Shown here: piece after piece, positions 1-64,000 of the stretch
Numbering within the stretch: the stretch's first letter is position 1
Layout of the letters: each line of letters begins with the position of its first letter
DNA from: Desulfobulbaceae bacterium
Lineage (GTDB): Bacteria; Desulfobacterota; Desulfobulbia; Desulfobulbales; Desulfobulbaceae
Reading direction: 5' to 3'
DNA: 64,000 nt
Assembly (NCBI GenBank): GCA_012744275.1
Contig: JAAYIE010000003.1
Location: 795 to 64,794, forward strand
The notes under the pieces: model-generated
Databases searched by the model: none
The model's input: the letters and a program-made list of their open reading frames with translations, nothing else
Told to the model about the DNA's origin: nothing
Made by a program: the position numbers and the translations under genes

Positions 1-151
1 GCAGTAGCGAGGTGCAAAAACAGCTCTCCGCCACCAGCTCCCACAGAAGCTCGACCCCGCAGGCAGCCGCTTCCTCGTGTCGACCCGGAGGACCTTTTCG
101 CTGAGGGTGATCCGGGAACCCGTGCGGCTTCTCCCATCTCATCGAACTGCC

Positions 152-517
152 TCATTTGCGTTCTGGCCGGTTGAACTCATAGACCCGTTCGTCTTTTTTC
201 AACAGCCCGTGTTTTTCCCGAGCCACCTTTTCGATATACGCCTCATCCGTCTTTAGGCGCTCGATCTCTTGACGCAGGACAGCGTTATTTTGCTCAAGCT
301 CCAATTTTTTCTGCTTGATCGATGCTAGGTCCTGCTGGGCTTTACGGTAGTACAGGTAGCCGCTACCCGGGGCAAACAGCACCCACGCCAACAAAAGCAG
401 GGCTACTATTCCAGCGGCCAGCCAAAAACCGCTGCGCGAGGTCAGTCTGCTCTGCTGCCGACGTGGTGCAGCATGCGATACGCCCGAGGCAGTTCGCTTT
501 TTTTTAAACCATTGCAC
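152..517 (-). CDS. ftsB: Septum formation initiator, FtsB/DivIC family
   Basis: 121-aa ORF with a basic N-terminus, one TM helix (FWLAAGIVALLLLAWVLF) and a coiled coil (LELEQNNAVLRQEIERLKTDEAYIEKVAREKHGL). GTG start at 517 with GGAG 6 nt upstream. Confidence 0.75.
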   Translation of the reverse strand: MQWFKKKRTASGVSHAAPRRQQSRLTSRSGFWLAAGIVALLLLAWVLFAPGSGYLYYRKAQQDLASIKQKKLELEQNNAVLRQEIERLKTDEAYIEKVAREKHGLLKKDERVYEFNRPERK

Positions 518-528
518 TAAAATCTCCT

Positions 529-942
529 ATGGCACCCAAGCCTTTTTGTCTGGTCAGCGCCTGTCTGCTTGGTCTGTGTACCCGTTACGACGGAAAAAGC
601 AAACAAAACGAAGCGTGCCGCCCTCTGCTCAATCAGTACCGGTATATCCCCATATGCCCGGAACAACTCGGCGGTCTCCCCACACCCCGACCTCCAGCCT
701 CGCTTGTCGGCGGGGATGGCCACGCCGTGCTGGATGGCCATGCCCGGGTACTGGACATTCATGGTCGCGATCTCAGCGCAGCCTTTATCCGTGGAGCCAG
801 CATGGTACTTGCCATTGCCCGCATGCAGGGGCTGCAGGTGGCCCTGCTCAAATCGAACAGCCCGTCCTGCGGCTGCACGCCGATTACCGGAGTGTGCGCT
901 GCCTTGCTTGAACGAGAAGGCATTGTCCTCCAGGAGTATTAA
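529..942 (+). CDS. DUF523 family protein (YbbK/TudS-like Cys-rich protein)
   Basis: 137 aa. N-terminal 'LVSACLLGLCTRYDG' and C-terminal 'KSNSPSCG' Cys motifs are typical of DUF523. Confidence 0.7.
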   Translation: MAPKPFCLVSACLLGLCTRYDGKSKQNEACRPLLNQYRYIPICPEQLGGLPTPRPPASLVGGDGHAVLDGHARVLDIHGRDLSAAFIRGASMVLAIARMQGLQVALLKSNSPSCGCTPITGVCAALLEREGIVLQEY

Positions 943-971
943 AACCCGCACGGACGACCTGCGGCACGGCC

Positions 972-1697
972 TTATATTTCTTCTTCCGGCGCAGCAGCTT
1001 TATCCAGCCTAAACAGACGAATCATGGCTATGCCCGCCTCATACAGCAAGTACAGGGGAACACCCATCAAACCCATATTGACCACATCCGGAGTTGGTGT
1101 CAATACTGCAGCTAGGATGGCTATCGCCAGAATTGCATAGCGGCGGTTGCGCTCAAAGGCTCTGCGACTGATGAGGCCGACACGCGTACAGAAAATCATA
1201 AAAACCGGCAGCTCAAACACCAGGCCAAAGGCCAGCACAAAAAGGGAAATAAAATTGGTGAAACGGTGTATCGAAATAACCGCCTGCAGCGTCTTCCCTT
1301 CAAAACCAAGCAGAAACTGAATACCAAAAGGCAGGGTCAGCAGGTAACAGAAAAGGGTACCAATGTAAAAGAGCAGGCAGGTGGCCACTACAAAGATAGC
1401 GTGCTGCCTGCGACTCAATGCAAAAGGTGCGCCCAGGGCACGCCACAATGCGTGCAAAAAAAGGGGCATCAACAGGTAGATTGCGGCGAAAAAAGCCAGT
1501 TTGACATGGGCGAGAAAGGGTTCGGCCACTGAAAAAAAATGCAGCTGACCACCGATATGGTGCTGCAGAACAACGAGCAAACGCCCTGACAGGAGAAACA
1601 GAAGCAGCGTTAAGCCGATTAGCGAGGCTCCAAGCAGTCTGATCGATTGCCTGAGTTCAGTAAGAAAAAGTACAATCGCGCTCCGGTTGATATGCAT
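972..1697 (-). CDS. tatC: Twin-arginine translocase subunit TatC
   Basis: 241 aa, about six hydrophobic segments, with TatC-like stretches (FELPVFMIFCTRVGLISRRAFERNRRYAILAIAILAAVLTPTPDVVNM). Confidence 0.85.
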   Translation of the reverse strand: MHINRSAIVLFLTELRQSIRLLGASLIGLTLLLFLLSGRLLVVLQHHIGGQLHFFSVAEPFLAHVKLAFFAAIYLLMPLFLHALWRALGAPFALSRRQHAIFVVATCLLFYIGTLFCYLLTLPFGIQFLLGFEGKTLQAVISIHRFTNFISLFVLAFGLVFELPVFMIFCTRVGLISRRAFERNRRYAILAIAILAAVLTPTPDVVNMGLMGVPLYLLYEAGIAMIRLFRLDKAAAPEEEI

Positions 1698-2094
1698 AGA
1701 CTGGGTGTATTCTTATGGCGAAATGATGCCTGCCAAAATGAGGCAAGGGAAATGCGAGGCGGGTGTGCACCAGCGTACCCCGGGCGCCTCATTCAAAGTC
1801 GGCACAAAGAGCGCTTTGATATGAGATTAGAATCGTCTGGAAGGTAACAAATGCGTCCCTGCTATGCAAGCGCTCCGAGCTTTTAAATGTCGCAAATCCT
1901 GCCCAGTTACTGGCTACCGGCTTCAACCCGGTCCCTTCGGCCTCCTTGATACTATACAGCCACTTTCTCTGCCACAGAACCAGTGCGTAAACCGGCAATA
2001 CGCCTTGCGCTCCAATCTGTACCGTGCTAATTTTCAAGTGAGTCACAGTATACGTATCAACACCTCTCCACCCTCCACTGAACCTCCCGATCCC

Positions 2095-3378
2095 ATGCTT
2101 GAATTACGCTTTGTCCGTGAAAATATGGAGTTGGTACAACAAAAATGCCAGCTCCGCCAAGTTGACCCCACCCTGCTTAAACGCTTCAGCCAAACGGATA
2201 ACCAGCGCCTTGAACTGCTGGCCCAAGTGGAGGCCCTAAAAAATCAACGCAACACTGTTTCCAAGGAAATAGCGCGCTTGAAAAAAGAGGGTGCGCATGA
2301 TATGGCCGAAGCCCGTATCCAGGAAATGAAGGCAGTATCAGATCAGATCAAGGATCTGGACAACCAGCTGACAGCTGCTGAAGCAGAGTTGCAGGCTGTG
2401 ATTTTGGCTATTCCCAACCTGTGTGACGACAGTGTGCCCGCCGGCGCAAGCGATGCGGACAACGTTGAAATCAAGCGTTGGGGTGCACCCAGATCCTTCA
2501 CCTTTGAGCCACTCCCCCACTGGGAACTGGGCGAGAGGCTCGGCATTCTTGACTTTGAAACCGCCGCCCGGCTGTCTGGCGCCCGTTTTGCCGTGCTCAG
2601 GGGTTTCGGAGCACGGCTTTCCAGGGCGCTGGTCAACTTCTTTCTCGATCTGCACACCCAACGCCATGGCTACAGCGAGGTTCTACCACCCTTCTTGGTC
2701 AACTCCGCCGCCATGACCGGCACAGGCCAGTTGCCCAAATTCGGCGAAGATTCGTTCCGCATCGAAGGCTGGGACCTCTGGCTCATCCCCACTGCCGAAG
2801 TACCGGTCACCAACCTACACGCCGACCAGACCCTGACGGAAGAAGAGCTGCCGCTCAAATACACGGCCTACACGCCCTGCTTCCGCTCCGAGGCAGGCTC
2901 CTATGGCAAGGACACCCGCGGCCTCATTCGCCAGCACCAGTTTGAAAAGGTGGAGCTGGTGAAATTCACCACACCAGAGGAATCGGCCAAGGAGCTGGAG
3001 TTACTTTTGGCCGATGCGGAAGAGGTATTGCAACTGCTGGAACTACCCTATCGGGTGGTCAGCCTGTGCGCAGGTGATCTCGGTTTTTCTGCGGCAAAGA
3101 CCTATGATATCGAGGTCTGGCTGCCGAGCCAGAACACCTTTCGCGAAATATCCTCCTGCTCAAATTTTCTTGACTTTCAGGCCAGGCGAGCCGGTATCCG
3201 TTATCGCCCCAAAAGCGGACAAAAAAGCAGGCTGGTGCATACCTTAAACGGTTCAGGCTTGGCCGTAGGCCGCACCCTGCTTGCCATTATAGAAAACTAT
3301 CAGCAGGCCGACGGTAGCATCGCCCTGCCCAAGGTGTTGGCTCCCTACTTTACCGACCGCTTCGGATCGGAAAGCTAA
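2095..3378 (+). CDS. serS: Seryl-tRNA synthetase
   Basis: N-terminal coiled-coil arm ([17 protein letters not shown]...) and class II motifs ([12 protein letters not shown]; [25 protein letters not shown]; [19 protein letters not shown]). The track ORF starts at 1864; I trimmed it to the ATG at 2095. Confidence 0.95.
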
Positions 3379-3392
3379 TTCCCAAAATTCCG

Positions 3393-4346
3393 CTATTCAG
3401 TTGACCTTTTGCGCCCTTGCAGCGCCAGTTCAATCAGGCTGTCGAGCAGCACCGGGAAAGGATAGCCGGCAGCGGCCGCAGCCTGGGGAAACAGGCTGGT
3501 AGGGGTCATGCCGGGGATAGTATTGGTTTCCAGCAGGTAGAGCTTATTGTCGCCAGACGACAGTATCATATCGGTTCGGCTATAGCCCCTGAGCCCCAAA
3601 CAGCGGTGCGCACGCAGGGCATATTCTTGTGCCTGTACACGGACAGACTCATCTACCTCTGCCGGGCAGATTTCTTTGCTGGCCCCTGGCTGATATTTGG
3701 CCTCGTAGTTAAAGAAATCGTAGCGGCTATCCGGGATAATCTCAATGAGTGGCAAGGCTCGCAAGTCTTGATTGCCGAGCACAGATGCCGTTAGTTCACG
3801 GCCCTGGATGTATCCCTCCACCATCACCTGATCGTCATGCTTGAAAGCAAGGGCAAGCGCTGGCCCCAACGCTTCAACCGAACGTACAATCGACATACCG
3901 ATGGATGAGCCCTGGCGGACAGGTTTGACCACACAGGGCAGCCTCACTCCACTGACCAGACGGGCAGGGTCAGCAATATCTGCCTTGGCCGCCATCAGCC
4001 AGGGTGCCACTGGCAACCCCTCTATCCGGTACAGGGTCTTGGCCAGATTCTTGTCCATGGCGGTAGCGCTCCCCAATACGCCCGCACCCTGGTAAGGTAT
4101 GCCGAGCAGGTCAAGGAAGCCCTGAATGGTACCGTCTTCACCGTACAGACCATGCAGCAGTATAAAAGCTGCGTCGAGCTGTTCCGCATCTGCGGCCAGG
4201 CGGGCAAGATCAATGGCAGGGTCGTAGCGGATAACAGCATATTTCTCGGGATCAAGCGCAGCCTCCACCCCGGCTGCACCCTTTAACGAAACCTCCCGCT
4301 CATCCGACTTCCCGCCCGCAATAAGAGCTAAACGAATTTTTTTCAT
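3393..4346 (-). CDS. ddl: D-alanine--D-alanine ligase
   Basis: 317 aa with an ATP-grasp Ddl pattern (MKKIRLALIAGGKSDEREVSLKG..., ILLHGLYGEDGTIQGFLDLLGIPYQG, ...YLLETNTIPGMT). GGAG precedes the ATG. Confidence 0.92.
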   Translation of the reverse strand: MKKIRLALIAGGKSDEREVSLKGAAGVEAALDPEKYAVIRYDPAIDLARLAADAEQLDAAFILLHGLYGEDGTIQGFLDLLGIPYQGAGVLGSATAMDKNLAKTLYRIEGLPVAPWLMAAKADIADPARLVSGVRLPCVVKPVRQGSSIGMSIVRSVEALGPALALAFKHDDQVMVEGYIQGRELTASVLGNQDLRALPLIEIIPDSRYDFFNYEAKYQPGASKEICPAEVDESVRVQAQEYALRAHRCLGLRGYSRTDMILSSGDNKLYLLETNTIPGMTPTSLFPQAAAAAGYPFPVLLDSLIELALQGRKRSTE

Positions 4347-4446
4347 GTGTTCTCCTTCAATTGAATTCCACGATTAGGAAACATCGGCCGAACGCACAGA
4401 TACAAACAAGGCCGACCAAGCTTCCCAGATTCCGGCAGGCTCGCCA

Positions 4447-5673
4447 CTACCCCTTAGGGTTTCCCTGTGCATCTGCCCTGTTCTCAGAACCTGGGCCTGG
4501 CAGGATTGCATGCAAAAACCAGAGAAAAAGCGCCACTGTTGCCACCAGCAGGACCATTAGGGCCAGTACCTGCTGTTTATCCTGCCAGTCATGGGAAAAT
4601 ATCCAGATGCCACTGGCTCCCACAACAAAATAAAAAAACACCATCAATGAAGAGGCCGAGCCCACATCAGTGCTCACCTCTTCCAAGATAAGATTGTTTC
4701 CCGCAGGCCTGCAAAAGGAGAAGCAGAAGGTGGTCCAGAGCATGGGCAAAGCCAAACGCCAGGGCAGGGGCAGTATCGGCAACAGTAGCGCCAGCCCCCC
4801 CATCAACATACCGCAAAAGGCGAGCGGAATTAGGAGCCGCACGCTGTGGTGACGCGACACCCGTGAAAAGGTAAGGGGAGCCAAGATAAAGGCCATTGAG
4901 TTGAAGGCAAAAAAATAACTGTACCCTTGCGCGCTATAGCCCATGATGTTCATATACAGGTCGGCTGAGCCACCGATAAAAGCAAAAAGCGGCATGCCGA
5001 TCAGGGAGAAAAGGAGCAATTGGCGCACATAGCCCTGGTTGGTCAGCAGACGTGCATAACCTATAAAAACTGAAAGCAGCCCGGCCGTGCTCTTTCCGGG
5101 CAGGGTTTCCCGCATGAAGTAAACGCCGACCAGGGCCAGGCAACCCAAACCTGCCTGGAGCACAAAAATCCAGTGCCAGGTTAAAAATTTGAGGATCCAC
5201 CCACCCAGCATCGGCGCCAGCAAAGGTGCCGTAGCCACGATTGCGCCAATCTGCACAAATACCTTTTGCCGCATGATCCCACTGAAGCGATCCTTGCTGG
5301 TGGCAAAGACCACCGCTGAGGCAGCGGAAGAGCCAGCCCCTTGTAGGAAACGACCGAGAGCCATCGTCTCCACATTGACCGACATGGCACACAGAACCGA
5401 TGCTGCAATAAAGACTGTAATACCAACGGTGAGGGGCGGTTTTCTGCCAAAGCGGTCAGACAAGGGGCCGTGGATCAGCAAAAAACAGCAGTAGGAAATA
5501 AAAAAAGCCACCAGAGTCAAATTGACTCTGGCAAAGGAAACGCCCCATTCATGCTGCAACTGTGGCAGGGCAGGCAAATACATGTCGGTGGCCAGCGGCG
5601 GAAAAGCTGACAGGAGCGACAGCAACAGGATTATGGGTGGAAAACGCCGGCGCAGTCCAGCAAAGCTCTTCAT
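4447..5673 (-). CDS. MFS transporter, Bcr/CflA drug-resistance subfamily
   Basis: 408 aa, about 12 TM segments. N-terminal 'ATDMYLPALPQLQHEWGVS...GPLSDRFGRKP' is typical of Bcr/CflA exporters. Confidence 0.8.
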   Translation of the reverse strand: MKSFAGLRRRFPPIILLLSLLSAFPPLATDMYLPALPQLQHEWGVSFARVNLTLVAFFISYCCFLLIHGPLSDRFGRKPPLTVGITVFIAASVLCAMSVNVETMALGRFLQGAGSSAASAVVFATSKDRFSGIMRQKVFVQIGAIVATAPLLAPMLGGWILKFLTWHWIFVLQAGLGCLALVGVYFMRETLPGKSTAGLLSVFIGYARLLTNQGYVRQLLLFSLIGMPLFAFIGGSADLYMNIMGYSAQGYSYFFAFNSMAFILAPLTFSRVSRHHSVRLLIPLAFCGMLMGGLALLLPILPLPWRLALPMLWTTFCFSFCRPAGNNLILEEVSTDVGSASSLMVFFYFVVGASGIWIFSHDWQDKQQVLALMVLLVATVALFLWFLHAILPGPGSENRADAQGNPKG

Positions 5674-5707
5674 ACGGAGTTCAACCTGTGGTGCACGGCC
5701 AATATAT

Positions 5708-7204
5708 TTACTGCTGTGAAGAAGGTTCTACCTGCTGGAATGGCGGCAGGGGCAGGGTAACGGTAAAGCAGCTACCAGCACCCACCAAGCTTGCCACTTC
5801 AATTGTGCCGCCATGTTTTTCGACTATACTGCGAACAATAGCCAAACCCAACCCGGTACCGCGATTTTTATCGGTGTAAAACGGCGTGAAAATCTGACTC
5901 AAGGCCTCGGGACCAATACCGCACCCAGTATCGGTAATGGAGAGGGAGACACCGTCACCATCGGGCGCAGGCTGAGTTTCCAGATGCAATCGCCCACCCT
6001 GCGGCATGGCCTGGATTGCGTTGAAAATGATATTGAACACCACCTGATAGATATGCTCACTATCAAGGAGAACTTCTGGGAGATTCGGCGCAAATACCGT
6101 TTCGACCTCAATGCCCTTGCGCTGCAACTCCGAATTGAGAAAACTCAGTGCCCGTTCCGCCGGAGCCTGCACCGGCGTCAAAGTCATTTTTGCCTCGCGG
6201 GGACGGGCAAAATCCAAAAACTCCCGGACAATGCCATCAAGGCGGGTGGTTTCTTCCACAATAATACTGGCTAGGCGTTCATTGCCCGGAGCAATCTTGC
6301 CGATGCGTCCTGCAAGTATTTCCGCGGTTGAGCGAACAATACCCAGGGGATTTTTTATTTCATGGGAGACCGAGGCCACCATCTTACCAAGTGAGGCCAG
6401 ACGCTGCGCTTCGTTAAGTTCTTCCTCAAGCCGGATCCGCTCACTTGCACGGCGTGCCATGATGCGGTTCGCTTTGACCACAATCATGCTCAAAATCGCA
6501 AAAAGTAGTGACATGATGGCAAGCGAGAGCACAATCACCCTGGCCTGCAAAACGATGATGGCGTGCAGATCCTCAGAAATATCCTGCTCCACTTCGATAA
6601 CGCCCATGATATCATCCGTCTGCTCGGCCAGACGGGTTTCCTGGCGGAAGGGCACGTAGGTTTTCATGCTGCAGAAAATGGCGTCACTGCCCGGAAGCAA
6701 GCTTAAAATGGAGCCGCTTGAAATCACTACAGAATTTTTCTCACCACGGGCAGCCTTACTATACTCCAACCCGCCAAGACCGCGTCTGCCCATCAAGGAC
6801 TGCATGGTGGAGTAGGCTACAATGTTGTCCACCGAATCGTAGATGGTCACTTCTTTGATATTCATGCCGCGGGTCAGATTTTTGACGATTTGATCCAGGC
6901 GCTCATACTGATTCTGGTTGGAAATGGCAATGCGGCCATAGCGCACCACTGTGGGCAGCACAAACTGGACAAAGACCTGCCGGTTGAGGTTATCGGCAAA
7001 CAGTTGAGAATAGGCTTCACTGCGTCTGAGCAGGGTATTACGGGCATTATCGGCGATCAGCCACGACAGGGCAAAAGCAGCCAGCAGAATGATGACAAAG
7101 GAACTGAAGGCGAAATATTTTACCAGCTCAAAGGGGAAGAGACTGTCGTCCATGCCCCGATTTTTCAAGATGCGTGCAAGCTTGCGGAGACTAAATTTCG
7201 GCAT
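5708..7204 (-). CDS. Sensor histidine kinase (two TM segments, extracytoplasmic sensor, HisKA + HATPase_c)
   Basis: H-box SHEIKNPLG, N-box FNIIFNAIQAM, G1 DTGCGI, G2 GTGLGLAI. Start trimmed to the ATG at 7204 (MPKFSLRKL...), which overlaps the upstream radical-SAM stop by 14 nt. Confidence 0.85.
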   Translation of the reverse strand: MPKFSLRKLARILKNRGMDDSLFPFELVKYFAFSSFVIILLAAFALSWLIADNARNTLLRRSEAYSQLFADNLNRQVFVQFVLPTVVRYGRIAISNQNQYERLDQIVKNLTRGMNIKEVTIYDSVDNIVAYSTMQSLMGRRGLGGLEYSKAARGEKNSVVISSGSILSLLPGSDAIFCSMKTYVPFRQETRLAEQTDDIMGVIEVEQDISEDLHAIIVLQARVIVLSLAIMSLLFAILSMIVVKANRIMARRASERIRLEEELNEAQRLASLGKMVASVSHEIKNPLGIVRSTAEILAGRIGKIAPGNERLASIIVEETTRLDGIVREFLDFARPREAKMTLTPVQAPAERALSFLNSELQRKGIEVETVFAPNLPEVLLDSEHIYQVVFNIIFNAIQAMPQGGRLHLETQPAPDGDGVSLSITDTGCGIGPEALSQIFTPFYTDKNRGTGLGLAIVRSIVEKHGGTIEVASLVGAGSCFTVTLPLPPFQQVEPSSQQ

Positions 7205-8966
7205 GGCAGACACCGCAAAGACGGCAGCGTTCAGGTTCGCAAGGCGAAGTGGCAAGGCCGCGCATGGCCCGCTCATATTCCTGCCACATATACCCAGACC
7301 TGAAACCATGGTCAACCACATCCCATGGAAAGAGTTCATCCTGGGTACGCTGTCGAAACGCATAATCCCAGCTGGCGAATCCTGCCCTGCCCTGATCAAG
7401 ATACTTTTTCATCGCCATTTTCAAAGACAGCCTGCCTGTACCGCGCGCCAGCAGTACCGGTGCAATACGACGGTCCGCCTTGGCATAAACTGCCTGCTCC
7501 AGGGCCTGCTCCGGGCTGTCGCAGATGAAGTGCAGATTCGCTTCGTTTTTGAGGAGCCTGCGCAACAGCCTGGTTTTTTCCTTGAGCGAGTTCAAGACAG
7601 ATCGCATCTGTTCCTCGGGGTTAAGACCCTTCAAAAGATCGAATGGAAGGCCGCCAAAAGAGCAGTATTGAAAAGGTGTCCAGGCCTTCGGCACGAAACA
7701 GTTGAGCGAGAGAGTGAGTTCGGTCACCCGGCCACGTGCCCGGCCCAGGGGCAGGATGGCTGCCCGAATCGAACGGATGAGCTCGGCAAATTCAACAAAA
7801 TCGGCATCTGTTTCTCCGGGCAGACCGATCATCAGATAGATTTTCAGGTGAAAAATCCCGGCTTCAACTAAGGAAATCGCAGCATGGTGCAAATCCTGGG
7901 CGCTGATATTTTTGTTGATAATGCGGCGCAGGCGCTCAGATGCACCATCTGCGGCAATTGCAGCACTTTTCAGGGCGGATTGTTCAAGAATGGACAAAAG
8001 TTGAGGCGAAATCCGGTCTGCCCGCAACGAGGAAAAGCTGAGCAAACACCCTGTGTTCAACAGAGTTTCGGCAAAATGGGCTGTGTCCGAATCAGAGCTC
8101 ATCTCCATCCCCAAAAGGCCAATGCGTTGCACCTCCCCAGGACGCTCAGCTAAGGCCCTGCCCACCGCCTCCTGCGACCAGAGCCGTGGTGGACGATACA
8201 CATAACCAGCAGCACAAAAACGGCAGGCACGACTGCAGCCACGTCCGAGTTCCACCATGTGCATGTCCAGTTCGGCCCGGGGAGTGTGCAGGAGGGAGTG
8301 ACCTGCGGTGTCCGTTGTGGCGACAATAGCCTTACCGATCCTTGCGGGTAGCCCTGCAGCTGCGCTTATGCGTATCAAGCTGCCGCTGTCATTGCGGTGG
8401 AAGTGGTACAGGGCCGGGGCATAGCAGCCTGTAGTGCTGGATGCAGCCTGGCGGCACAATTCCAGGCGCGTGGATGAAGGCCAGCCCTTAAGCAGAGCCA
8501 AAAGTTGCGGCAAAATGGCTTCTGCCTCGCCGATCGCAATGAGATCAGCAAAGGCTGCCAGGGGTTCCGGGTTGATGAACATGGCTACCCCACCAATCAG
8601 CACCAAGGGCATGCCGGGTTGGATCTCGCTTTTCCGATCGGCCACCAGAGGCGGCACAGCCCCGGCTGCGAGCATGGCGGCCAGACGGGGATAGTCGTGC
8701 TCGAAGCTGATGGAAGCAAAAACGAGGGGAAAGTCGGTCAGAGGTCTGGAGGATTCCAGGGATCGAAAGGGCGCTGCGGTATCAGCAGGGTACACAAAAC
8801 GTTCGCAAACCACATCATCATGGTCATTGAGCGCACCATAGACCAACTGGAAACCCAGGTTGGACACGGCCACATGATACAGATTCGGGTAGAGCAGGGC
8901 TATTGGCAGGCGGCCTGTCCATTTTTTCCGGATGGTTCCGGTTTCTTCACTTAAAAAAGTGGACAC
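7191..8966 (-). CDS. Radical SAM protein with B12-binding-like N-terminal domain (TIGR03960-like family, hedged)
   Basis: CxxxCxxC cluster motif GCSRACRFCAAGYVYRPPR and an N-terminal 'LLYPNLYHVAVSNLGFQLVY'. The start is uncertain: the track uses the TTG at 9023, but the GTG at 8966 has AGGAG 10 nt upstream. Confidence 0.75.
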   Translation of the reverse strand: MSTFLSEETGTIRKKWTGRLPIALLYPNLYHVAVSNLGFQLVYGALNDHDDVVCERFVYPADTAAPFRSLESSRPLTDFPLVFASISFEHDYPRLAAMLAAGAVPPLVADRKSEIQPGMPLVLIGGVAMFINPEPLAAFADLIAIGEAEAILPQLLALLKGWPSSTRLELCRQAASSTTGCYAPALYHFHRNDSGSLIRISAAAGLPARIGKAIVATTDTAGHSLLHTPRAELDMHMVELGRGCSRACRFCAAGYVYRPPRLWSQEAVGRALAERPGEVQRIGLLGMEMSSDSDTAHFAETLLNTGCLLSFSSLRADRISPQLLSILEQSALKSAAIAADGASERLRRIINKNISAQDLHHAAISLVEAGIFHLKIYLMIGLPGETDADFVEFAELIRSIRAAILPLGRARGRVTELTLSLNCFVPKAWTPFQYCSFGGLPFDLLKGLNPEEQMRSVLNSLKEKTRLLRRLLKNEANLHFICDSPEQALEQAVYAKADRRIAPVLLARGTGRLSLKMAMKKYLDQGRAGFASWDYAFRQRTQDELFPWDVVDHGFRSGYMWQEYERAMRGLATSPCEPERCRLCGVCHAEI

Positions 8967-9171
8967 GTGGCAGTATCTCCTGCCGTAGAAGGGGCAGGTG
9001 TAAAAGAGCGGATCACTCGGCAAGCATGCCCGGACCCGATGACTCTAACCAACAGAAAATGGGCAGAAAAAGAAAAACGACCAAGCAGCACGAACCACTC
9101 AGGAGCAACCGGGGTATGGGCCCTGCGTCCGCACCCCGGTTGAAAAACGATGTGTTTACGATGCTGTCGAC

Positions 9172-10491
9172 CTAGTTGGCGCTCTTGCGCAGATAAGCGG
9201 GTTCATCCAAATCTTCCCTGTCCCGCTGTTCGTCAAATATAGGTTTCGGCATCCGTGCCAGCCCCGTGGGTAACTGGTTTGGCTGTGCCTGGGCCTCCTT
9301 TCCTGAAGAACGCTCTGCGGCAACCGGTACGCCATCAAAGGAGGTCCTACGGCTGCGCAACCTGGCCAGCGGCGATGGCGGCGGCACGGCTCCCATGCGG
9401 CGGCTGGCGAGCACCGGCTCCATTTCAGCTTCTTCCTTGCTGCTGATACCGGTGGCAATAACCGTCACCCGCATGTCATCACCCATAGATTCGTCGTAGA
9501 GCACACCCACAATCACGGTGGCGTCTTCATGCGCCTTTTCCTGGATCAGGGCGGAGGCTTCCTGGTACTCACTCAGGGTGAGCGACTCCTTGGACGCTGA
9601 TACATTAATCAGAAGCGCTCTGGCACCATCAATACCAATATCTTCCAACAACTGATTATCAATAGCGCGTTTGGCAGCTTCAACCGCGCGGTTCTCACCG
9701 GTAGCCAGGCCAGTGCCCATGATCGCCGGGCCAACCTCGCGCATGACTGTCTTCAGATCTTCGAAATCCACGTTGATGAAACCAGGCAGCTTAATTAAAT
9801 CAGTAATGCCGCGCACTGCCTGCAACAACACCTGGTCCACCTGCAGCAGCATGTCACTCATGGTGGAGTTCTTGTTCATGAGGCTGAGCAGACGGTCATT
9901 GGGCACGGTAATGATAGTATCGGCGTGCTCGCGCAGGCTCTGCCAGCCGGACTCGGCATTGCTCATCCGCTTTTTGCCTTCGAAGTAGAAGGGTTTACTC
10001 ACCACAGCCACTGTGAGAGCACCCACCTCCTTGCAGGCTTTGGCAATGACAGGGACTGCGCCGGTACCGGTGCCGCCACCAAGACCAGCGGTAATGAACA
10101 CCATATGTGCCCCTTCCAGCATGTGTAAAAGTTCATCATAGCTTTCCTGGGCCGCATCCCTGCCCCGGTCTGGATCTGCACCAGCTCCCATACCCCTGGT
10201 AATGCCCGCGCCAAGTTGGACCAGCTTTGGTGCACGCGACATGGACAGGGCCTGCATATCGGTATTGGCGGCAATAAATTCCACACCGGTCAGTTTACTG
10301 TCCACCATGGTGTTGATGGCATTGCCGCCGCCGCCGCCAACGCCGATCACCTTGATGATGATATCACCCCCCTGCTCCTCCGCCATCCTGTACCCAGCTG
10401 TTTTTTCCATGGATGCGCCATCACTGTATGGATTATCGATGTCCTGCCCGGTTGTATCAACAACAGATTGCACTTTTTGTGTATTGGTCAT
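9172..10491 (-). CDS. ftsZ: Cell division GTPase FtsZ
   Basis: Tubulin signature GGGTGTGA, IKVIGVGGGGGNAIN, and a conserved C-terminal peptide (DLDEPAYLRK). GAGGTG Shine-Dalgarno sequence upstream. Confidence 0.97.
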   Translation of the reverse strand: MTNTQKVQSVVDTTGQDIDNPYSDGASMEKTAGYRMAEEQGGDIIIKVIGVGGGGGNAINTMVDSKLTGVEFIAANTDMQALSMSRAPKLVQLGAGITRGMGAGADPDRGRDAAQESYDELLHMLEGAHMVFITAGLGGGTGTGAVPVIAKACKEVGALTVAVVSKPFYFEGKKRMSNAESGWQSLREHADTIITVPNDRLLSLMNKNSTMSDMLLQVDQVLLQAVRGITDLIKLPGFINVDFEDLKTVMREVGPAIMGTGLATGENRAVEAAKRAIDNQLLEDIGIDGARALLINVSASKESLTLSEYQEASALIQEKAHEDATVIVGVLYDESMGDDMRVTVIATGISSKEEAEMEPVLASRRMGAVPPPSPLARLRSRRTSFDGVPVAAERSSGKEAQAQPNQLPTGLARMPKPIFDEQRDREDLDEPAYLRKSAN

Positions 10492-10572
10492 ATTTCACCT
10501 CGCTACCATTGAGGGGTTCGCTTACGCTCTATTTTTCTTTGTTCAACACCCACACCCCATAACTGCTCTCAA

Positions 10573-11853
10573 TCAGACAATGCCCTGCAACCACTGTTTC
10601 AACTTACTGATAAGACCACCCTGCTCCTTGGCGACAAAAGCACGGGAATGGCTGCCGAACAAAACCAGCCCGACTGCCGTGGTAGTGCGCGGGGTATTAA
10701 TCTGTTCGAGTAAGCCACCCACATTGCGCGGATAGCCAATGCGCACAGGCATATCAAACACCTGCTCGGCCAGTTCAACCACGTTGGGCAGAAGCGCAGT
10801 GCCGCCGGTCAGCACCAGGCCCGCATTGATGCGGTTGCGGCTGCCGGAAGAAGAAATGTTCTTGTCGACCAGTTGAAAAATTTCCTCCATACGCGCCTCA
10901 AGAATACCCACCAGAGTTTTCTGGGAGACCTTCCTGTTTTTCCGCTCGCCCACGGTTGGCACATCGATCATCTGGTTTTCCTTTATCATCGAGGAAAGCG
11001 CGCCGCCGTACAGATACTTTAACTCCTCGGCCTCCTGCAGAGGTGTCCGCAGACCAACAGAAAGGTCACTGGTCAGGTTATTGCCGCCCAGAGCCAACTC
11101 CCAGGAATGCTTGATGGTACCGTTGCTAAAAATAGCGAGATCCGTGGTACCGCCGCCGATATCAATCAGGCCCACGCCCTGGTCTTTTTCCTCCATGCTG
11201 AGTACTGCCTCAGCAGCAGCCACCGACTCCAGCACCACCTCGGTCGCATTCAGACCAGCCTGGTTGCAACAGGCCACCAGATTATGCAGGGCGGTCATGT
11301 CGGCAGTAACGATGTGTACATTGGTCACCAGACGCACCCCGGTCATGCCCAAGGGGCTTTGGATACCGGTGTGATCGTCAACCATAAACTCTTGTGGCAG
11401 CACATGGATAATGCGCTGATTGTCCGAAATCTTAACCGTTTGCGCTGCCTGAATGACCTCATCAATATCCTTCTGTCGAACTTCCGGATTCTTGATGGCA
11501 ATAATGCCGGGTGAATTAAAACCCTTGATATGGCTACCGGCAATGCCCACAAAAACACGATTGATATCGCAACCGGCCATATCCGAGGCTTTTTTCACCG
11601 CAGCCTTGATTGCTTCCACCGTAGACTGGATATTGACAACCACGCCCTTGCGCATACCGGAAGAAGGGCTCGTTCCTACCCCGATAATGTCAACCCTGTC
11701 AGAAAAAACTTCGCCGATCATGGCGCAAATCTTGGTGGAGCCGACATCCAGGCCAGCCACCAGGAGGCCGGGTTCGCGCTCATCGATCTGCACGCGTTCT
11801 TCCAGTTCTTCCTCAGTAGACTGTTCCCGTTCTGTCATCCATGATTTAATCAT
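10573..11853 (-). CDS. ftsA: Cell division protein FtsA
   Basis: 426 aa, actin-like ATPase (VAGLDVGSTKICAMIGEV..., DIGGGTTDLAIF), located immediately upstream of ftsZ. Confidence 0.95.
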   Translation of the reverse strand: MIKSWMTEREQSTEEELEERVQIDEREPGLLVAGLDVGSTKICAMIGEVFSDRVDIIGVGTSPSSGMRKGVVVNIQSTVEAIKAAVKKASDMAGCDINRVFVGIAGSHIKGFNSPGIIAIKNPEVRQKDIDEVIQAAQTVKISDNQRIIHVLPQEFMVDDHTGIQSPLGMTGVRLVTNVHIVTADMTALHNLVACCNQAGLNATEVVLESVAAAEAVLSMEEKDQGVGLIDIGGGTTDLAIFSNGTIKHSWELALGGNNLTSDLSVGLRTPLQEAEELKYLYGGALSSMIKENQMIDVPTVGERKNRKVSQKTLVGILEARMEEIFQLVDKNISSSGSRNRINAGLVLTGGTALLPNVVELAEQVFDMPVRIGYPRNVGGLLEQINTPRTTTAVGLVLFGSHSRAFVAKEQGGLISKLKQWLQGIV

Positions 11854-11933
11854 TACAGATCCCGTCCGTCACGTTCTTGTTCTGTCAGCCAGTTCATCCA
11901 GCCCGGCCGGCCAGCCATCTAGAAATCTCACAT

Positions 11934-12878
11934 TCAATGCTGCACAAAACGACATAACATTTTATTTGAATTATCTCCATAGACCATTTCAAGGGCAGTT
12001 ACCTGACTGATTTCTCCGCTGTCATATAACTTCTTGAGTATTTGCAATAAATCATTGAATTTACTCTGCAATCTGCCTTCTCTGAAATAAATCGGAAAAG
12101 GATGGTCAACCAGGTACAGCGCCAGCCCCTTATCTTTTGTAATCCGTACCTCCGAGACCGACTGGAGTGGCAAAAGAGCATTGCCACGGGCAGCAAAATG
12201 CAACAGCTGCAAGGCGCCCGCGGCCTTGCTCCCCGGAGCCAGGCGACCATCCGCAATTTCTTCAGCTTGAACACCATTAATCACCGGCAAATCCAGTGTC
12301 CCGCCTCCCTGCACGTCGGCAATTACGTGGCCGCTATAATCCAGATAACGTAAACGATGCTCAGTTTCGTCCGCCTGATTGATCAGGGCAAACGGCGCAA
12401 ACTCACGCAATTCCACCAAAACACCCGAAGGCCATTGTTTTTTAATGCGTACCTCGTCCACCCAGGGGTGAGCGGTGATCTTTTTTTCCGCCACACTGCT
12501 GTTGAAGGTAAGGAGATTGATGCCCTGTCGCAGCCCGGTCAACTCCAGCACCTGACGCTCGGTGATGGTTCGTGCACCCGACAGGCGCAAATCGGTGACA
12601 CGAAAAATATTCATCCGATCCAGGAATTGGAAAACACCCCAACCCAAAATACATACCGCAAGGAGTGCCAAGGGTAACAGAGCCTTGGCTGGTGAAAATT
12701 TTCTTTGTTTCGTCGGCCCTGGCTGCGCCACCCCGACAAGTCCGATGGGGGGCTGAACTCTTCCAGCACGCTTGCGCCCCAGTACAGAGCGCAACCTAGT
12801 CAGCAGTTTCGACCAGAACCTCTCCCTGTTACGGCGCTTGGCCCTGGATGGTGCGTATCTTTTCGGGCTGTAGACCAC
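11934..12878 (-). CDS. ftsQ: Cell division protein FtsQ (POTRA domain)
   Basis: Basic N-terminus, one TM helix (LLPLALLAVCILGWGVFQF) and a POTRA-like 'FRVTDLRLSGARTITERQVLELTGL'. Positioned between murB and ftsA. GTG start, exact start uncertain. Confidence 0.8.
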   Translation of the reverse strand: MVYSPKRYAPSRAKRRNRERFWSKLLTRLRSVLGRKRAGRVQPPIGLVGVAQPGPTKQRKFSPAKALLPLALLAVCILGWGVFQFLDRMNIFRVTDLRLSGARTITERQVLELTGLRQGINLLTFNSSVAEKKITAHPWVDEVRIKKQWPSGVLVELREFAPFALINQADETEHRLRYLDYSGHVIADVQGGGTLDLPVINGVQAEEIADGRLAPGSKAAGALQLLHFAARGNALLPLQSVSEVRITKDKGLALYLVDHPFPIYFREGRLQSKFNDLLQILKKLYDSGEISQVTALEMVYGDNSNKMLCRFVQH

Positions 12879-12901
12879 GGCGGCATCACTCCATCAAAAC
12901 T

Positions 12902-13828
12902 TCAATAGATCCGTACTTCCGGTTCCAACATAATACCGGAGCATGCATGGACACGCTCTTGGATATAACGTTTGAGCGCAAGAATTTCTTCCGGGCTTGC
13001 CCTCCCCTTGTTCACTATAAAATTACCATGCTTTGCTGAAACCATGGCTTGGCCAAGGGTATATCCCTTAAGTCCGGCCTGTTCAATCAGACGACCGGCA
13101 TAGTCTCCCGGTGGATTTTTAAAAAACGAGCCGGCGCTGGCTACCCCACCAGGCTGCTTCGCCTTTCTCTGGGCAATGATCTCACGCATGCGCTGCCCAA
13201 TACTTTCAGCTGAAGTTGGCCACATGGCAAAAACCGTACGGGTGATTATAAATGCAGCCGTACATTGCGGGGGAAAGATGGCTGTACGGTACTGGAACAC
13301 AATGTCTGTGGCCGGCACTGTAACAAACCGGCCTGCAGCATTCAGACAATGCACCATAACCAGCCGATCACTCACGGTGCCGCCAAAGGCTCCGGCATTC
13401 ATGGCCACAGCCCCGCCCACCGTACCGGGAATACCCGCCATAAACTCCAAACCACCAAGTCTTCTTCGCAAACACCAGGCCAGGAGAAGCGCCACGCTTA
13501 CCCCGGCTCCGACCTCCACCAGGTGTTCGTCTGGTCTTTCCGGAGATTGCCGATGAGTGATATCCTTCAACCCACCCTTGAGGCGAATAAAAACACCTCG
13601 GTGCAGACCGCTGGTGAATAAAATATTCGAGCCACCGCCTAAAATCTGCCAACATAGCTTTTCCTGCTCCAGCCAGTGCAGCAGTTGCGGCAGAATGGCG
13701 CAGTCCGTCACCTCCACCATCGCTTCTACCGCACCTCCAGCGCGCAGCGACGAATAAGCGGCCATATTGGCCCGCCACTGCACCGAGGGGCAGAGGAGCT
13801 CAAGTTTCTTTTGCTGCGCTCTGTCCAT
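12902..13828 (-). CDS. murB: UDP-N-acetylenolpyruvoylglucosamine reductase
   Basis: 308 aa with an FAD-binding PCMH pattern (ILGGGSNILF) and a C-terminal 'GSFFKNPPGDYAGRLIEQAGLKG'. Confidence 0.9.
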   Translation of the reverse strand: MDRAQQKKLELLCPSVQWRANMAAYSSLRAGGAVEAMVEVTDCAILPQLLHWLEQEKLCWQILGGGSNILFTSGLHRGVFIRLKGGLKDITHRQSPERPDEHLVEVGAGVSVALLLAWCLRRRLGGLEFMAGIPGTVGGAVAMNAGAFGGTVSDRLVMVHCLNAAGRFVTVPATDIVFQYRTAIFPPQCTAAFIITRTVFAMWPTSAESIGQRMREIIAQRKAKQPGGVASAGSFFKNPPGDYAGRLIEQAGLKGYTLGQAMVSAKHGNFIVNKGRASPEEILALKRYIQERVHACSGIMLEPEVRIY

Positions 13829-15221
13829 TGGGGTGTTCCGGCTTCAAATCCGCCAGCAGGTACAATAAATCCTCGGCTAAACGACCGACACTGCCGGCCC
13901 CGAGGGTGAGCACCAGATCTCCGGGTTCCAGCAGGGGCAAGAGCGCAGCTGGGTCCTGAATCAGACCAGGCAGATGATAGGTCTGCCGCTGACCATGCTG
14001 CTTGATCGCCTCCTGCAGGATGGCGCTGGACACATCGGCCCTGGGCGCCTCGCCCGCGGCATAGATATCGCAAAGCACGAGCAGATCTGAGCGTCTGAAA
14101 GCAGTGAGGAAGCTGTCGAACAACCCTGCGGTACGGCTGTAGCGGTGCGGCTGAAACACTGTCACCACCCGACGCTCGGGCCAGCCTTCCCGGATAGCCT
14201 CCAGGGTGGCTCGTATTTCCCTGGGGTGGTGACCATAATCATCGACCAGCAAAATGCCGCCTGCCTCCCCTTTGACCTGCAGCCGCCGCTGCACACCCTG
14301 GAAATTTTCCAAGGCACGGGCAATAACAGCAAAATCAATATCCAATTCCAGGGCCACACCTACAGCAGCCAGACTGTTGTACACTAGATGGCGGCCCGGC
14401 CGGTTCAGGCTGATTGTCCCTAGTTCCTGCTCCCGGTAGTGCACGGTAAAGACATTGCGGCCACCCTCACGCCGCAGCTTAACCGCCTGCAAATCGGCCT
14501 GCTCGGTGAGACCGTACGTCAGCACCCGCTTGCGGATGTGCGGCAGCAACTGGGCAACATGATCGTCGTCCAGGCAGAGCACAGCCACCCCATAAAAAGG
14601 CAACCGGTTGACAAACTCCAGAAACACCGACTTCACATGCTCGATATCCCGGTAGTAGTCCAAGTGCTCCAGATCAATATTGGTGACCACCTCGATTACG
14701 GGCGAAAGCTTTAAAAAGGAGCCATCGCTCTCGTCCGCTTCGGCCACCAAAAATTCGCCGCTGCCCAGGTGGGCGTTGCTGCCCAGACTGTGCACCTTGC
14801 CACCGACCACGACGGTTGGATCCAGCCCGGCCTCTGCTAGTACCGTCGCCACCATGGAGGTAGTCGAGGTTTTGCCATGGCTGCCGGCCACAGCAATGCC
14901 GTATTTTTTGAGCCGCATCAATTCGGCCAGCATCTCAGCCCGCTGGACAATGGGGATCTTGGCATCTGTGGCAGCTAACACCTCCGGATTCGTGGTCTGA
15001 ACCGCGCTGGACACCACCACCACATCCGCACCTTCGATCCAGCGGGCATCATGACCGATGTGCACCGTGCCACCCAATTCCTCCAAGCGACGGGTTAAAT
15101 CGCTTTCCCGCAAATCAGAGCCGCTCACCTTATACTTCAAATTCAAAAGGAGTTCGGCAATACCGGACATACCTATGCCGCCAATCCCTACAAAATGAAT
15201 ATGCTGGGTCTGCCTGTACAT
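13800..15221 (-). CDS. murC: UDP-N-acetylmuramate--L-alanine ligase
   Basis: HFVGIGGIGMSGIAELLLNLKYKVSGSD and the Mur ligase P-loop GSHGKTSTTSM. Start trimmed to the ATG at 15221 (MYRQTQHIHF...). Confidence 0.93.
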   Translation of the reverse strand: MYRQTQHIHFVGIGGIGMSGIAELLLNLKYKVSGSDLRESDLTRRLEELGGTVHIGHDARWIEGADVVVVSSAVQTTNPEVLAATDAKIPIVQRAEMLAELMRLKKYGIAVAGSHGKTSTTSMVATVLAEAGLDPTVVVGGKVHSLGSNAHLGSGEFLVAEADESDGSFLKLSPVIEVVTNIDLEHLDYYRDIEHVKSVFLEFVNRLPFYGVAVLCLDDDHVAQLLPHIRKRVLTYGLTEQADLQAVKLRREGGRNVFTVHYREQELGTISLNRPGRHLVYNSLAAVGVALELDIDFAVIARALENFQGVQRRLQVKGEAGGILLVDDYGHHPREIRATLEAIREGWPERRVVTVFQPHRYSRTAGLFDSFLTAFRRSDLLVLCDIYAAGEAPRADVSSAILQEAIKQHGQRQTYHLPGLIQDPAALLPLLEPGDLVLTLGAGSVGRLAEDLLYLLADLKPEHPNGQSAAKET

Positions 15222-15231
15222 TGTCACAGTC

Positions 15232-16332
15232 TCAAGGTTCGGCCCGGTCCTTCCCGGCCACAAGTACAAAACATTCATCAACCAGACGCTCTGCAGCGTC
15301 GGGCTGGCCAAGAGCGCGCATGGCCTCGGCCATGCGATGGCGCTGCTCATCTTCCAGAAGCGTCTGTATCTGCGCAGCCAGTATTTCCGGAGTCAAATCT
15401 TTTTCTCTGTACATTACTGCCCCGCCACCCTGGACATAGTATTCGGCATTACTGGCCTGATGATCATCCGCAGCAAAGGGATAAGGCACCAAAATGGCTG
15501 GTAGGCCCATGACCGCAAGTTCAGCCAGGCTGGTGGCACCGGCCCGCGATACAACCAAATCTGCCGAAGCGTAGGCTGCAGCCATGTCTTCGATAAAGGG
15601 CTTCACCTCCGCCTGAACACCGGTCTTCCTGTAGGCATCCTGCACCATGGCAGCATCGGCGCTGCCGGTCTGATGCTGCAGCTGCAGCCGCAGCCCCCTA
15701 TTGTGCAAAATTCCCATTACCGCCACCATGCGCTCGTTGAGTGCATGCGCCCCCTGGCTCCCCCCAAGCACCAAAAGAGAAGGTATGTTGCCGGCCTGTC
15801 CCCCCCGGCTCTTTTGTTGCGATGCCGCCACGATCTCCGCTCGCACCGGATTACCAGTGCGGACTGTTTTGTGTGGAGGAAAGGCAGGTTGGCAAGGTAT
15901 GGAAATGCAGATTTTATCTACCAGGCGACCGGCAAGACGGTTGGCCAAACCTGGCACCGAATTCTGCTCATGGATCGCCGTAGGAATACCCATTAATTTT
16001 GCTGCCAGCAAGACTGGCCCCGTAACATAGCCGCCCACCCCAAAGACCAGTGCAGGCTTGAACCGTCGCAGCATTTGCCGGGCCTGCCAGATGGCCGCTG
16101 GCTGCGAAAGCAGACTGCGTATCTGTGCACCCAAACCTAACCCCTTGACCCCGCTGCTGCTGAGAGTGGCCAGTTGAAAGCCACGATTGCGCAAAGCTTG
16201 CTGATCCAAGAGCCGGGGCGTACCGATGAAAAGGATTTCACTGCCAGAATGCCGCTCCTGCAGGGCGCAGGCCAAAGCAATGCCGGGAAAAAGATGGCCG
16301 CCGGTGCCACCACCGGTAATCACCGCGCGCAT
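15232..16332 (-). CDS. murG: Undecaprenyldiphospho-muramoylpentapeptide beta-N-acetylglucosaminyltransferase
   Basis: MRAVITGGGTGGHLFPGIALA N-terminus, 366 aa, GT28 pattern. Confidence 0.93.
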   Translation of the reverse strand: MRAVITGGGTGGHLFPGIALACALQERHSGSEILFIGTPRLLDQQALRNRGFQLATLSSSGVKGLGLGAQIRSLLSQPAAIWQARQMLRRFKPALVFGVGGYVTGPVLLAAKLMGIPTAIHEQNSVPGLANRLAGRLVDKICISIPCQPAFPPHKTVRTGNPVRAEIVAASQQKSRGGQAGNIPSLLVLGGSQGAHALNERMVAVMGILHNRGLRLQLQHQTGSADAAMVQDAYRKTGVQAEVKPFIEDMAAAYASADLVVSRAGATSLAELAVMGLPAILVPYPFAADDHQASNAEYYVQGGGAVMYREKDLTPEILAAQIQTLLEDEQRHRMAEAMRALGQPDAAERLVDECFVLVAGKDRAEP

Positions 16333-17702
16333 GACCGCACCCCTACCAAAGCCTGTTTCGCACCACTGGCCTGCAGGGCTAGTACTGCCTGAGCGAAAAC
16401 CGCACCGCGTTCGGCATAGCCGCTGAACGAATCAAAACTCGAACAACCCGGAGCCAGGAGAACCGTATCACCAGGACGCGCTGCCACGCTGGCTGCCTGA
16501 ACAGCCTGAGCCATATCGCTGGCGTACTCTGTTGCCACCAGGTGGCCCAACGCCTTCTCCATCAACGGTGCAGCTTCACCGATGAGTACAAGCTGCCGTA
16601 CCTTCTGGGCAACAATGTCTTGCAAAAGGGCATAATCGCCACCCTTGTCACGTCCACCGGCAATGAGAACCACCGGACAACTGCACCCGGACAGTGCCGC
16701 TGCAAGCGCACCGATATTGGTAGCCTTGGAATCATTAATGTAGGTCACGCCGTTAATCGTCGCCACCTCGGCCATACGGTGGGGTGGCGGTTGAAAACTT
16801 GCTAGTCCCTGTGCAATTGCTTCGTTGCCGCAACCGACCAATTTGGCCGCCAGGATTGAGGCTGCAGCGTTGAGCCGGTTGACTGAAGACGACAGCCTGG
16901 TGTCCGCCAGGGTAAAAAAATGCTCTTCAGCCGACAGGTGCAGGCGCACACCTTCTTTTTCAATCCGACAGGCATGCTCTTCACCAAAACCAAAACAGAA
17001 ACGAACAACCCCTGTATTCAACAGCACAGCATTCACCAAATGGTCATCGCATCCGAGGATGGCAACATCTGCCTCCTGCTGCTGTGCAAACAGACGTTTT
17101 TTGCTATTGGCGTAGGCCTCCAGCGATCCATGCCTGTCCAGGTGATCAGGAGTGATGTTGAGCAGCACTCCCACCTCTGGGCGGAAAGTGCCGGCTAAAT
17201 CGAGTTGAAAGCTGGAGAGTTCGAGTACCACGCAGTCATAGCCTGCCGGATCAAGGCAGTACTCAAGCAGTGGCGTACCGATATTACCGCCGACAAAGGG
17301 CCTTTTTCCAGCAGCCTTGAGCAGGTGGCCGATCAGGCCAGTCACCGTAGTTTTACCGTTTGAGCCACTCACCGCAATCACCGGGACAGCAAAACGGCCG
17401 GCCGCGAGGGCCAGCTCCCCCGCCAAGGGAATCTGCCGCTTGCGCGCCTCCGTCACCAAAGGGCTTTGCAGAGGCACCCCGGGCGCAGGCACCAAGAGAT
17501 CAAGGCCATCAAGAAAAGCAGTGCTGTGTGTACCGAATTCGCTGTAGACGCCCTCTGCGTCCAAAAATTCAAGAAAATCTGGCTGCTCCTGCTCCACCTG
17601 CTCCCTCGCTCTCTGGTCACAGACCTTAAGGCGCAATCCCTCTTGCAACAGGAAACGAACAGTGGCTCGGCCAGCCACTCCCAAACCAACAACACCGGCC
17701 AT
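16320..17702 (-). CDS. murD: UDP-N-acetylmuramoylalanine--D-glutamate ligase
   Basis: MAGVVGLGVAGRATVRFL and P-loop GSNGKTTVTGL. Start trimmed to the ATG at 17702. The 3' end overlaps the murG start by 13 nt, so no gene lies between them. Confidence 0.9.
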   Translation of the reverse strand: MAGVVGLGVAGRATVRFLLQEGLRLKVCDQRAREQVEQEQPDFLEFLDAEGVYSEFGTHSTAFLDGLDLLVPAPGVPLQSPLVTEARKRQIPLAGELALAAGRFAVPVIAVSGSNGKTTVTGLIGHLLKAAGKRPFVGGNIGTPLLEYCLDPAGYDCVVLELSSFQLDLAGTFRPEVGVLLNITPDHLDRHGSLEAYANSKKRLFAQQQEADVAILGCDDHLVNAVLLNTGVVRFCFGFGEEHACRIEKEGVRLHLSAEEHFFTLADTRLSSSVNRLNAAASILAAKLVGCGNEAIAQGLASFQPPPHRMAEVATINGVTYINDSKATNIGALAAALSGCSCPVVLIAGGRDKGGDYALLQDIVAQKVRQLVLIGEAAPLMEKALGHLVATEYASDMAQAVQAASVAARPGDTVLLAPGCSSFDSFSGYAERGAVFAQAVLALQASGAKQALVGVRSCAR

Positions 17703-17749
17703 AGTTCCAGGTTCAAGCGGCAGTGTGTTACCCAAATTCAAGTCCACAG

Positions 17750-18829
17750 CTACCTCAACTTCAGTGTGGCCAGGGCGATCAGGCCCAAAATAATAGAAAC
17801 TATCCAAAAACGGATCACCACCTTGGATTCGGGCCATCCTTTTTTCTCGAAATGATGATGAAAGGGCGCCATGAGAAAAATGCGTTTACCACCACTCATC
17901 TTGAAATAGCCGACCTGCAAGATTACGGACAGGGCCTCCATCACAAAAAGGCCACCAACAATGACCAGCAGGAACTCCTGTTTGGTGATGGTGGCAATTG
18001 CACCCAGAGTGGCTCCCAAAGATAGCGAGCCCACATCACCCATAAAAATCTGCGCAGGGTAGCAGTTGAACCAAAGAAAACCCAGGCAAGCTCCGACCAT
18101 GGCGCCACAGAAAATCGTCACTTCACCGGCACCCTGAACGAATGGTATCTGCAGATAGCTGGCTACCACTGCGTTGCCCGCCACGTAAGAGAAAATCAGG
18201 TAGGTGGAGGCGGTAATCACTATCGGTCCAGTGGCCAGACCGTCGAGCCCATCGGTCAGATTGACCGCATTGGAGGCCCCTACAATCACCAAAACCGCAA
18301 AGGGCAGATACCACCAACTCAGATTTGGTTGAATGCCCTTAAAAAAGGGCAAACTGAGTACTCCATCATAGTTCAGGTGCGCCAGAAGGATATAGGCGGC
18401 CACCACTGCCCCCAGCACCTGCAGTACTAATTTTTCCTTGGGCAACAGACCGCGGGCATTGCCTTTGCGGATTTTTTTCCAATCATCTGCCGCGCCAATG
18501 GCCCCGTAGAACACACTGATACCGATGAGCAACCAGACCAGACCGCTGAGCAAATTGCACCACAGCAGAGCAGATATGATCATGGCGCCTAAAATAAGCA
18601 CCCCGCCCATGGTGGGCACACCGCGCTTGCTGAAATGAGTTTCAGGGCCGTCATCGCGCACCACCTGACCGATCTGTTTGCGCTTGAGCCAGGCAATGAA
18701 ACCGGGTCCGACTATCATCACCAGAAGGAAGGCGGTGACTGCGCTACCGATCGACCGAAAGGTGATATAGCGAAAAACGTTGAGCCAGCTGTATTCGGTG
18801 TGGAAAGCGTAAAGCAGATTATACAGCAT
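17750..18829 (-). CDS. mraY: Phospho-N-acetylmuramoyl-pentapeptide transferase
   Basis: Polytopic membrane protein with MraY motifs (NAVNLTDGLDGLA, MGDVGSLSLGA, APFHHHFE). The ATG at 18829 overlaps the murE::murF stop. Confidence 0.95.
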   Translation of the reverse strand: MLYNLLYAFHTEYSWLNVFRYITFRSIGSAVTAFLLVMIVGPGFIAWLKRKQIGQVVRDDGPETHFSKRGVPTMGGVLILGAMIISALLWCNLLSGLVWLLIGISVFYGAIGAADDWKKIRKGNARGLLPKEKLVLQVLGAVVAAYILLAHLNYDGVLSLPFFKGIQPNLSWWYLPFAVLVIVGASNAVNLTDGLDGLATGPIVITASTYLIFSYVAGNAVVASYLQIPFVQGAGEVTIFCGAMVGACLGFLWFNCYPAQIFMGDVGSLSLGATLGAIATITKQEFLLVIVGGLFVMEALSVILQVGYFKMSGGKRIFLMAPFHHHFEKKGWPESKVVIRFWIVSIILGLIALATLKLR

Positions 18830-21800
18830 GGTTCGCTCCACTGTTTTCTGCCAATTGCAGCTGTCCATCCAAAGCTTCGATACAGTCTTCCATGCGCATA
18901 CCGCGGGAACCTTTTACAAGTATCCAGTCTCCCTGTACCAGGGCCCCCTGTTGGATCAGATTGGCACACCATGTGCCCATGGCCTTGGGGTCGGAAAAAA
19001 GAAGGACCCGATCCGCATCCATACCCTGTCCCCGTGCAGCCTGGGCTGTCTCTGCGGCGTAGCTGCCTGTGAGGGCAAGATAACTGAAACCCAGCTCGGC
19101 GACCAGCTTGCCAATATCCTGATGGAGGACTGCGCCTGCCTCACCCAATTCCAGCATATCGCCAAGAATGGCCAGGCATTTCCCCTTGCGTGCGCCCGCT
19201 GTGCCAATATTTCCTGCCAGGGCTGCCACCGTACGCAGGCCGGCCGCCATGGAGGCAGGATTGGCGTTATAGGCGTCGTTAACCAGCTTCACCCCACCGG
19301 GCAAGGTCTTGGCCACCATTCGTTTGTCCAAGGGCCGATACTGGCTGAGCCCGGTTGCAATTGCATCCGAACCAATCCCCATGGCATGGGCAATAGCAGC
19401 GGCCGCAGCGCAGTTATGGGCATTATGCTCGCCCAGGGTCGGGACAGTGAGGCGTTTGGCCCAATCGCCAATGTGCAGGGTAAAACGGATGCCCTGCTCG
19501 CACAGATTGATGAGGCGAGTAATACGCACCACCGGCTTTCGTCTGCGGCCAGCTGCTGTCACGGCAAAACCGATTTGTGTACCATCAGTATTGCACGCAA
19601 GGCGGTAGATATTCGGGTCATCTTCATTGACCACACGAATAGCGTCGGGGCGCATATTGTGGAAGAGTTCTCCCTTGGCCCTGGCTACACCGGCAACGCT
19701 GCCGAGTCCCTGCAGATGGGCGGGATGCACCGTGCTGATGCAGCCCACATCCGGATCAGCTATACGGGTCAGTTGCGCGATTTCGCCCGGAGCGTTCATA
19801 CCCATCTCCAGCACCGCCACCCGATGGCCGGCATTGAGCGGTAAAAGGGAAAGCGGCAGGCCGATCAAATTATTAAAATTACCACTCGTTTTAAGTACAG
19901 GCTGCTGCTGCGCCCACTTGTCGGTCAGGGCGGTTCCGCAAATGGCGGCCACCATCTCCTTGACCGTGGTCTTGCCAGAGCTGCCAGTAATAGCGGCCAC
20001 ACACAGGGGACCTGCAAAAAAATCCCGACGGAATCTGGCCAGCCTGCCCAAGGCAGCAAGGGAATCCTCCACCTGAATACAGAGGACCGCCTCCTGATTG
20101 AGCGCACTTTTCGGAAATCGCTCTGCGATCACTGCGCCGGCCCCGGCCGCCATGGCCTGCTCAATATAGGTGTGGCCATCGAAAGCCTCGCCCTTTAGAG
20201 CAAGGAAAACATCTCCTTTAGCTAAGGTTCGGCTGTCGGTACAGATACTGCGCAACACTGTTTGCGTTCTCACCAGCCCTGCTTTTTTACCGCCTGTGCC
20301 TGCCAGCAGCAAACGCTCGTTCCAGATGGCCAGCGCGTTGCGAGCTTCAAAGCGGTCATCGAAAAACTGCTTCTCCCGGCCCAGGATCTGGTAATCTTCG
20401 TGACCCTTGCCCGCGATCAGTATCGTGTCTCCGGGATGGCTGAGGGAGCAGGCCATGGCAATAGCCCTGCGCCGGTCACAGATGCGGGCATAATGCGGCT
20501 CCTGCCTAGAATTGAGCAACAGTTGCTCTGCATCGGAGCACTGTGCCCCTGCATGAACAAGACCGGGGATAATATCATCCAAGATGCGTTCGGGATCTTC
20601 CGTACGTGGATTGTCTGAGGTAACCACAATGCTATCGCTATGGCGGGCAGCCACCTCGCCCATGAGTGGTCGCTTGCCCCGGTCCCGATCGCCACCACAG
20701 CCAAAAACGCAGATGAGCCTGCCACTACCCACGGCACGAAGGGTACTGAGCACATTATCCAGGGCATCGGGCGTATGGGCATAATCGACAAAAACTGTAG
20801 GTGATAACGAAGCGTCTGCACCCGGTGACAGAACACGTTCCAGGCGCCCGGGTACAGCATGAACCTTGGCAAGTCCTGTGCAAATCTCCTCCAGTCGCAG
20901 ACCAAGCCCCAGACCTGAACCCACCGCACTGAGCACATTGCGCACATTGTACGCCCCCACCAGCGGTGAATGCAGGTGGATACCCTGGCCACAGGCGTCA
21001 AGTTCGCAAGAAAAACCGTCAAGCCCGTATTCGAGTGATCTGGCCCTGACCTGGCACTGCTTACCCAGCCCAGTGCGCAGTACCTTGGCGTTTTGAGCCA
21101 AATTGGCAAATTGTTTTCCCCAGGGCTGCTCTTCACCCGGTACATCCGTAGCAATCACCGCAGTGGCACCTTCAGCGAGATGGTGGCTAAAGAGGAGTGA
21201 CTTGGCGGAGAAGTACTGCTCCATGTTCTGATGATAGTCGAGGTGATCACGGGTCAGATTGGTGAAGACGGCCACATCAAAACGCATGTTGCCAATCCGC
21301 TTCTGGGCCAAAGCATGTGAGGACAGCTCCATGATTACATGGCTCACACCGGCATCGACCATCCGGCGCAGCAGCATCTGCAGGGTAAGGGCATCCGGCG
21401 TGGTCAGCGAGGCCTCCTGCATCACATGTATCGCATCCGGGCCATGGTAACGATAATTCACCGTGCCGATTACCCCGGGCCGGAAACCGGCATGGACGAG
21501 CATGCCCTCAATCAACCAGGAAGTGGTAGTTTTTCCGTTGGTTCCGGTAATGCCGACAAGGCGCATTTTCTTTGCAGGGAAGCCATACCAGGCTTCAGCC
21601 AAGGAAGCGAGGCCCTGCTGTGCATCCTGTACAGCAATGCAAGCAAGCGGCCAATCCGGATTGCATTGGCCTTGCTCCACCACAACGGCCCGGCATCCTC
21701 TGTTCATGGCATCCTGCACAAACAGATGGCCTGCGGTGGCATGTCCGGGCATTGCCACAAACAGGCTGCCAGGACCAGCCTTGCGGGAGTCGCATACCAC

Positions 21801-21905
21801 GGCACTAATTGGCTCCTGCAAAATTGATTCGGCCGTGTCCGCAGGTATTCCCAGGCCTGCTGCCTGAAGCAGTTCACCGAGACTGTATGAAGGCTCCGTG
21901 TTCAT
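18819..21905 (-). CDS. murE/murF: Fused MurE-MurF (UDP-MurNAc-tripeptide synthetase / UDP-MurNAc-tripeptide--D-Ala-D-Ala ligase)
   Basis: One uninterrupted ORF. The N-terminal half has the MurE pattern (GITGTNGKTTTSW; VVTSDNPRTEDP; GKGHEDYQ). After a linker (...ALAIWNERLLLAGTGG..., about 20290-20350) comes a complete MurF (ICTDSRTLAKGDVFLALKGEAFDGH; ITGSSGKTTVKEM; DAYNANPASM). There is no stop or Met at the junction. Confidence 0.9.
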   Translation of the reverse strand: MNTEPSYSLGELLQAAGLGIPADTAESILQEPISAVVCDSRKAGPGSLFVAMPGHATAGHLFVQDAMNRGCRAVVVEQGQCNPDWPLACIAVQDAQQGLASLAEAWYGFPAKKMRLVGITGTNGKTTTSWLIEGMLVHAGFRPGVIGTVNYRYHGPDAIHVMQEASLTTPDALTLQMLLRRMVDAGVSHVIMELSSHALAQKRIGNMRFDVAVFTNLTRDHLDYHQNMEQYFSAKSLLFSHHLAEGATAVIATDVPGEEQPWGKQFANLAQNAKVLRTGLGKQCQVRARSLEYGLDGFSCELDACGQGIHLHSPLVGAYNVRNVLSAVGSGLGLGLRLEEICTGLAKVHAVPGRLERVLSPGADASLSPTVFVDYAHTPDALDNVLSTLRAVGSGRLICVFGCGGDRDRGKRPLMGEVAARHSDSIVVTSDNPRTEDPERILDDIIPGLVHAGAQCSDAEQLLLNSRQEPHYARICDRRRAIAMACSLSHPGDTILIAGKGHEDYQILGREKQFFDDRFEARNALAIWNERLLLAGTGGKKAGLVRTQTVLRSICTDSRTLAKGDVFLALKGEAFDGHTYIEQAMAAGAGAVIAERFPKSALNQEAVLCIQVEDSLAALGRLARFRRDFFAGPLCVAAITGSSGKTTVKEMVAAICGTALTDKWAQQQPVLKTSGNFNNLIGLPLSLLPLNAGHRVAVLEMGMNAPGEIAQLTRIADPDVGCISTVHPAHLQGLGSVAGVARAKGELFHNMRPDAIRVVNEDDPNIYRLACNTDGTQIGFAVTAAGRRRKPVVRITRLINLCEQGIRFTLHIGDWAKRLTVPTLGEHNAHNCAAAAAIAHAMGIGSDAIATGLSQYRPLDKRMVAKTLPGGVKLVNDAYNANPASMAAGLRTVAALAGNIGTAGARKGKCLAILGDMLELGEAGAVLHQDIGKLVAELGFSYLALTGSYAAETAQAARGQGMDADRVLLFSDPKAMGTWCANLIQQGALVQGDWILVKGSRGMRMEDCIEALDGQLQLAENSGANHAV

Positions 21906-23725
21906 CGCTCGTCCAAGGTAAGAATACACTCGTTCATACCGAGGAGTGAAACACCCGGCAAGGGATATTGGGCAATGACCTTGCCGCTGCCATTGATACT
22001 CACCTTCAGTTTATACGGATCAATTTTCTGCAAAGCCTTGCGTAAGCTCAGGCCACGCAGGGCCGGCATGGTTGCAGCCTGGGCGGCAATTTCTTCAGGC
22101 GTTTTGGTTGCTGCCAGGCGCTTGCTGATAAAGAACTGACGCATATTTTCCTCGCTGCGTGCTGGCGGAGCCTCTGCCTGGGTTACTTGTGGCGGATTTT
22201 TCTCAACATAGGCCAACAGATCCCGCCCAAGTTGGCGCAACGTGTCCTCCTTAGCCAAATCTCCCTTCGGCTGAGGCCGACTTTCATTTTTTTCAACAGC
22301 CATAACCAGAAGAAACTGCGGGTGTACAGCCGGCGTCAGTCCGGCAAAAAGACGCTGGACGGAGTATTCGCCAGGCTCACTGCCTGTGCCCATCCGCTCA
22401 GTTTCTCCCATGTATAAAATTTTGTTGTCCTTATCGGAAACCCAGTTGGAAAACAGGTTGCGACGGATCTTCACACTCAGCGCCGGGTCGAGCACATGGG
22501 CCCGACCGGTGCCGTCACTCTTTCGATAAAACCGGGTTGAGCTGGCATGGTCGTAAATCGAGTCAACCACATAGGGGTTAATGCGCCAGCCACCGTTCAC
22601 CAAGCTAGCCAGGGTAGCCCCCACCTGGACGCCGGTCACCGCATCATCCCCTCCTTCAAGATTTTTTTGCGAGGAACCGCCCTCCCAGTTATCTGAAACC
22701 GAATCGTAGAGTCGGATACGATGCTCAAAGTTGTCGAGCATGGCGTCGCTGAAACCATAATCCAGCATAGCCACGGTCTCCGGTAAAAGTGGCGGTCCAT
22801 CGATGCCTTGCCGTTCTATTTCAGCGGCCCGCACCAAAATTGGCCGTATAAGGTCTTTGTCGAGCAAATGGCTGTAAATACGGTTGACCCGATTGCCTTC
22901 ATTGGCTTTCCAAAAATAATTCGGGTTGAATGACGGCTGGTTAACCAAAGCCAAAATGCGCCCACTCCCAGGTTCCAGCAAAAGCCCCATGCCTCCTTCC
23001 ATGCCCTGGGCGGCCAGGTACTCGCGAAACAACTGCTCCAGCTGGCGCTGCAGACGCAGATCCAAGGTCAGGATCAGGTCCACCGACTTCGCCCCTAAAC
23101 TCTCACGCCCCTGAAAGTCGATATCAGGGATATTGCTGCTACGCACGGTGCGGGAGGCCAGCACTGCATCATAACGACCTTCCACTCCGGCAAGACCTGC
23201 TTTGTCACCCATAAAACCAAGCACATGCGAGGCTGCAGTATGGGCAGGGTAGAACCTCGCTTCAATTGGAGTACACAAGACCCCGGGCAGCTCAAGGGCC
23301 TCGATGGCGGCGGCCAGATGCTCATCCAGATCCTCCATCAATGCTACCGTCTGCCTAGAGCTCTTCATGCTGCCTTCAATTTCTGCCGCCTTTTTACCAA
23401 TCACCTGCGACAGAGATTCAGCTGTGTGCTTATGATCGGCCACATCGGCAGGCCGCACGCTCAACCGGTACAGCCGGTAACTCACTGCCATTTCGTTGAA
23501 GCGCTGATCGTATATTGCTCCTCTTAAAACAGAAACAGCGGGCTCTAGGCCCGCTGTATTGCGAGGAATTTTGCCGGCAGCTGACTGGATAATCCTGCTG
23601 ATATCCAGGAGGGAGGGAGGGATTCCATACAGAACAGCCCCAGCCGCTGCCAGCAAAACAACGCTTAAAAAGATCTTGAGACCTCGCCGCTTCTTTCTGT
23701 TTTTGGAACTGACGATCTTGACCAT
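21902..23725 (-). CDS. FtsI/PBP3-like penicillin-binding protein homolog with degenerate transpeptidase motifs and C-terminal PASTA-like domain
   Basis: N-terminal TM helix, PBP dimerisation-domain pattern, and ...LLLEPGSGRILALVNQPSFNPN... Where SxxK is expected the sequence reads NRIYSHLLDKDLIRP, and where KTG is expected it reads GETERMGTG. The C-terminal MPALRGLSLRKALQKI...GKVIAQYPLPG resembles PASTA. The ATG at 23725 has an AGGA ribosome-binding site. Confidence 0.75.
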   Translation of the reverse strand: MVKIVSSKNRKKRRGLKIFLSVVLLAAAGAVLYGIPPSLLDISRIIQSAAGKIPRNTAGLEPAVSVLRGAIYDQRFNEMAVSYRLYRLSVRPADVADHKHTAESLSQVIGKKAAEIEGSMKSSRQTVALMEDLDEHLAAAIEALELPGVLCTPIEARFYPAHTAASHVLGFMGDKAGLAGVEGRYDAVLASRTVRSSNIPDIDFQGRESLGAKSVDLILTLDLRLQRQLEQLFREYLAAQGMEGGMGLLLEPGSGRILALVNQPSFNPNYFWKANEGNRVNRIYSHLLDKDLIRPILVRAAEIERQGIDGPPLLPETVAMLDYGFSDAMLDNFEHRIRLYDSVSDNWEGGSSQKNLEGGDDAVTGVQVGATLASLVNGGWRINPYVVDSIYDHASSTRFYRKSDGTGRAHVLDPALSVKIRRNLFSNWVSDKDNKILYMGETERMGTGSEPGEYSVQRLFAGLTPAVHPQFLLVMAVEKNESRPQPKGDLAKEDTLRQLGRDLLAYVEKNPPQVTQAEAPPARSEENMRQFFISKRLAATKTPEEIAAQAATMPALRGLSLRKALQKIDPYKLKVSINGSGKVIAQYPLPGVSLLGMNECILTLDER

Positions 23726-23732
23726 ACAATTC

Positions 23733-24101
23733 CTACATGCGCTGAACCTGGTCTGCACGTGGTTCAAACAACTGGAGCCTGGTGCCGGCGATTTTGCTTA
23801 TCCTCTCCTTGGAGCTGAGTTGAGCCCGTGCACTTAAAAGGCGAATATTTTCATCATAAAGAGCAGTATTGTGCTGCTGAATCTGTATGATGGCTGCTTG
23901 CACCGTGTTTGCCTTGGCGTGGATGCTGAAGGAACTTAACAGTCCGACGCTGCAGGCAAAAGCAGCCAACACCAGTACGGCTGCCCGCTGCTGCCCGCTC
24001 AGATTAAAAAATCGCAGCCCGAGCCCTGCCAGGTGAATCTTGGGCCCACTGGCCTGTGCACAGGGATATCTGTAGGGTCGAATTTGTGTATTGCTGATCA
24101 T
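23733..24101 (-). CDS. ftsL: Cell division protein FtsL-like
   Basis: Small bitopic protein (TM AAVLVLAAFACSVGLLSSF followed by a coiled coil), located between rsmH and the ftsI-like gene. The ATG at 24101 has GAGGTG upstream. Confidence 0.7.
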   Translation of the reverse strand: MISNTQIRPYRYPCAQASGPKIHLAGLGLRFFNLSGQQRAAVLVLAAFACSVGLLSSFSIHAKANTVQAAIIQIQQHNTALYDENIRLLSARAQLSSKERISKIAGTRLQLFEPRADQVQRM

Positions 24102-24154
24102 GCTGCACCTCACCGTGTTAGCTGTCGCTCCAGATAGTGAGCGGAACCTTTATC

Positions 24155-25048
24155 TCAACTGTATCGCCGCTCGGCCACCCGCATTTTGGCACTGCGGGCG
24201 CGGGGATTTTTTCTAGTTTCTTCCTCTGTCGCCTCAAGTGGCTTTTTGTACAGGGCTTGCAGCATTACATCTTGTTCAATGGCCTGCTTCACCAAACGAT
24301 CCTCCAGAGAATGAAACGCGATAACTGCCATACGCCCTCCGGGCTTGAGCGCTGCCGGCGCCGTCCTGAGCAGTGTCTCTATATTTTCTAGCTCGCCATT
24401 CACGGCGATGCGCAGGGCCTGAAATGTCTTGGTAGCCACATGCACCCTGTGGGGATGATATTTCCTGGGCACAGCCATCGCTACCAAGCGGGCCAGCTGC
24501 TTAGTTCCGACAATCGCCTCAACCTCTCTGGCCTGTACCAGGTGACGGGCGATACGCCGCGCCTGCCTCTCCTCGCCGTAGTAGTAAAGCAGATCAGCCA
24601 GTTGCGTCTCTGATACTGCTGCAAGCAGGCCTGTGGCATCCAGCTGCCTGCTTTTATCCATGCGCATATCCAGCGGCGCATCCACCATAAAGCTGAATCC
24701 CCGTTCGCCGGCATCAAGTTGCAGCGATGAAACACCCAAATCTGCGACCAGCCCATCAATCCCGCTTATCTGCAGCCGGGCCAGCTCATCTTGCAAACCG
24801 ACATAGGAGGCCGGCACAATCTGTATTCTGTCTGCAAATTCAGCCAGATTTTCTCTAGCTATTGTCGCTGCCTGACTGTCCCATTCAAAACCGATCACCC
24901 TGCCGCCCGGTGCTGACGCTTCCAGAATGGCCCTGCTGTGTCCGCCCAGACCAAGGGTTGCATCAACGTAGACACCGCCGTCTTTGGGTGCCAACCAGTG
25001 GAGCACCTCATGCAGCAGAACCGGCACATGTCCCGGCGCGCCTGCCAT
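24155..25048 (-). CDS. rsmH: 16S rRNA (cytosine1402-N4)-methyltransferase
   Basis: HVPVLLHEVLHWLAPKDGGVYVDATLGLGGHS and ...AVIAFHSLEDRLVK, typical of MraW/RsmH. Confidence 0.93.
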   Translation of the reverse strand: MAGAPGHVPVLLHEVLHWLAPKDGGVYVDATLGLGGHSRAILEASAPGGRVIGFEWDSQAATIARENLAEFADRIQIVPASYVGLQDELARLQISGIDGLVADLGVSSLQLDAGERGFSFMVDAPLDMRMDKSRQLDATGLLAAVSETQLADLLYYYGEERQARRIARHLVQAREVEAIVGTKQLARLVAMAVPRKYHPHRVHVATKTFQALRIAVNGELENIETLLRTAPAALKPGGRMAVIAFHSLEDRLVKQAIEQDVMLQALYKKPLEATEEETRKNPRARSAKMRVAERRYS

Positions 25049-25057
25049 ATATAGAGC

Positions 25058-25513
25058 CTACAGCACGCCCACTGCAGCCATGATCTCCTCGTAGGCATCA
25101 AAGGAGGCGTGCATGTCTTCAAATTCGCGCTGCCAGGCATCCTTGTCCCAAATCTCGAAATGCTGCAGCACACCGGCCACCACCACATCCTTGTCAATAC
25201 CGGCATCGCTTCTAGTCTTGGGTGGCAACAGGATGCGTCCCTGCTTATCAACCGGGCATTCCACTACACTGGTGGTCAGGGTGCGGATGAATTTGCTGCC
25301 CATGCGGTGCTTCAACCCTTCTGCATTCAATTTCCGCATCAGGTCTTCCCATTCCGGCAACGGATACGCCCGCAGGCAATCCTTCCACAGGGTAACCTTG
25401 ACCATATCCGTGTCATACACATCCCTTAACACCTCGCGAAAACGAGTGGGAATGTTCAAGCGGCCCTTTGGGTCCAAGCTATGCTCTGAATTACCTTCAA
25501 ACTCGAGCACCAC
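25058..25513 (-). CDS. mraZ: Transcriptional regulator MraZ
   Basis: 151 aa with two SpoVT/AbrB-like halves, each carrying the D-x-K-G-R motif (LDPKGRLNIP; VDKQGRILLP). First gene of the dcw cluster, GTG start. Confidence 0.93.
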   Translation of the reverse strand: MVLEFEGNSEHSLDPKGRLNIPTRFREVLRDVYDTDMVKVTLWKDCLRAYPLPEWEDLMRKLNAEGLKHRMGSKFIRTLTTSVVECPVDKQGRILLPPKTRSDAGIDKDVVVAGVLQHFEIWDKDAWQREFEDMHASFDAYEEIMAAVGVL

Positions 25514-25552
25514 ATCACCAGGCTACGGATTGATCAACTGAACCTCTTAACC

Positions 25553-25587
25553 CCACCTTCCAACCACTTTACACCACTATTAACCAC
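25553..25587 (-). promoter_or_regulatory. Candidate MraZ operator: four phased GTGG(T/G) direct repeats upstream of mraZ
   Basis: The minus strand reads GTGGTTAATAGTGGTGTAAAGTGGTTGGAAGGTGGGG. CCAC on the plus strand lies at 25553, 25564, 25574 and 25584 (spacing 11/10/10 bp), 40-75 bp upstream of the mraZ start. Confidence 0.5.
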
Positions 25588-25750
25588 AAAATAAACAGCC
25601 CACGGGTAAGAAGTCAAGAAAAAAGAAAGGAATAACCAAGAGCTGCGAAGCTATGCCTGCAGGAATACAGCACCACTTCACCTCAAAAGGGCATTCTGAT
25701 CAACAATATGAAATTACTGAAAAAATAAAGAAAAAAACGATGATGCAGGC

Positions 25751-26821
25751 TCATTCCTGCGGGGCAGGATCATCAAAAAGGCCAGCCTGGTACATGGCGC
25801 TGGTGCGGAAGGGCAAATCAAAGTGGGCATAGGCACCGGGTGTCGCAACCCGGCCGCGTGGAGTACGCATGAGAAAGCCCGACTGGATAAGGAAGGGTTC
25901 GTAAACGTCTTCCAGGGTGGTTTTTTCTTCGCAGACTACGGTGGACAGGGTTTCCAGGCCAATCGGACCGCCCTGAAACTTCTCAATCAAAGTCAGGAGG
26001 ATACGCCGATCCATTTCATCCAGACCGAAGCGATCGACCTGGAGCATGTCCAGGGCCTTGTCTGCCACCTCGCTGGTGATGCGGGCATGACCGCCCACCT
26101 CGGTAAAATCCCGCACTCGACGCAAGAGCCGGTTGGCAATACGGGGCGTGCCGCGGGAGCGTCGGCCGATTTCCAGCGCACCATCCGCCGCGATCTCAAT
26201 CTGAAATAAACGGGCAGAACGCTGCACTATGGTGGCAAGTTCTTCTGGGCTGTAGTAGTCGAGGCGTAAAATCACACCAAAACGATCGCGCAGGGGCGGG
26301 GTTAGAAGGCCGGTACGGGTGGTGGCGCCCACCAAGGTGAAGCGGGGCAGATCCATCTTGACGGAACGCGCTCCCGGCCCCTGACCAATGACCAAATCGA
26401 GTTGATAATCCTCCATGGCAGGGTAAAGGATTTCCTCCACCACATGGTTGAGGCGGTGGATTTCATCAATGAAAAGCACATCCCCCTCCTGCAGGCTGGT
26501 GAGGATAGCGGCCAGATCGCCTGCTCGCTCAATCACTGGCCCCGAGGTCACCTTAATACCCGCGCCCATCTCATTGGCAATTATGTAGGCGAGCGTGGTC
26601 TTGCCCAAGCCTGGAAAACCGTGGAAAAGCACATGATCAAGTGCCTCCCCGCGCAGCCGGGCCGCTTGGATAAAGATGTTAAGGCTGTCCTTGACCTGTT
26701 GCTGGCCGATATACTCTGTCAGGCTGCGAGGACGAATTTCCACGCCAGGGGCGAGCAAATCCTCTTCTTCCAGTTCCGCATCCACCAGGCGTTTACCGCT
26801 GAGCGGCTCCTCGTGTTTCAC
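25751..26821 (-). CDS. ruvB: Holliday junction branch migration helicase RuvB
   Basis: [12 protein letters not shown], Walker [20 protein letters not shown]. No in-frame ATG near the 5' end. The GTG at 26821 has GAGGTG 6 nt upstream; the track uses the TTG at 26845. Confidence 0.93.
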
Positions 26822-26866
26822 CGAAGGCACCTCATGCAAGAACAAAAAATTTCATGGTCACGCACT

Positions 26867-27487
26867 TTATCTGCCAGCCAGCAGACGCAGAGCCCGGCGC
26901 AGCCAGTCTTCCACCGCAAAACCTGCGGCATCCTGCTCCTTCTCCAGACTGCGCAGTGCCTGCCAAACCTGTTGTTCCGTATAGCCCAGATTCACCAGGG
27001 CAGAGGCTGCGTCTGCCTGCGGAGCAGCCTGCATGCCTGCGCCTGTACCACCGGCCTCCACAGGAACTGCGGCAAAACCACTCAGCGCCCCCACCTTATC
27101 GGCCAGTTCCATGCAGATGCGCTCAGCTGTCTTCTTGCCTATACCCGGCACTGAGGTCAGACGGGCAAGGTCCCGGCTGGCAATGGCCCCTTGCAGATCA
27201 GCCGGGCCAAGCCCGCCCAGCACGGTCAGGGCCAGTTTCGGGCCAATGCCGGAAACGCCAATCAATAATAAAAACAGTTTTTTCTCATCAGCTGAGGCAA
27301 ACCCGTAGAGGCTCATGGCATCTGCCCGTACAATGGTTTGCACAAAAAATTGCATCTCCTGGTGCAGCTCTGGCAAGACCTCGTAGGTGCGTAGTGAAAT
27401 CAGCACCTCGTAGCCCACCCCATTCACATCCACCACAGTGTGGTTCGGATTTTTCTGAATAATTTTTCCTCGCAGGGCAGCAATCAT
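26867..27487 (-). CDS. ruvA: Holliday junction DNA-binding protein RuvA
   Basis: MIAALRGKIIQKNPNHTVVDVNGVGYEVLIS and the HhH motifs (GVSGIGPKLAL, VPGIGKKTAERI). Trimmed from the track ORF (27676) to the ATG at 27487. Confidence 0.92.
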   Translation of the reverse strand: MIAALRGKIIQKNPNHTVVDVNGVGYEVLISLRTYEVLPELHQEMQFFVQTIVRADAMSLYGFASADEKKLFLLLIGVSGIGPKLALTVLGGLGPADLQGAIASRDLARLTSVPGIGKKTAERICMELADKVGALSGFAAVPVEAGGTGAGMQAAPQADAASALVNLGYTEQQVWQALRSLEKEQDAAGFAVEDWLRRALRLLAGR

Positions 27488-27602
27488 GACAAAAACAATG
27501 TACCAAAGAGACAAAGAAAATACGACGCCAGTGTACATAGAGGTACGCCCTGCGGGTATTTTCCAAAGCCAGTATTTAAGAGCATTTAAAATGAAATTGG
27601 AA

Positions 27603-28073
27603 TCAGACAAAACTGTGGTGCGCATGGCAGATGGCCAGGGCCAGGGCATCCGCCGCATCGCTTGAGGGCGCGGCATTCAGCCTGAGCAGCATCCGCACCA
27701 TGTACTGAATCTGGGCCTTATCGGCCTGGCCATAACCAGCCACGGTTTGCTTGACCCGGCGAGGGCTGTAGTTGAAAACCTCCACGCCTTGGTGCAGGGC
27801 AGCCACCACTGCAGCTCCGCGGGCATGACCAAGCTTAAGAGCAGCGCGGGGATCGCGGGCGACGAACACCTCCTCCACCGCAGCCACTTCGGGCGCATAA
27901 CTGCTGATCACTTCACTTATATCAGAAAAAATAACCAGCAGGCGGCGGGAAAAGTTTGCCTCGCCAGCAGTACGGATGGTGCCGCAGGCAATAAACTCAA
28001 GCTGGTTGCGCCGGCTCTCAATAAGGCCATAGCCCGTAATCCGCGAACCCGGATCTATCCCCAGAATGCGCAT
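27603..28073 (-). CDS. ruvC: Crossover junction endodeoxyribonuclease RuvC
   Basis: MRILGIDPGSRITGYGLIE, 156 aa, with the catalytic-acid pattern conserved. Confidence 0.93.
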   Translation of the reverse strand: MRILGIDPGSRITGYGLIESRRNQLEFIACGTIRTAGEANFSRRLLVIFSDISEVISSYAPEVAAVEEVFVARDPRAALKLGHARGAAVVAALHQGVEVFNYSPRRVKQTVAGYGQADKAQIQYMVRMLLRLNAAPSSDAADALALAICHAHHSFV

Positions 28074-28095
28074 ACATCTTGCCGCTGTATTGCCA

Positions 28096-28845
28096 TCAGG
28101 AGAGGTTTTCCATTATTTCGTCGGGGATGTCGAAGTTGGCATGCACCTTCTGCACATCATCGTGATCTTCCAGGCTTTCCAGCAAACGCAGGATTGATTG
28201 GGCAGTCTTTTCCTCGCTGACCTCAACCGTGGTTCGCGGGATCATAACCAGCCCGGCATCGCTGAACTGGAAATTATTGGCCTCAAGCTGCTCCACCACG
28301 TCGTTAAAATCTTCTGGCGCAGTCAGGATCTGATAGCTGTCTTCCTCCTCAACAATGTCCTCAGCTCCTGCCTCCAGGGCCAATTCCATGAGCGCGTCTT
28401 CGCGCACATCTTCTTTGTTCACAATCATCGAGCCTTTCTTGTCAAACATCCAGGCCACACAGTTGGACTCGCCCAGATTGCCGCCACTTTTAGCAAAAAA
28501 ATGACGGATGTCGGCAACGGTACGGTTCTTATTGTCGGTCATGGTTTCCACCAAGATGGCAACCCCGCCCGGCCCATAACCCTCGTAGAGGATTTCTTCG
28601 TACACAGCCCCATCCAGGTCGCCTGTGCCTTTTTTAATGGCCCGGTCGATATTGTCCTTGGGCATATTTTCTGTCTTGGCGGCGGTAATGGCACTGCGCA
28701 GGCGCGGATTGCCCATTGGATCGCCGCCGCCGGTTCTGGCGGCAAGGGTGATTTCCTTGATCAGTTTGGTGAACATTTTGCCGCGCTTGGCGTCATTTGC
28801 TCCCTTCTTCCGCTTGATGGTACTCCACTTTGAATGGCCGGACAC
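28096..28845 (-). CDS. yebC: YebC/PmpR family DNA-binding transcriptional regulator
   Basis: (V/M)[31 protein letters not shown]. The GTG at 28845 has GGAG 8 nt upstream. Confidence 0.92.
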
Positions 28846-28864
28846 GCGTGTTACTCCTTTAAAT

Positions 28865-29482
28865 TCAACGGTTTGTTTCGGGCAATTTTGGCCGCTGGTA
28901 GCCCTGGCCCAGCACAAAGACCTCTCGGCTTTCCTGACGGGAACTCTGCGGTTTCAGCACCTTGACCGTGGTAAACAGTGCTTTGCACTCCTTAAGGAAG
29001 GCAGGGAAATCCGCCCCTTGAAACACCTTGCAGTACAGAGTGCCATTATCGTGCAGGAGGCGCTGCGCCAGTTCCAGCACCCGGCGACAGAGCCTGAGTG
29101 ACTGCTGATGATCCGCATACTGGCTGCCAGTGGTGGCTGGGGCCATGTCACTGAGCAGCACATGGAAACCAGGCCACTTTTTGTGCAAAACACCAATGAG
29201 TTCCTCAGAAAAGACATCATAACAAAGCCTGTGCATTTCAGCATTGGCTTTTTGCGGCTCCGCTGGGCGCTGCAGATCTACCCCGACGACCACGCCCTTT
29301 GGGCCGACACAACTGGCCGCATACAGGCTCCAACTGCCCGGATGGCAACCCAGGTCCAGCACCCGCTGACCAGGCTTCAAAAAACGGTGCTTAAGCTGGG
29401 CCTCTTCCAACTTGTAGACCGAGCGGGCCGGATAGTTGTCCTTTTTCGCCTTGTGGAAGTAAAAATCTTTTTCCTTGCGCAT
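28865..29482 (-). CDS. rlmE: 23S rRNA (uridine2552-2'-O)-methyltransferase RlmE/FtsJ
   Basis: [36 protein letters not shown] plus the SAM-methyltransferase fold pattern and LSDMAP. Confidence 0.9.
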
Positions 29483-29485
29483 GGT

Positions 29486-31102
29486 TTATTTGCCAACCTT
29501 TTCTTCTTGAACGATTGCAGCCGCCATGCTTTGGGCAAGGCCCAACGCCTCGGCGCGGCTTGTGATCTCGCCTTCCATGCGGGCCAGGTCCACGGCCTCA
29601 AGGATGGTTCTGAACAAGGGCCCTGGGGTCAAGCCAAGCTCTTCGATCAAGTCTCTGCCACCCAAAAGGGGTGGACTGCTCTGCACCGGCAGCACCCGAT
29701 CGTCCCGCACCTGCTGCAAACGTGTGGCCAGTTCCGCCACCTCGTGCTCCATGTTTTCCGGCCGCGACTCTCCTTTGCCAGCCAGAGCATCGGCCTGGGC
29801 CAGCAGCAAGAGGCCCGGTAACTCCTCGCCCACGGCTCGCACCAGCCTGATACAGGCCTTCAAACTCAAATCACCCTGGCGGGCCACGTTGAGCAGGTGA
29901 AAGGGCCGCATGTGCTGGCTAATGAGGAGCGAAATACGCTCGGTCTGCCTGGTGCTCCAACGCAAGCGCTTAGCCAGAGCCTGAACCAGCGCAACGCCAG
30001 CCTGTTCGTGCTGATAAAAGGTGATGCGGCCATCCGGCCCGCTAGCCTGGGCCCAGGTGGCGGGTTTACCCAGATCGTGCAAGAGCGCCGCCCACTTCAG
30101 GATGAGGATGTTGTGCTCATCGCTCAGCCAAGCGCGCATAAGCTGGCCGCAACCCGGGAAACCCTGCTCCGGCTCGGCGATGAGCAGTTCAACCTGGTGC
30201 AGGGCTTCCAAACTGTGACCAAGCACATCAAGATGATGGCTGGCGGGCTGCTGCACGCCTGCGCTCGCAGCCAGTTCTGGCAAAACCTCAAAAAGAAGAC
30301 CATTTGCCTGCATGGCCAGAATGGCCCCATGGCTGCGGGGGGACAGCATAAGCGCATTCAGCTCTGCAGCCACCCGCTCGGCAGCGGAACGTCTGATGAG
30401 CGCATGATCGCGCTGGATGGCCGCACTGGTTGCCGTATCCAGCCTGCAGTCAAGGGTGGCAGCCAGGCGAAAGGCACGCAACATACGCAGGGGATCGCTG
30501 CTAAAGGCCTCGGCATGGGTCATGCGGATGAGGCGCTCTTTGATGTCGGCATAGCCACCACAAGGATCAAGCAGGGGAAGCGCTAGGCCGGTATCCCCAG
30601 CTTGTCCGTCAAGCAGGTTATCCAGAGAAACAGCCAGGGCATTGATGGTAAAATCCCGCAACTGCAGATCTTCTTCAATTGTGTTTGTGCCTTCTCGGAA
30701 GGCAGCCACATCAATCACCAGGCCGCCACTCACCACCCTGGCCACGTCTTCGCCCGCATCCAGAGGCACAAAAGCACCGTTTGTGCATTCAGCGAGCGTT
30801 TGTGCAAAATGCTGCGCGCCCTGGGCTATGGTCAAGTCAATGTCATGCGGTATGCGGCCCAACAGTAGGTCACGCAGACTGCCACCGCTCAGGTACAACT
30901 CCTGCCCGCACTCTCGCCGCAGGATGGCGAGTTCCTTTCGCAACCAAGGTGGCACTATACCATCAAGCTGACTGAGGTAAAGATGATTCAATGTTTTAAT
31001 ACAAGAAGAAGGCTCATGCGGAAAACACCCGCCTATGTCACCTGCAGAGGCCAGGAATAAATCTGTACGCGCCTCCGAAATACACTGCTTTGTAGGATAC
31101 AT
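29486..31102 (-). CDS. tRNA nucleotidyltransferase (CCA-adding)/poly(A) polymerase family protein with HD domain
   Basis: Pol-beta NT head motif GGSLRDLLLGRIPHDIDL, RLDTA..., and HD motif LLHDLGKP. 538 aa. Confidence 0.8.
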   Translation of the reverse strand: MYPTKQCISEARTDLFLASAGDIGGCFPHEPSSCIKTLNHLYLSQLDGIVPPWLRKELAILRRECGQELYLSGGSLRDLLLGRIPHDIDLTIAQGAQHFAQTLAECTNGAFVPLDAGEDVARVVSGGLVIDVAAFREGTNTIEEDLQLRDFTINALAVSLDNLLDGQAGDTGLALPLLDPCGGYADIKERLIRMTHAEAFSSDPLRMLRAFRLAATLDCRLDTATSAAIQRDHALIRRSAAERVAAELNALMLSPRSHGAILAMQANGLLFEVLPELAASAGVQQPASHHLDVLGHSLEALHQVELLIAEPEQGFPGCGQLMRAWLSDEHNILILKWAALLHDLGKPATWAQASGPDGRITFYQHEQAGVALVQALAKRLRWSTRQTERISLLISQHMRPFHLLNVARQGDLSLKACIRLVRAVGEELPGLLLLAQADALAGKGESRPENMEHEVAELATRLQQVRDDRVLPVQSSPPLLGGRDLIEELGLTPGPLFRTILEAVDLARMEGEITSRAEALGLAQSMAAAIVQEEKVGK

Positions 31103-31176
31103 TCATTTTAAACATCTCCTGACAATCCAAATCCAAAGGTTTTTTCTGGGACAAATTTGAGTCTTTATCATGAGTA

Positions 31177-34100
31177 TCAACCGCCCCGACGATTTTCTTC
31201 AAACATATCCACCGGCATTGAATATCGAAGGCGCCAGACCATCTTAATCGGCCTTTCACTCTCATAGCTCACCCGCTCTGCCGGCCCAAGATAGGTGAAG
31301 GGCACCGTGCAGTTATTATACTTTTTCTGGTCGCGAGCAAAAATCAGAATCGTATAGCTTCGCGACTGATGATATATCAAATTCTGACCGTCGTTGTGAT
31401 GCTGGGCCGTGTTAGCCTGTGATTCCCAATGCAAAAGTTCCCGGCTGATTGGATAGTCAGCGTACATGGTGCTAGGCGAAAATTCCTTTTCGGTTTTCTG
31501 AAAAGTAACTAAGAGTACATAAGTCCGCACCTCCACAAAATGCAAAACTCCCACGCCTCGTTGACCAGCACTCGCCAAGGTTGCTGCACCTAAGGCCGCT
31601 AAAATATCTTTACTGCCATAACGGGCATGCAATTCAAGCGGACAGGCAAAGGGTAATTCCGGAAGGATGCCGTTAACCGGTGTCACCATTTCCGCCCAAG
31701 CCAAGACTTCATCGATATCATCGAGCATAGAAGGATTTCGGCTTAGCCGCTGAAAAGACTCTTCCAAAGAAGCTATGCCGAGGGGTGCACCATGGACCGC
31801 CCACAAACGATAGTGGATCGCATTTGCGTATTCACCGGCCAAGATGAGAGCCTTTCCCACCTTTTCCTGCCTGAGTGCATTGACCACACAGCGGAGGCGT
31901 GCCAGCTCCCTAGGCCCGGAAACAAAGGCGGCCCGCACCTGGGCTTTTTTAAGGCGGTCAAGATCGGGGTCAGCAGGTACAGGCGCTAACTGGGCTCGCG
32001 CTTTCCACCCGGTCCAGCTTTCGGCCACCAGCAGCCTTTCCGGCTCGTAGTCGTGGTAGCGCACGAAATTACCAAAGGTGAGTTCCTGCGAAGTCTCGGC
32101 GGTAAATGTCCGCAACCTTTCCGGCACCTGAGTAGCTAAGTTGCGAAGGTTGGTTCTGATGTTCTCAAGAACATACTGCCGGGAAAGCTTGTCCAACTGG
32201 ATCGAGCAGCCCGACGGCAGATGGGGAAAATTGTGCTCCACTTCACGGTCGATAGAAAAACGATGCTTCGGTAACAGGGCCTTCAGTTTGGTGTCCATGC
32301 GATAGCGCCGGTGCACCTGGCCGACGAAATCGAGTACGGTGAGACAATCCTTTCCCGGCGCATGTCGCAAGCCCCGGCCCAGTTGTTGGAGGAAAACGGT
32401 CAGACTCTCCGTGGGGCGCAGAAAGAGCACGGTATTGATTTCCGGCAGGTCAATCCCTTCACTTAACTTATCCACAGTAAACAGGAAGGAGAGCCGACCC
32501 ATCCTCAACTCTTCCAGCATGGCAGCACAACTCGCATGGTCAGTATCAGAGACAAAGGCGTCAGCGGGAATGCCTCGCTCGTTGAACGCCGCTGCCATAA
32601 ACCGAGCATGATTGATGGAAACACAGAACCCCACACCCTTGACTGCCTCTAGGTTGGGTTCATACCGATCCAATGCCCCAAAGATGGCATCAAGCCTTTG
32701 CCTCGCCTGAGGATGGGCGCCGATGTAGACTTTTTCAAGTTCGCCCACATCATATCGGCCATTCCGCCAAAAACGGTCCGCATCAATGACCACTGGATCT
32801 GCTACACCAAAATAATGGAAGGGACAGAGGAGTTTTTCTTCCAGCGCCTCGGGAAGGCGGATTTCGGCAGCAAAACGGTTGCCAAAATCGGTGGCTACAT
32901 TGCCACCATCCATCCGTTCCGGGGTGGCGGTAAGGCCAAGTAAAATTTTCGGGGAAAAGTGGTCGAAAAGCGGTCGATAGCTGGATGCTGGGCCATGATG
33001 AGCCTCATCAACCACGATATAGTCGTAAAATTTATGCCCTACTTGTTCCCATAACCGCCGGCTGGCAAGCATCTGCACTGAGCAAAAAAGATGCTCCAGA
33101 CGTGTGGCAGTAAAGGGACCGACCAGCAACTCACCAAAATTTGCGTTGCGCAATACGTTTCGGAAAGTACTAAGGGCCTGTTGCAAGATTTCTTGACGGT
33201 GAGCAATAAAAAGTAAATTGGCCTGTCGGTTCTTCTGCAAATAAAAACGCTTATAATCAAAGGCAGCAATGACCGTCTTGCCAGTGCCTGTCGCAGCGAT
33301 GACCAAATTTCGAAAGTGCTGGCGGGCTGCCCGCTCTCTCTCCAGGGCTTCGAGTATTCGTTCCTGGAAGGGGTGTGGGCGTAAGTCAAAGAAGACGGCG
33401 GGCGAATTGGCGCCGGCAGCCCGAGCACGGGCGATGGCCTGGCGGAGCGGCACCGCGTCGTGAGGATCGAAAGAAACAAATTCACGGCTGTGCCAATAGG
33501 TAGCAAACTCAGCGGTAAACTTCTCCAGGATATGCGGCGAATCCTGAGCCGTAACCTTAAGATTCCATTCCAAGCCACTGGTCATAGCAGCATGGGACAT
33601 GTTTGCCGAGCCAATATAGCCGGTGGAAAATCCGGACTTTCTCTTAAAATGGTAGGCCTTGGCATGGAGCCTTGTCCTCCCGGTGTCGTAGGAAATTCTG
33701 ATCTCGACGTTGGGTTCTGCTGCTAGCCATTCAATGGCCGGCGCGTCGGATGCCCCCATGTATGAAGTTGTGATGAGCCGGACCGGAACCTTACGTTCCC
33801 GCAACTCTTCAAATCCGGCCCTTAACAACCGCAGTCCAGACCATTTAATGAACGAGACCAGGATATCGACTTCATCCGCCGAACGCATTTCCTCCAGCAG
33901 CTCATGAACCAACTGCGGCTCCCGAGGGGCGCCCGTAAAAAGGCTGCTTTCCACTATAGAAGTCTGAGGCCTGGCAATGCCTGGCCGACTGTAATGAGGA
34001 GGGGTGATCTCCAGCAGAAGGGCCTTTCGTACTGCTACGAGTTTATGCTGTTCCAGGTGCGCCAATCCCGTCTCTTCGACAAGCAGGTCGATTATCCGAT

Positions 34101-34305
34101 TTGCCAAGGACAGCCGCTTTTCTGGCTTATCAACTTCTCGCAGAGTTTGTTCGATAATTTTTGCGACAAAAGCGGTGTAACGGGCCGGCTGTTCCTCTTC
34201 GTCAACTTTACCGAAAATCGTCCGTAATTCAGGAATTTGACCGAGGATATCCTGCCAAGATTTATCGAGCAGGGCGTCGTATATGCCGAATGATGGCTTT
34301 TCCAT
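31177..34305 (-). CDS. PLD-family (HKD) nuclease / SF2 DEAH helicase / DUF3427 fusion protein
   Basis: HKD motif LHAKAYHFKRKSGFSTGYIGSANMS. Helicase motif I AATGTGKT, II VVDEAHH, III GLTATPER, VI QQLGRGLR. The C-terminal ~130 aa match my recollection of DUF3427. The ATG at 34305 overlaps the NUDIX stop (TAATG). Confidence 0.85.
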   Translation of the reverse strand: MEKPSFGIYDALLDKSWQDILGQIPELRTIFGKVDEEEQPARYTAFVAKIIEQTLREVDKPEKRLSLANRIIDLLVEETGLAHLEQHKLVAVRKALLLEITPPHYSRPGIARPQTSIVESSLFTGAPREPQLVHELLEEMRSADEVDILVSFIKWSGLRLLRAGFEELRERKVPVRLITTSYMGASDAPAIEWLAAEPNVEIRISYDTGRTRLHAKAYHFKRKSGFSTGYIGSANMSHAAMTSGLEWNLKVTAQDSPHILEKFTAEFATYWHSREFVSFDPHDAVPLRQAIARARAAGANSPAVFFDLRPHPFQERILEALERERAARQHFRNLVIAATGTGKTVIAAFDYKRFYLQKNRQANLLFIAHRQEILQQALSTFRNVLRNANFGELLVGPFTATRLEHLFCSVQMLASRRLWEQVGHKFYDYIVVDEAHHGPASSYRPLFDHFSPKILLGLTATPERMDGGNVATDFGNRFAAEIRLPEALEEKLLCPFHYFGVADPVVIDADRFWRNGRYDVGELEKVYIGAHPQARQRLDAIFGALDRYEPNLEAVKGVGFCVSINHARFMAAAFNERGIPADAFVSDTDHASCAAMLEELRMGRLSFLFTVDKLSEGIDLPEINTVLFLRPTESLTVFLQQLGRGLRHAPGKDCLTVLDFVGQVHRRYRMDTKLKALLPKHRFSIDREVEHNFPHLPSGCSIQLDKLSRQYVLENIRTNLRNLATQVPERLRTFTAETSQELTFGNFVRYHDYEPERLLVAESWTGWKARAQLAPVPADPDLDRLKKAQVRAAFVSGPRELARLRCVVNALRQEKVGKALILAGEYANAIHYRLWAVHGAPLGIASLEESFQRLSRNPSMLDDIDEVLAWAEMVTPVNGILPELPFACPLELHARYGSKDILAALGAATLASAGQRGVGVLHFVEVRTYVLLVTFQKTEKEFSPSTMYADYPISRELLHWESQANTAQHHNDGQNLIYHQSRSYTILIFARDQKKYNNCTVPFTYLGPAERVSYESERPIKMVWRLRYSMPVDMFEENRRGG

Positions 34306-34724
34306 TAATCCCAAGTCTCATGCCGGTGGCGGCAATAAGAAGCCAAGACTGGCAGATCAGCCTCTGCCCAGTCTACTGTGTGGAGTTTATCCAGAGGGAG
34401 CCATTGCAAGGCTGCATGCTCGAGTAGGCGGGGCTCTTCGTTATTTAAGGAACAGATAAACGGGTACAAGGTCACCGTAAAGAAAGAATAACTGTGCGTA
34501 GATGGGTTGAGCTGGCTGGTAATGATAGCTTTCACTCCCATCTCTTCATGTATTTCTCGGACAATACATCCTTCAGGAGATTCATCCTGTCGAATCTTTC
34601 CGCCGGGAAACTCCCACTTCAGCGGAAGGGTCATAGTTTCGCTGCGTTGAGCAACAAGTACAAGACCGCCCCGTTCAATGATTGCGCAAGCGACGTGAAT
34701 ATGTGGTCTGGTCTCGTCAGGCAT
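34305..34724 (-). CDS. NUDIX hydrolase (MutT/NudG-like (d)NTP pyrophosphohydrolase)
   Basis: Nudix box GGKIRQDESPEGCIVREIHEEMGV, 139 aa. Confidence 0.85.
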   Translation of the reverse strand: MPDETRPHIHVACAIIERGGLVLVAQRSETMTLPLKWEFPGGKIRQDESPEGCIVREIHEEMGVKAIITSQLNPSTHSYSFFTVTLYPFICSLNNEEPRLLEHAALQWLPLDKLHTVDWAEADLPVLASYCRHRHETWD

Positions 34725-35049
34725 ATCCTACCTAAATGTACTGCTGCATTTGTGATCCTTCTAAAAAATAATTATGCGGAAATGTTTGCAGCCTCGCAGC
34801 GTCACGGACAGTAATGCTGCGACACTGCGTAATGAATGTAATAAATGGCAATCCTTAGAGACATAACTCAGGACAGTAGCCGCTGGTTTGGAGGCAAGCT
34901 GCACCCTGAAACGGTCAAAAAAGTTTCCAGACCGATTTGCTTTGTGTACATCTTTGTGGGTTAAAAAGGGAATTTCCTGTTGTCGTAATCCAGGAAGATA
35001 GCTTGGAGGCGAGATAAATCGGCCCTGCCGTGTCTTTCGCCTGCTGCCA

Positions 35050-36090
35050 TCAAACCATCAACTCCTGAACCTGCTCATCGGCAAGCGGATCAAAACGCGC
35101 CTCCTGTACGCCAGTATCCCGCTCAATGCGCACCACACCTGCCGCTGCCCTGCCCTCAACTTTTTTCGCGTAGCGCAGCAGCAGCCCGGCCAGGGTGGCT
35201 TCAAGCTCGTCCAACTGTAACGCAGTCAATTCGGCTGCTGCTCTCCTCCGTAGCAGGCCCACTGGCCCAGGCCGGTCTACCATGTGCAGGAGCCAGTCAT
35301 CCGGCTGACGCAGGGCCATGATCCGCTCGTTATCCTTTTGATCCCGGCCCAGAACAAACCACAGACCCGGCGCAGGTTCAAAATGCCGCCCAAAGAGGAG
35401 CAAGCGGAAATCATCCACCAGGGCAGCACCTTTGGCCTCGGCAAAAATGCCTGGTGAAAAATGGCGAAAACGGGCAGCCAGGTTCACGTCGGCCAGTAAA
35501 CAACCGCCAGCCGGAGCCGGATAATCGTGGATCTGAAAATGCGCGGCCAATTGCTGCTGTTCTGTGCGGCCGCGGCCGGATATACGCAAGAGCTGCTCGC
35601 GCTCAACCAGGCCCTGCAGTTCCGCCTGGGTGGGCAACATGAGCTGAGCGCACAGGGGCCTGAGCAAAATGCCTTCGCAGCCGGATTCGCGCTCAATCAC
35701 CCGCAGGGTATCGCGCCGCTGCGACATGGGCCGCTGCCCCAGCACCTCGCCGGTGATAAGAAAGCTAGCCTGATACTCTAGCATAAGGCTGCGCGCCTGG
35801 CGCAGCATGAAAATTTTGCAGTCAATGCAGGGGTTAAAATGGCGGCCAAAGCCGTGCTGCGGCGCCTTGAGCATGTTGATGAAGTCATGGCTGACATCCA
35901 TAACCTTAACCCGGATGCCGTATTTTTCCTGCACAGCCGCACTGTAGGCCGCAACATCGTCAACATCCGCCTCAAAAAAAGGGGTGATGAATCGCAGGGC
36001 CACCACCTTCACCCCCTGGGCCATCACCACCCGGCAGGCGAGAATGGAATCCAGACCGCCGGAAAAAAGAGCCAGCGCTGTAATACTCAC
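35050..36090 (-). CDS. PP-loop ATP pyrophosphatase (ThiI/LarE-like sulfurtransferase-type, exact function unknown)
   Basis: N-terminal PP-loop ALFSGGLDS and an NPCIDCK Cys pair. 346 aa. The GTG start overlaps the recN stop (GTGA). Confidence 0.65.
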   Translation of the reverse strand: MSITALALFSGGLDSILACRVVMAQGVKVVALRFITPFFEADVDDVAAYSAAVQEKYGIRVKVMDVSHDFINMLKAPQHGFGRHFNPCIDCKIFMLRQARSLMLEYQASFLITGEVLGQRPMSQRRDTLRVIERESGCEGILLRPLCAQLMLPTQAELQGLVEREQLLRISGRGRTEQQQLAAHFQIHDYPAPAGGCLLADVNLAARFRHFSPGIFAEAKGAALVDDFRLLLFGRHFEPAPGLWFVLGRDQKDNERIMALRQPDDWLLHMVDRPGPVGLLRRRAAAELTALQLDELEATLAGLLLRYAKKVEGRAAAGVVRIERDTGVQEARFDPLADEQVQELMV

Positions 36091-37784
36091 GAATCCGCAC
36101 TCCGGGACTTGCGCGCCATCAGCTCGCGCACGTAGGCATGGGTTTGGGCGCTTGCCTGCTCGCCATCAAGCATGCGCGCAAGCTCTGCATGGCGCTCCGC
36201 TTCACTCAAGAGGGCGATGCCGGTACTGGTGCGGCCCTGTTCTACCTGCTTGGCCACCTTGAAGTGGAGATCAGCCCGGGCCGCAATCTGGGGCAGATGG
36301 GTGATGCACAGTACCTGGTGATGCCCGGCCAGCTCGCTGATTTTGCCAGCCACGGCCTCGGCGGTCTGGCCGCCAATACCTGCATCCACCTCATCAAAGA
36401 TGACGGTTGCCACCTGATCGCGCCGCGCCAAGAGGCACTTCATGGCAAGCAGCATGCGGGAAAGCTCGCCGCCGGAAACAATGCGGGAAAGCGGCTTAGC
36501 GGGCTCGCCCGGATTGGCGGAAAAGAGAAATTCCACCTCATCGCAGCCACTGGGGCGCAGCGTTTCAACACTGCCCCCTTCCGGTTTCTCTACCGCCACC
36601 ACAAACACTGCCTGGGGAAAGTTGAGCGAGGCCAGTTCAGCCTCCATCTGGGCGGCCATTTTCGTTGCAGCCTCGCTCCTGGCCTGACTGAGCAGTGTTG
36701 CGCTCTCCTGCGCCCTGCGCAACTGGCTAGCTTCTTCCTTTTCTGCCCGCCGGATTTGCTCTTCCATGGTGTCCAGCACCTCCAGCTCTGCCGCCGCTTT
36801 TTCGGCAAAGCCAAGCACATCTTCAAGCGTGGGCCCATATTTGCGCTGCAACTGCTTCAAATCCGCCAGCCTGCCGGCAATCAGCTCCAAGCGGCTGGTA
36901 TCGGTGGGCAGATCCGCCAAATATTTGGCTGCCAAGGCAGCCAAGTCCTCCACTTCAAAACCAGTGGTCGTAACCCGCTCAGCCAGGGAAGTCAGTTCAT
37001 TATCCAACAGTACAGCCTGATCCAGCTTCTTTTTGATCTCCACCAGCATATCCTGGGCCGCATTCAACTGCCGCTCCGCCGCACCCACGCTCTGCAGCAG
37101 CATTTCCGAAGACTTGAGCTGATCGCGCTCGCGAATCAGGGTCTCATCCTCCTGCGGCTGCGGCTGTATTTTGGCAATCTCTTCCACCTGCAGGCGCAGA
37201 AACTCATGCTGTTGCTCCCTGTTGGCCTCACGTTCATGCAACTTGCTGAGCGCCTCAGCTGCCTGCCGCCAGCTTTGGTAGTCAGCGCTGTAGTTCTGGC
37301 GCAATTCGCCAAGCTCAGCGTAGCTGTCGAGGAAATCCAGATGTGTGCGGGCATTGAGGAGCTGCTGCTGATCGTGCTGGCTGGCAATATTGACCAGATG
37401 GCTGCTCAGCTCGGCGGCCAGTTTGGCGGTTACTCCCTGGTCATTTACAAAGAGGCGGGAGCGACCATCTTTATGCAGAATCCTGCGGATAATGCACTGC
37501 CCGCTGACCTCATCCTGCAGGCCATGCTCTGCCAGGAGCTCGTGCAGCGCCTGGTTGGAGGGTGCCAGGGAAAAGACTGCCTCAATGGCTGCCTGGTCGC
37601 TGTCACTGCGCACCCAGGTGCTGGAACCACGCCCGCCGGTGAGCAGATTAACCGCCTGCAGGATGATGGACTTGCCTGCGCCGGTCTCGCCGGTGAGCAC
37701 GGTCAGGCCGCTCTCCCGCGAGGACAGATCCAGATGGAGCGTATCGATGAGCGCCAAATTTTGAATGCGCAACTCATGCAGCAT
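36087..37784 (-). CDS. recN: DNA repair protein RecN
   Basis: MLHELRIQNLALID, Walker A GETGAGKSIILQA, a long coiled coil, signature GGELSRMLLAMK, and Walker B VIFDEVDAGIGG. Trimmed to the ATG at 37784. Confidence 0.93.
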   Translation of the reverse strand: MLHELRIQNLALIDTLHLDLSSRESGLTVLTGETGAGKSIILQAVNLLTGGRGSSTWVRSDSDQAAIEAVFSLAPSNQALHELLAEHGLQDEVSGQCIIRRILHKDGRSRLFVNDQGVTAKLAAELSSHLVNIASQHDQQQLLNARTHLDFLDSYAELGELRQNYSADYQSWRQAAEALSKLHEREANREQQHEFLRLQVEEIAKIQPQPQEDETLIRERDQLKSSEMLLQSVGAAERQLNAAQDMLVEIKKKLDQAVLLDNELTSLAERVTTTGFEVEDLAALAAKYLADLPTDTSRLELIAGRLADLKQLQRKYGPTLEDVLGFAEKAAAELEVLDTMEEQIRRAEKEEASQLRRAQESATLLSQARSEAATKMAAQMEAELASLNFPQAVFVVAVEKPEGGSVETLRPSGCDEVEFLFSANPGEPAKPLSRIVSGGELSRMLLAMKCLLARRDQVATVIFDEVDAGIGGQTAEAVAGKISELAGHHQVLCITHLPQIAARADLHFKVAKQVEQGRTSTGIALLSEAERHAELARMLDGEQASAQTHAYVRELMARKSRSADS

Positions 37785-38001
37785 GGTGTGTTCCCATACA
37801 CGAACAGCCTGTTCATCAGGCCACAATCAGGGCAATTTCCCTTGACCCGCCTTCGGGCCGCCGGTATCTTTTTGCTGTTGCCAGCGCCTGAAAAAACCGC
37901 GCTGGTCATTGTAATCAGCCTTTCTTTATACCACAGTTTCGCTCCCATGCACAGCCCTGCCCGCCAAAGGCAAGGCCTCAACCCCAGCAGCCTTGCCCTC
38001 C

Positions 38002-39228
38002 ATGCCTGTTTATGAATACACTGCCCTGAACACGGCGGGTAAAACCATCCAGGGCATTGTTGATGCCGATTCGCCTGCGGCTGCCCGCCAGAAAATCCGT
38101 AGTCAGGGTAACTATCCAGTTACAATTGAAGAGACGGCCAGCAAAGCGCGCTTCAGCATCCAAGGCTTTTCTGTGCCCTTTTTCAGAGGGACCAGAATCA
38201 GGCAGCAGGATATCCACCTTATCACCCGTCAGCTTGCCACCATGCTGAGCGCAGGCATTCCCCTGGCCCCGGCCTTGGGCAGCCTGATTGAACAGGGCGA
38301 ACAGCGGGCCCTGAAAACAATACTGGCCCAACTGCGCGAGGCGGTCAATGAAGGGCATGCCTTCAGTAGCGCCCTCAGCAACCATGCCAGGATATTTTCC
38401 CCTCTCTATATCAATATGGTGCGCGCGGGTGAGGCCTCCGGCACCCTGCACCTGGTGCTGGAACAACTGGCGGAATTTGGCGAAGGCCAGCAGGCCCTGC
38501 AGGCCAGGGTGCGCGCCGCTCTGCTCTACCCGGTCTTCATGGCTGTGGTGGGCGTGGTGGTGCTGGCCTTTCTCATCACCTTCATCCTGCCCAGCATCAC
38601 CAGCGTTTTTGAAGGCAGGGAGCAGGCTCTGCCCCTGGCCACCACCCTGCTCATGGGTTTAAGTGGCCTGCTGCGCAGTTACTGGCTGCCGCTCCTGCTG
38701 CTTGTGTTTGCCTGCATTGCCGGGCTGCGTCACTATCGGCACACAGCAGAAGGCGAACGCCTTTGGCACCGCTTGCAACTCTCGCTGCCCTTTATTAGGG
38801 GGCTGATCCGCAAACAGGCTGCGGCCCGTTTTGCCCGCTCGCTGGCCAGCCTTTTGCATTCGGGCGTGCCTCTGGTGGATGCACTGAGCATTGTCAGCAA
38901 CCTGGTGGGTAACGTCCACATTGCCCGCACCGTGCAGGATGCCCGCTTGGAGCTTGAAAAAGGCCAGAGCCTGGCCGCGCACTTTCGGGGCAAGCCGTAC
39001 TTTCCGCCCATGCTGGTGCAGATGATGGCTGTGGGTGAGCAGAGCGGCGAGCTGGACACCATGCTGGCCCGCGCAGCCGACAGCTACGAGCGCGAACTGG
39101 AAAGCAAAATCATGGCACTGACCTCCATGATCGAACCCATGATGATCCTCATCATGGGTGCGGCGGTGGGCTTTATTGTAGTGGCTGTGCTTTTGCCCAT
39201 CTTTGAGATGAATCAGCTCATCAGGTAA
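38002..39228 (+). CDS. gspF: Type II secretion system inner-membrane platform protein GspF
   Basis: MPVYEYTALNTAGK..., two T2SSF repeats, three TM segments. This is the only T2SS gene on the plus strand. Confidence 0.9.
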   Translation: MPVYEYTALNTAGKTIQGIVDADSPAAARQKIRSQGNYPVTIEETASKARFSIQGFSVPFFRGTRIRQQDIHLITRQLATMLSAGIPLAPALGSLIEQGEQRALKTILAQLREAVNEGHAFSSALSNHARIFSPLYINMVRAGEASGTLHLVLEQLAEFGEGQQALQARVRAALLYPVFMAVVGVVVLAFLITFILPSITSVFEGREQALPLATTLLMGLSGLLRSYWLPLLLLVFACIAGLRHYRHTAEGERLWHRLQLSLPFIRGLIRKQAAARFARSLASLLHSGVPLVDALSIVSNLVGNVHIARTVQDARLELEKGQSLAAHFRGKPYFPPMLVQMMAVGEQSGELDTMLARAADSYERELESKIMALTSMIEPMMILIMGAAVGFIVVAVLLPIFEMNQLIR

Positions 39229-40969
39229 CCCGGAAAACCTCCTCAAGCGTGGTAATCCCTGCCCGCACTTTGGCGATGCCGTCATCGCGCAGGGTGCGCA
39301 TCCCCCCGTCCGGCTGGGCCATGGCCTCTTCCTTGATCCTGCCTGCCTCTGAAGTGGTCAAGAGCAAATTCTTGATCGCTGGAGTCAACTGCATCAGCTC
39401 AAAAATACCGATACGCCCCCTATAACCGGTCTGCAGACAGGCGGGGCAGCCACGGCCGCGGTAAAATTGTAATTCAGTACTGGCCTGCATGGGCTGCGTA
39501 GGCAGCCCGGCCAGTTGCAGCAGCTCCGGCGAGGGCTGGTAGGGTTCGCGGCAATCTGGGCAAATGGTACGCACCAGGCGCTGCGCCATGATGGCATGCA
39601 CCGACGAGGCCACCAGAAAGGGCTCCACCCCCATATCGATCAGACGGGTGATGGCGCTGGCCGCGTCATTGGTGTGCAGAGTGGAGAAGACCAGGTGCCC
39701 GGTCAGGGCCGACTGAATGGCAATTTGCGCGGTCTCGCCATCACGGATCTCTCCCACCAGAATCACATCCGGGTCCTGGCGCACAATGGTGCGCAACCCA
39801 CTGGCAAAGCTCAGGCCAATGCGCGCGTTCACCTGCATCTGGCTGATGCCGTTAATCTGGTATTCAATCGGATCTTCAATGGTGATGATGTTGATATCCG
39901 GCGTGTTGAGCGTGTTCAGCGCCGAATACAGGGTAGTGGTTTTGCCGCTGCCCGTGGGCCCGGTCACCAGAATGATGCCGTGCGGCGCAGTAATCAACTG
40001 ACGGAAATGCTGGTAATCGCTCTCGCTTAAACCCAGGGCGCTCAGTGGCAACAGGGTGTTGCTCTTGTCCAAAAGGCGCATCACCACCCGCTCGCCAAAG
40101 GCAGTGGGCAGGGTGGACACACGGATATCCACGTTGCGCTGGGCAATGCGGATTTCAATGCGCCCATCCTGGGGCAGGCGCTTTTCCGCAATATCCATGT
40201 TAGCCATGATCTTGATGCGGCTGATCAGCTTGGCTTGGGCGTGTCGCGGCGGGGTGTACATGTCGTAGAGGATGCCGTCCACCCGTTTTCTGATCTTGAC
40301 CCGGTCGCGGTAGGGTTCGATGTGGATGTCGCTTGCCCCTTCCCGCACTGCCTGTGACAAAACCAGGTTAACCAGCTTGATCACCGGCGTGTCGCTGGTG
40401 TCGTCCAGGAGATCAGCGGTTTCCTCGATGGCGGTGAGGATGCTGGCCGGATCTTCCTCATCCATATCCTGGATGACCTGATCTGCCACCTGGGAGCGGG
40501 TCTGATCGTAGGCCGCATTGATGGCCTTGAAAATCTCCACCTCCGGCGTAAGCACCCAGGCTACACCCTCCCAATCAATAAGGCGCAAGAGATCATCCGC
40601 CTGCTGAAAATAGAGGGGATCTGCCAGGGCCAGGTAGGAATATGCAGGCGTGGCTACTGGCACCATCTTGAATTTTTTCAGGCTGGCAATGCTCAGCTTG
40701 CCGACAAAAAAAGTGCTGATCTCTTCAGGCAGGCGCAGCATGGTGTTCAGGCCGAATTGCTGAGCCAGGGCACTTGCCAGTTGATCCGCGCTGATAAGCC
40801 CTTGCCGCAGCAGGATTTCGCCCAGCCTGCCGCCCTTCTCCGCTTGCACTGCCAGGGCAGCCTGAATCGCCGCCTCATCCAGGCTGCTGATCTTTTGCAA
40901 CAATTCGCCCAATAGGGGAAAACCCGCATTCAGCGGCAAGATAGGTTGTTGGGCTTCGCTTGGCTCCAT
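39221..40969 (-). CDS. gspE: Type II secretion system ATPase GspE
   Basis: T2SSE_N helix pair (RLGEILLRQGLISADQLASALAQQ), Walker A GPTGSGKTTTLY, Asp/His boxes, and tetracysteine CPDC...CPAC. Confidence 0.93.
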   Translation of the reverse strand: MEPSEAQQPILPLNAGFPLLGELLQKISSLDEAAIQAALAVQAEKGGRLGEILLRQGLISADQLASALAQQFGLNTMLRLPEEISTFFVGKLSIASLKKFKMVPVATPAYSYLALADPLYFQQADDLLRLIDWEGVAWVLTPEVEIFKAINAAYDQTRSQVADQVIQDMDEEDPASILTAIEETADLLDDTSDTPVIKLVNLVLSQAVREGASDIHIEPYRDRVKIRKRVDGILYDMYTPPRHAQAKLISRIKIMANMDIAEKRLPQDGRIEIRIAQRNVDIRVSTLPTAFGERVVMRLLDKSNTLLPLSALGLSESDYQHFRQLITAPHGIILVTGPTGSGKTTTLYSALNTLNTPDINIITIEDPIEYQINGISQMQVNARIGLSFASGLRTIVRQDPDVILVGEIRDGETAQIAIQSALTGHLVFSTLHTNDAASAITRLIDMGVEPFLVASSVHAIMAQRLVRTICPDCREPYQPSPELLQLAGLPTQPMQASTELQFYRGRGCPACLQTGYRGRIGIFELMQLTPAIKNLLLTTSEAGRIKEEAMAQPDGGMRTLRDDGIAKVRAGITTLEEVFRVT

Positions 40970-40970
40970 A

Positions 40971-43235
40971 TCAGTCGTTCCGCCCGCCCCGCTGCAAGCG
41001 GCTCAAATGCGCAGCCGCGCTTTCGCGCAGCTTCTGCTCACCCACCACGGGTGGGGCGTCGGCTGGGCCTGGCGAGAGCGGCTGGGCCAGGGCCTGCTCA
41101 AACATGGCAGCCGCATCCCGGCGCTTGCCCTCCTGTTCCAGCAGTAAACCCATGTTCACCAGGGCAGCCAGGTTATCCGGGTCGCTGCGCAGGGCCCGTT
41201 GCAGATACATGCGAGCATTCGCCAATTGGCGCTGCTGCAGCTTGACAAAGCCCATGTCCGCCAGCATGCCCGCTTCTTCCGAAGGTTTTTTCCGGTTCAG
41301 GAAACGATCCGCCACATCGCCCGGCTCTTTGTGCATGGTCTCCACCTCAGCACGCTTCTCCTCGAACACCCGGCTCAATTCGCTGGGGTTTTCCATGATG
41401 TGCGGGGTGATGAAGATAAAGAGATTAGTCTTTTTCTCTAACTCGCCCCTGGATTTGAACAGCCAGCCCAGACCCGGGATATCGCCCAAAAGCGGGACCT
41501 TGTATTCCCCTTCGCTGGTGTCCTGGCCGATCATGCCGCCGATAACCACGGTCTGCTCGTTCTGCACCACTACGGTGGTGTCGGCAGCGCGGGTAAAGGT
41601 GGTGGGGTTGCCGCTGTTTAAGGCCTTGAGTTTGATCACCTCCACGCCAATATCCATGCGCACCACATCTGCCTGATTGATCTGTGGGGTGATGGCCAGG
41701 GTGGTGGCCACATCCTTATATTCGTAGTTGGTGTAGTCCTGCTGGGCCTCGGTGGTGTTCTTGCTGACGATGTAGGGCACGTTTTCACCGACCTTGATGG
41801 TGGCCTTTTTGTTGTCCGTGGTAAGGATCTGCGGGGTGGCGATCACATTAATATCTTTATCATTTTTATAGGCGTTCAACACTGCGCCGAGGTTAGGGAA
41901 GGTGATTCCGCCAATTTCAATGCCCTGCTTGAGTACGCCCAGAGTGAAGCCAGCAGGCAGGATGGCAGGATCAGCAGTCACCCCGCGGATGATGTTATAA
42001 GGATAGTCCGGGTTACCGCTGAAACCGGTATGCAGAGTGCCATCACCGCCATCAAAGGTGCCGGTGCCGCCCCATTGCACACCAATGCTGAAATCCTTAT
42101 CAGCCTGCACCTCCATTATGAGCGCTTCCAGGTAGATCATGCGCCGGGGAACATCAAGCTGCTTGACGATGTTGGCCACAGCCTCGAACTCCTCCCTGGG
42201 ACCGTTAACAATAAGGGAGTTGGTTTCCACATCCGCAACAATGTTGACATCCCTGGTCAGAACCGGCCGCCGCAGAATCTTGTCTGCCCCGGCCGTCTCC
42301 TGGCCGGTCGCCGCAGTCTCTTCCCGAGGCAGATCCATCAGCACCTTAACCAACTCCTCTGCGCGCGCATGCTGCAGGGTCAGCACCTGCACCTGATCCG
42401 GCTGGGCGCTGGTATCCACATCCAGTTTGGCCACGGCCGCGCGGATGCGGCTGATGGCTGCTGGCGGGGCATAAACCACCAGAGAGTTACCGCGGTCATA
42501 AGGAGTTACCTTGATGGTTGTTGGTCGCTGGCCTGGCTGGCCTTGGGCTTCCTGGGCAAAGAGTTGCTCCACCACGCGGGCCGCGCTGGAAGCCGAGGCA
42601 TGGGTAAGCGGGATGATGGCCAGTTCCTCGCTGCGGGCAGGCACATCAACGGAACGGATAATCTCCAAAAGGCGTTTGATGTTGGACTGGTAGTCGGTGA
42701 TGGTGATAATGCCCGAATCCGCATGGGACACCATAATGCTCGTTTTAGGCACCAGCGGGGTGAGCATGGCGCGCACCTCGTCGGCCCCGGCATGCTTGAG
42801 GCGGACGATGCGGGTGATGATTCGGTCTTCGGCGGGCAGCATCTCGCCGTCGCGATAGGTGGCGATGTTCTTAGACCGGGCCTGCACCGAGGGCACAACC
42901 TTCACCACTGAACCGCTGGGCACGGCGGCATAGCCGTTCACCTCCAAAACCGATTCAAAGATACGGTAGGCTTCGCCTGCGGAAACACTGGCCGGCGAAA
43001 TAATGGTCACCTTGCCCTTGACTTCGCGGTCAACCACAAAATTTTTGCCGGTCAGTTCGCTGATGTATTTGATGAAGACATTGATATCCACATCGTTGAA
43101 ATCCATGGTCACCTGTTGACTGCCAGAAGAGGCGCTGGAGGATGCGGAGTAAGGGTCAGCACTTTGCTCTGCGGCCAGCACAGGCTGCCAGGTGAGAAGG
43201 AAAACAATTAAGGAGAGCAGTAATATTCTATACAT
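40971..43235 (-). CDS. gspD: Type II secretion system secretin GspD with C-terminal TPR-like extension
   Basis: Signal peptide (MYRILLLSLIVFLLTWQPVLA), N0-N3 domains, and secretin core (...VPLLGDIPGLGWLFKS...LFIFITPHI). An extra ~98-aa tail contains TPR-like helices. Confidence 0.9.
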   Translation of the reverse strand: MYRILLLSLIVFLLTWQPVLAAEQSADPYSASSSASSGSQQVTMDFNDVDINVFIKYISELTGKNFVVDREVKGKVTIISPASVSAGEAYRIFESVLEVNGYAAVPSGSVVKVVPSVQARSKNIATYRDGEMLPAEDRIITRIVRLKHAGADEVRAMLTPLVPKTSIMVSHADSGIITITDYQSNIKRLLEIIRSVDVPARSEELAIIPLTHASASSAARVVEQLFAQEAQGQPGQRPTTIKVTPYDRGNSLVVYAPPAAISRIRAAVAKLDVDTSAQPDQVQVLTLQHARAEELVKVLMDLPREETAATGQETAGADKILRRPVLTRDVNIVADVETNSLIVNGPREEFEAVANIVKQLDVPRRMIYLEALIMEVQADKDFSIGVQWGGTGTFDGGDGTLHTGFSGNPDYPYNIIRGVTADPAILPAGFTLGVLKQGIEIGGITFPNLGAVLNAYKNDKDINVIATPQILTTDNKKATIKVGENVPYIVSKNTTEAQQDYTNYEYKDVATTLAITPQINQADVVRMDIGVEVIKLKALNSGNPTTFTRAADTTVVVQNEQTVVIGGMIGQDTSEGEYKVPLLGDIPGLGWLFKSRGELEKKTNLFIFITPHIMENPSELSRVFEEKRAEVETMHKEPGDVADRFLNRKKPSEEAGMLADMGFVKLQQRQLANARMYLQRALRSDPDNLAALVNMGLLLEQEGKRRDAAAMFEQALAQPLSPGPADAPPVVGEQKLRESAAAHLSRLQRGGRND

Positions 43236-43328
43236 AATCAGCAGATCAGAATGGCGGTTAAATGGCTTGATACAAAAAGAAACGGCTGGACAGAGGCTGC
43301 AAGTTAGCATGACAGGTTATTCCCCGCC

Positions 43329-44066
43329 CTACTCATCGTTTGCCGGATCTTGCCACGGGACCTCCAGGGGCTGCAGGGCCGCAGCACCGGTGCGCACCGG
43401 CACGCCTCCGGCTGCCTCGGCCTGACTTGGCGGGGCAGATGAGCCGGTGGTGTTGATGCGGCGTCCAGGCAGAGCCTGGGGCACAATGCGGCTGCCCGCT
43501 GCCTCGGCCTGACCTGGCGGTGTAAGCAAGGAGTTTTCTTCAAGCAGGCCTGCTGCTTCGGAAGATGACGGAGCCGAGCCGCTTTCCCGCTCCTTTAACA
43601 GCAAAAGCTCGGGCCCGGTAGTGGTGGCAAGCGTCACCCGACCGCGTTCAATGCGCACGATTTCTGCACCCTGAATCTGATCGCCCAGGCGGTAGATCTG
43701 CTCGCGCTGCTCCGCACCGCTGCGGATAATGGCGCGGGCATCACTGTCATTGCCGGTCACAGTACCAAGCAACTCCAGGGGCCCACTGCTGGTTGCCAAC
43801 TCGCGCAGGCGGAAATCCTCCGCAGGCTGGCCCGGCTGCTTATCAAGGGCAGCATTGAAAATATTATGCGCCAAGATCTGCTGGATGGCAGCCTCGTGGG
43901 TAAAGAGCGCGCCGTTCTCGCCTGCGCCATCCTGTGTGGCACGCTCGGCTGTTCCTCCAAGGCCAAGCACACTATCCACCTTGGCCTGCATCCACTGGTA
44001 GCCAAAGTACACGGCTGCGTAGAGAACAAGAGCTAAAACAGCCAGTTGCAATAGTCTCTTTCTCAT
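43329..44066 (-). CDS. gspC: GspC-like T2SS protein (TM + HR/PilP-like domain, no PDZ seen)
   Basis: N-terminal TM helix and an HR-like segment (LELLGTVTGNDSDARAIIRSGAEQREQIYRLGDQIQGAEIVRIERGRVTL). Located directly upstream of gspD. The Pro/Ala-rich tail has a duplicated QAEAAG. Confidence 0.55.
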   Translation of the reverse strand: MRKRLLQLAVLALVLYAAVYFGYQWMQAKVDSVLGLGGTAERATQDGAGENGALFTHEAAIQQILAHNIFNAALDKQPGQPAEDFRLRELATSSGPLELLGTVTGNDSDARAIIRSGAEQREQIYRLGDQIQGAEIVRIERGRVTLATTTGPELLLLKERESGSAPSSSEAAGLLEENSLLTPPGQAEAAGSRIVPQALPGRRINTTGSSAPPSQAEAAGGVPVRTGAAALQPLEVPWQDPANDE

Positions 44067-45040
44067 GGTGCAGTGCTTTGTTCCTGATTGGGGCTGAGCA
44101 GCGGGGCCGGGTTAACAGGCAGGGCCCCACGCTCGAAGGCCAAGGCCGGATCCTTCAAGCTGCCAGACAGCGACACCGCAAGCGGACCACGTGCTGCCTG
44201 GAGGCGGAAGCCCTGCAAATCCTGCTGATCGCGCACATGCGAGAATAACTCTGGACCGGCCTGCAGCACGCCGCGCACCGCGATGCTGCTGCTAGCCAGT
44301 GGTCTGACAAGCGCTACCTGGCCTGTAAATTCGCCTTTGCCCAGCGGAGAATCCAGTATCCCGTTTTTTAGTATCAGATTTTGGCCCTGTTGCTCCAGCT
44401 TCAGGCTCAAACGAGTAAAGGGCAGTTGCCCATGCCCGAGAACCGGGTTACGCAGGGGAATAACGCCAGCGGCCATCTCGAGCCTGGCCTGTACATCCGC
44501 AGGAGTGCCACTCTGCAGGCCAAGGCGTGCCTCCCCCCTTCCGGAGAGCCTGCCCTGCACTTCTCTGTCCAGCATCTGCTTCAGCCAGGGCAGGGCCGCC
44601 AGGTTAAGGGCATCAAACTCGGTTGCAAGAACAAGATCCTGCTGGCCCTTATCGGTGTGCAGGCTCAGCTTGCCATCGATCACGCCGTCAGCCAGCCCGG
44701 CCGCAAAAGAGCCGCGCCACTCTTGCTTGCGCAGCAGATAGAACCAATCCGGCTGGAGAATAAGGCTGTCTATCTGGACGGGAAGAGCCGACTGGAAGCC
44801 CACATTTCGAGGCCGCGCCTCAAGCTGTGCCAATCGTAAAGCCAGGGGTGGTTCATATTGCACCGCGTCTACCTGCCATTGCCACTGGGGCAGGGTCCGG
44901 TTCAGTACTTTTTCCGGCACCTGCCGGACAAAATCACGCGGAAAGAGCAGCCAGGCAAAAAAGATCAGCAAGGCCAAGATGAAAACACTTGCCCCCAGGC
45001 CAATCAAAGCAAAACGCAGCAATCTGGCCAGGACTTTCAT
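44063..45040 (-). CDS. gspN: GspN-like T2SS protein
   Basis: N-terminal TM helix, about 300 aa periplasmic. Assigned from its position between gspM and gspC and its ATGA coupling to gspC. The assignment rests on context and weak similarity. Confidence 0.5.
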   Translation of the reverse strand: MKVLARLLRFALIGLGASVFILALLIFFAWLLFPRDFVRQVPEKVLNRTLPQWQWQVDAVQYEPPLALRLAQLEARPRNVGFQSALPVQIDSLILQPDWFYLLRKQEWRGSFAAGLADGVIDGKLSLHTDKGQQDLVLATEFDALNLAALPWLKQMLDREVQGRLSGRGEARLGLQSGTPADVQARLEMAAGVIPLRNPVLGHGQLPFTRLSLKLEQQGQNLILKNGILDSPLGKGEFTGQVALVRPLASSSIAVRGVLQAGPELFSHVRDQQDLQGFRLQAARGPLAVSLSGSLKDPALAFERGALPVNPAPLLSPNQEQSTAP

Positions 45041-45104
45041 GGTACAGCCCCATCGAGGTTGCTAAAAGCCATAATTACGGCGATATGCTGGTACGCAAAA
45101 ACAA

Positions 45105-45677
45105 TCATGGTTGCATACCTGCGGCATCGTCAACGCGCATCTCCACGCTCTGCACCCGCAGGCTGGCGTTCAGGAGTGCGCCTTCCCTGCCCCCGCCCTG
45201 GATGATCAGCCGTTCCACGGCCACCAGGTTCTGGGCGGATTCCACCAGATCCAGGAAATGCGCCAACTGGCCCAGGCTGACACCCTGCACTTGCACATCC
45301 ACTCTCTGGGTGTGCAGCGAATTGCCACCCGCAGCCGTGCCCTCGTCCTGCTGCGACTGCACCGGTTGCATGGCCTCGATATGCTCCTTCACCTGGGTGC
45401 TGGCCGCAGCCTGCTCCAAAAAGGAGAACAGGGTGAAATCCTTGGCCCGCTGGTTCAAGGCCTCAACCATGGCGCTCTGGCCGCTGATCTTGCTTCCGCC
45501 AGGGCCAGCCTGCGCCGCCAGTTGCTGCATTTCGGCAAGCTGCTTTTCCTGGGTGGCAATGTTCTTTTTGAGCCGCCGGGTGTCTGCCAGCATGGGCAGC
45601 AGCAGAAACTGCAGAAAAACAAAGACAAACACCGCAACGAGAGCCAGACTGATGGCCTTTTTTTCTCTGTCTGTCAT
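45105..45677 (-). CDS. gspM: GspM-like T2SS inner-membrane protein
   Basis: 190 aa with a short cytoplasmic N-terminus, one TM helix (LALVAVFVFVFLQFLLLPML), a coiled coil and a ferredoxin-like C-terminus. ATGA overlap with gspL. Confidence 0.6.
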   Translation of the reverse strand: MTDREKKAISLALVAVFVFVFLQFLLLPMLADTRRLKKNIATQEKQLAEMQQLAAQAGPGGSKISGQSAMVEALNQRAKDFTLFSFLEQAAASTQVKEHIEAMQPVQSQQDEGTAAGGNSLHTQRVDVQVQGVSLGQLAHFLDLVESAQNLVAVERLIIQGGGREGALLNASLRVQSVEMRVDDAAGMQP

Positions 45678-47215
45678 TGGCTGCCCCCGGCTGCTCTGCG
45701 CAGCAGGCGCAGTTCAAAACGAATCAGGTTCTCTGCCCCGCTTTTTTCGGCAGTGGAGGAGAGGATGCGCACCTCGCTAAACAGGGGTGAGGCAGCCAGG
45801 CTGTTGCGGATCTGATCCACATCCTTGAAACTGGCGGTCTGGCCCCGCAGAAGAGCCAAATCCTGTTCCAGGGTAAGACGGTTGACTGTCAGCGGCATCT
45901 CTGCCGGAACGCGGGAGGATAGTTCCGCCAGCAGACTCAGGCTGCTTGCCCTGCCCTGGGCAAAGAGCAGGGACGAATCCATAGCAGCGCTACCTTTGAG
46001 CGCTGCCTGCATCTCCATATAGGGGTCGCGCACTACCTGTGCATCCGGAAAGGCACCGCGAAACACCTGGGTCATTTCTTGCCGCAATTTTTCGCTGCGC
46101 AGCGTGAGGGAATGCCGCTCACCCGCCAGAAAGACCAGCAGGCCGGCACAGGCGACCAGGATAAGGGAGGCGGCGATTCTCAGGTTCTTGCGCCGCCACA
46201 AAGCACCGAAGCCCCCCTTGGACTTGCTAAAGGAGCCTTGACGGAAATTAAGGGCATGGACGCCTGCTTTGCCTGGCTGCAAACCGTGGAGGGCGCAGGC
46301 CAGGGCTGCATCAAAGGAGGGCGCAAGTTGGCGCAGACCAGTGCTGTTGCGGGGCAGTATCTGCCCCAGCCCTTGCACCCGCACCTGCAGGTTTTCGGCA
46401 AGCATGGTCTGCAACTCTAGCGATGCGGCCAAGGGCCCGCAGAGGAGCGACCGGGAAGGGGCGGCAGGGCTAACACTTGCCGCCCTGCCCTGACGAAACA
46501 GGATCAGACTCTGGCGGATAGCTGCGGCCAATGCCAGGACGGTCTGCCCTGATACCGCAGACTCTGTTTCTGCAGAAACAAGGCTGTTGCCTGCTGCATC
46601 ACCATCCACGGTCAGGAGGGGCACCCGCCGACAGGCAAGCAAGACCCCATCCTGGATCAGCGCGATTTCCGCTGCATGCAGATCCGCATGCGTCAGGATA
46701 AAACTCCCTTTACCGCGCATCGCTTCACCGGCCAGTACAGCCAAGGCATGCATTGAGGGGCAGATGATATCCGGATCAAAACGCCATTCACGCTCCTCTG
46801 GCAGGAACTGGAGCAGCAGTTCCTTATCTGCGGCAAAGGCGAGCAGATCGGCTCCAGAAGCATCACTCCTGGTAGGGGCAAACACGCTTTCCACCTGCTC
46901 GGCAGGCGTAAGCAGGCATTCTTCCAGCTCATAGGGAAAGGCCTGGGCCTGTTGTTTTACATCCGGAAAGGGCAGATGCAGGTTGCGCACGCTCAGCTCA
47001 GACAGGGGCAAGCCGAGAACACAGGAGATATGTTCCCGCCAAGACAGATCCGAGCACAAGCGGTTGAGGGCTGCAGTCAAACCGCCCGGTTTTCCGGCGT
47101 TAACAGGCATGGTGGCGGTGGCAGCCACGCTCAAGCTCCGGCCCGATGCCTGCAGCAGCACCGCGCTCAGTTCGCCCTCAGCCAGGGCTATGCCAAGAGA
47201 CTGCCGTCCGTCCAT
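45674..47215 (-). CDS. gspL: GspL-like T2SS protein (actin-like cytoplasmic domain + TM + periplasmic domain)
   Basis: 513 aa with a central TM helix (LRIAASLILVACAGLLVFLAG). Located between gspK and gspM. Confidence 0.6.
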   Translation of the reverse strand: MDGRQSLGIALAEGELSAVLLQASGRSLSVAATATMPVNAGKPGGLTAALNRLCSDLSWREHISCVLGLPLSELSVRNLHLPFPDVKQQAQAFPYELEECLLTPAEQVESVFAPTRSDASGADLLAFAADKELLLQFLPEEREWRFDPDIICPSMHALAVLAGEAMRGKGSFILTHADLHAAEIALIQDGVLLACRRVPLLTVDGDAAGNSLVSAETESAVSGQTVLALAAAIRQSLILFRQGRAASVSPAAPSRSLLCGPLAASLELQTMLAENLQVRVQGLGQILPRNSTGLRQLAPSFDAALACALHGLQPGKAGVHALNFRQGSFSKSKGGFGALWRRKNLRIAASLILVACAGLLVFLAGERHSLTLRSEKLRQEMTQVFRGAFPDAQVVRDPYMEMQAALKGSAAMDSSLLFAQGRASSLSLLAELSSRVPAEMPLTVNRLTLEQDLALLRGQTASFKDVDQIRNSLAASPLFSEVRILSSTAEKSGAENLIRFELRLLRRAAGGSQ

Positions 47216-47295
47216 ATTTCATTCCAATTCCACATTAACATGCTTCTAAAGAGCTCCCAGCATCGGCTGCGAAAAATACTGGCATGTTCCGCTCG

Positions 47296-48366
47296 TTAAT
47301 CTATCCGCCACAGCAAAAGACTCTGTTCGCCACTCTTCTTGCGCTCCATAAACGCCGTTCCCACCCGCTGGTATTGATCGCGCCGGGCAGCCACCTGGAT
47401 GACAAAATACTGGCTCTTCACTGTAAGGAGCGGCATATTACCACCCAAATCAGCAGGCAAGCCCCGTACCTGGCGCAGCCAATCCGGCGAAGCCAGCGCC
47501 TCCCAGTTTTCGCGCTCACTGCGGAAGGCCTGCAAATCCTTGCCGTTTTCCTCGCTCATCTCCGGCAGCAGAGCCAGGAGCACGGGGAGGGGGGCGGTGT
47601 TTGGGTTCAGCATGCCATCGCTGCCAAGCACCGTAATGTAGGGCTCAATGCCTTCGTGCTCCCCATCGCCATAGAGGAGCGCCCTGGTCATGCCCCGCAC
47701 CAGAAGCAGTTCCTCCACAAAGCGGATGGGCGCATTGCGCGGGGCATAGGCTGGCTCCTGGGTCTGGTAATAGCCACCTTCCGCACCCAGGGGCCGTTCG
47801 TTGTGGTCTTTATCCACCCAATCGGCCAGGGCATCAAGGAGCGGATCAATCTCCTCCGGACTGATGGCAAAGCGGCCGGAGGCAAGAAAACGCCGCCATA
47901 CGCCACGGTAGCGCTGCAAGGCCTTGGCCTCACGCATGCCAGCGCTGCCTACTGCTCCAGAGCCCAGCCCTGGCAGCTCCTGCCTCGGCCCGGCCAGGGC
48001 ATTGACCTGCAAACGGCCGCCCATATCCGCCACCAGTACGGTCAATTGCGCCTCTTCTCCAGCCAAGGCCTGTATTTTAGCGGCATCCAGGGTGTTCCAT
48101 GGGTCAAAGAAGGAATCAAAATCATTGCTATACTGGTCAAACGCCAGGGCTGCCCGCGCCATGTGCAAGCCACCCTGCACCAGCGCATCCAGGCGCACCT
48201 CTTCCTGCTGCGCTACGGCCCCACTCCACTGCCTATCCACCCTGCTCATCAGTTGCAGTGTCAGGGCAACAAGGAAACTAATGCAGGCCAGGGTCAGCAC
48301 CAGGGCCATGCCGCGCTCCCCCCTGCCCGCCTGCGGCGGCAAAAACAGATTCACCAGCGAGCGCAT
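47296..48366 (-). CDS. gspK: T2SS minor pseudopilin GspK
   Basis: N-terminal ERGMALVLTLACISFLVALTL and the GspK core (DALADWVDKDHNERPLGAEGGYYQ...; LNPNTAPLPVLLALL). The ATG at 48366 overlaps the gspJ stop (ATGA); the track uses the TTG at 48375. Confidence 0.8.
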   Translation of the reverse strand: MRSLVNLFLPPQAGRGERGMALVLTLACISFLVALTLQLMSRVDRQWSGAVAQQEEVRLDALVQGGLHMARAALAFDQYSNDFDSFFDPWNTLDAAKIQALAGEEAQLTVLVADMGGRLQVNALAGPRQELPGLGSGAVGSAGMREAKALQRYRGVWRRFLASGRFAISPEEIDPLLDALADWVDKDHNERPLGAEGGYYQTQEPAYAPRNAPIRFVEELLLVRGMTRALLYGDGEHEGIEPYITVLGSDGMLNPNTAPLPVLLALLPEMSEENGKDLQAFRSERENWEALASPDWLRQVRGLPADLGGNMPLLTVKSQYFVIQVAARRDQYQRVGTAFMERKKSGEQSLLLWRID

Positions 48367-49091
48367 CAGGGCCAACCAGCCAGCCCCAGAAGGCTTGATG
48401 TGCGCTGCGGCCGGGCGCGGATCATTCCCGCCGGGATAAACACCGCTGTTTCATACACCTGACTGTGCCTCTTGTCCGCATCCAGCCAGAACTCAAGACG
48501 GATGCGCACTGCCGCAGGCAGGCTTACCTCCATCTCCCCGCCTGCGCCTGCAACAGCGCTGTAGCGCCAGGCCTCGCCCTGCTCGTTCAGGGCTTCAAAC
48601 TGCACTGCCCGCAGGCCATCGGCCAAGAGAAAAAAACTGTCCTCCACAGCCTCCTCATCGCTGGCTTGGCCCAGCAAAAGCGGCACATCCGTGCGCAAGA
48701 GCTTCAAACGCCTGGCATCCGCCTCCTGTTCAACCCGGTAGCTGATCAGAGCCGGGCCGCGGCACTGCGCCTGCGGATCAAGTACCAGGTGCGCGGTTGA
48801 GGCAAAGGTGAGGCTGTCGGCCTGTTCCTCATCCAGACGCTGGGCCTCGCCCTGACTGGCGCGGAAAGGCAGGGCCGGTTCCGCATAGGCGGCGGCCAAG
48901 TCTTCACTCAGGCGACGCAGGGCGGTCTGGGCCTGCAGATTGGTTTCATCCTGCTGGCCCAGGGCATCAACTACGCGCAGGGATGCACCCAGGGCAGTGG
49001 CCAGCATGGTCATCACCAGGGCCAGCAGGGTCATGGCAATCAGTAGTTCCAGCAGGGTAAACCCGCTCGCGTGCCCGTTCAACCCCTTCAC
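48366..49091 (-). CDS. gspJ: T2SS minor pseudopilin GspJ
   Basis: Prepilin N-terminus ...GHASG|FTLLELLIAMTLLALVMTML. The GTG at 49091 overlaps the gspI stop (GTGA). Confidence 0.7.
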   Translation of the reverse strand: MKGLNGHASGFTLLELLIAMTLLALVMTMLATALGASLRVVDALGQQDETNLQAQTALRRLSEDLAAAYAEPALPFRASQGEAQRLDEEQADSLTFASTAHLVLDPQAQCRGPALISYRVEQEADARRLKLLRTDVPLLLGQASDEEAVEDSFFLLADGLRAVQFEALNEQGEAWRYSAVAGAGGEMEVSLPAAVRIRLEFWLDADKRHSQVYETAVFIPAGMIRARPQRTSSLLGLAGWP

Positions 49092-49555
49092 AGTACAGCC
49101 TCTATTTTCCGCAGCAGCACCGTGCGCACGGTATAAACAAACGGCCTGCCAGAGTTGTCCCACAAGGTCAGCTCAACCAGCTTGAGCCAGCCGCTGCTCC
49201 CGGCCAGGCCGCTTTCTTCCGCAGTCAGCAGACGCACCTGGCTCGACCAGGCAATATCCGGATAGGCAGGCCCGAAATCGCCGCTGGCATCGGTCAGGTC
49301 AGCAAAGTTCTGCAAATTAAATTCCACCAGTTTCTTCTGGGCGAGCATGGCAGCCAAACTGTGAAAACGCGCCTCTGCGGCCCGGTCAATATTGTCCGCC
49401 TGCACCCCAAAAAGGATGATGCAGGTCAGGGCAATCAGACTGATGGCGATCAGCAGCTCAAACAGAGAAAAACCGGAGCTGCCCTGCCCGCGCAAGGGGC
49501 GTATGAGCCGCTGCCCGCGCCTAGCGGAACAGCCCTGCAGTTGCCAGATCAACAT
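49088..49555 (-). CDS. gspI: T2SS minor pseudopilin GspI
   Basis: Prepilin N-terminus ...GQGSSG|FSLFELLIAISLIALT. The start is uncertain: the ATG at 49555 gives a long leader and the TTG at 49495 gives an 8-aa leader. Confidence 0.72.
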   Translation of the reverse strand: MLIWQLQGCSARRGQRLIRPLRGQGSSGFSLFELLIAISLIALTCIILFGVQADNIDRAAEARFHSLAAMLAQKKLVEFNLQNFADLTDASGDFGPAYPDIAWSSQVRLLTAEESGLAGSSGWLKLVELTLWDNSGRPFVYTVRTVLLRKIEAVL

Positions 49556-50114
49556 GACCCTCAACCACTTCAATCCTGTCAAGAAAGGGCGATATGACCA
49601 GGGCAAGCTGGGCCCCATCCTCAGCCGCAAGCGTGATGAACGCTGGTTCTGTATAGCCCTTGCCACTGATGTACAGCCGCGGCGGCTCCTGCTGCCTGCG
49701 CTGGTCTCTATTTTTTGCACGTATGTCCACCAGCTGCACAGTTTGCAGCAGGTGCAGGCTGCGCACCCGCCCGGAGTTTTGAGCAGCCTGGCCAACCTGC
49801 TGTGCTGCTGCTGCAACCGGCTCTGCCACAAGAATATGCGCGTTCTCCTCATAGCGCAGCAGGTACATACGCTGTTCCTGGCGAGCCAGTTGGATAGCTT
49901 GCTGCACAAAACCTATGGTTTTGCGGGCGCTCGTGTGCAGGCTGTCTCCCTGCAAAAAAAACTGCAGTTTAGGCAGGGTAAGTGCGCCAGCAAAGGCGAT
50001 CAGCACCATCACCACCAGCAGTTCCAGCAGGGTAAAACCCGCTGCTCCGGCGTCAGGGCGCGATTCAGAGTACGTCACCACCCTATTGCAGTTCCCAGTT
50101 ATTGACATCCGCAT
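49521..50114 (-). CDS. gspH: T2SS minor pseudopilin GspH
   Basis: Prepilin N-terminus ...DAGAAG|FTLLELLVVMVLIAFAG. The start is uncertain: ATG at 50114 or 50108 inside the gspG 3' end, or GTG at 50081 just after the gspG stop. Confidence 0.7.
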   Translation of the reverse strand: MRMSITGNCNRVVTYSESRPDAGAAGFTLLELLVVMVLIAFAGALTLPKLQFFLQGDSLHTSARKTIGFVQQAIQLARQEQRMYLLRYEENAHILVAEPVAAAAQQVGQAAQNSGRVRSLHLLQTVQLVDIRAKNRDQRRQQEPPRLYISGKGYTEPAFITLAAEDGAQLALVISPFLDRIEVVEGHVDLATAGLFR

Positions 50115-50527
50115 CCTTGCCCTCACCACCAGCCTGATGATCCGCACCATAGGAGATCAGATCAAATTCATCATGCATACCAGGGCTGAGGTACACATAA
50201 TCGGCTCCCCATGGATCCTTGGGCACCCGGCCACGCTCCAGGTAGCCGCCCTGCCGCCATTTGCGGGCTGGCTTGCCCAGGGCGGGCGGCGTCACCAGGG
50301 CCTGCAAACCCTGTTCGGTAGTCGGGTATTGACCGTTGTCCAAGCGGTACAGCTTCAGGGCCTGCTCAATGGCACGAATCTGTACCTCTGCCTTGGTGCG
50401 GCGCGCTTCCTCGGGCCGATCCATAATGCGGGGCGTAATCAGGGCTGCGAGAACACCCAAAATCACCATAACCACCATCAGCTCAATCAGGGTGAAGCCC
50501 TGCTGTGTATTGGGGAAACGCCGCCAT
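50083..50527 (-). other. gspG: GspG major pseudopilin module (cleavage site ...NTQQG|FTLIELMVVMVILGVLAALITPRI...)
   Basis: Canonical GspG sequence (RRTKAEVQIRAIEQALKLYRLDNGQYPTTEQGL...DPWGADYVYLSPG...DLISYGADHQAGGEG). Its own candidate ATG (50527) is one frame off from this body. Confidence 0.88.
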
Positions 50528-53037
50528 ACAGGTGGCCTCCGTACTCTGTGCCGCAAACAATAGACCAGAACAGGCACCAGCATAACCACAGTAAAGACAG
50601 ACAGAGGGCCAAGGCTTAGCGCCAGCCAGCACAAGCCAACCAAAGGCAGGAGCACCAGGCGTGCCAGCCAACGCAGGGCGGCATGCTCGCTAATGCCCCG
50701 CGCCAGGGATGGGGAGAGATGATAATAGGTATCGATCATTATTTGCCCGAAGGCGTTGCTGCTCAACATGGTATCCCTGAATTGTCGCAAAATGGTGACT
50801 GCGGGGTGGTTAATGGTGCCATAGGCAGCGGTAGCGATAAAACAGGCATCCGCGGTTGTAAATTCATACGGGGGACCATAGTAGACCGCGCCATCTGCGG
50901 CAATCGCGTAGGCGCGCACATGGTAGAGCGTGCCTGGGCGCAAGTTGTCCAGTGATGCAGAAAAGCTACCGTACCCGGCGCCATTTGCCGAGGCGCCCCG
51001 TTCGATTGCCTGCTGCTTTAAAAGAGTTTGTCCCAAAAAACTTTGTTCAGCGTGGTCCATGACAGCAGACGCAGTAGTTGAAAACAGGACTCGCGCTTTG
51101 CCCTGAACCGTGTCTTTACCTTCGCGTACAGGATATGCAGAATGGACCACCTGCTCCAATTGTGCCGGTTGCACCGGAATCGATTGGAACTGTGTGCTAT
51201 CCTGGAACACCGGCAGGACAACGCTATCTCCATCATCTTCCTCAGACGGCACACTTGAAGGCAACACCGGGTTTGCCGCCGTACTGAAGACCACCCCGCG
51301 CTGCAAAACCGGGCCAGCCACATCAGGCAGGATTTCACCGCCACTGGCGGCACTGCTGCGGGTTATGCTATGAGGCGGCAGGGTGTGTACCGCACTACTG
51401 CTCATACCGCGCTGGTTGACAAAGGCATCGGTGTTATACACGCTTGCCGCTTCAAAGCGCGCCAGCGCCATGGAACTGCCCTGCCCACGCTCCACCGATC
51501 CCACCACCAGCACATTCCCGGCGGCATCCATGGCAGCGGCATAACCAACACCTTCACCATCACCGAAACTGATGATGCCGACCTTTGGCACTACAACGGG
51601 TGACGCTGTTTCTGTGGGGGCACTGTTGTTGAATACCGGCGGGGGGGGAGCGGCAAGTGCTGCCGGCATAATGAAACTCTCCAGCGCATGGCCAAAACGC
51701 TGCCAAAGCTGGGTAAATGGGGCAAAATGGTGCAGCTGTCCTCTGTCCGCAGTTACAGTAACAACAACTCCTCCGGCGTGGAAATCCGGAGCCTGCCGGG
51801 ACAATGGAGTATAGTTGGTTTCTGCCCGACGTGCCCGCACCGATTTCGGACGCTGTTTTGCCTCGGTGGACAACACCGGATATTTCTTACCGTCTTCCAG
51901 TTGCATCACGGGCAGGCGTAAACCCGGTGCGTCCAGGGAGCCATTTTCCGGCGCATAGGAAGCCAGGAGAAAACGACGCTGCCCGTTTTCGGTGGTAAAG
52001 CCGCTGGCAATAACGCCCCGTTTGTTCACCACCACATCATAGAGCACGTCATCGTCTGGGCTGACCGGGTTGATCACCACACCTGCCCTGCCGAAATCGG
52101 CGTCTGGCGTACCATCGGAAAAAAACCTGAACAGGGCGGTATCCCGTCGGCCAGACACACCTGTCGCGCCTGCCACATAGAGCAAGCCTTCGCTGTCAGC
52201 TGCCAAACGATAGCCTTCGCTTGCCAGCATGGTTCCTGCCGGCAGAGCCACCCCATCTCTACCGAATGAGCTATCCAAAAGCCCGTGGCTATCGAGGCCC
52301 ACCAACATGAGCGAAACCCGGGCTCCATGTCTGAAGGTGCCTGACAGCACCACGCCACCCTGATCCCGCAGAACAATGCCCTCAACCCGGGATTCGTCAC
52401 CAACGCCAATCAGGCTGACCCCGCGCTCACCAAAGGAGCTGTCCAACTCGCCATCCGAGGAGTAGCGCGCCGCCACGGCCACACTACCGCCTGTACCGGC
52501 GATATTGCCCGCCACCACGATCTTGTTATCCGCGGTAACGGCCAAAGCGCTGATCTCGTCATCGCCGCCACTTACCGGGGTGAGCGCGACGCCGTTGCGA
52601 CCGAAATTTTTATCTAGACTACCGTCGGGAAAATAACAGGCCAAGGCAAAATCACGGTTCTGCCCGTTCGAAGCATACCCGCCGGCGATAATGCGACCAT
52701 CAGTCAGAATGCCCAAGGCCATGGCTTCGTCATCACCAAGGGATATCGAGGTAATCAACGCACCTTCGCGGTTAAAGCCGGGGTCAAGACTGCCATCCGG
52801 GTTGAAACGCAGCAAGGAAAAATTATGGGCCTGACCTGGGCTTACCGAACCGGCCACCACGATCTTGCCGTCGGGTTGTATTATGATGGCGTTGGCACTG
52901 TTTTTCATGCCCAGTTCCACCGCAACCCGGCCATCTACGCCGAAGCCAGCATCCAGGTGGGGAGCGCCGTAAAGCTGAACAGCACCCACAAGTACACACA
53001 GCAGGATGCTTGAAAAATAGCGTATCACCTGAAACAT
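50083..53037 (-). CDS. Single 984-aa ORF: signal peptide + delta-60 repeat beta-propeller + FN3-like region + CFI-box-type C-terminal anchor, continuing in frame into a complete GspG major pseudopilin
   Basis: Uninterrupted reading frame in the sequence as given. See the separate entries for its GspG part and the out-of-frame SD/ATG. It may really be two genes separated by a 1-nt frameshift. Confidence 0.8.
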   Translation of the reverse strand: MFQVIRYFSSILLCVLVGAVQLYGAPHLDAGFGVDGRVAVELGMKNSANAIIIQPDGKIVVAGSVSPGQAHNFSLLRFNPDGSLDPGFNREGALITSISLGDDEAMALGILTDGRIIAGGYASNGQNRDFALACYFPDGSLDKNFGRNGVALTPVSGGDDEISALAVTADNKIVVAGNIAGTGGSVAVAARYSSDGELDSSFGERGVSLIGVGDESRVEGIVLRDQGGVVLSGTFRHGARVSLMLVGLDSHGLLDSSFGRDGVALPAGTMLASEGYRLAADSEGLLYVAGATGVSGRRDTALFRFFSDGTPDADFGRAGVVINPVSPDDDVLYDVVVNKRGVIASGFTTENGQRRFLLASYAPENGSLDAPGLRLPVMQLEDGKKYPVLSTEAKQRPKSVRARRAETNYTPLSRQAPDFHAGGVVVTVTADRGQLHHFAPFTQLWQRFGHALESFIMPAALAAPPPPVFNNSAPTETASPVVVPKVGIISFGDGEGVGYAAAMDAAGNVLVVGSVERGQGSSMALARFEAASVYNTDAFVNQRGMSSSAVHTLPPHSITRSSAASGGEILPDVAGPVLQRGVVFSTAANPVLPSSVPSEEDDGDSVVLPVFQDSTQFQSIPVQPAQLEQVVHSAYPVREGKDTVQGKARVLFSTTASAVMDHAEQSFLGQTLLKQQAIERGASANGAGYGSFSASLDNLRPGTLYHVRAYAIAADGAVYYGPPYEFTTADACFIATAAYGTINHPAVTILRQFRDTMLSSNAFGQIMIDTYYHLSPSLARGISEHAALRWLARLVLLPLVGLCWLALSLGPLSVFTVVMLVPVLVYCLRHRVRRPPVWRRFPNTQQGFTLIELMVVMVILGVLAALITPRIMDRPEEARRTKAEVQIRAIEQALKLYRLDNGQYPTTEQGLQALVTPPALGKPARKWRQGGYLERGRVPKDPWGADYVYLSPGMHDEFDLISYGADHQAGGEGKDADVNNWELQ
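50525..50540 (-). promoter_or_regulatory. Shine-Dalgarno GGAGG + 8 nt + ATG, positioned as a gspG start but out of frame with the pseudopilin body
   Basis: The minus strand reads cGGAGGccacctgtATGgcggcgtttCCCCaat. The ATG frame ends after 14 codons at the TGA at 50485-50483. Confidence 0.6.
51940..52960 (-). repeat. Six tandem ~55-60-aa delta-60-type repeats (coding repeats, beta-propeller-like)
   Basis: Recurrent pattern DGSLDxxFGxxGxxxxxxxxxDxxxAlxxxxDGkIvvaGxxxxxxxxdFaLxRxxx, seen six times (e.g. DGSLDPGFNREG, DGSLDKNFGRNG, DGELDSSFGERG, HGLLDSSFGRDG, DGTPDADFGRAG). Confidence 0.7.
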
Positions 53038-53111
53038 ATTTGGGAATAGATCACCTGCCTGCCAGGACGACGGGGCAGCTGAAACGATAAACTGCGGGCA
53101 GCACGCAGAAA

Positions 53112-54179
53112 CTAGCTCTTACCGAAGCTGCACACCGGATACTGGCAAACCTGACAGTTTCGGCAAAAACCACCATGACCGAGTTCAGCAAGTTCTGTCC
53201 TGCCGATTTGCTCGCCGACGAGGATGCGGGGCAGGATCAGATCAAAAACCGTAATGCCATGATACATACCGCAGGCTGGCAACCCTATTACGGGCACCTT
53301 ACCGATACGGCCCACCGCCAGCATAGCTCCCGGCAACACCGGGGTGCCGTAAACCAGCTGCTCCGCGCCGGCTAAAGCGATGCCCAAACGGGTGACATCG
53401 TCCGGATCAACCGACATGCCTCCAGAAGTAATAATCAGATCGGCACCGGCATCCAGACAGGCATGGATTTCAGCAGCAATCTGCTTGGGATCATCCGGTG
53501 CAAAACGCACCTGCATCACCGATGCACCCAAAGCGAGCAACTTTGCCCGCAGCACCTCTTCAAAACGATCTGCAATACAGCCTTTGTACACCTCATTACC
53601 GGTAATCACCAGCCCAGCCGCGGCCTGACGCATCGGCAATACTCGCAGGACTGCCTCACCGCTCTGCTGCGCCGCCGCTACGGCCTCTTCCACCAGAGTG
53701 CGACGAGTCACCAGGGGAATCAGCCGAGTGGCCCCCACCTGCTCGCCCCGGCGCACCGGGGTGTTGGTTTGCAGGGTTGCGCACATGACCTCACCCAGCA
53801 TATTGAAGCGCAGAAGCGCCTCCCGGTTGATTTTGAGTAAACCGTCTATGCTTGCCGTAAAGGCTATTTTCCCTTCGGACGGTTCCGAATCGTAGCTGAT
53901 ACCCTCTCCTGCCAGGGTGCAGGCAAAAATCTGGGCCGCCTCATTTTCGTGCACATCTTCCGGCCCGAGATTGAGCACATAAACATGTTCCTTGCCCAGT
54001 CGACGCAAAACAGCAATGTCTTCCGGGCGAATAATATGTCCCTTTTTAAAGGCGCGGCCCTTGCGCAAATCTTTTACAATCTCAGTAATATCATGCGGCA
54101 GCACCATACCCACCGCTTCTTCGATCGGCACGGTTGCCGCGCTGACCCGTCTGTTTGTGTGCTCTTCAACTGCCGGCAT
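53112..54179 (-). CDS. Molybdopterin-binding (MoCF_BD/MoeA-like) domain protein with C-terminal Cys cluster
   Basis: LIITSGGMSVDPDDVT motif of the MoaB/MogA/MoeA binding fold, and a C-terminal CRNCQVCQYPVC. Confidence 0.72.
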   Translation of the reverse strand: MPAVEEHTNRRVSAATVPIEEAVGMVLPHDITEIVKDLRKGRAFKKGHIIRPEDIAVLRRLGKEHVYVLNLGPEDVHENEAAQIFACTLAGEGISYDSEPSEGKIAFTASIDGLLKINREALLRFNMLGEVMCATLQTNTPVRRGEQVGATRLIPLVTRRTLVEEAVAAAQQSGEAVLRVLPMRQAAAGLVITGNEVYKGCIADRFEEVLRAKLLALGASVMQVRFAPDDPKQIAAEIHACLDAGADLIITSGGMSVDPDDVTRLGIALAGAEQLVYGTPVLPGAMLAVGRIGKVPVIGLPACGMYHGITVFDLILPRILVGEQIGRTELAELGHGGFCRNCQVCQYPVCSFGKS

Positions 54180-54547
54180 TACAAGTATTCTCCCAATCTA
54201 CTCACTACGTTTACAGAAAGTTTTCACAGATCGTCTGCCCTTTTTCACACCACAGCTATACCACATTTGCGCGCAAATACATTGCAAAATCATCGGACTG
54301 CAAGCGGGCAATGACTGCTGTCTACAAGCATCGGCGAGAAGGTATACCATAGTGAAAATATTGAAATTTTAGCCATCGCCTTCACCTTGACCAGACAATG
54401 AGCACTTTACTGTTTCGCCTGGCAAGGATAAAATGGGAGCATACAGTTAGTGCTGACACTTGCAGCTGGAATGAAATCTAACCACGGTCGGCAAGACCTA
54501 AAAAACACCGACCACCTTGACCATACCAATACAATAGAGATTACCTA

Positions 54548-54766
54548 ATGATAGCACCTGAACTCATAGACATTCTCGCCTGTCCCACCTGTAAGGGGGC
54601 GGTGGAACAGGACAAAAACGCCCGCGCCCTGCTGTGCCGCAGCTGCGGGCTTGCCTTCCCCGTTCGCAGCCACGCCGGCAAAGCGCTGCCGGTGATGCTG
54701 GTGGAAGAGGCAGACGTCATACCAGACAGTTTAGGCAGTACAGCCGTGGCATCATCTGTAGACTGA
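54548..54766 (+). CDS. Trm112/YcaR (UPF0434) family zinc-ribbon protein
   Basis: 72 aa, LIDILACPTCKG...LLCRSCGLAFPV. Confidence 0.8.
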   Translation: MIAPELIDILACPTCKGAVEQDKNARALLCRSCGLAFPVRSHAGKALPVMLVEEADVIPDSLGSTAVASSVD

Positions 54767-54905
54767 TCTCGGTACCTGCTGATACATAACTACGGCGCTT
54801 GCTGTTCTGTTCTTGGCAACCGAGCCTGGTTTTGCCCCACCTAGCCTGACCCTGTATTGAGCGGCCTTTTCGCTTCGGGCCGCTATCACGAATCAAGGAG
54901 CTGAT

Positions 54906-56660
54906 ATGGTCACATCTCACAGTATTACCCTGCAAACCAGCCCGTTCATTACGGCGGGTGACCACGCAAACAGCAACTATTTTGAGGCCATCAAGGCGCT
55001 GGTCGCCAAGCGGGAGGCCGCGGCAGTCAAGGAGCGGCCGCAGTGGCAACAGGCCATAGATGCTGTATACGCACTGGTTGCCGACGAAATCTGCAGTAAG
55101 ATGGACCAGCCCAGCCAAGTCATTTCCTTTGGTACCTCCGGCTGGCGTGGTGTTTTGGGCAAGGATCTGTTTCTGCGCTCCGTTGCCGTGGTGACTGCCG
55201 CCATCCTCACCCTGTATAAGGATGCCGAGGCAGATCCATCCCTGCACGACAGTCTGGGCGTCGGCAGCTTTGCCGAAATGCAGGAACGCGGCTGCGTGCT
55301 TGGTTTTGACAACCGCTTTGGCGGCCCTATGCTGGCCCTGGCCGCGGCCAATGTGCTGGCCGCCAACCAAGTAAAAATTCTGTATGCCGGAGAAGCCACC
55401 ACCGGCGCGCTTTCCGCCTCAGTGCTGGTTAACCGGGCGGCCTTTTCCATTAACCTGACTCCCAGCCACAACCCGCTCCAGTACGGCGGTTTCAAGTACA
55501 ATGCGGCCGACGCCGGACCTGCAGCAGAAATTCTCACCAGCAGCATCACCCGTATTGCCCAAGACTATATGCAACGAAAAGCAGTACCCTTTCTGGCAAG
55601 CGGGCTTGACCTGCAACAACCACTGGATAGCCTGGCCAATGTTGTCCAGGAAAATGCCCTGGCCAGTTGGCAGCAACTGATCCGCCAAGGCAAGGCCAGC
55701 CACGGCATTGACTACGACGGCCTGCTGGCGGATTTTGCCGCAAGCTCAGACATGGTGGTGTGCGTAGATACTGTGCATGGTGCATCCCGCAATCTTATTG
55801 CCGAACTGCTGGGCAATCCGGCTGACAGTAAACTACAGCTTCTGCGCAATACACCTGATCCCACCTTTGGTGGCATTGCGCCTGAGCCATCCGCCGCCAA
55901 CATGCGCCTGGCCCTTGACGCTCTGGCCGGGCTGCAGCAGCCGCTCAAACTTGGGGCCATCATCGACCCGGATGGCGACCGCATCCGTTTCACCGATGGC
56001 GAAGTGGAAATTTCCATGAATCAGTTCGGCGCCATGGCCTATCATTATCTGCATGAAGTAAAAGGTAAACGCGGCATGGTCGCCAAGACGGTGGCCTCCA
56101 GCAACCTGGCCAATGCGGTCGCAGCCCAGCTGGGTGAGGAGGTCTTCGAGCCCAAGGTCGGCTTCAAGGAATTCAAGCCAGTGATTGACAAGGCTTTGGT
56201 CTGCTTTGAAGAGTCGGACGGTATCACCCTGATTGGCCATACTCCGGAGAAAGACGCCTTTATCGGCCTCGTGCTGGCCCTCGACATGATGATGACCCTC
56301 AAAAAACCGCTGGGCGATTACCTTCAGGATATTGAAAACAGCTATGGTCATTACTATCCCGATAAAGACGGAGTCACCGTTTCCCAGCAGGGCGAAGAAC
56401 TGCTGGCCACTCTAGATGGCCTCAAGCGCTACGATACCGGCGCTACCATTCGTGTGGGCAAGGAAGTGAAGAAAATCAAAGAGGTAATTGCCATAGATGG
56501 CCGGAAGATGATCCTGGAGGATGATTCCTGGATTATGATCCGGCCCTCAGGTACCGAACCCAAGGTGCGTTTCTACGTGGAGGCACGTGACCCCAAGGGA
56601 TGCGCTCAACTGGTAGAGGCCGCCAAATCGCTCCTTGCCGAAACAGGGCTCCTGCCATAA
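54906..56660 (+). CDS. Phosphoglucomutase/phosphomannomutase family protein
   Basis: FGTSGWRG, phosphoserine loop LTPSHNP, metal site DPDGDR, and a C-terminal RPSGTEPKVRFY. AAGGAG ribosome-binding site. Confidence 0.85.
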   Translation: MVTSHSITLQTSPFITAGDHANSNYFEAIKALVAKREAAAVKERPQWQQAIDAVYALVADEICSKMDQPSQVISFGTSGWRGVLGKDLFLRSVAVVTAAILTLYKDAEADPSLHDSLGVGSFAEMQERGCVLGFDNRFGGPMLALAAANVLAANQVKILYAGEATTGALSASVLVNRAAFSINLTPSHNPLQYGGFKYNAADAGPAAEILTSSITRIAQDYMQRKAVPFLASGLDLQQPLDSLANVVQENALASWQQLIRQGKASHGIDYDGLLADFAASSDMVVCVDTVHGASRNLIAELLGNPADSKLQLLRNTPDPTFGGIAPEPSAANMRLALDALAGLQQPLKLGAIIDPDGDRIRFTDGEVEISMNQFGAMAYHYLHEVKGKRGMVAKTVASSNLANAVAAQLGEEVFEPKVGFKEFKPVIDKALVCFEESDGITLIGHTPEKDAFIGLVLALDMMMTLKKPLGDYLQDIENSYGHYYPDKDGVTVSQQGEELLATLDGLKRYDTGATIRVGKEVKKIKEVIAIDGRKMILEDDSWIMIRPSGTEPKVRFYVEARDPKGCAQLVEAAKSLLAETGLLP

Positions 56661-56731
56661 TGTTAAACACAATGACAGGGCGGTGATACGGTCGCCTGCG
56701 TAAATTGACTACTAACTCAAGGTGCTGCCTT

Positions 56732-57571
56732 ATGTGGGACTATACGGATGCGGTGAAGGAACACTTCATCAACCCAAAAAACGTGGGGGAAATTGAAAAT
56801 GCCGACGGTATCGGCAACGTGGGCTCCATTGCCTGCGGTGATGCGTTGCGCCTTTCCATCAAGGTGGAAAACGAGGTAATCACAGACGCCAAGTTCAAGA
56901 CCTTCGGCTGTGCATCGGCAATCGCCTCCTCCTCCATGCTCACCGAACTGATCAAGGGCATGAAAATCGAGGATGCCAAAAATCTGACCAACGACGACAT
57001 CGCTAAGGCCCTGGGCGGACTGCCCAAGGAGAAAATGCACTGTTCGGTCATGGGCAGGGAAGCCCTAGAGGCTGCCATTGCCGACTATAAGGGCACCATT
57101 CTCCCTATGGCTCAGGGTCAGGTGGTGTGCGATTGTTTCGGCGTTACCGACCTGGAAATCATCCGTGCCATCCGGGAAAACCACCTGACCACGGTCGAAG
57201 ACATTACCAACTTCACCAAGGCGGGTGGCGGCTGTGGCCGTTGCCTGGATCAGCTCCAGGCCCTGCTTGACGAACAGTTGCAAGAAGGCGCCGGCAAACC
57301 CGTCTCTGCACCGAGAAAAGTGAAACGGATGACTGCGCTGGAGAAAATCAAAAAAATCGAGGAGGTGATCGAGCGGGAGATCAGGCCAACTTTGAAGATG
57401 GATCACGGCGATATCCAACTCATTGACGTGGATGGCGACTTTGTTACGGTTGCCTTGCGTGGGTCCTGCGCCGGATGCCACTCCTCCAATGCCACCCTGA
57501 AGGGTTATGTGGAGAAAAAGCTGCGGGAACAGGTGCTGGACACCCTGGTGGTTGAGGAGGACAGGCCATGA
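56732..57571 (+). CDS. nifU: Fe-S cluster assembly scaffold NifU (three-domain type)
   Basis: N-terminal IscU-like domain (GSIACGDALRLSIKV...FGCASAIASSS...HCS), a central CxxC...CGRC ferredoxin-like domain, and a C-terminal Nfu domain (GSCAGCHSS). Confidence 0.9.
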   Translation: MWDYTDAVKEHFINPKNVGEIENADGIGNVGSIACGDALRLSIKVENEVITDAKFKTFGCASAIASSSMLTELIKGMKIEDAKNLTNDDIAKALGGLPKEKMHCSVMGREALEAAIADYKGTILPMAQGQVVCDCFGVTDLEIIRAIRENHLTTVEDITNFTKAGGGCGRCLDQLQALLDEQLQEGAGKPVSAPRKVKRMTALEKIKKIEEVIEREIRPTLKMDHGDIQLIDVDGDFVTVALRGSCAGCHSSNATLKGYVEKKLREQVLDTLVVEEDRP

Positions 57572-58755
57572 TGAATGCGAACAAACCGATCATCTACATG
57601 GATAACAACGCCACCACCGCAATTGCACCCGAGGTCTTGGAGGCCATGCTGCCGTACTTGCAGGAGTACTACGGCAACCCCTCATCCATGTATGACTTTG
57701 CCACACACTCCTCCAGCGCCATGAAGAAGGCCCGGGGGCAAGTAGCTGCGTTAATCGGAGCAACCCCCGAGGAAATCGTCTTCACCAGCTGCGGTACCGA
57801 GAGTGATTCCACAGCCATTTTTTCCGCTCTGCGTCGCTATCCGGAAAAAAACCACATCGTCACCACCCGGGTCGAACATCCAGCGGTAAAGAATCTGTGT
57901 GATAATATTGAAAACCTGACCGGTCGCAAGTACCACATTACCCACCTCCAGGTCAGCGCTGACGGGACCTTGGATATGCAGCAGTACAAGGACAGCCTCA
58001 CCGATGACACTGCCATCGTCAGCGTAATGTGGGCCAATAATGAAACAGGGGTGCTTTTTCCTGTTGAGGAAATGGCGCGAATCGCGAATGAGCGCGGCAT
58101 CCTTTTCCACACTGATGCAGTGCAGGCTGTGGGTAAAATTCCCATCAATCTCAAAGAAACCGCCATTGATTACCTCGCCTTGTCCGGGCACAAGCTCCAT
58201 GCACCCAAGGGTATCGGCGTGCTCTACGTGCGCAAGGGCACTCCTTACATGCCCTTTCTGAGCGGTGGTCACCAGGAGCAGGGCCGCCGGGGTGGCACGG
58301 AAAATGTCGCCTCTATCGTTGCCTTGGGTCGTGCCTGCGAGCTGGCAGTCGCGAATATGCAGGAAGAAAATACCAGGGTGCGCGCCCTGCGAGATAAATT
58401 GGAAAACGGTCTGCTGGCCAGCATCCCCAAAGCTCTTTTAAATGGCCACAAAACCATGCGGCTGCCCAATACCGCTAACATCAGCTTCGAATATGTGGAG
58501 GGCGAAGCCATCCTCCTGCATCTGAACCAACACCACATCTGCGCCTCTTCGGGTTCTGCCTGCACTTCAGGCTCGCTTGAACCCTCGCATGTGCTGCGCG
58601 CCATGGGTGTCCCCTTTACTGCAGCGCATGGCTCCATCCGTTTCAGCCTCTCCCCTTACAATACCGAGGCCGAAGTGGACACGGTGCTGGAGGTTCTCCC
58701 TAAAATCATCGCGAACCTGCGCAACCTCTCGCCCTTTTGGGAAGAAAACAGTTAA
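57568..58755 (+). CDS. nifS: Cysteine desulfurase NifS
   Basis: Class V aminotransferase with PLP lysine SGHKLHAPKGIG and active-site loop SSGSACTSG. ATGA overlap with nifU. Confidence 0.92.
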   Translation: MMNANKPIIYMDNNATTAIAPEVLEAMLPYLQEYYGNPSSMYDFATHSSSAMKKARGQVAALIGATPEEIVFTSCGTESDSTAIFSALRRYPEKNHIVTTRVEHPAVKNLCDNIENLTGRKYHITHLQVSADGTLDMQQYKDSLTDDTAIVSVMWANNETGVLFPVEEMARIANERGILFHTDAVQAVGKIPINLKETAIDYLALSGHKLHAPKGIGVLYVRKGTPYMPFLSGGHQEQGRRGGTENVASIVALGRACELAVANMQEENTRVRALRDKLENGLLASIPKALLNGHKTMRLPNTANISFEYVEGEAILLHLNQHHICASSGSACTSGSLEPSHVLRAMGVPFTAAHGSIRFSLSPYNTEAEVDTVLEVLPKIIANLRNLSPFWEENS

Positions 58756-58773
58756 CAACCCGGCAAACGGTAC

Positions 58774-58802
58774 GGCCGTCTTTTTGAGACGGCCTTTTTT
58801 TC
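58774..58802 (+). terminator. Rho-independent terminator after nifS
   Basis: GGCCGTCT-ttttg-AGACGGCC (8-bp stem, 58774-58794) followed by a T8 run. Confidence 0.7.
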
Positions 58803-58827
58803 GTCCGTCACCAGCAAACAAGCAACC

Positions 58828-59772
58828 ATGCGCATTATCGACCCCTCTTTTCATATCCTCGATGAGCTGGAAGAGCAGAGCCTGGAGGTGCGCATAGAAT
58901 ATTGCGGCCGCATCTGCTACAAAAGCGAAGAACGTATTGATGCCGGCTCTGCCGCACCCTTTGTACGCAAGATGCTGCAGCATCAACACAACTCGGTGCT
59001 GGAGATGGCAGTGCTGAGCTTGCAGGTGGAATGCCGAGACACGGGAGCTATCCAGGCCCTTTTTGCCTGCATGCCCCGCTTCCTGCAGATTGACAGGCTT
59101 GCCGGCACCAGCCTGCTGGTAACCGGCTCCATCCGTGCCTTCCGTGAACTCTGGCAGGAATGCCACCAGGAAGTGATACCGCAGGCCATTTGCTGCTTTC
59201 TACTGGCGCAACATCCGCTTTTCTTTGAAGATTTACAGCCGAAAATCATGCCTGTTCTACTTTCAGGCATCAGCGTACGCAAAGTGCCGCTAGGTGAAGT
59301 AAACTCCCTGCCCGTGGCACTGCAGGCAAAGCACCGTTTTCTCGCTGTTCGCTTTGTCGTCAACCGTGCGGTCACCCACGAACTGGTGCGACACCGACCC
59401 TGCTCCTTTCTGCAGGAAAGCCAGCGATACTGCCGCTACAGCAGTGATCGTTTCGGCAATGAGGTTACTTTTATCCGCCCGCTGTTTTACAAGGAAGGGA
59501 GTCCGGAGTTTGAATTGTGGGAGCAAAGCATGAAGATTTGTGAGCACAATTATTTACGCCTTCTTGGAACGTCCTCGCCTCAGGCTGCCCGCTCGGTTCT
59601 GCCCAACTCGTGCAAGACCGAGATCATCGTCTACGCCAATATCAGCCAATGGCAGCACATTCTGCAACTTCGTACCTCACCTGCAGCGGACCCCTCCATG
59701 CGTGAGGTCATGCTGCCGCTACAGGCCGAACTGACCACTCGCTATCCCATGCATTTTACACACCCGCTCTAG
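58828..59772 (+). CDS. thyX: FAD-dependent thymidylate synthase ThyX (long form with internal insertion)
   Basis: ThyX signature RHRPCSFLQESQRY (RHRxxSxxxxSxRY), N-terminal ...CGRICYKSEE...HNSVLEM, and C-terminal ARSVLPNSCKTEI...LQLRTSP. Confidence 0.8.
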   Translation: MRIIDPSFHILDELEEQSLEVRIEYCGRICYKSEERIDAGSAAPFVRKMLQHQHNSVLEMAVLSLQVECRDTGAIQALFACMPRFLQIDRLAGTSLLVTGSIRAFRELWQECHQEVIPQAICCFLLAQHPLFFEDLQPKIMPVLLSGISVRKVPLGEVNSLPVALQAKHRFLAVRFVVNRAVTHELVRHRPCSFLQESQRYCRYSSDRFGNEVTFIRPLFYKEGSPEFELWEQSMKICEHNYLRLLGTSSPQAARSVLPNSCKTEIIVYANISQWQHILQLRTSPAADPSMREVMLPLQAELTTRYPMHFTHPL

Positions 59773-59987
59773 ACATTACATGAAATCGAGGGGTATTCAA
59801 AAAGCCGCAAAATCGAGGCCGGCTGACGGCTCTTTCTCAATTTGGTACGATATGCGCCCGGGAAAAACTCATCTTTTTTGACCAGTCACTTCTTTTTTAT
59901 GTAGAATACAGGTACAATTATTGGTGAATTTGACCTGTAACTTAAAAATACTGTTCGTCAACTCTTTTCACGGCAACGGCCTCATTC

Positions 59988-62264
59988 ATGGTTAGACCTA
60001 GCTCTGCAGATACACGGGCATCAAACAGGAGAACGGTCAAGGACCAGTCAGGTGCCAGTAAACTCAAAATTGGTGAGCTACTGAGCAAGGCAGGTTATAT
60101 CACCTCAGCCCAGTTTGACGAAGCCAAGGCCTTGCAACGTAGAAGCGGCATGCGTATAACCCGGATTTTGTTGGAAAATGGTTCTATTGAGTCGGACACT
60201 GTGCCAAATTTCCTCAGCCGCATGCACAACTTCACCCTGACTAATCTGAATGAAGAAAGTCCTAGCCCAGAGGCGCTGGCTAAGCTCCCCTATGAAACGG
60301 CCAAGCAGTATTTGGCCTTCCCCCTCCGCATCAACGGCAACACCATGCAAATTACCATGGTGGAGCCGACCGATACCCTGGAGGTGGAGAACCTGCAGGA
60401 TTTCCTGGGAATGAGGCTGCAGGTTTGCGTGTCTGGCTACAAAGACATCACCGAAGCCTATAAAAAATATTACGGAATCAGTGAGGAAGAATACCAGCAT
60501 TTCTTCGGTCTGGATACCGAGGCACTTGACGAAGGGCCCAGCATGCTGGAGGTGGATGATTTCGGTGCCCTGGTGGCGGATGCTGCCGAGGAGTTTGAAA
60601 TCGGCCCAGGCGCGGGGGAAGAGACTGGCTTTGAACATTTTTCCGCCTCTGATGCGCCCATTATCAAGTTGGTGAACGGTATTCTGATACAGGCGGTACA
60701 ATCGGGCGTGAGCGATATCCACATTGAGCCCTTTGAAAAGACCATGCAGGTGCGCTATCGCAAAGACGGGTCACTGTTCAAGGCCATGAACCTGCCGCTC
60801 AACATCAAAAACGCCATGGCCGCACGCCTGAAAATTTTGGCTGGCCTCAACATCACCGAGCGGCGTGTACCCCAGGATGGTCGTATCCAGATCCGGGTGG
60901 GTCGCAACAAGGCGGTGGATTTTCGTGTCTCCACCCTGCCGCTCCTCCATGGCGAAGGTATTGTTCTGCGTATTCTAGATAAGGGTTCGCTCAATGTGGA
61001 TCTTACTCAACTGGGCTTTACTCCCGATACCTTTGCCTCACTCAAGCGCTGTTTGCGGCGTCCACAAGGTCTGCTCCTCGTAACCGGGCCAACCGGTTCC
61101 GGTAAAACTGTAACCCTCTACTCCGCCCTTAACTCGCTCAACACCGAAGACATCAAAATTCTCACTGCCGAAGACCCGGTCGAATTCAACTTCAGGGGCA
61201 TCAGCCAGGTCAACGTCAATACCGAAGTAGGTATGACCTTTGCCGCCGCGCTCAGGGCCTTTCTCCGCCAGGATCCGGACATCATCATGGTGGGCGAGAT
61301 CCGCGACATGGAAACCGCTGAAATTGCCATGAAGGCCGCTATGACCGGCCACTTAGTCTTTTCCACCCTGCACACCAACGATTCGCCTGCCACGGTCAGC
61401 CGCATGGTTGATATTGGCATTCCTCCTTATATTCTGGCCTCATCCCTGACCATGGTGCTTTCGCAGCGTCTGGGGCGACGCCTCTGCAAAAAATGTAAAG
61501 CCCTGGCCCAATACGATGACAAGACTCTTTTGGAAGCCGGATTCAAAGAAAACGAGTTAAGCTCACTTAAGCTGTTCAAAGCAAAGGGATGTGGTGAGTG
61601 CAATGGGCTGGGCTACAAGGGCCGGGTTGGTTTCTTCGAATTGATGGAGGTGACCCAGGAGGTAGCCGCTGCTATTCAGGCTGAGGTATCCGAGGAGCAG
61701 CTTCGCAAGGTGGCCATGCAGTCGGGCATGTATACCCTGCGCGAAGCTGCCCTGCAGAAGGCCAGAGAAGGTATCACCAGCCTGGAGGAAGTCCTCAAGC
61801 GCACCGTTGCCCATGAGGAAACCTTGCCTCCCTATCTGGTCAACCCCGATGTCGAAGAATACATGGATGGTGATGTCATTATCCAGGAAGGCAACAAAGA
61901 CAGAGATTTCTTCCGCCTGGTACGCGGTAAGGTGGCTGTCCTTCGCTCCGGCAAAAAAATCGCGGAGATTACTGAGCCTGGCGAATTTTTCGGCGAAATG
62001 GCTACCATTCTGGACGGACCGCGCACCGCCACGGTGGTTGCCATGGGCCGCTGCAGCATCAAACGTTTTCCCGGCGATAAACTCTGGGAAATTATTGCGA
62101 AATACCCGGATATTGCCGCCCCCATCTTCCAGACTATCTCGGAACGGCTCAACAAAACCGGCCACATCATGGTGCAGATTGCAGGTGGTGGCCGTGGCAA
62201 TACTCCTCCAGCCCGACCGATATCACCTCCCCCTGCCCAGCAACAGGCGCAGCAGCAAGCATGA
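59988..62264 (+). CDS. GspE/PilB-family secretion ATPase with N-terminal T2SSE_N (MshEN-like) domain and C-terminal cyclic-nucleotide-binding domain
   Basis: Walker A GPTGSGKTVTLY, Asp box, Walker B ...IIMVGEIRD, His box LVFSTLHTND, tetracysteine CKKC...CGEC. Residues ~615-730 carry the cNMP-binding signature (GEFFGEMATILDGPRTATVVA). Confidence 0.88.
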   Translation: MVRPSSADTRASNRRTVKDQSGASKLKIGELLSKAGYITSAQFDEAKALQRRSGMRITRILLENGSIESDTVPNFLSRMHNFTLTNLNEESPSPEALAKLPYETAKQYLAFPLRINGNTMQITMVEPTDTLEVENLQDFLGMRLQVCVSGYKDITEAYKKYYGISEEEYQHFFGLDTEALDEGPSMLEVDDFGALVADAAEEFEIGPGAGEETGFEHFSASDAPIIKLVNGILIQAVQSGVSDIHIEPFEKTMQVRYRKDGSLFKAMNLPLNIKNAMAARLKILAGLNITERRVPQDGRIQIRVGRNKAVDFRVSTLPLLHGEGIVLRILDKGSLNVDLTQLGFTPDTFASLKRCLRRPQGLLLVTGPTGSGKTVTLYSALNSLNTEDIKILTAEDPVEFNFRGISQVNVNTEVGMTFAAALRAFLRQDPDIIMVGEIRDMETAEIAMKAAMTGHLVFSTLHTNDSPATVSRMVDIGIPPYILASSLTMVLSQRLGRRLCKKCKALAQYDDKTLLEAGFKENELSSLKLFKAKGCGECNGLGYKGRVGFFELMEVTQEVAAAIQAEVSEEQLRKVAMQSGMYTLREAALQKAREGITSLEEVLKRTVAHEETLPPYLVNPDVEEYMDGDVIIQEGNKDRDFFRLVRGKVAVLRSGKKIAEITEPGEFFGEMATILDGPRTATVVAMGRCSIKRFPGDKLWEIIAKYPDIAAPIFQTISERLNKTGHIMVQIAGGGRGNTPPARPISPPPAQQQAQQQA

Positions 62265-63052
62265 ACAAGATCTCAGTTTACATCATCGCCTACAATCAGG
62301 CAGATAAAATCGAAGCGGCCGTCAATTCTGTTCTCTGGGCCGATGAAATAGTCTTGGTGGATTCCCACAGCACAGACGAAACCGCTAGCATTGCCTCAGC
62401 TTTGGGAGCCCGGATTGTACAGGTCCCTTTCACCAGTTTCGGTGATCTGCGCAATCGCGCCATGGCCGCCTGCAACCACGACTGGATTTTTTCCCTTGAT
62501 TCGGACGAGCGTTGCACACCCGAAGCACGCGACGAGATGCTTGCCTGCTTACAGGATCCGACAGCCGACGCCTACTATATTCCCCGCCGGAACTTCTTCA
62601 TGGGCCAGTGGATTCGCTACAGTGGTTACTACCCCGATTATCGTCAGCCGCAGCTGTTCAAAAAAGGTGCACTGGTCTTTAAGGACGGCGACCCGGTACA
62701 CGAGGAATTCCGTATTGTTTCCGATAAACCGGTTGCCTACCTGCAACAGCCGATCTGGCAGCTCCCTTTTGCCCAGTTGAGCGAACTCATGCGCAAGGCT
62801 GATCGTTATTCCAGTCTGGGGGCGGAAAAGCTTGAAAAAAACGGCAAGAAAGGCTCCATGTGGCTGGCATTGAGCCATGCCCTCTGGGCCTTTTTTCACA
62901 TGTACATACTCAAACGCGGCTTTCTGGATGGCTGGCCAGGCTTTCTCATTGCCTTCAGCAGTTTTGAAAGCACCCTTTTCAAGTACGCTAAACTATACGA
63001 GCGCCAGGCAAATTGGCAGCCGCCGCTATCCCCGCCCCTGCGCCGTCCCTAG
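62261..63052 (+). CDS. Family 2 glycosyltransferase (LPS-core WaaE/KdtX-like)
   Basis: ISVYIIAYNQADKIEAAVNSV...VLVDSHSTDET and a DxD-like LDSDE. ATGA overlap with the preceding ATPase gene. Confidence 0.85.
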   Translation: MNKISVYIIAYNQADKIEAAVNSVLWADEIVLVDSHSTDETASIASALGARIVQVPFTSFGDLRNRAMAACNHDWIFSLDSDERCTPEARDEMLACLQDPTADAYYIPRRNFFMGQWIRYSGYYPDYRQPQLFKKGALVFKDGDPVHEEFRIVSDKPVAYLQQPIWQLPFAQLSELMRKADRYSSLGAEKLEKNGKKGSMWLALSHALWAFFHMYILKRGFLDGWPGFLIAFSSFESTLFKYAKLYERQANWQPPLSPPLRRP

Positions 63053-63179
63053 GAACTGATTTGGACCGCATTTGGCTTGGCCTGCATCCAGGTCATTGCG
63101 CGCTTCTGAGCCCTTGCCAGAGTCGACGCAAATAAGGGCGACCCTGAAGCGTTGATCAGAAATAGAAAGTACTCTTTCT

Positions 63180-64000
63180 TCAGCACTTCCTCACTTCCTT
63201 CCCCAGGAGTTCCATGACTGCCCCTTCCACCATCTCCACACTGAGCCTCTGCATGCAATCCTGCTGGCTGCAATAGCGTTTGCGGCAGCATAAACAGTCA
63301 AGCCCTGCCCCCTGCAATACCCGGCTAACGGTATTATAAGGGCCAACCCGTTCCGGGTGAGTAGGCCCAAATATGGCCACCACTGGCCGCCCGGCCAAGG
63401 CTGCCATGTGCATGGGCCCGGTATCCACCCCCACGTACAGGGCAGAGCGTTTGATCAGCGCGGCTCCTGCCACCAGGCTGAGACGCCCGGCAGCAAGGAG
63501 CATTTTTGCGCTCATTGCGCTCTCTATGCGTTTCAGGAGTGGCAAATCAGCGTTTGAACCACCGAATACCGGCTGCAATCCCCTCGCCGTAAACCTGTCT
63601 GCAAGCTGGGCCCACCTTTCCACCAACCAGTGCTTCGATTGCCAGCGCGCAGCCGGCTGCATGTACACCAAAGGCGCTGTCGCAAGCACTCCCTCTGCCT
63701 GTAGGAATGCCGCCGCCTCTTCTTCACCCTCCTCCGAGGTGCTGAGATAAAAATCCTCAGGTTGGGTCGCACAGCCCAGATGATCCGCAAAAAGAAGATT
63801 TTTATCCAGGGCATGGACAATTCCATCGGGGATACCGACACGTTCATGCTGGAACAGCGTATTCAGCTCGCGAGCATCAGCAAAACCGATCCGTCTGCCA
63901 CCGGGGTTCATCAAGGCTAATAAACCACTACGGAAGGAGGCCTGCAAGTCCAGCACCACATCGTAAGGGCACAATTTAAGGCTACGGTGTAGTTGCCGCA
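63180..64000 (-). CDS. Family 9 glycosyltransferase (LPS heptosyltransferase-like), 5' end beyond the window
   Basis: YDVVLDLQASFRSGLLALM...RRIGF and GVDTGPMHMAALAGRPVVAIFGPTHP. The frame stays open to position 64000, so the N-terminus is missing. Confidence 0.8.
   Translation of the reverse strand, partial: RQLHRSLKLCPYDVVLDLQASFRSGLLALMNPGGRRIGFADARELNTLFQHERVGIPDGIVHALDKNLLFADHLGCATQPEDFYLSTSEEGEEEAAAFLQAEGVLATAPLVYMQPAARWQSKHWLVERWAQLADRFTARGLQPVFGGSNADLPLLKRIESAMSAKMLLAAGRLSLVAGAALIKRSALYVGVDTGPMHMAALAGRPVVAIFGPTHPERVGPYNTVSRVLQGAGLDCLCCRKRYCSQQDCMQRLSVEMVEGAVMELLGKEVRKC

What the first reader, a model, noticed from the sequence alone, without database searches (positions are those of the whole stretch)
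31177..34724. Translationally coupled NUDIX hydrolase + PLD-nuclease/SF2-helicase/DUF3427 protein in a lower-GC islet: candidate stand-alone defence module
A MutT-like NUDIX gene ends in TAATG, which overlaps the start of a 1042-aa protein. That protein combines a single HKD (NgoFVII/BfiI-like) nuclease motif, a DEAH helicase core and a C-terminal DUF3427 domain of unknown function.

By eye, this 3.5-kb pair and its flanking spacers (31103-31176 and 34725-35049) are clearly more A/T-rich than the surrounding housekeeping genes (cca, PP-loop gene, recN). That is consistent with horizontal insertion.

A nuclease plus translocase plus putative recognition domain is the logic of an ATP-dependent restriction-like enzyme. 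A coupled NUDIX could deplete or sanitise (modified) dNTPs or remove a nucleotide signal. I know of no described defence system defined by this exact pair. That statement is from memory and was not checked against a database.
Basis: partly seen in the sequence, partly recalled or inferred. Interest (0 to 1): 0.62.

Follow-up and report, generated by a model that had tools for sequence, protein, structure and literature searches.

The report
SauUSI-type restriction enzyme with NUDIX partner
This gene pair is a mobile copy of an already known bacterial defence module, a SauUSI-family enzyme that cuts methylated foreign DNA, together with its usual small NUDIX partner gene, whose role is still untested but is probably to destroy methylated or hydroxymethylated dCTP.

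Summary
On the minus strand a 139-aa NUDIX gene (34305-34724) ends in TAATG, overlapping the start of a 1042-aa gene (31177-34305). That protein has a PLD/HKD nuclease, an SF2 DEAH ATPase and a C-terminal DUF3427 domain. The pair lies in the lowest-GC 3.9 kb of the window (0.514 vs 0.560), a modest dip.

The pair is not new. The large protein is a full-length homologue of the Type IV restriction enzyme SauUSI (PDB 7CLG, profile E=2e-100; PADLOC mREase_IV E=6.5e-193). DUF3427 is SauUSI's SRA-like 5mC/5hmC reader. The NUDIX matches PADLOC candidate PDC-S07, and its best PDB match is the S. aureus NUDIX encoded just upstream of sauUSI. Xu et al. reported this linkage in 2011; a 2012 deletion did not abolish restriction.

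In my survey, 32 of 68 close orthologue loci carry the NUDIX, almost always with overlapping stop and start codons. The two genes co-diverge, and the pair sits in unrelated contexts.

The open question is the NUDIX function. Its closest characterised relative (3GWY) hydrolyses 5-methyl- and 5-hydroxymethyl-dCTP. I infer that it sanitises modified dCTP.

Separately, a (GA)4/(GA)5 frameshift switches the enzyme gene on or off among otherwise identical natural genomes.

The parts
34305..34724 (-). NUDIX hydrolase gene (139 aa), orthologue of the SauUSI-linked NUDIX; PADLOC PDC-S07
   Evidence: Pfam NUDIX 1.2e-17 and NUDIX_4 4.4e-16. PADLOC PDC-S07 E=1.1e-45 over 8-133 of the protein. Best PDB match is 5X1X, E=1.7e-29, which is the S. 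aureus NUDIX encoded immediately upstream of sauUSI.
34533..34601 (-). Nudix box, G42-x5-E48-x7-R56-E57-I58-x-E60-E61-x-G63-V64
   Evidence: Read directly from the translation; coordinates computed.
34356..34367 (-). A-E-A-D motif. Asp123 occupies the base-recognition position, where NudG has D118 and MutT has N119
   Evidence: Alignment. Asp is found in the window protein, 5X1X, 3GWY, NudG and six SauUSI-linked orthologues; Asn is found only in MutT.
34303..34307 (-). TAATG stop/start overlap joining the two genes
   Evidence: In orthologue loci the junction is an ATGA/GTGA 4-bp overlap in 19 of 31, TAATG in 2 of 31, and otherwise ranges from a 31-nt overlap to a 6-nt gap.
31177..34305 (-). 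SauUSI-family Type IV restriction enzyme gene (1042 aa)
   Evidence: PADLOC mREase_IV PDLC03659 E=6.5e-193, residues 111-1035 against model positions 15-936 of 945. The family profile matches 7CLG (SauUSI) at E=2e-100 in one stretch, 131-1012 against 39-917.
33916..34305 (-). N-terminal extension, residues 1-130. It is predicted helical, conserved within this clade, absent from SauUSI, and matches no known family
   Evidence: Pairwise alignment to SauUSI. Invariant columns in alignment A1. Pfam at E<=10 gives only a sub-threshold chance hit.
33493..33885 (-). PLD/HKD nuclease domain, residues 141-271. H214 and K216 are at 33658-33666; G232-S-A-N235 is at 33601-33612
   Evidence: Pfam PLDc_2 4.4e-09 and RE_NgoFVII 1.8e-07. 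H214 and K216 align with SauUSI H119 and K121. These residues are invariant in 26 homologues.
33334..33342 (-). (GA)4 dinucleotide tract in codons 322-324. A (GA)5 allele in other natural samples shifts the frame from residue 325
32296..33381 (-). SF2 translocase/ATPase core, residues 309-670. Motifs: Walker A GTGKT 340-344, DEAH 433-436, TATPER 459-464, QQLGRGLR 640-647
   Evidence: Pfam ResIII 3e-34 and Helicase_C 4e-10. Motifs are identical or nearly identical to SauUSI.
31645..32295 (-). Helical coupler region between the ATPase and the recognition domain, residues about 671-887
   Evidence: Collinear with SauUSI residues about 573-805 in the profile match. SauUSI domain borders are from PMC7913695. 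Sequence similarity here is low.
31195..31644 (-). DUF3427 target-recognition domain (SRA-like), residues 888-1037. D950 and W960 correspond to SauUSI D858 and W868
   Evidence: Pfam DUF3427 2e-20 and 4.2e-21 on the isolated C-terminus. The SRA fold of SauUSI's TRD is from PMC7913695.
34725..35049 (-). 325-bp A/T-richer upstream spacer (GC 0.455), the presumed promoter region of the two-gene operon
   Evidence: Composition. No sigma-70 consensus match was found there, so the promoter is inferred, not shown.
31103..31176 (-). 74-bp downstream spacer (GC 0.324) before cca
   Evidence: No terminator-like site was found in it.

Best explanation
What it is. The pair is a two-gene, horizontally mobile Type IV (modification-dependent) restriction module of the SauUSI family.

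Shown by homology. The 1042-aa protein has the full SauUSI architecture, in this order:
- a PLD/HKD nuclease;
- an SF2 ATP-driven translocase;
- a helical coupler;
- an SRA-like DUF3427 reader.
All catalytic motifs are intact.

Inferred from SauUSI biochemistry. That binding switches on ATP hydrolysis. The enzyme dimerises through its nuclease domains, translocates along the DNA and cuts it. The host is safe because its own DNA lacks the mark, and accordingly no methyltransferase gene is attached.

The NUDIX, shown. The upstream gene is translationally coupled and is the orthologue of the NUDIX that precedes sauUSI in S. aureus. It is an accessory, not a requirement for cutting.

The NUDIX, inferred (about 50% likely). 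It is a pyrophosphatase for 5-substituted dCTP, i.e. 5-methyl-dCTP and 5-hydroxymethyl-dCTP. That activity would keep modified C out of the host's own DNA, for example after salvage of nucleotides from degraded methylated DNA, and so prevent self-restriction. It could also drain the modified-dCTP pool of phages that build hmC or 5mC DNA.

The window's allele. The window carries the intact ON allele of the enzyme gene. An otherwise identical OFF allele, frameshifted in a (GA) repeat, circulates in nature.
For: Large protein.
- PADLOC mREase_IV, E=6.5e-193, nearly end to end.
- 7CLG (SauUSI): E=3e-81 with the single sequence. With the family profile, E=2e-100 in one collinear stretch, 131-1012 against 39-917.
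- H214/K216, GSxN, GTGKT, DEAH, TATPER and QQLGRGLR are conserved. TRD pocket residues D950 and W960 are conserved and invariant in 26 homologues.
- No methyltransferase is found among the neighbouring genes.

Pair.
- The NUDIX's best PDB match is 5X1X, E=1.7e-29. That is the S. aureus NUDIX whose gene ends 1 nt before the 953-aa SauUSI gene.
- The NUDIX lies upstream in 32 of 68 orthologue loci, with overlapping stop and start codons in most.
- It is the only broadly conserved neighbour.
- NUDIX and helicase distances co-vary: Mantel r=0.68, 0 of 5000 permutations reach it.
- Literature: the linkage in at least 60 genomes (PMC3141236); PDC-S07 co-localised with RM type IV in 23 of 23 cases in S. 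suis.
- The S. aureus nudix deletion did not yield the transformable phenotype of the sauUSI mutant, which the authors read as the NUDIX not being required for SauUSI activity (PMC3312211).

NUDIX substrate.
- The second-best PDB match is 3GWY (E=7e-20). It hydrolyses 5-Me-dCTP, 5-hm-dCTP and 5-Me-CTP at kcat/Km of 4-7x10^6 M^-1 s^-1, with far lower activity on canonical NTPs (PMC5158307).
- 16 of 34 relatives of 3GWY at 52-66% identity have a SauUSI-like gene directly downstream.
- Asp123 sits where the C-specific enzymes NudG and 3GWY have Asp and MutT has Asn. The LDWAEAD-P motif is shared with 3GWY.
- E. coli MutT is a much weaker match (2.5e-10) than the C-specific enzymes.

Mobility.
- The islet is the lowest-GC stretch of the window.
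- None of the 80 orthologue loci shares the window's flanking genes.
- The orthologues at 84% and 76% identity lie in unrelated contexts, one of them a defence island.
- Identity of 70% or more is found across different phyla.
Against: - No biochemistry exists for this protein or for any SauUSI-linked NUDIX. The window NUDIX is only 36% identical to 3GWY and 31% to NudG.
- 3GWY itself is not next to a SauUSI-like gene in B. fragilis (0 of 39 loci), so its activity may serve general house-cleaning.
- About half of the close orthologues of the enzyme lack the NUDIX. The S. aureus nudix deletion was viable, and its only recorded result (data not shown) concerned transformability. Any protective role is therefore conditional.
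- Three of the five mapped TRD pocket residues differ from SauUSI (Y831 to H922, F841 to L932, I842 to V933). M829 falls in an alignment gap. The modification and sequence context recognised could therefore differ.
- Overall identity to SauUSI is only 28.6%, and a 130-aa N-terminal extension has no counterpart.
- The structure prediction was too poor to confirm folds (pLDDT 43.5).
- No empty-site comparison was available to prove insertion, and no flanking repeats were found.
Confidence: 0.75

Rival explanations
1. The NUDIX is itself the effector of a stand-alone defence (PADLOC candidate PDC-S07). It depletes a phage's modified dNTP pool, or the canonical dCTP pool, on its own. Its linkage to the Type IV enzyme reflects complementary layers of defence, not protection of the host from self-restriction.
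For: - PADLOC lists the family as a single-gene candidate, and it is detected alone in some genomes.
- The characterised relative 3GWY and many of its relatives occur without a SauUSI-like neighbour.
- The enzyme occurs without the NUDIX in 36 of 68 loci.
- 3GWY has near-diffusion-limited activity on 5-hm-dCTP, the precursor used by T-even-like phages.
Against: - Stop/start overlap with the enzyme gene is the rule where both are present, and the two co-diverge. That argues for a stoichiometric or functional tie and against mere co-location.
- No phage-resistance phenotype for PDC-S07 was found in the searched literature.
- The two roles are not mutually exclusive.
Confidence: 0.2
2. The NUDIX is an ordinary MutT-type 8-oxo-dGTPase or a general house-cleaning enzyme, with no functional connection to restriction. 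Databases annotate it this way ('8-oxo-dGTP diphosphatase').
For: - Source annotations.
- NCBIfam MutT models match at 1e-19, below their cut-offs.
- The S. aureus nudix deletion did not change the restriction phenotype.
Against: - The linkage recurs across Bacillota, Desulfobacterota, Nitrospirota, Chlorobiota, Bacteroidota-type contigs and other groups, with overlapping reading frames and co-divergence.
- The pair moves together into unrelated loci.
- Asp replaces MutT's Asn119 at the base-reading position. From my own knowledge of the MutT literature, Asn119 is the residue that reads 8-oxoguanine.
- E. coli MutT is a weaker match than the cytosine-specific enzymes.
Confidence: 0.1
3. The large protein is a SauUSI-like machine, but it reads a different mark or sequence context than SauUSI. 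Candidates are glucosyl-hmC, N4-methylcytosine, 6mA or other hypermodified bases. The NUDIX would then be tuned to the matching nucleotide.
For: - Only 28.6% identity to SauUSI.
- Three of the five mapped pocket residues differ, and M829 falls in an alignment gap.
- There is an extra 130-aa N-terminal region of unknown function.
- DUF3427 fusion proteins show varied behaviour in the literature (PMC6765204).
Against: - D950 and W960, the counterparts of SauUSI D858 and W868, are invariant.
- The PADLOC model for methyl-directed Type IV enzymes fits end to end.
- The partner NUDIX clade is closest to enzymes that act on 5-methyl- and 5-hydroxymethyl-cytosine nucleotides.
Confidence: 0.15
4. The large protein is a DNA-repair or recombination helicase, as some sources annotate it ('RadD', 'helicase'), and not a defence enzyme.
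For: - One source names a homologue 'Putative DNA repair helicase RadD'.
- RadD structures match the ATPase core at E=2e-17.
Against: - The RadD similarity is confined to the SF2 core, residues 306-670.
- The PLD nuclease and the DUF3427 reader, and the end-to-end match to SauUSI, are not RadD features.
- The distribution is patchy and mobile, and the gene occurs in defence islands.
Confidence: 0.03

Closest known systems
SauUSI (Staphylococcus aureus Type IV restriction enzyme; PDB 7CLG) with its upstream NUDIX gene (SAUSA300_2432; PDB 5X1X)
   Same: - Same gene order and same strand, with near-abutting or overlapping reading frames: TAATATG in S. aureus, TAATG here.
- Same domain order: PLD nuclease, SF2 ATPase, coupler, DUF3427/SRA reader.
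- Same catalytic motifs.
- No companion methyltransferase.
- The NUDIX partners are each other's best structural-database matches.

   Different: - Only 28.6% identity overall.
- The window protein has an N-terminal extension about 90 aa longer than SauUSI's, with no known domain.
- The coupler is strongly diverged. Pfam DUF8090, recorded for SauUSI, was not detected here.
- Three of the five mapped pocket residues are substituted.
- The host is a Desulfobulbaceae-like anaerobe from digesters and wastewater, not a Gram-positive pathogen.

PADLOC models mREase_IV (PDLC03659) and PDC-S07 (PDLC04899)
   Same: Both window proteins match these models essentially end to end, at E=6.5e-193 and E=1.1e-45. 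PDC-S07 and RM type IV were co-localised in 23 of 23 cases in S. suis.
   Different: PADLOC treats the two as separate entries, a Type IV enzyme and a single-gene candidate, not as one two-gene system. The first 110 residues of the window enzyme lie outside the model.
Bacteroides fragilis Q5LBB1 (PDB 3GWY) and E. coli NudG/Orf135: NUDIX pyrophosphatases for 5-substituted (d)CTP
   Same: - MutT-like NUDIX_4 fold family.
- Intact Nudix box.
- Asp at the base-reading position.
- The LDWAEAD-P motif is shared with 3GWY.
- Relatives of 3GWY at 52-58% identity are SauUSI-linked.

   Different: - 36% identity to 3GWY and 31% to NudG.
- Neither 3GWY nor NudG is next to a restriction gene in its own genome.
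- The substrate of the window protein has not been measured.
Phase-variable restriction-modification genes (simple-sequence contingency loci of Haemophilus, Neisseria and Helicobacter)
   Same: A short tandem repeat inside the reading frame differs by one unit between otherwise identical genomes, and that difference toggles the frame.
   Different: - The tract is only 4-5 dinucleotide units.
- It is not conserved in orthologues.
- Switching within a population was not observable from contigs.
- It may be a single or recurrent loss-of-function mutation, like the premature stop in sauUSI of S. aureus RN4220.

Membership tests
SauUSI-family Type IV restriction enzyme | N-terminal PLD-family nuclease with a single HxK...GSxN (HKD) motif | tested here: met
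   Pfam PLDc_2 and RE_NgoFVII. H214 and K216 align with SauUSI H119 and K121; GSAN at 232-235. These residues are invariant in 26 homologues.
SauUSI-family Type IV restriction enzyme | Central SF2 helicase-like ATPase with motifs I, II, III and VI | tested here: met
   GTGKT 340-344, DEAH 433-436, TATPER 459-464, QQLGRGLR 640-647. Pfam ResIII 3e-34 and Helicase_C 4e-10.
SauUSI-family Type IV restriction enzyme | C-terminal DUF3427 (SRA-like) target-recognition domain | tested here: met
   Pfam DUF3427 2e-20 at residues 888-1037. The profile match to 7CLG runs through the TRD to chain residue 917.
SauUSI-family Type IV restriction enzyme | 5mC-binding pocket residues of SauUSI (M829, Y831, F841, I842, D858, W868) | tested here: inconclusive
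   D858 and W868 are kept as D950 and W960. Y831 becomes H922, F841 becomes L932 and I842 becomes V933. M829 falls in an alignment gap. The residue list is from PMC7913695.
SauUSI-family Type IV restriction enzyme | End-to-end collinear homology with the solved enzyme | tested here: met
   The family profile matches 7CLG at E=2e-100 in a single stretch, 131-1012 against 39-917 of 953.
SauUSI-family Type IV restriction enzyme | No cognate methyltransferase gene attached | tested here: met
   Neighbouring genes are recN, a ThiI-like PP-loop gene, cca and rlmE. RlmE is an rRNA methyltransferase, not a DNA methyltransferase. See the Pfam table for the same locus.
SauUSI-family Type IV restriction enzyme | ATP-dependent cleavage only of DNA that carries 5mC or 5hmC | not testable with these tools
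   This needs enzyme assays or in vivo restriction tests.
SauUSI-family Type IV restriction enzyme | Dimer held together by the nuclease domains | not testable with these tools
   Only a monomer was predicted, and the model was unusable (mean pLDDT 43.5).
SauUSI + NUDIX two-gene module | A MutT-like NUDIX gene immediately upstream on the same strand, orthologous to SAUSA300_2432 | tested here: met
   TAATG overlap. The best PDB match, 5X1X, is the S. aureus sauUSI-linked NUDIX. 32 of 68 orthologue loci have the same arrangement.
PADLOC PDC-S07 | Full-length match to the PDC-S07 profile | tested here: met
   E=1.1e-45, residues 8-133 against model positions 6-131 of 135.
5-substituted-dCTP pyrophosphatase (NudG / 3GWY type) | Intact Nudix box, GX5EX7REUXEEXGU | tested here: met
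   G42...V64.
5-substituted-dCTP pyrophosphatase (NudG / 3GWY type) | Asp, not MutT's Asn, at the base-recognition position near the C-terminus | tested here: met
   Asp123 aligns with NudG D118, the corresponding Asp of 3GWY, and MutT N119. The functional importance of these residues is from my own knowledge of the NudG and MutT literature and was not re-checked here.
5-substituted-dCTP pyrophosphatase (NudG / 3GWY type) | Membership of the same clade as a characterised enzyme | tested here: inconclusive
   In the NJ tree the window clade (bootstrap 99) is separate from the 3GWY clade. The node joining them to the exclusion of NudG did not reach 60% support. The NCBIfam NudG model scores 82.5 bits, below its cut-off of 156.
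5-substituted-dCTP pyrophosphatase (NudG / 3GWY type) | Kinetic preference for 5-Me-dCTP or 5-hm-dCTP | not testable with these tools
   This needs purified protein.
Phase-variable (contingency) restriction gene | An in-frame simple-sequence repeat whose unit number differs between otherwise identical genomes | tested here: met
   (GA)4 against (GA)5, with 0 substitutions in 21 kb. Both alleles occur in at least 3 and at least 4 independent studies respectively.
Phase-variable (contingency) restriction gene | A long repeat tract maintained by selection and conserved among relatives | tested here: not met
   Orthologues have runs of 1-3 units at this position.
Phase-variable (contingency) restriction gene | Mixed ON and OFF reads within one population | not testable with these tools
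   Only assembled contigs were available for these runs, and contigs drop minority variants.

The most novel reading that the evidence does not exclude
The SauUSI-linked NUDIX, here and in S. aureus, is a dedicated 5-methyl-/5-hydroxymethyl-dCTP pyrophosphatase that acts as the self-protection arm of a Type IV restriction system. A classical R-M system protects the host by marking its own DNA. This module would instead keep the host's nucleotide pool free of the mark its nuclease hunts, for example after salvage of nucleotides from destroyed methylated DNA. At the same time it would starve phages that build modified-cytosine DNA. I found no statement of this idea in the searched literature. 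A secondary novel reading is that the (GA)n tract works as an ON/OFF switch for the enzyme gene.
Probability: 0.45. Interest if true: 0.55.

Novelty: new member of a known kind. Interest (0 to 1): 0.3.

Why it matters
As an annotation the finding is routine. It moves a protein labelled 'DUF3427 domain-containing protein / helicase' and one labelled '8-oxo-dGTP diphosphatase' into a well-characterised defence family.

The useful residue is a 15-year-old loose end. SauUSI-type enzymes very often carry a NUDIX gene fused to their start codon, and nobody has explained why. Three observations make a specific hypothesis directly testable with simple enzyme kinetics and a feeding or autoimmunity assay:
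- The nearest characterised relative is a near-diffusion-limited 5-Me/5-hm-dCTPase.
- The base-reading residue is the cytosine-type Asp.
- The two genes co-diverge.

If the hypothesis is true, it would add 'nucleotide-pool sanitation' as a self/non-self safeguard for modification-dependent restriction. It would also bear on S. aureus genetics, where SauUSI is the main barrier to transformation.

The ON/OFF frameshift among clonal environmental genomes is a natural example of the cost-benefit trade-off of Type IV restriction.

Tried and rejected
- AlphaFold2 on the full-length protein. I used 26 homologues, all at least 70% identical. Mean pLDDT was 43.5 and pTM 0.27, too poor for fold searches. 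No fold search was run, and fold-level claims rest on sequence profiles and the published 7CLG structure.
- Sigma-70 promoter and intrinsic terminator scan over 30950-35250. It found no promoter in the upstream spacer and no terminator in the downstream spacer, and the counts were no higher than in shuffled sequence. It was uninformative.
- Search for direct or inverted repeats bracketing the islet, as att-like or target-site duplications. Only short chance-level matches turned up, none at the borders.
- Pfam at E<=10 on the N-terminal 140 aa. The only hit was a sub-threshold LonB lid match, treated as chance.
- Test of whether the characterised enzyme 3GWY is itself SauUSI-linked in B. fragilis. 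It is not, in 0 of 39 loci. The 'direct biochemical proof' version of the argument was therefore dropped and replaced by the weaker clade-level argument.
- Literature search for the PDB 5X1X entry. No paper was found, so the identity of the protein was established by sequence instead.
- Empty-site comparison, i.e. a relative with cca directly next to the PP-loop gene. Insertion rests on composition and non-synteny only.
- Conserved phase-variation device. Rejected, because orthologues lack the (GA)4 tract.
- RadD-type repair helicase. Considered and rejected; see the rival explanations.

Full report
OBSERVATION

On the minus strand, a 139-aa ORF (34305-34724, ATG start) ends in GAT TAA.

Pfam places these domains in the large protein: PLDc_2/RE_NgoFVII at residues 141-271, ResIII/DEAD at 309-464, Helicase_C at 559-648 and DUF3427 at 888-1037. 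The small protein matches NUDIX and NUDIX_4.

The flanking genes are housekeeping genes. In the gene table of an identical contig they are recN, a ThiI-like PP-loop gene, cca and rlmE.

The islet 31103-35049 has GC 0.514, against 0.560 for the window. Windows of the same size have mean 0.561 and SD 0.021, and the islet is the lowest such stretch in the 64 kb. GC3 is 0.557 and 0.493 for the two genes, against a gene mean of 0.633 (SD 0.055).

WHAT THE LARGE PROTEIN IS

- PADLOC's model for Type IV methyl-directed restriction enzymes (PDLC03659) matches at E=6.5e-193 over residues 111-1035, which is model positions 15-936 of 945. A second model, 953 positions long, matches at 4e-80.
- The best solved structure is 7CLG, the S. 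aureus Type IV enzyme SauUSI, at E=3e-81.
- A profile built from 26 homologues matches 7CLG at E=2e-100 in one collinear stretch, 131-1012 against 39-917 of 953. The homology therefore runs through the nuclease, the ATPase, the coupler and the recognition domain.
- A pairwise alignment gives 28.6% identity. It shows the HxK (H214, K216) and GSxN elements of the PLD site, Walker A GTGKT (340-344), DEAH (433-436), TATPER and QQLGRGLR.
- These residues are invariant in the 26 homologues.

The SauUSI crystal-structure paper shows that the DUF3427 region is an SRA-fold reader that flips out 5mC. It lists the pocket residues M829, Y831, F841, I842, D858 and W868 (PMC7913695). In the window protein, D858 and W868 are kept as D950 and W960. 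Y831, F841 and I842 become H922, L932 and V933.

The first 130 residues form a conserved, predicted-helical extension that SauUSI lacks. It matches no Pfam family.

A full-length AlphaFold model was unusable, with mean pLDDT 43.5, because every available homologue was at least 70% identical. I ran no fold searches.

WHAT THE SMALL PROTEIN IS

It matches the PADLOC phage-defence candidate PDC-S07 at E=1.1e-45. Its Nudix box is intact.

Its best PDB match is 5X1X, at E=1.7e-29. I traced 5X1X to a 130-aa S. aureus protein, P0241, at 99% identity. That gene ends one nucleotide before the 953-aa SauUSI gene. The window pair and the S. aureus pair are therefore the same two-gene module.

THE PAIRING IS ALREADY IN THE LITERATURE

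- Xu et al. 2011 noted a conserved MutT/NUDIX gene (SAUSA300_2432) linked to sauUSI. They found at least 60 SauUSI-like genes with such a neighbour. They guessed it breaks down pyrophosphate and said its function remains to be determined (PMC3141236).
- Monk et al. 2012 deleted the gene in strain Newman. [quoted passage not shown]
- A 2025 S. suis genomics preprint found PDC-S07 and Type IV RM co-localised in 23 of 23 cases.
- Searches for SauUSI with nudix, and for related term sets, returned no paper that tests or proposes a specific substrate.

Its functional logic was sound.

MY OWN NEIGHBOURHOOD SURVEY

A scan of one genome per species returned 80 loci that encode orthologues at 52-77% identity. 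They come from Desulfobacterota, Nitrospirota, Chlorobiota, Verrucomicrobiota, Acidobacteriota, Fibrobacterota, Halomonas and other groups.

- The NUDIX orthologue lies directly upstream on the same strand in 32 loci. It is absent from 36 loci that have enough upstream sequence.
- Where it is present, the junction is a 4-bp ATGA/GTGA overlap in 19 of 31 resolved cases and TAATG in 2. The rest range from a 31-nt overlap to a 6-nt gap.
- Clustering of all flanking ORFs found no other broadly conserved partner. The next most frequent neighbours were an HNH protein (9 loci), Fic, NERD, an IS200-like transposase, HigAB-like pairs and DUF1016, which is the typical content of variable or defence regions.
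- Pairwise distances of NUDIX and enzyme correlate across 28 loci (Mantel r=0.68; none of 5000 permutations reached it).
- The NUDIX state agrees with that of the nearest enzyme relative in 51 of 62 cases.

The pair is therefore inherited and transferred as a unit, with several losses or gains.

MOBILITY

- None of the 80 loci carries the window's flanking genes.
- The closest orthologues on long contigs, at 84% and 76% identity, keep the NUDIX but lie in unrelated places. One is beside nif regulatory genes. The other is in an island with two Fic genes, an HNH protein carrying a ScoMcrA-like DNA-binding domain, NERD, PIN and HicB.
- More than 8000 homologues exist. The top 120 are at least 70% identical although they come from different phyla.
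- I found no flanking repeats and could not obtain an empty site. Insertion is therefore supported by composition and non-synteny, but not directly proven.

LIKELY FUNCTION OF THE NUDIX (INFERENCE)

- The second-best PDB match, 3GWY (B. fragilis Q5LBB1, E=7e-20), was screened against 74 substrates. It hydrolyses 5-Me-CTP, 5-Me-dCTP and 5-hydroxymethyl-dCTP with kcat/Km of 4-7x10^6 M^-1 s^-1, and has much lower activity on canonical NTPs (PMC5158307).
- Other strong matches include M. smegmatis MutT2 (5ZRC) and E. coli NudG (2RRK). E. coli MutT is much weaker.
- I aligned the window protein with NudG and MutT taken from the MG1655 record. The window protein, 5X1X, 3GWY, NudG and six SauUSI-linked orthologues all have Asp where MutT has Asn119. 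The window protein also shares the LDWAEAD-P motif with 3GWY. That N119 reads 8-oxoguanine, and that NudG D118 matters for cytosine nucleotides, is from my own knowledge of that literature.
- I then asked whether 3GWY itself is SauUSI-linked. It is not, in 0 of 39 B. fragilis-type loci. However, 16 of 34 assessable relatives at 52-66% identity have a SauUSI-like gene starting 11-61 nt after the end of the NUDIX match.
- A neighbour-joining tree gives three well-supported clades: the window type (99), the Firmicute type including the S. aureus protein (100), and a clade containing 3GWY in which linked and unlinked members interleave. The node joining them to the exclusion of NudG is not well supported.

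SauUSI reads exactly 5mC and 5hmC in DNA. The simplest reading is therefore that the partner removes 5-methyl- and 5-hydroxymethyl-dCTP.

That activity would stop the polymerase from writing the enzyme's target into host DNA. It could also drain the precursor pool of phages with modified cytosine.

This fits the S. aureus deletion result, since an accessory is not needed for cutting. It also fits the fact that half the orthologues do without it.

It remains unproven. Identity to 3GWY is 36%, no linked NUDIX has been assayed, and the only recorded result for the S. aureus deletion (data not shown) concerned transformability. I put this reading at about 50%, or 45% for the narrower claim that the NUDIX is the module's dedicated self-protection arm.

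AN UNEXPECTED EXTRA

Other public assemblies of the same organism encode an identical PP-loop protein, but gene callers split the enzyme gene into a 422-aa and a 631-aa gene.

- The only difference from the window is one extra GA in a (GA)4 tract at 33334-33342. This holds over 4.1 kb and over 21 kb, with zero substitutions.
- The extra unit shifts the frame from residue 325. Walker A is then absent from both predicted products, so this allele should be null.
- Contigs from eight metagenomic runs show both alleles. The in-frame allele is in four runs from three studies. The frameshifted allele is in four runs from four studies: compost, soil, wastewater and one unspecified.
- Orthologues have at most three GA units at this site. 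The tract is therefore not a conserved switch.
- Within-sample mixtures cannot be judged from contigs.
- Two of 30 orthologue loci also have truncated enzyme ORFs.

This looks like slippage-driven loss, possibly reversible, of a costly Type IV enzyme. It is comparable to the sauUSI stop codon of S. aureus RN4220.

VERDICT

The feature is real. It is a defence module, and it is a new member of a known kind: the SauUSI plus NUDIX module. Interest is low to moderate. What remains open, and is now sharply testable, is the substrate and role of the NUDIX partner.

Noticed in passing
window 33334-33342 (minus strand, codons 322-324 of the enzyme gene); L081 12749-12750: (GA)4 in the window against (GA)5 in other assemblies of the same organism. 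It is the only difference in 21 kb, with 0 substitutions. The extra unit shifts the frame at residue 325 and removes Walker A from both resulting ORFs. Both alleles occur in several independent metagenome studies.
   Followed up: partly
L031 (enzyme ORF 490 aa) and L067 (752 aa): Two further orthologue loci have prematurely ending enzyme ORFs next to an intact NUDIX. This suggests that inactivation of this Type IV gene recurs in other lineages. Assembly errors were not excluded.
   Followed up: no
L058 2585-9119 and L071 3027-10288: tblastn hits of the enzyme span about twice the gene length in these loci. This suggests a second, tandem SauUSI-like paralogue next to the first.
   Followed up: no
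window 33916-34305 (residues 1-130 of the enzyme): A conserved, predicted-helical N-terminal extension that is absent from SauUSI and lies outside the PADLOC model. No Pfam family matches it, and its role is unknown.
   Followed up: partly
L090-L127 (B. fragilis-type contigs carrying the 3GWY gene): The biochemically characterised 5-Me/5-hm-dCTP pyrophosphatase is an orphan, with no SauUSI-like gene within 6 kb, while about half of its 52-66%-identical relatives are SauUSI-linked. The context of the B. fragilis gene was only listed as ORFs and was not annotated.
   Followed up: partly
L172 5607-7601 and eight other loci (cluster): An HNH nuclease with a ScoMcrA-like DNA-binding domain, probably another modification-dependent enzyme, and a NERD-domain protein recur next to the NUDIX-enzyme pair. 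This suggests islands that stack several modified-DNA sensors.
   Followed up: no
L082 11953-12074 against window 30880-31001: The end of this ENA scaffold repeats about 120 bp of the cca 5' region in inverted orientation. This is most likely an assembly artefact at a contig end.
   Followed up: no
window 36087-36090 and 29482-29486: The housekeeping genes around the islet are tightly packed. The recN stop overlaps the PP-loop gene start by 4 bp, and cca and rlmE are 3 bp apart. The islet, by contrast, is set off by 325-bp and 74-bp A/T-rich spacers.
   Followed up: no

Follow-up and report, generated by a model that had tools for sequence, protein, structure and literature searches.

A probably genuine and conserved in-frame fusion of gspG to a membrane-anchored beta-propeller gene in Desulfobulbaceae

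Is the gspG gene of this Desulfobulbaceae bacterium damaged, recoded or truly fused to the gene in front of it? In the window, i.e., the whole 64-kb stretch of DNA under analysis, the pseudopilin signature NTQQG/FTLIELMVVMVIL (the slash marks the cleavage site) lies in the frame of a 984-aa ORF, and a GGAGG motif, followed after 8 nt by an ATG, is placed so that this ATG stands one frame off from the G/FTLIELM pseudopilin (Table 1). An earlier note on this DNA had located the GGAGG, the ATG, the run of four C and the TGA closing the frame of that ATG after 14 codons, and all of these coordinates were confirmed. Its statement that the pseudopilin is translatable only as a fusion also holds. We assign a probability of roughly 0.8 to the reading that this ORF is a genuine, evolutionarily conserved gene fusion and not a lesion, with GspG being presumably set free by a peptidase. 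In one Desulfobulbaceae clade, the gene that normally comes immediately before gspG no longer has its own stop codon and now runs in frame into gspG. Its product is a Sec-exported protein with a delta-60 beta-propeller, anchored to the membrane through CFI-box-CTERM.

Table 1. Coordinates of the precursor ORF, its parts and the elements at the fusion junction (positions in the window).
Feature	Position	Strand	Details
Precursor ORF	50083..53037	(-)	984 codons + stop; from the ORF list
Predicted Sec-type signal peptide	52963..53037	(-)	~aa 1-25, MFQVIRYFSSILLCVLVGAVQLYGA; inferred as signal peptide
Delta-60 repeat/DUF5122 beta-propeller region	52018..52899	(-)	~aa 47-340; approximate boundaries
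CFI-box-CTERM domain	50638..50844	(-)	aa 732-800 (CFIATAAYG...LLPLV)
Predicted TM helix	50554..50604	(-)	aa 812-828, LSVFTVVMLVPVLVYCL, outside to inside; from hydropathy
Predicted basic cytoplasmic linker	50497..50553	(-)	aa 829-847, RHRVRRPPVWRRFPNTQQG, ends in Gly(-1)
GGAGG	50536..50540	(-)	In the native frame, part of the CGG AGG (Arg-Arg) codons of the linker
Off-frame ATG and 14-codon ORF	50483..50527	(-)	ATG 50527-50525; MAAFPQYTAGLHPD, then stop; TGA 50485-50483
CCCC run	50512..50515	(-)	Last base of TTC (Phe841) + CCC (Pro842)
Predicted prepilin-peptidase cut	between 50497 and 50496	(-)	QQG/FTLIELMVVMVILGVLAALI
Mature major pseudopilin GspG	50086..50496	(-)	aa 848-984, 137 residues
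Class III signal hydrophobic segment (alpha1N)	50434..50496	(-)	Phe(+1), Glu(+5), FTLIELMVVMVILGVLAALIT

The precursor is ordered as signal peptide, delta-60 beta-propeller repeats, CFI box, transmembrane (TM) segment, basic linker and GspG. The search of the protein collection returned an exact match to the window ORF, the GenBank protein NLZ16254.1 (984 aa), which automated annotation had named "GspG." Profile searches recovered three domain matches in the ORF, namely delta-60/DUF5122 repeats, CFI-box-CTERM and a full-length GspG. The first 28 residues form a hydrophobic segment in the hydropathy profile, and equivalent N-termini are kept in two of the fused relatives described below (L015 and L016). 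The beta-propeller region was matched in four stretches each by TIGR02608 (188 bits) and PF17164 (116 bits), with DGxLDxxFG repeat motifs at aa 138, 195, and 308. The CFI box scored 82.3 bits against NF041770 (cutoff 40) over profile positions 1-69 of 69 and was modeled by AF2 with pLDDT >90. Members of this family end 70-115 aa after the Cys, whereby those without a TM helix stop before the TM segment and those with one add a basic tail; as opposed to their typical placement at the extreme C-terminus, 137 residues of GspG follow the basic tail in the window protein. We found no literature on the CFI box and know of no processing enzyme for it. Downstream of the box, the AF2 model has a helix at model residues 122-140 (aa 811-829 of the fusion), an unstructured linker and a second helix, and the GspG part is of low confidence (pLDDT 50-60). 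The 36 residues up to Gly(-1), linker included, contain 6 Arg/Lys and no Asp/Glu. The hydrophobic block following the CFI box is ~40 aa long, and the single-crossing topology proposed below fails if this block spans the membrane twice.

The pseudopilin module itself is complete. TIGR01710 matched aa 846-982 with 176.6 bits (cutoff 88.85) over positions 1-134 of 134, PF08334 matched with an E-value of 1.3e-41, and PulG (PDB 5wda) aligned from its Phe1 with the 137-aa mature GspG (E-value 7e-36). A class III signal was recognized at aa 843-867 by both PF07963 N_methyl (E-value 2.8e-10) and TIGR02532 (35 bits), and it comprises Gly(-1), Phe(+1) and Glu(+5) together with a ~20-residue hydrophobic helix; it is, however, not N-terminal, starting only at residue 843 of 984. 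The window GspG belongs to a gsp cluster: the fusion is followed on its own strand by gspH, I, J, K, L, M, N, C, D, and E, and gspF is encoded on the other. The fused gene occupies the only gspG position of the operon, and neither a second gspG nor a prepilin peptidase gene was found within the 64-kb window. Elsewhere in the window, all remaining gsp genes and the dcw cluster are intact, thus showing no general indel noise.

The junction is identical in three assemblies of the window strain: the MAG encoding NLZ16254.1, LFRM01 and the Logan assembly of SRR24555993, the latter being 100% identical to the window over 8955 bp. LFRM01 belongs to a bin set from 2016 and was obtained from Illumina HiSeq 2x150 reads (PMC4736482). 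Moreover, a CFI-box upstream protein is fused to GspG in the same frame as in the window in four Desulfobulbaceae MAGs that are GTDB species representatives (L015, L016, L017 and L018) and in a JGI contig (L096). For L015 and L016, the presence of delta-60 repeats, CFI-box-CTERM and GspG was confirmed, and the NF041770 scores in these two and in a further fusion discussed below (P0188) were 83-87 bits. The precursors of the window bacterium and its closest relatives are ~940-1000 residues long. Their upstream parts share 52-76% identity among the fused relatives, with 91% for the close pair L017/L018. The linkers vary in sequence and, by in-frame indels, in length (14-27 aa), but all end in QQG, and they carry 3-9 Lys/Arg and no acidic residues; the other two frames are interrupted by stops in the fused lineages. 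The mature GspG of the window is 85-95% identical to those of the four fused species. All of these keep the complete alpha1N helix together with Gly(-1), Phe(+1) and Glu(+5), which do not vary. Pairwise dN/dS of the mature GspG among the fused lineages was 0.025-0.084 at dS of 0.7-1.7, showing strong purifying selection on GspG in the fused state, with synonymous sites being roughly saturated. The suggestion in the earlier note that a frameshift mutation had fused or inactivated gspG does not agree with a fusion conserved in relatives at such dN/dS values.

The fused lineages are monophyletic in both the upstream-protein tree and the concatenated tree, and their sister lineage (L002/L095) is unfused. 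A CFI-box ORF immediately precedes gspG in 91 of 128 related loci, and in 86 of those 91, it remains a separate gene, with a stop of its own 44-301 nt ahead of the Gly(-1) codon. Unfused Desulfobulbaceae GspG proteins have basic leaders of 13-28 aa.

What, then, is the off-frame ATG? It is the only start at the junction with a Shine-Dalgarno (SD) match, its duplex free energy being -9.5 kcal/mol, a strength reached by only 1.2% of the 2081 ATGs in the window. The combination is less surprising than this raw frequency because the GGAGG consists of Arg codons of an Arg-rich linker and the ATG arises from GTA-TGG (Val-Trp). Most likely, the off-frame SD, ATG and 14-codon ORF are incidental, and the strong pair, present in this lineage alone, is explained only as a by-product of the Arg codons. 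The C run consists of ordinary TTC-CCC (Phe-Pro) codons and is not an indel site: the codons through it are TTC CCC AAT ACA CAG CAG GGC in the window, AAG CCC GGC AAT CAG CAG GGT in L015 and AAG CTC AAT AAA CAG CAG GGC in L016. The off-frame SD and ATG are absent from all four fused species L015-L018. According to the earlier note, relatives with a conserved run of four C, an intact fusion ORF and no conserved SD/ATG would argue against both assembly error and recoding. In substance, this is the pattern observed: the fusion ORF is intact and no SD/ATG is conserved, although the run itself is not conserved either (CCC or CTC). The same note had seen in TTG 50556 the only fusion-frame start before G/F and had found it without an SD. 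The lack of an SD was borne out (none of the fusion-frame starts in the window has a dG better than -2.2), but GTG 50589, ATG 50583, and GTG 50577 are also present in this frame, all three inside the TM segment. Within 150 nt of G/F, the fused clade has no conserved in-frame start or SD, and L016 has only one SD-less TTG there.

The earlier note had also proposed a homopolymer indel in the assembly. With a true run of three C, gspG would start at ATG 50527, the upstream gene would stop at TGA 50489-50487, and a tidy 10-aa leader, MAAFPNTQQG, would follow a strong SD; weak resemblances, such as "AAF" in the P0004 leader and "IHT" in the tail of L008 against "IHS" here, point in the same direction. 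An artefact, however, should show as an irreproducible junction or frameshifted neighbors, and neither was found: the four C recur in three assemblies, at least LFRM01 being from Illumina HiSeq reads, and no other gene in the 64 kb is broken. Since, moreover, no three-C version of the protein exists among ~15 billion sequences and four other species have the same fusion frame with a homologous CCC or CTC codon, we give an assembly error next to no credence. Programmed or tolerated +1 frameshifting, in which ribosomes would initiate at ATG 50527, slip on UUU-CCC-C and so produce MAAFPNTQQG/F-GspG without the upstream protein, is highly improbable, despite a strong SD at 8-nt spacing (dG -9.5) and a slippery site with perfect +1 re-pairing at 50518-50512, where tRNA-Phe could move from UUU to UUC. 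CCC-C is indeed a documented shifty quadruplet, and in E. coli, codon 2 shows ~1% of +1 frameshifting, eightfold more without m1G37 (PMC4519876), but the window site is codon 5, not the most shift-prone codon 2, and an efficiency near 1% would be poor for a major pseudopilin. Neither the shift site nor a 0-frame start is conserved in L015-L018, from which SD, ATG and the four-C run are all missing. There is no stimulatory RNA structure (fold z = 0.06) and no Rfam match, and the SD lies ~20 nt upstream of the site instead of ~3 nt. Furthermore, the 0-frame codon in the A site, CAA, is used regularly (179 times), and in-frame CCC-C is not avoided (57 times in 16.7k window codons). Recoding is also unnecessary since the native frame runs straight through and thereby already offers an in-frame route; the slippage put forward in the earlier note, with no conserved 0-frame start, RNA structure or Rfam element behind it, is not supported.

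Internal initiation in the fusion frame, for instance, at ATG 50583 or TTG 50556 and possibly from an internal promoter, would leave the read-through fusion as a tolerated by-product. In-frame start codons do exist, leaders of 13-28 aa are normal for GspG in Desulfobulbaceae, an in-frame ATG with an SD-like sequence precedes G/F in L175 (see below), and a promoter-like site with 9 of 12 matches lies at 50766-50738. Yet no in-frame start in the window, L015, L016 or L017 has an SD (dG no better than -3.3), and the starts do not keep their positions. In L016, the last 50 codons contain no in-frame ATG or GTG, and the number of promoter-like sites (2, with 1.7 expected) shows no enrichment. As this explanation also leaves unaccounted for an upstream frame that stays open through variable-length linkers in every lineage, we consider it unlikely. 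A real but uncleaved fusion, in which the beta-propeller protein would permanently carry GspG as a C-terminal membrane or pseudopilus-docking module, or another pseudopilin would serve the T2SS, is very unlikely. It is true that cleavage is a prediction and that GspG globular domains are embedded in larger proteins such as P0296, P0275 and P0227. Against this stand the invariant Gly(-1), Phe(+1) and Glu(+5) with the complete alpha1N helix, a GspG scoring as a full-length equivalog, and an operon whose only gspG position is the fused one, with no second gspG in the window; moreover, it is established biology that pseudopilus assembly is incompatible with a tethered pseudopilin N-terminus.

In the preferred reading, a conserved precursor, GspG is presumably cut free by prepilin peptidase. 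In the inserted precursor, the beta-propeller would lie outside, followed by one TM helix and a cytoplasmic basic loop of 14-27 residues, after which the hydrophobic helix of the pseudopilin itself would cross back out. This topology would put the conserved QQG/FTLIELM at the cytoplasmic face, the side on which prepilin peptidase works; the enzyme would release a normal mature GspG, the linker would act as a tethered prepilin leader, and the anchored beta-propeller protein would keep a short cytoplasmic tail after the cut. With the cut at QQG/F, the upstream protein would thus be a tethered leader of ~800 aa made 1:1 with the pseudopilin. Prepilin peptidases are known to cut at the cytoplasmic face behind leaders of variable length (PMC10191384). 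A precedent for prepilin-peptidase cleavage of such a precursor was not found in the literature. That the locus encodes a GspG polyprotein, a two-TM precursor which prepilin peptidase would cut at a class III signal inside its cytoplasmic loop to yield a CFI-box-anchored exported protein and mature GspG in a 1:1 ratio, we regard as an evenly balanced proposition.

Canonical T2SS pseudopilin precursors (PulG/EpsG/XcpT, TIGR01710) have an N-terminal signal behind a leader of roughly 6-8 residues. The window protein resembles them in its 137-aa domain, its G/FTLIE site and the gspH, I, J, and K that follow, but its class III signal is internal (aa 843-867 of 984), and its "leader" is a whole exported, membrane-anchored protein. 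Long-leader pilins (type IVb; major pilins of Streptococcus sanguinis) share the variable leader length, which is not decisive for processing by prepilin peptidase (PMC10191384). Their leaders are, however, soluble, cytoplasmic and tens of residues long, in contrast to the ~800 residues with their own signal peptide and TM helix in the window. The mitochondrial GspG of Naegleria and other eukaryotes (miT2SS) has an N-terminal extension of ~160 aa before the polar anchor and Glu+5 (PMC8134430) and is similar in having an atypically long extension that needs proteolytic removal; unlike the window protein, it is eukaryotic, no GspO accompanies it, and the extension serves for mitochondrial targeting and is no functional extracytoplasmic protein. 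Modular type IV pilins, e.g., PilB of S. sanguinis, are pilin modules covalently joined to another functional domain (PMC8179133). Whereas in these the extra module is C-terminal and stays attached in the filament, the extra protein of the window fusion lies on the N-terminal side of the cleavage site and should be split off. Recoding systems, be it CCC-C +1 frameshifting (tRNA-Pro, m1G37/EF-P) or the prfB type, resemble the locus in a UUU-CCC-C downstream of SD and AUG, but the window site is without conservation, stimulator or need. The T2SS cargo of the GlyGly-CTERM/rhombosortase system consists of exported proteins that end in a sorting motif with a TM helix and basic tail, much like the CFI-box proteins, and is likewise tied to T2SS, genetically or functionally; GlyGly-CTERM proteins are not known to be fused to pseudopilins.

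A second, independent fusion of the same kind but with a different passenger is found in an unrelated operon (P0188/L175), where an S8 peptidase, FN3, a CFI box and GspG are joined in the gspG slot of gspE-F-[fusion]-H-I-J-K. This locus has an in-frame ATG with the SD-like GAAGGGAAGGGG (dG -8.0) 15 codons before G/F, and therefore separate initiation may coexist there with read-through. In the polyprotein reading, the exported protein is a beta-propeller in the window, and in L175 it is a subtilase.

By definition, class III (prepilin) signal peptides are N-terminal, and their leaders are seen as short, disposable peptides. A clade whose only operon-encoded gspG stays fused to an exported, membrane-anchored protein of ~800 residues challenges this view. 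It implies either that prepilin peptidases process a leader tethered by another TM helix or that an unknown route makes the pseudopilin. Frameshift-hunting pipelines would wrongly flag the fusion site. If the polyprotein reading is true, a natural pilin would for the first time have a functional protein of hundreds of residues as its leader, and the uncharacterized CFI-box-CTERM anchor would be tied mechanistically to T2SS. Two uncharacterized elements, the CFI-box-CTERM anchor and the delta-60 repeat protein heading gsp operons, gain a first functional lead from the fusion.

On the minus strand, the earlier note had placed a Shine-Dalgarno (SD) motif, an ATG, a CCCC run (50515-50512), a 14-codon frame and a pseudopilin signature at the start of gspG, and every one of these coordinates matches the sequence. 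The signature indeed lies in the neighbouring frame, that of a long upstream ORF. Domain searches matched three parts of this ORF: repeats of the delta-60/DUF5122 type, the CFI-box-CTERM domain over its whole length (aa 732-800), and GspG, likewise full-length (aa 846-982; TIGR01710 score 177 bits, cutoff 89). The pseudopilin part is a genuine GspG. Of all possible start codons that lie no more than 180 nt from the predicted prepilin-peptidase cut (G↓F, with Gly847 at -1), only the off-frame ATG has an SD match (dG -9.5 kcal/mol); none was found for the in-frame GTG 50589, ATG 50583, GTG 50577 and TTG 50556. The TTG thus lacks an SD, as claimed, and is not the sole in-frame candidate, since the other three are present. 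The GGAGG motif reads CGG AGG in the native frame, the Arg-Arg pair of the basic linker.

Features of the gspG fusion, its relatives and neighbouring window genes
Feature	Source	Coordinates	Strand	Details
GGAGG	window	50540-50536	minus	then 8 nt, then ATG 50527-50525
Off-frame ORF, 14 codons	window	50527 to TGA 50485-50483	minus	ATG GCG GCG TTT CCC CAA TAC ... TGA
Fusion ORF, 984 codons	window	50083..53037	minus	frame of NTQQG↓FTLIELMVVMVIL; linker RHRVRRPPVWRRFPNTQQG↓F; codons at C run TTC CCC AAT ACA CAG CAG GGC
Fused relative L015	JAUNUN010000001.1			linker HRRLHQSGTAKPGNQQG↓F; codons AAG CCC GGC AAT CAG CAG GGT
Fused relative L016	CAZEIT010000014.1			linker LRQAAASKLNKQQG↓F; codons AAG CTC AAT AAA CAG CAG GGC
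Fused relative L017	JABMJC010000108.1			linker RRCRPRALLGSPSLQWQSLRRLRRQQG↓F
Fused relative L018	JAXGZR010000004.1			linker RRRAGTLLGSPSLRRQPLRRLRRQQG↓F
Fused contig L096	JGI metagenome			linker RRRAGTLLGSPSLRRQPLRRLRRQQG↓F
Upstream CFI-box protein	window	50600-53037
Upstream CFI-box protein	L002	1438-3759
Upstream CFI-box protein	L010	1629-3962
P0188, separate fusion	L175 (Logan SRR14663240)	2848-5706		gspG slot of gspE-gspF-[fusion]-gspH-I-J-K operon
gspF	window	37993-39228	plus
gspE	window	39221-40969	minus
GspN and GspC	window	44063-45040 and 43329-44066	minus	TIGR04411 and NF041515
MurE/MurF, 1036 aa	window	18819-21929	minus	dcw cluster
murD and murG	window	16320-17837 and 15232-16332	minus	abutting
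ddl	window	3393-4346
PilB-type ATPase	window	59988-62264	plus	TIGR02538, 737 bits
1045-aa protein	window	31177-34314	minus	PLD-nuclease, ResIII/helicase, DUF3427

Scanning the GTDB species representatives at the DNA level, independently of gene calls, revealed the fused relatives L015-L018, in all four of which the upstream CFI-box protein reads in frame into GspG with no stop. The mature GspG of these four shares 85-95% identity with that of the window, L096 has the same arrangement as L018, and the delta-60 repeats, CFI-box-CTERM and GspG were verified by NCBIfam in L015 and L016. The upstream parts share just 52-76% identity between fused lineages, with the exception of the close pair L017/L018 (91%). 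The linkers vary in sequence and length, all being in frame and ending in QQG, and stops are present in the other two frames; their DNA is too divergent for alignment across lineages, save the last ~20 nt. Comparison of orthologous loci, which the earlier note had proposed as a check on the C-run length and on SD/ATG conservation, showed neither the C4 run nor the SD/ATG to be conserved. The homologous codons are CCC in L015 and CTC in L016, in the fusion frame, and because of this homology the CCCC run is assigned to the native Phe841-Pro842 codons. The fused relatives contain neither the off-frame SD/ATG nor a conserved in-frame start, and in L016 the last 50 codons are free of in-frame ATG and GTG.

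A homopolymer indel in the assembly, one of the explanations offered earlier, is contradicted by the recurrence of the junction in three assemblies. The exact 984-aa product is GenBank NLZ16254.1 from a Desulfobulbaceae MAG (116-kb contig), the 68.7-kb Logan contig of SRR24555993 has the same junction with 100% identity to the window over 8955 bp, and an identical junction is carried by a 440-aa product (P0002) of the WGS set LFRM01, which consists of biogas-reactor bins sequenced on Illumina HiSeq 2x150 (Campanaro et al., 2016; PMC4736482). No version of the fusion protein with one C deleted (C3) was found in a 15-billion-protein collection; the junction pattern, with C3 or C4 allowed, gave 0 exact-pattern matches in JGI metagenome contigs, and no contigs encoding P0002 are on record. 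Moreover, gspH-I-J-K-L-M-N-C-D-E, the opposite-strand gspF, the dcw cluster and the remaining window genes are all intact. Since the junction recurs, no C3 version exists in the collection and the other genes are intact, there is no sign of indel noise. A C3 ancestor with C4 as a fresh insertion was also considered. In the first protein searches, relatives at or below 85% identity had only stand-alone GspG (148-198 aa) with long basic leaders of 13-28 aa, and in the stand-alone genomes a ~775-aa DUF5122/CFI-box protein stops 14-38 nt before the gspG ATG. The idea rested on P0004, an 83%-identical protein whose leader contains 'AAF', and on 'IHT' versus 'IHS' in the tail of the related locus L008; these three-residue matches are coincidence, and the idea was dropped because the closer relatives L015-L018 are fused in the same frame.

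A frameshift lesion that fuses or inactivates gspG does not fit either, since the in-frame fusion is kept in L015-L018 and L096 and GspG, as judged by a dN/dS of 0.025-0.084 (dS 0.7-1.7) for the mature protein among fused lineages, is under strong purifying selection while fused. As for +1 slippage as the route to GspG, CCC-C is a genuine shifty quadruplet, on which +1 frameshifting in E. coli reaches ~1% at codon 2 and is 8-fold higher when m1G37 is missing (PMC4519876), but the candidate site of the window, GGAGGCCACCTGTATGGCGGCGTTTCCCCAAT, is not a recoding site. It is not conserved among relatives, the RNA fold of 50430-50545 is no more stable than shuffles (z = 0.06) and so offers no stimulator, an Rfam scan of 49000-54500 returned sub-threshold noise only, and in-frame CCC-C is not avoided elsewhere (57 times in 16.7k codons of the window). 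Frameshifting is also not needed, because the native frame reads straight through. A promoter scan upstream of the junction revealed no excess of sites. The site is real, but its diagnosis was wrong: the fusion is natural and conserved, and is neither an error nor a lesion nor a recoding site.

Every fused protein begins with a signal peptide; behind the CFI box come a hydrophobic block, a linker with 3-9 Lys/Arg and zero Asp/Glu, and the class III hydrophobic helix. The predicted structure model (AF2, aa 690-984), informative for the helix/linker/helix layout and of low confidence in the GspG part, has a helix at 811-829, then a linker without structure (830-849) and a further helix (850-871); a Foldseek search of the model against the PDB returned nothing significant for the CFI-box domain. 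Many members of the CFI-box family end directly after the first hydrophobic helix with no TM, others adding one TM and a basic tail; because many end there, the first helix (pLDDT >90) is assigned to the CFI-box domain and the second is the putative membrane anchor. This layout would place the basic linker in the cytoplasm, at the position of a prepilin leader, which is cytoplasmic and is cut there by prepilin peptidase (PMC10191384). A cut after Gly847 would yield a normal mature GspG and an anchored beta-propeller protein. Mature GspG aligns from Phe1 with PulG (PDB 5wda). Neither a prepilin peptidase gene nor a second gspG was found within the 64-kb window. GspG would most probably be set free through cleavage by prepilin peptidase.

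With the 269-aa junction as query, a search through 1.84 billion representative proteins retrieved P0188 (952 aa), composed of a signal peptide, S8 subtilase, FN3, CFI-box-CTERM, a TM helix, a basic linker and G↓FTLIEL with GspG. As both the passenger and the operon layout differ, it represents a separate fusion event with the same architecture. In its locus, L175, an SD-like GAAGGGAAGGGG accompanies an in-frame ATG that lies 15 codons before the cut, so that separate initiation may occur beside read-through; no conserved counterpart was found in the clade of the window. Two other long 'GspG' hits, P0237 and P0238, appear to be over-extended ORF calls. P0296, P0275 and P0227, rejected as like cases, have the GspG-like globular domain alone, without class III signal or alpha1N helix, inside larger membrane/lipoprotein-like proteins, and are a different use of the pseudopilin fold.

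In the GspG family the class III signal usually sits at the N-terminus, preceded by a short leader, unlike in the GspG of the window. The closest precedents are pilins with long leaders (tens of residues), modular pilins, whose extra module is C-terminal, and the GspG of mitochondria, which is extended at its N-terminus by ~160 aa (PMC8134430). Literature searches turned up no pilin or pseudopilin that is encoded behind an entire exported protein, no precedent for internal class III signals, prepilin polyproteins or GspG fusions, and no publications on CFI-box-CTERM.

Elsewhere in the window, gspF lies on the strand opposite to the rest of the gsp cluster and converges on gspE with an 8-nt overlap of 3' ends. 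The type II secretion system includes a Leptospira-type GspN, a delta-type GspC and a GspL with a PilN-like C-terminus, and the PilB-type type IV pilus ATPase carries a C-terminal cyclic-nucleotide-binding domain (PF00027, aa 623-706). The single MurE/MurF ORF is naturally fused rather than an artefact, because it matches the bifunctional family NF008896 over its full length (974 bits, just below the cutoff of 1023). No ftsW separates murD from murG, which is unusual for a dcw cluster, and ddl lies apart from the dcw genes. The architecture of the 1045-aa protein looks like restriction or defence.

Neighbour-joining groups the fused lineages in one clade, with the unfused loci L002/L095 as sister, both for the upstream protein and for the concatenation; the short GspG-only tree does not resolve this grouping. 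Among 128 related loci with enough upstream sequence, a CFI-box ORF lies directly upstream of gspG in 91, being fused in 5 of these (6 counting the window) and, in the remaining 86, closed by a stop of its own that lies 44-301 nt ahead of the Gly(-1) codon. Delta-60/DUF5122 repeats were detected by Pfam or NCBIfam in the upstream protein of the loci checked (L002, L010, L015 and L016). Overall, the data demonstrate the fusion and its conservation, and the CFI-box protein resembles a conserved leading member of the Desulfobulbaceae gsp operon, as either cargo or accessory.
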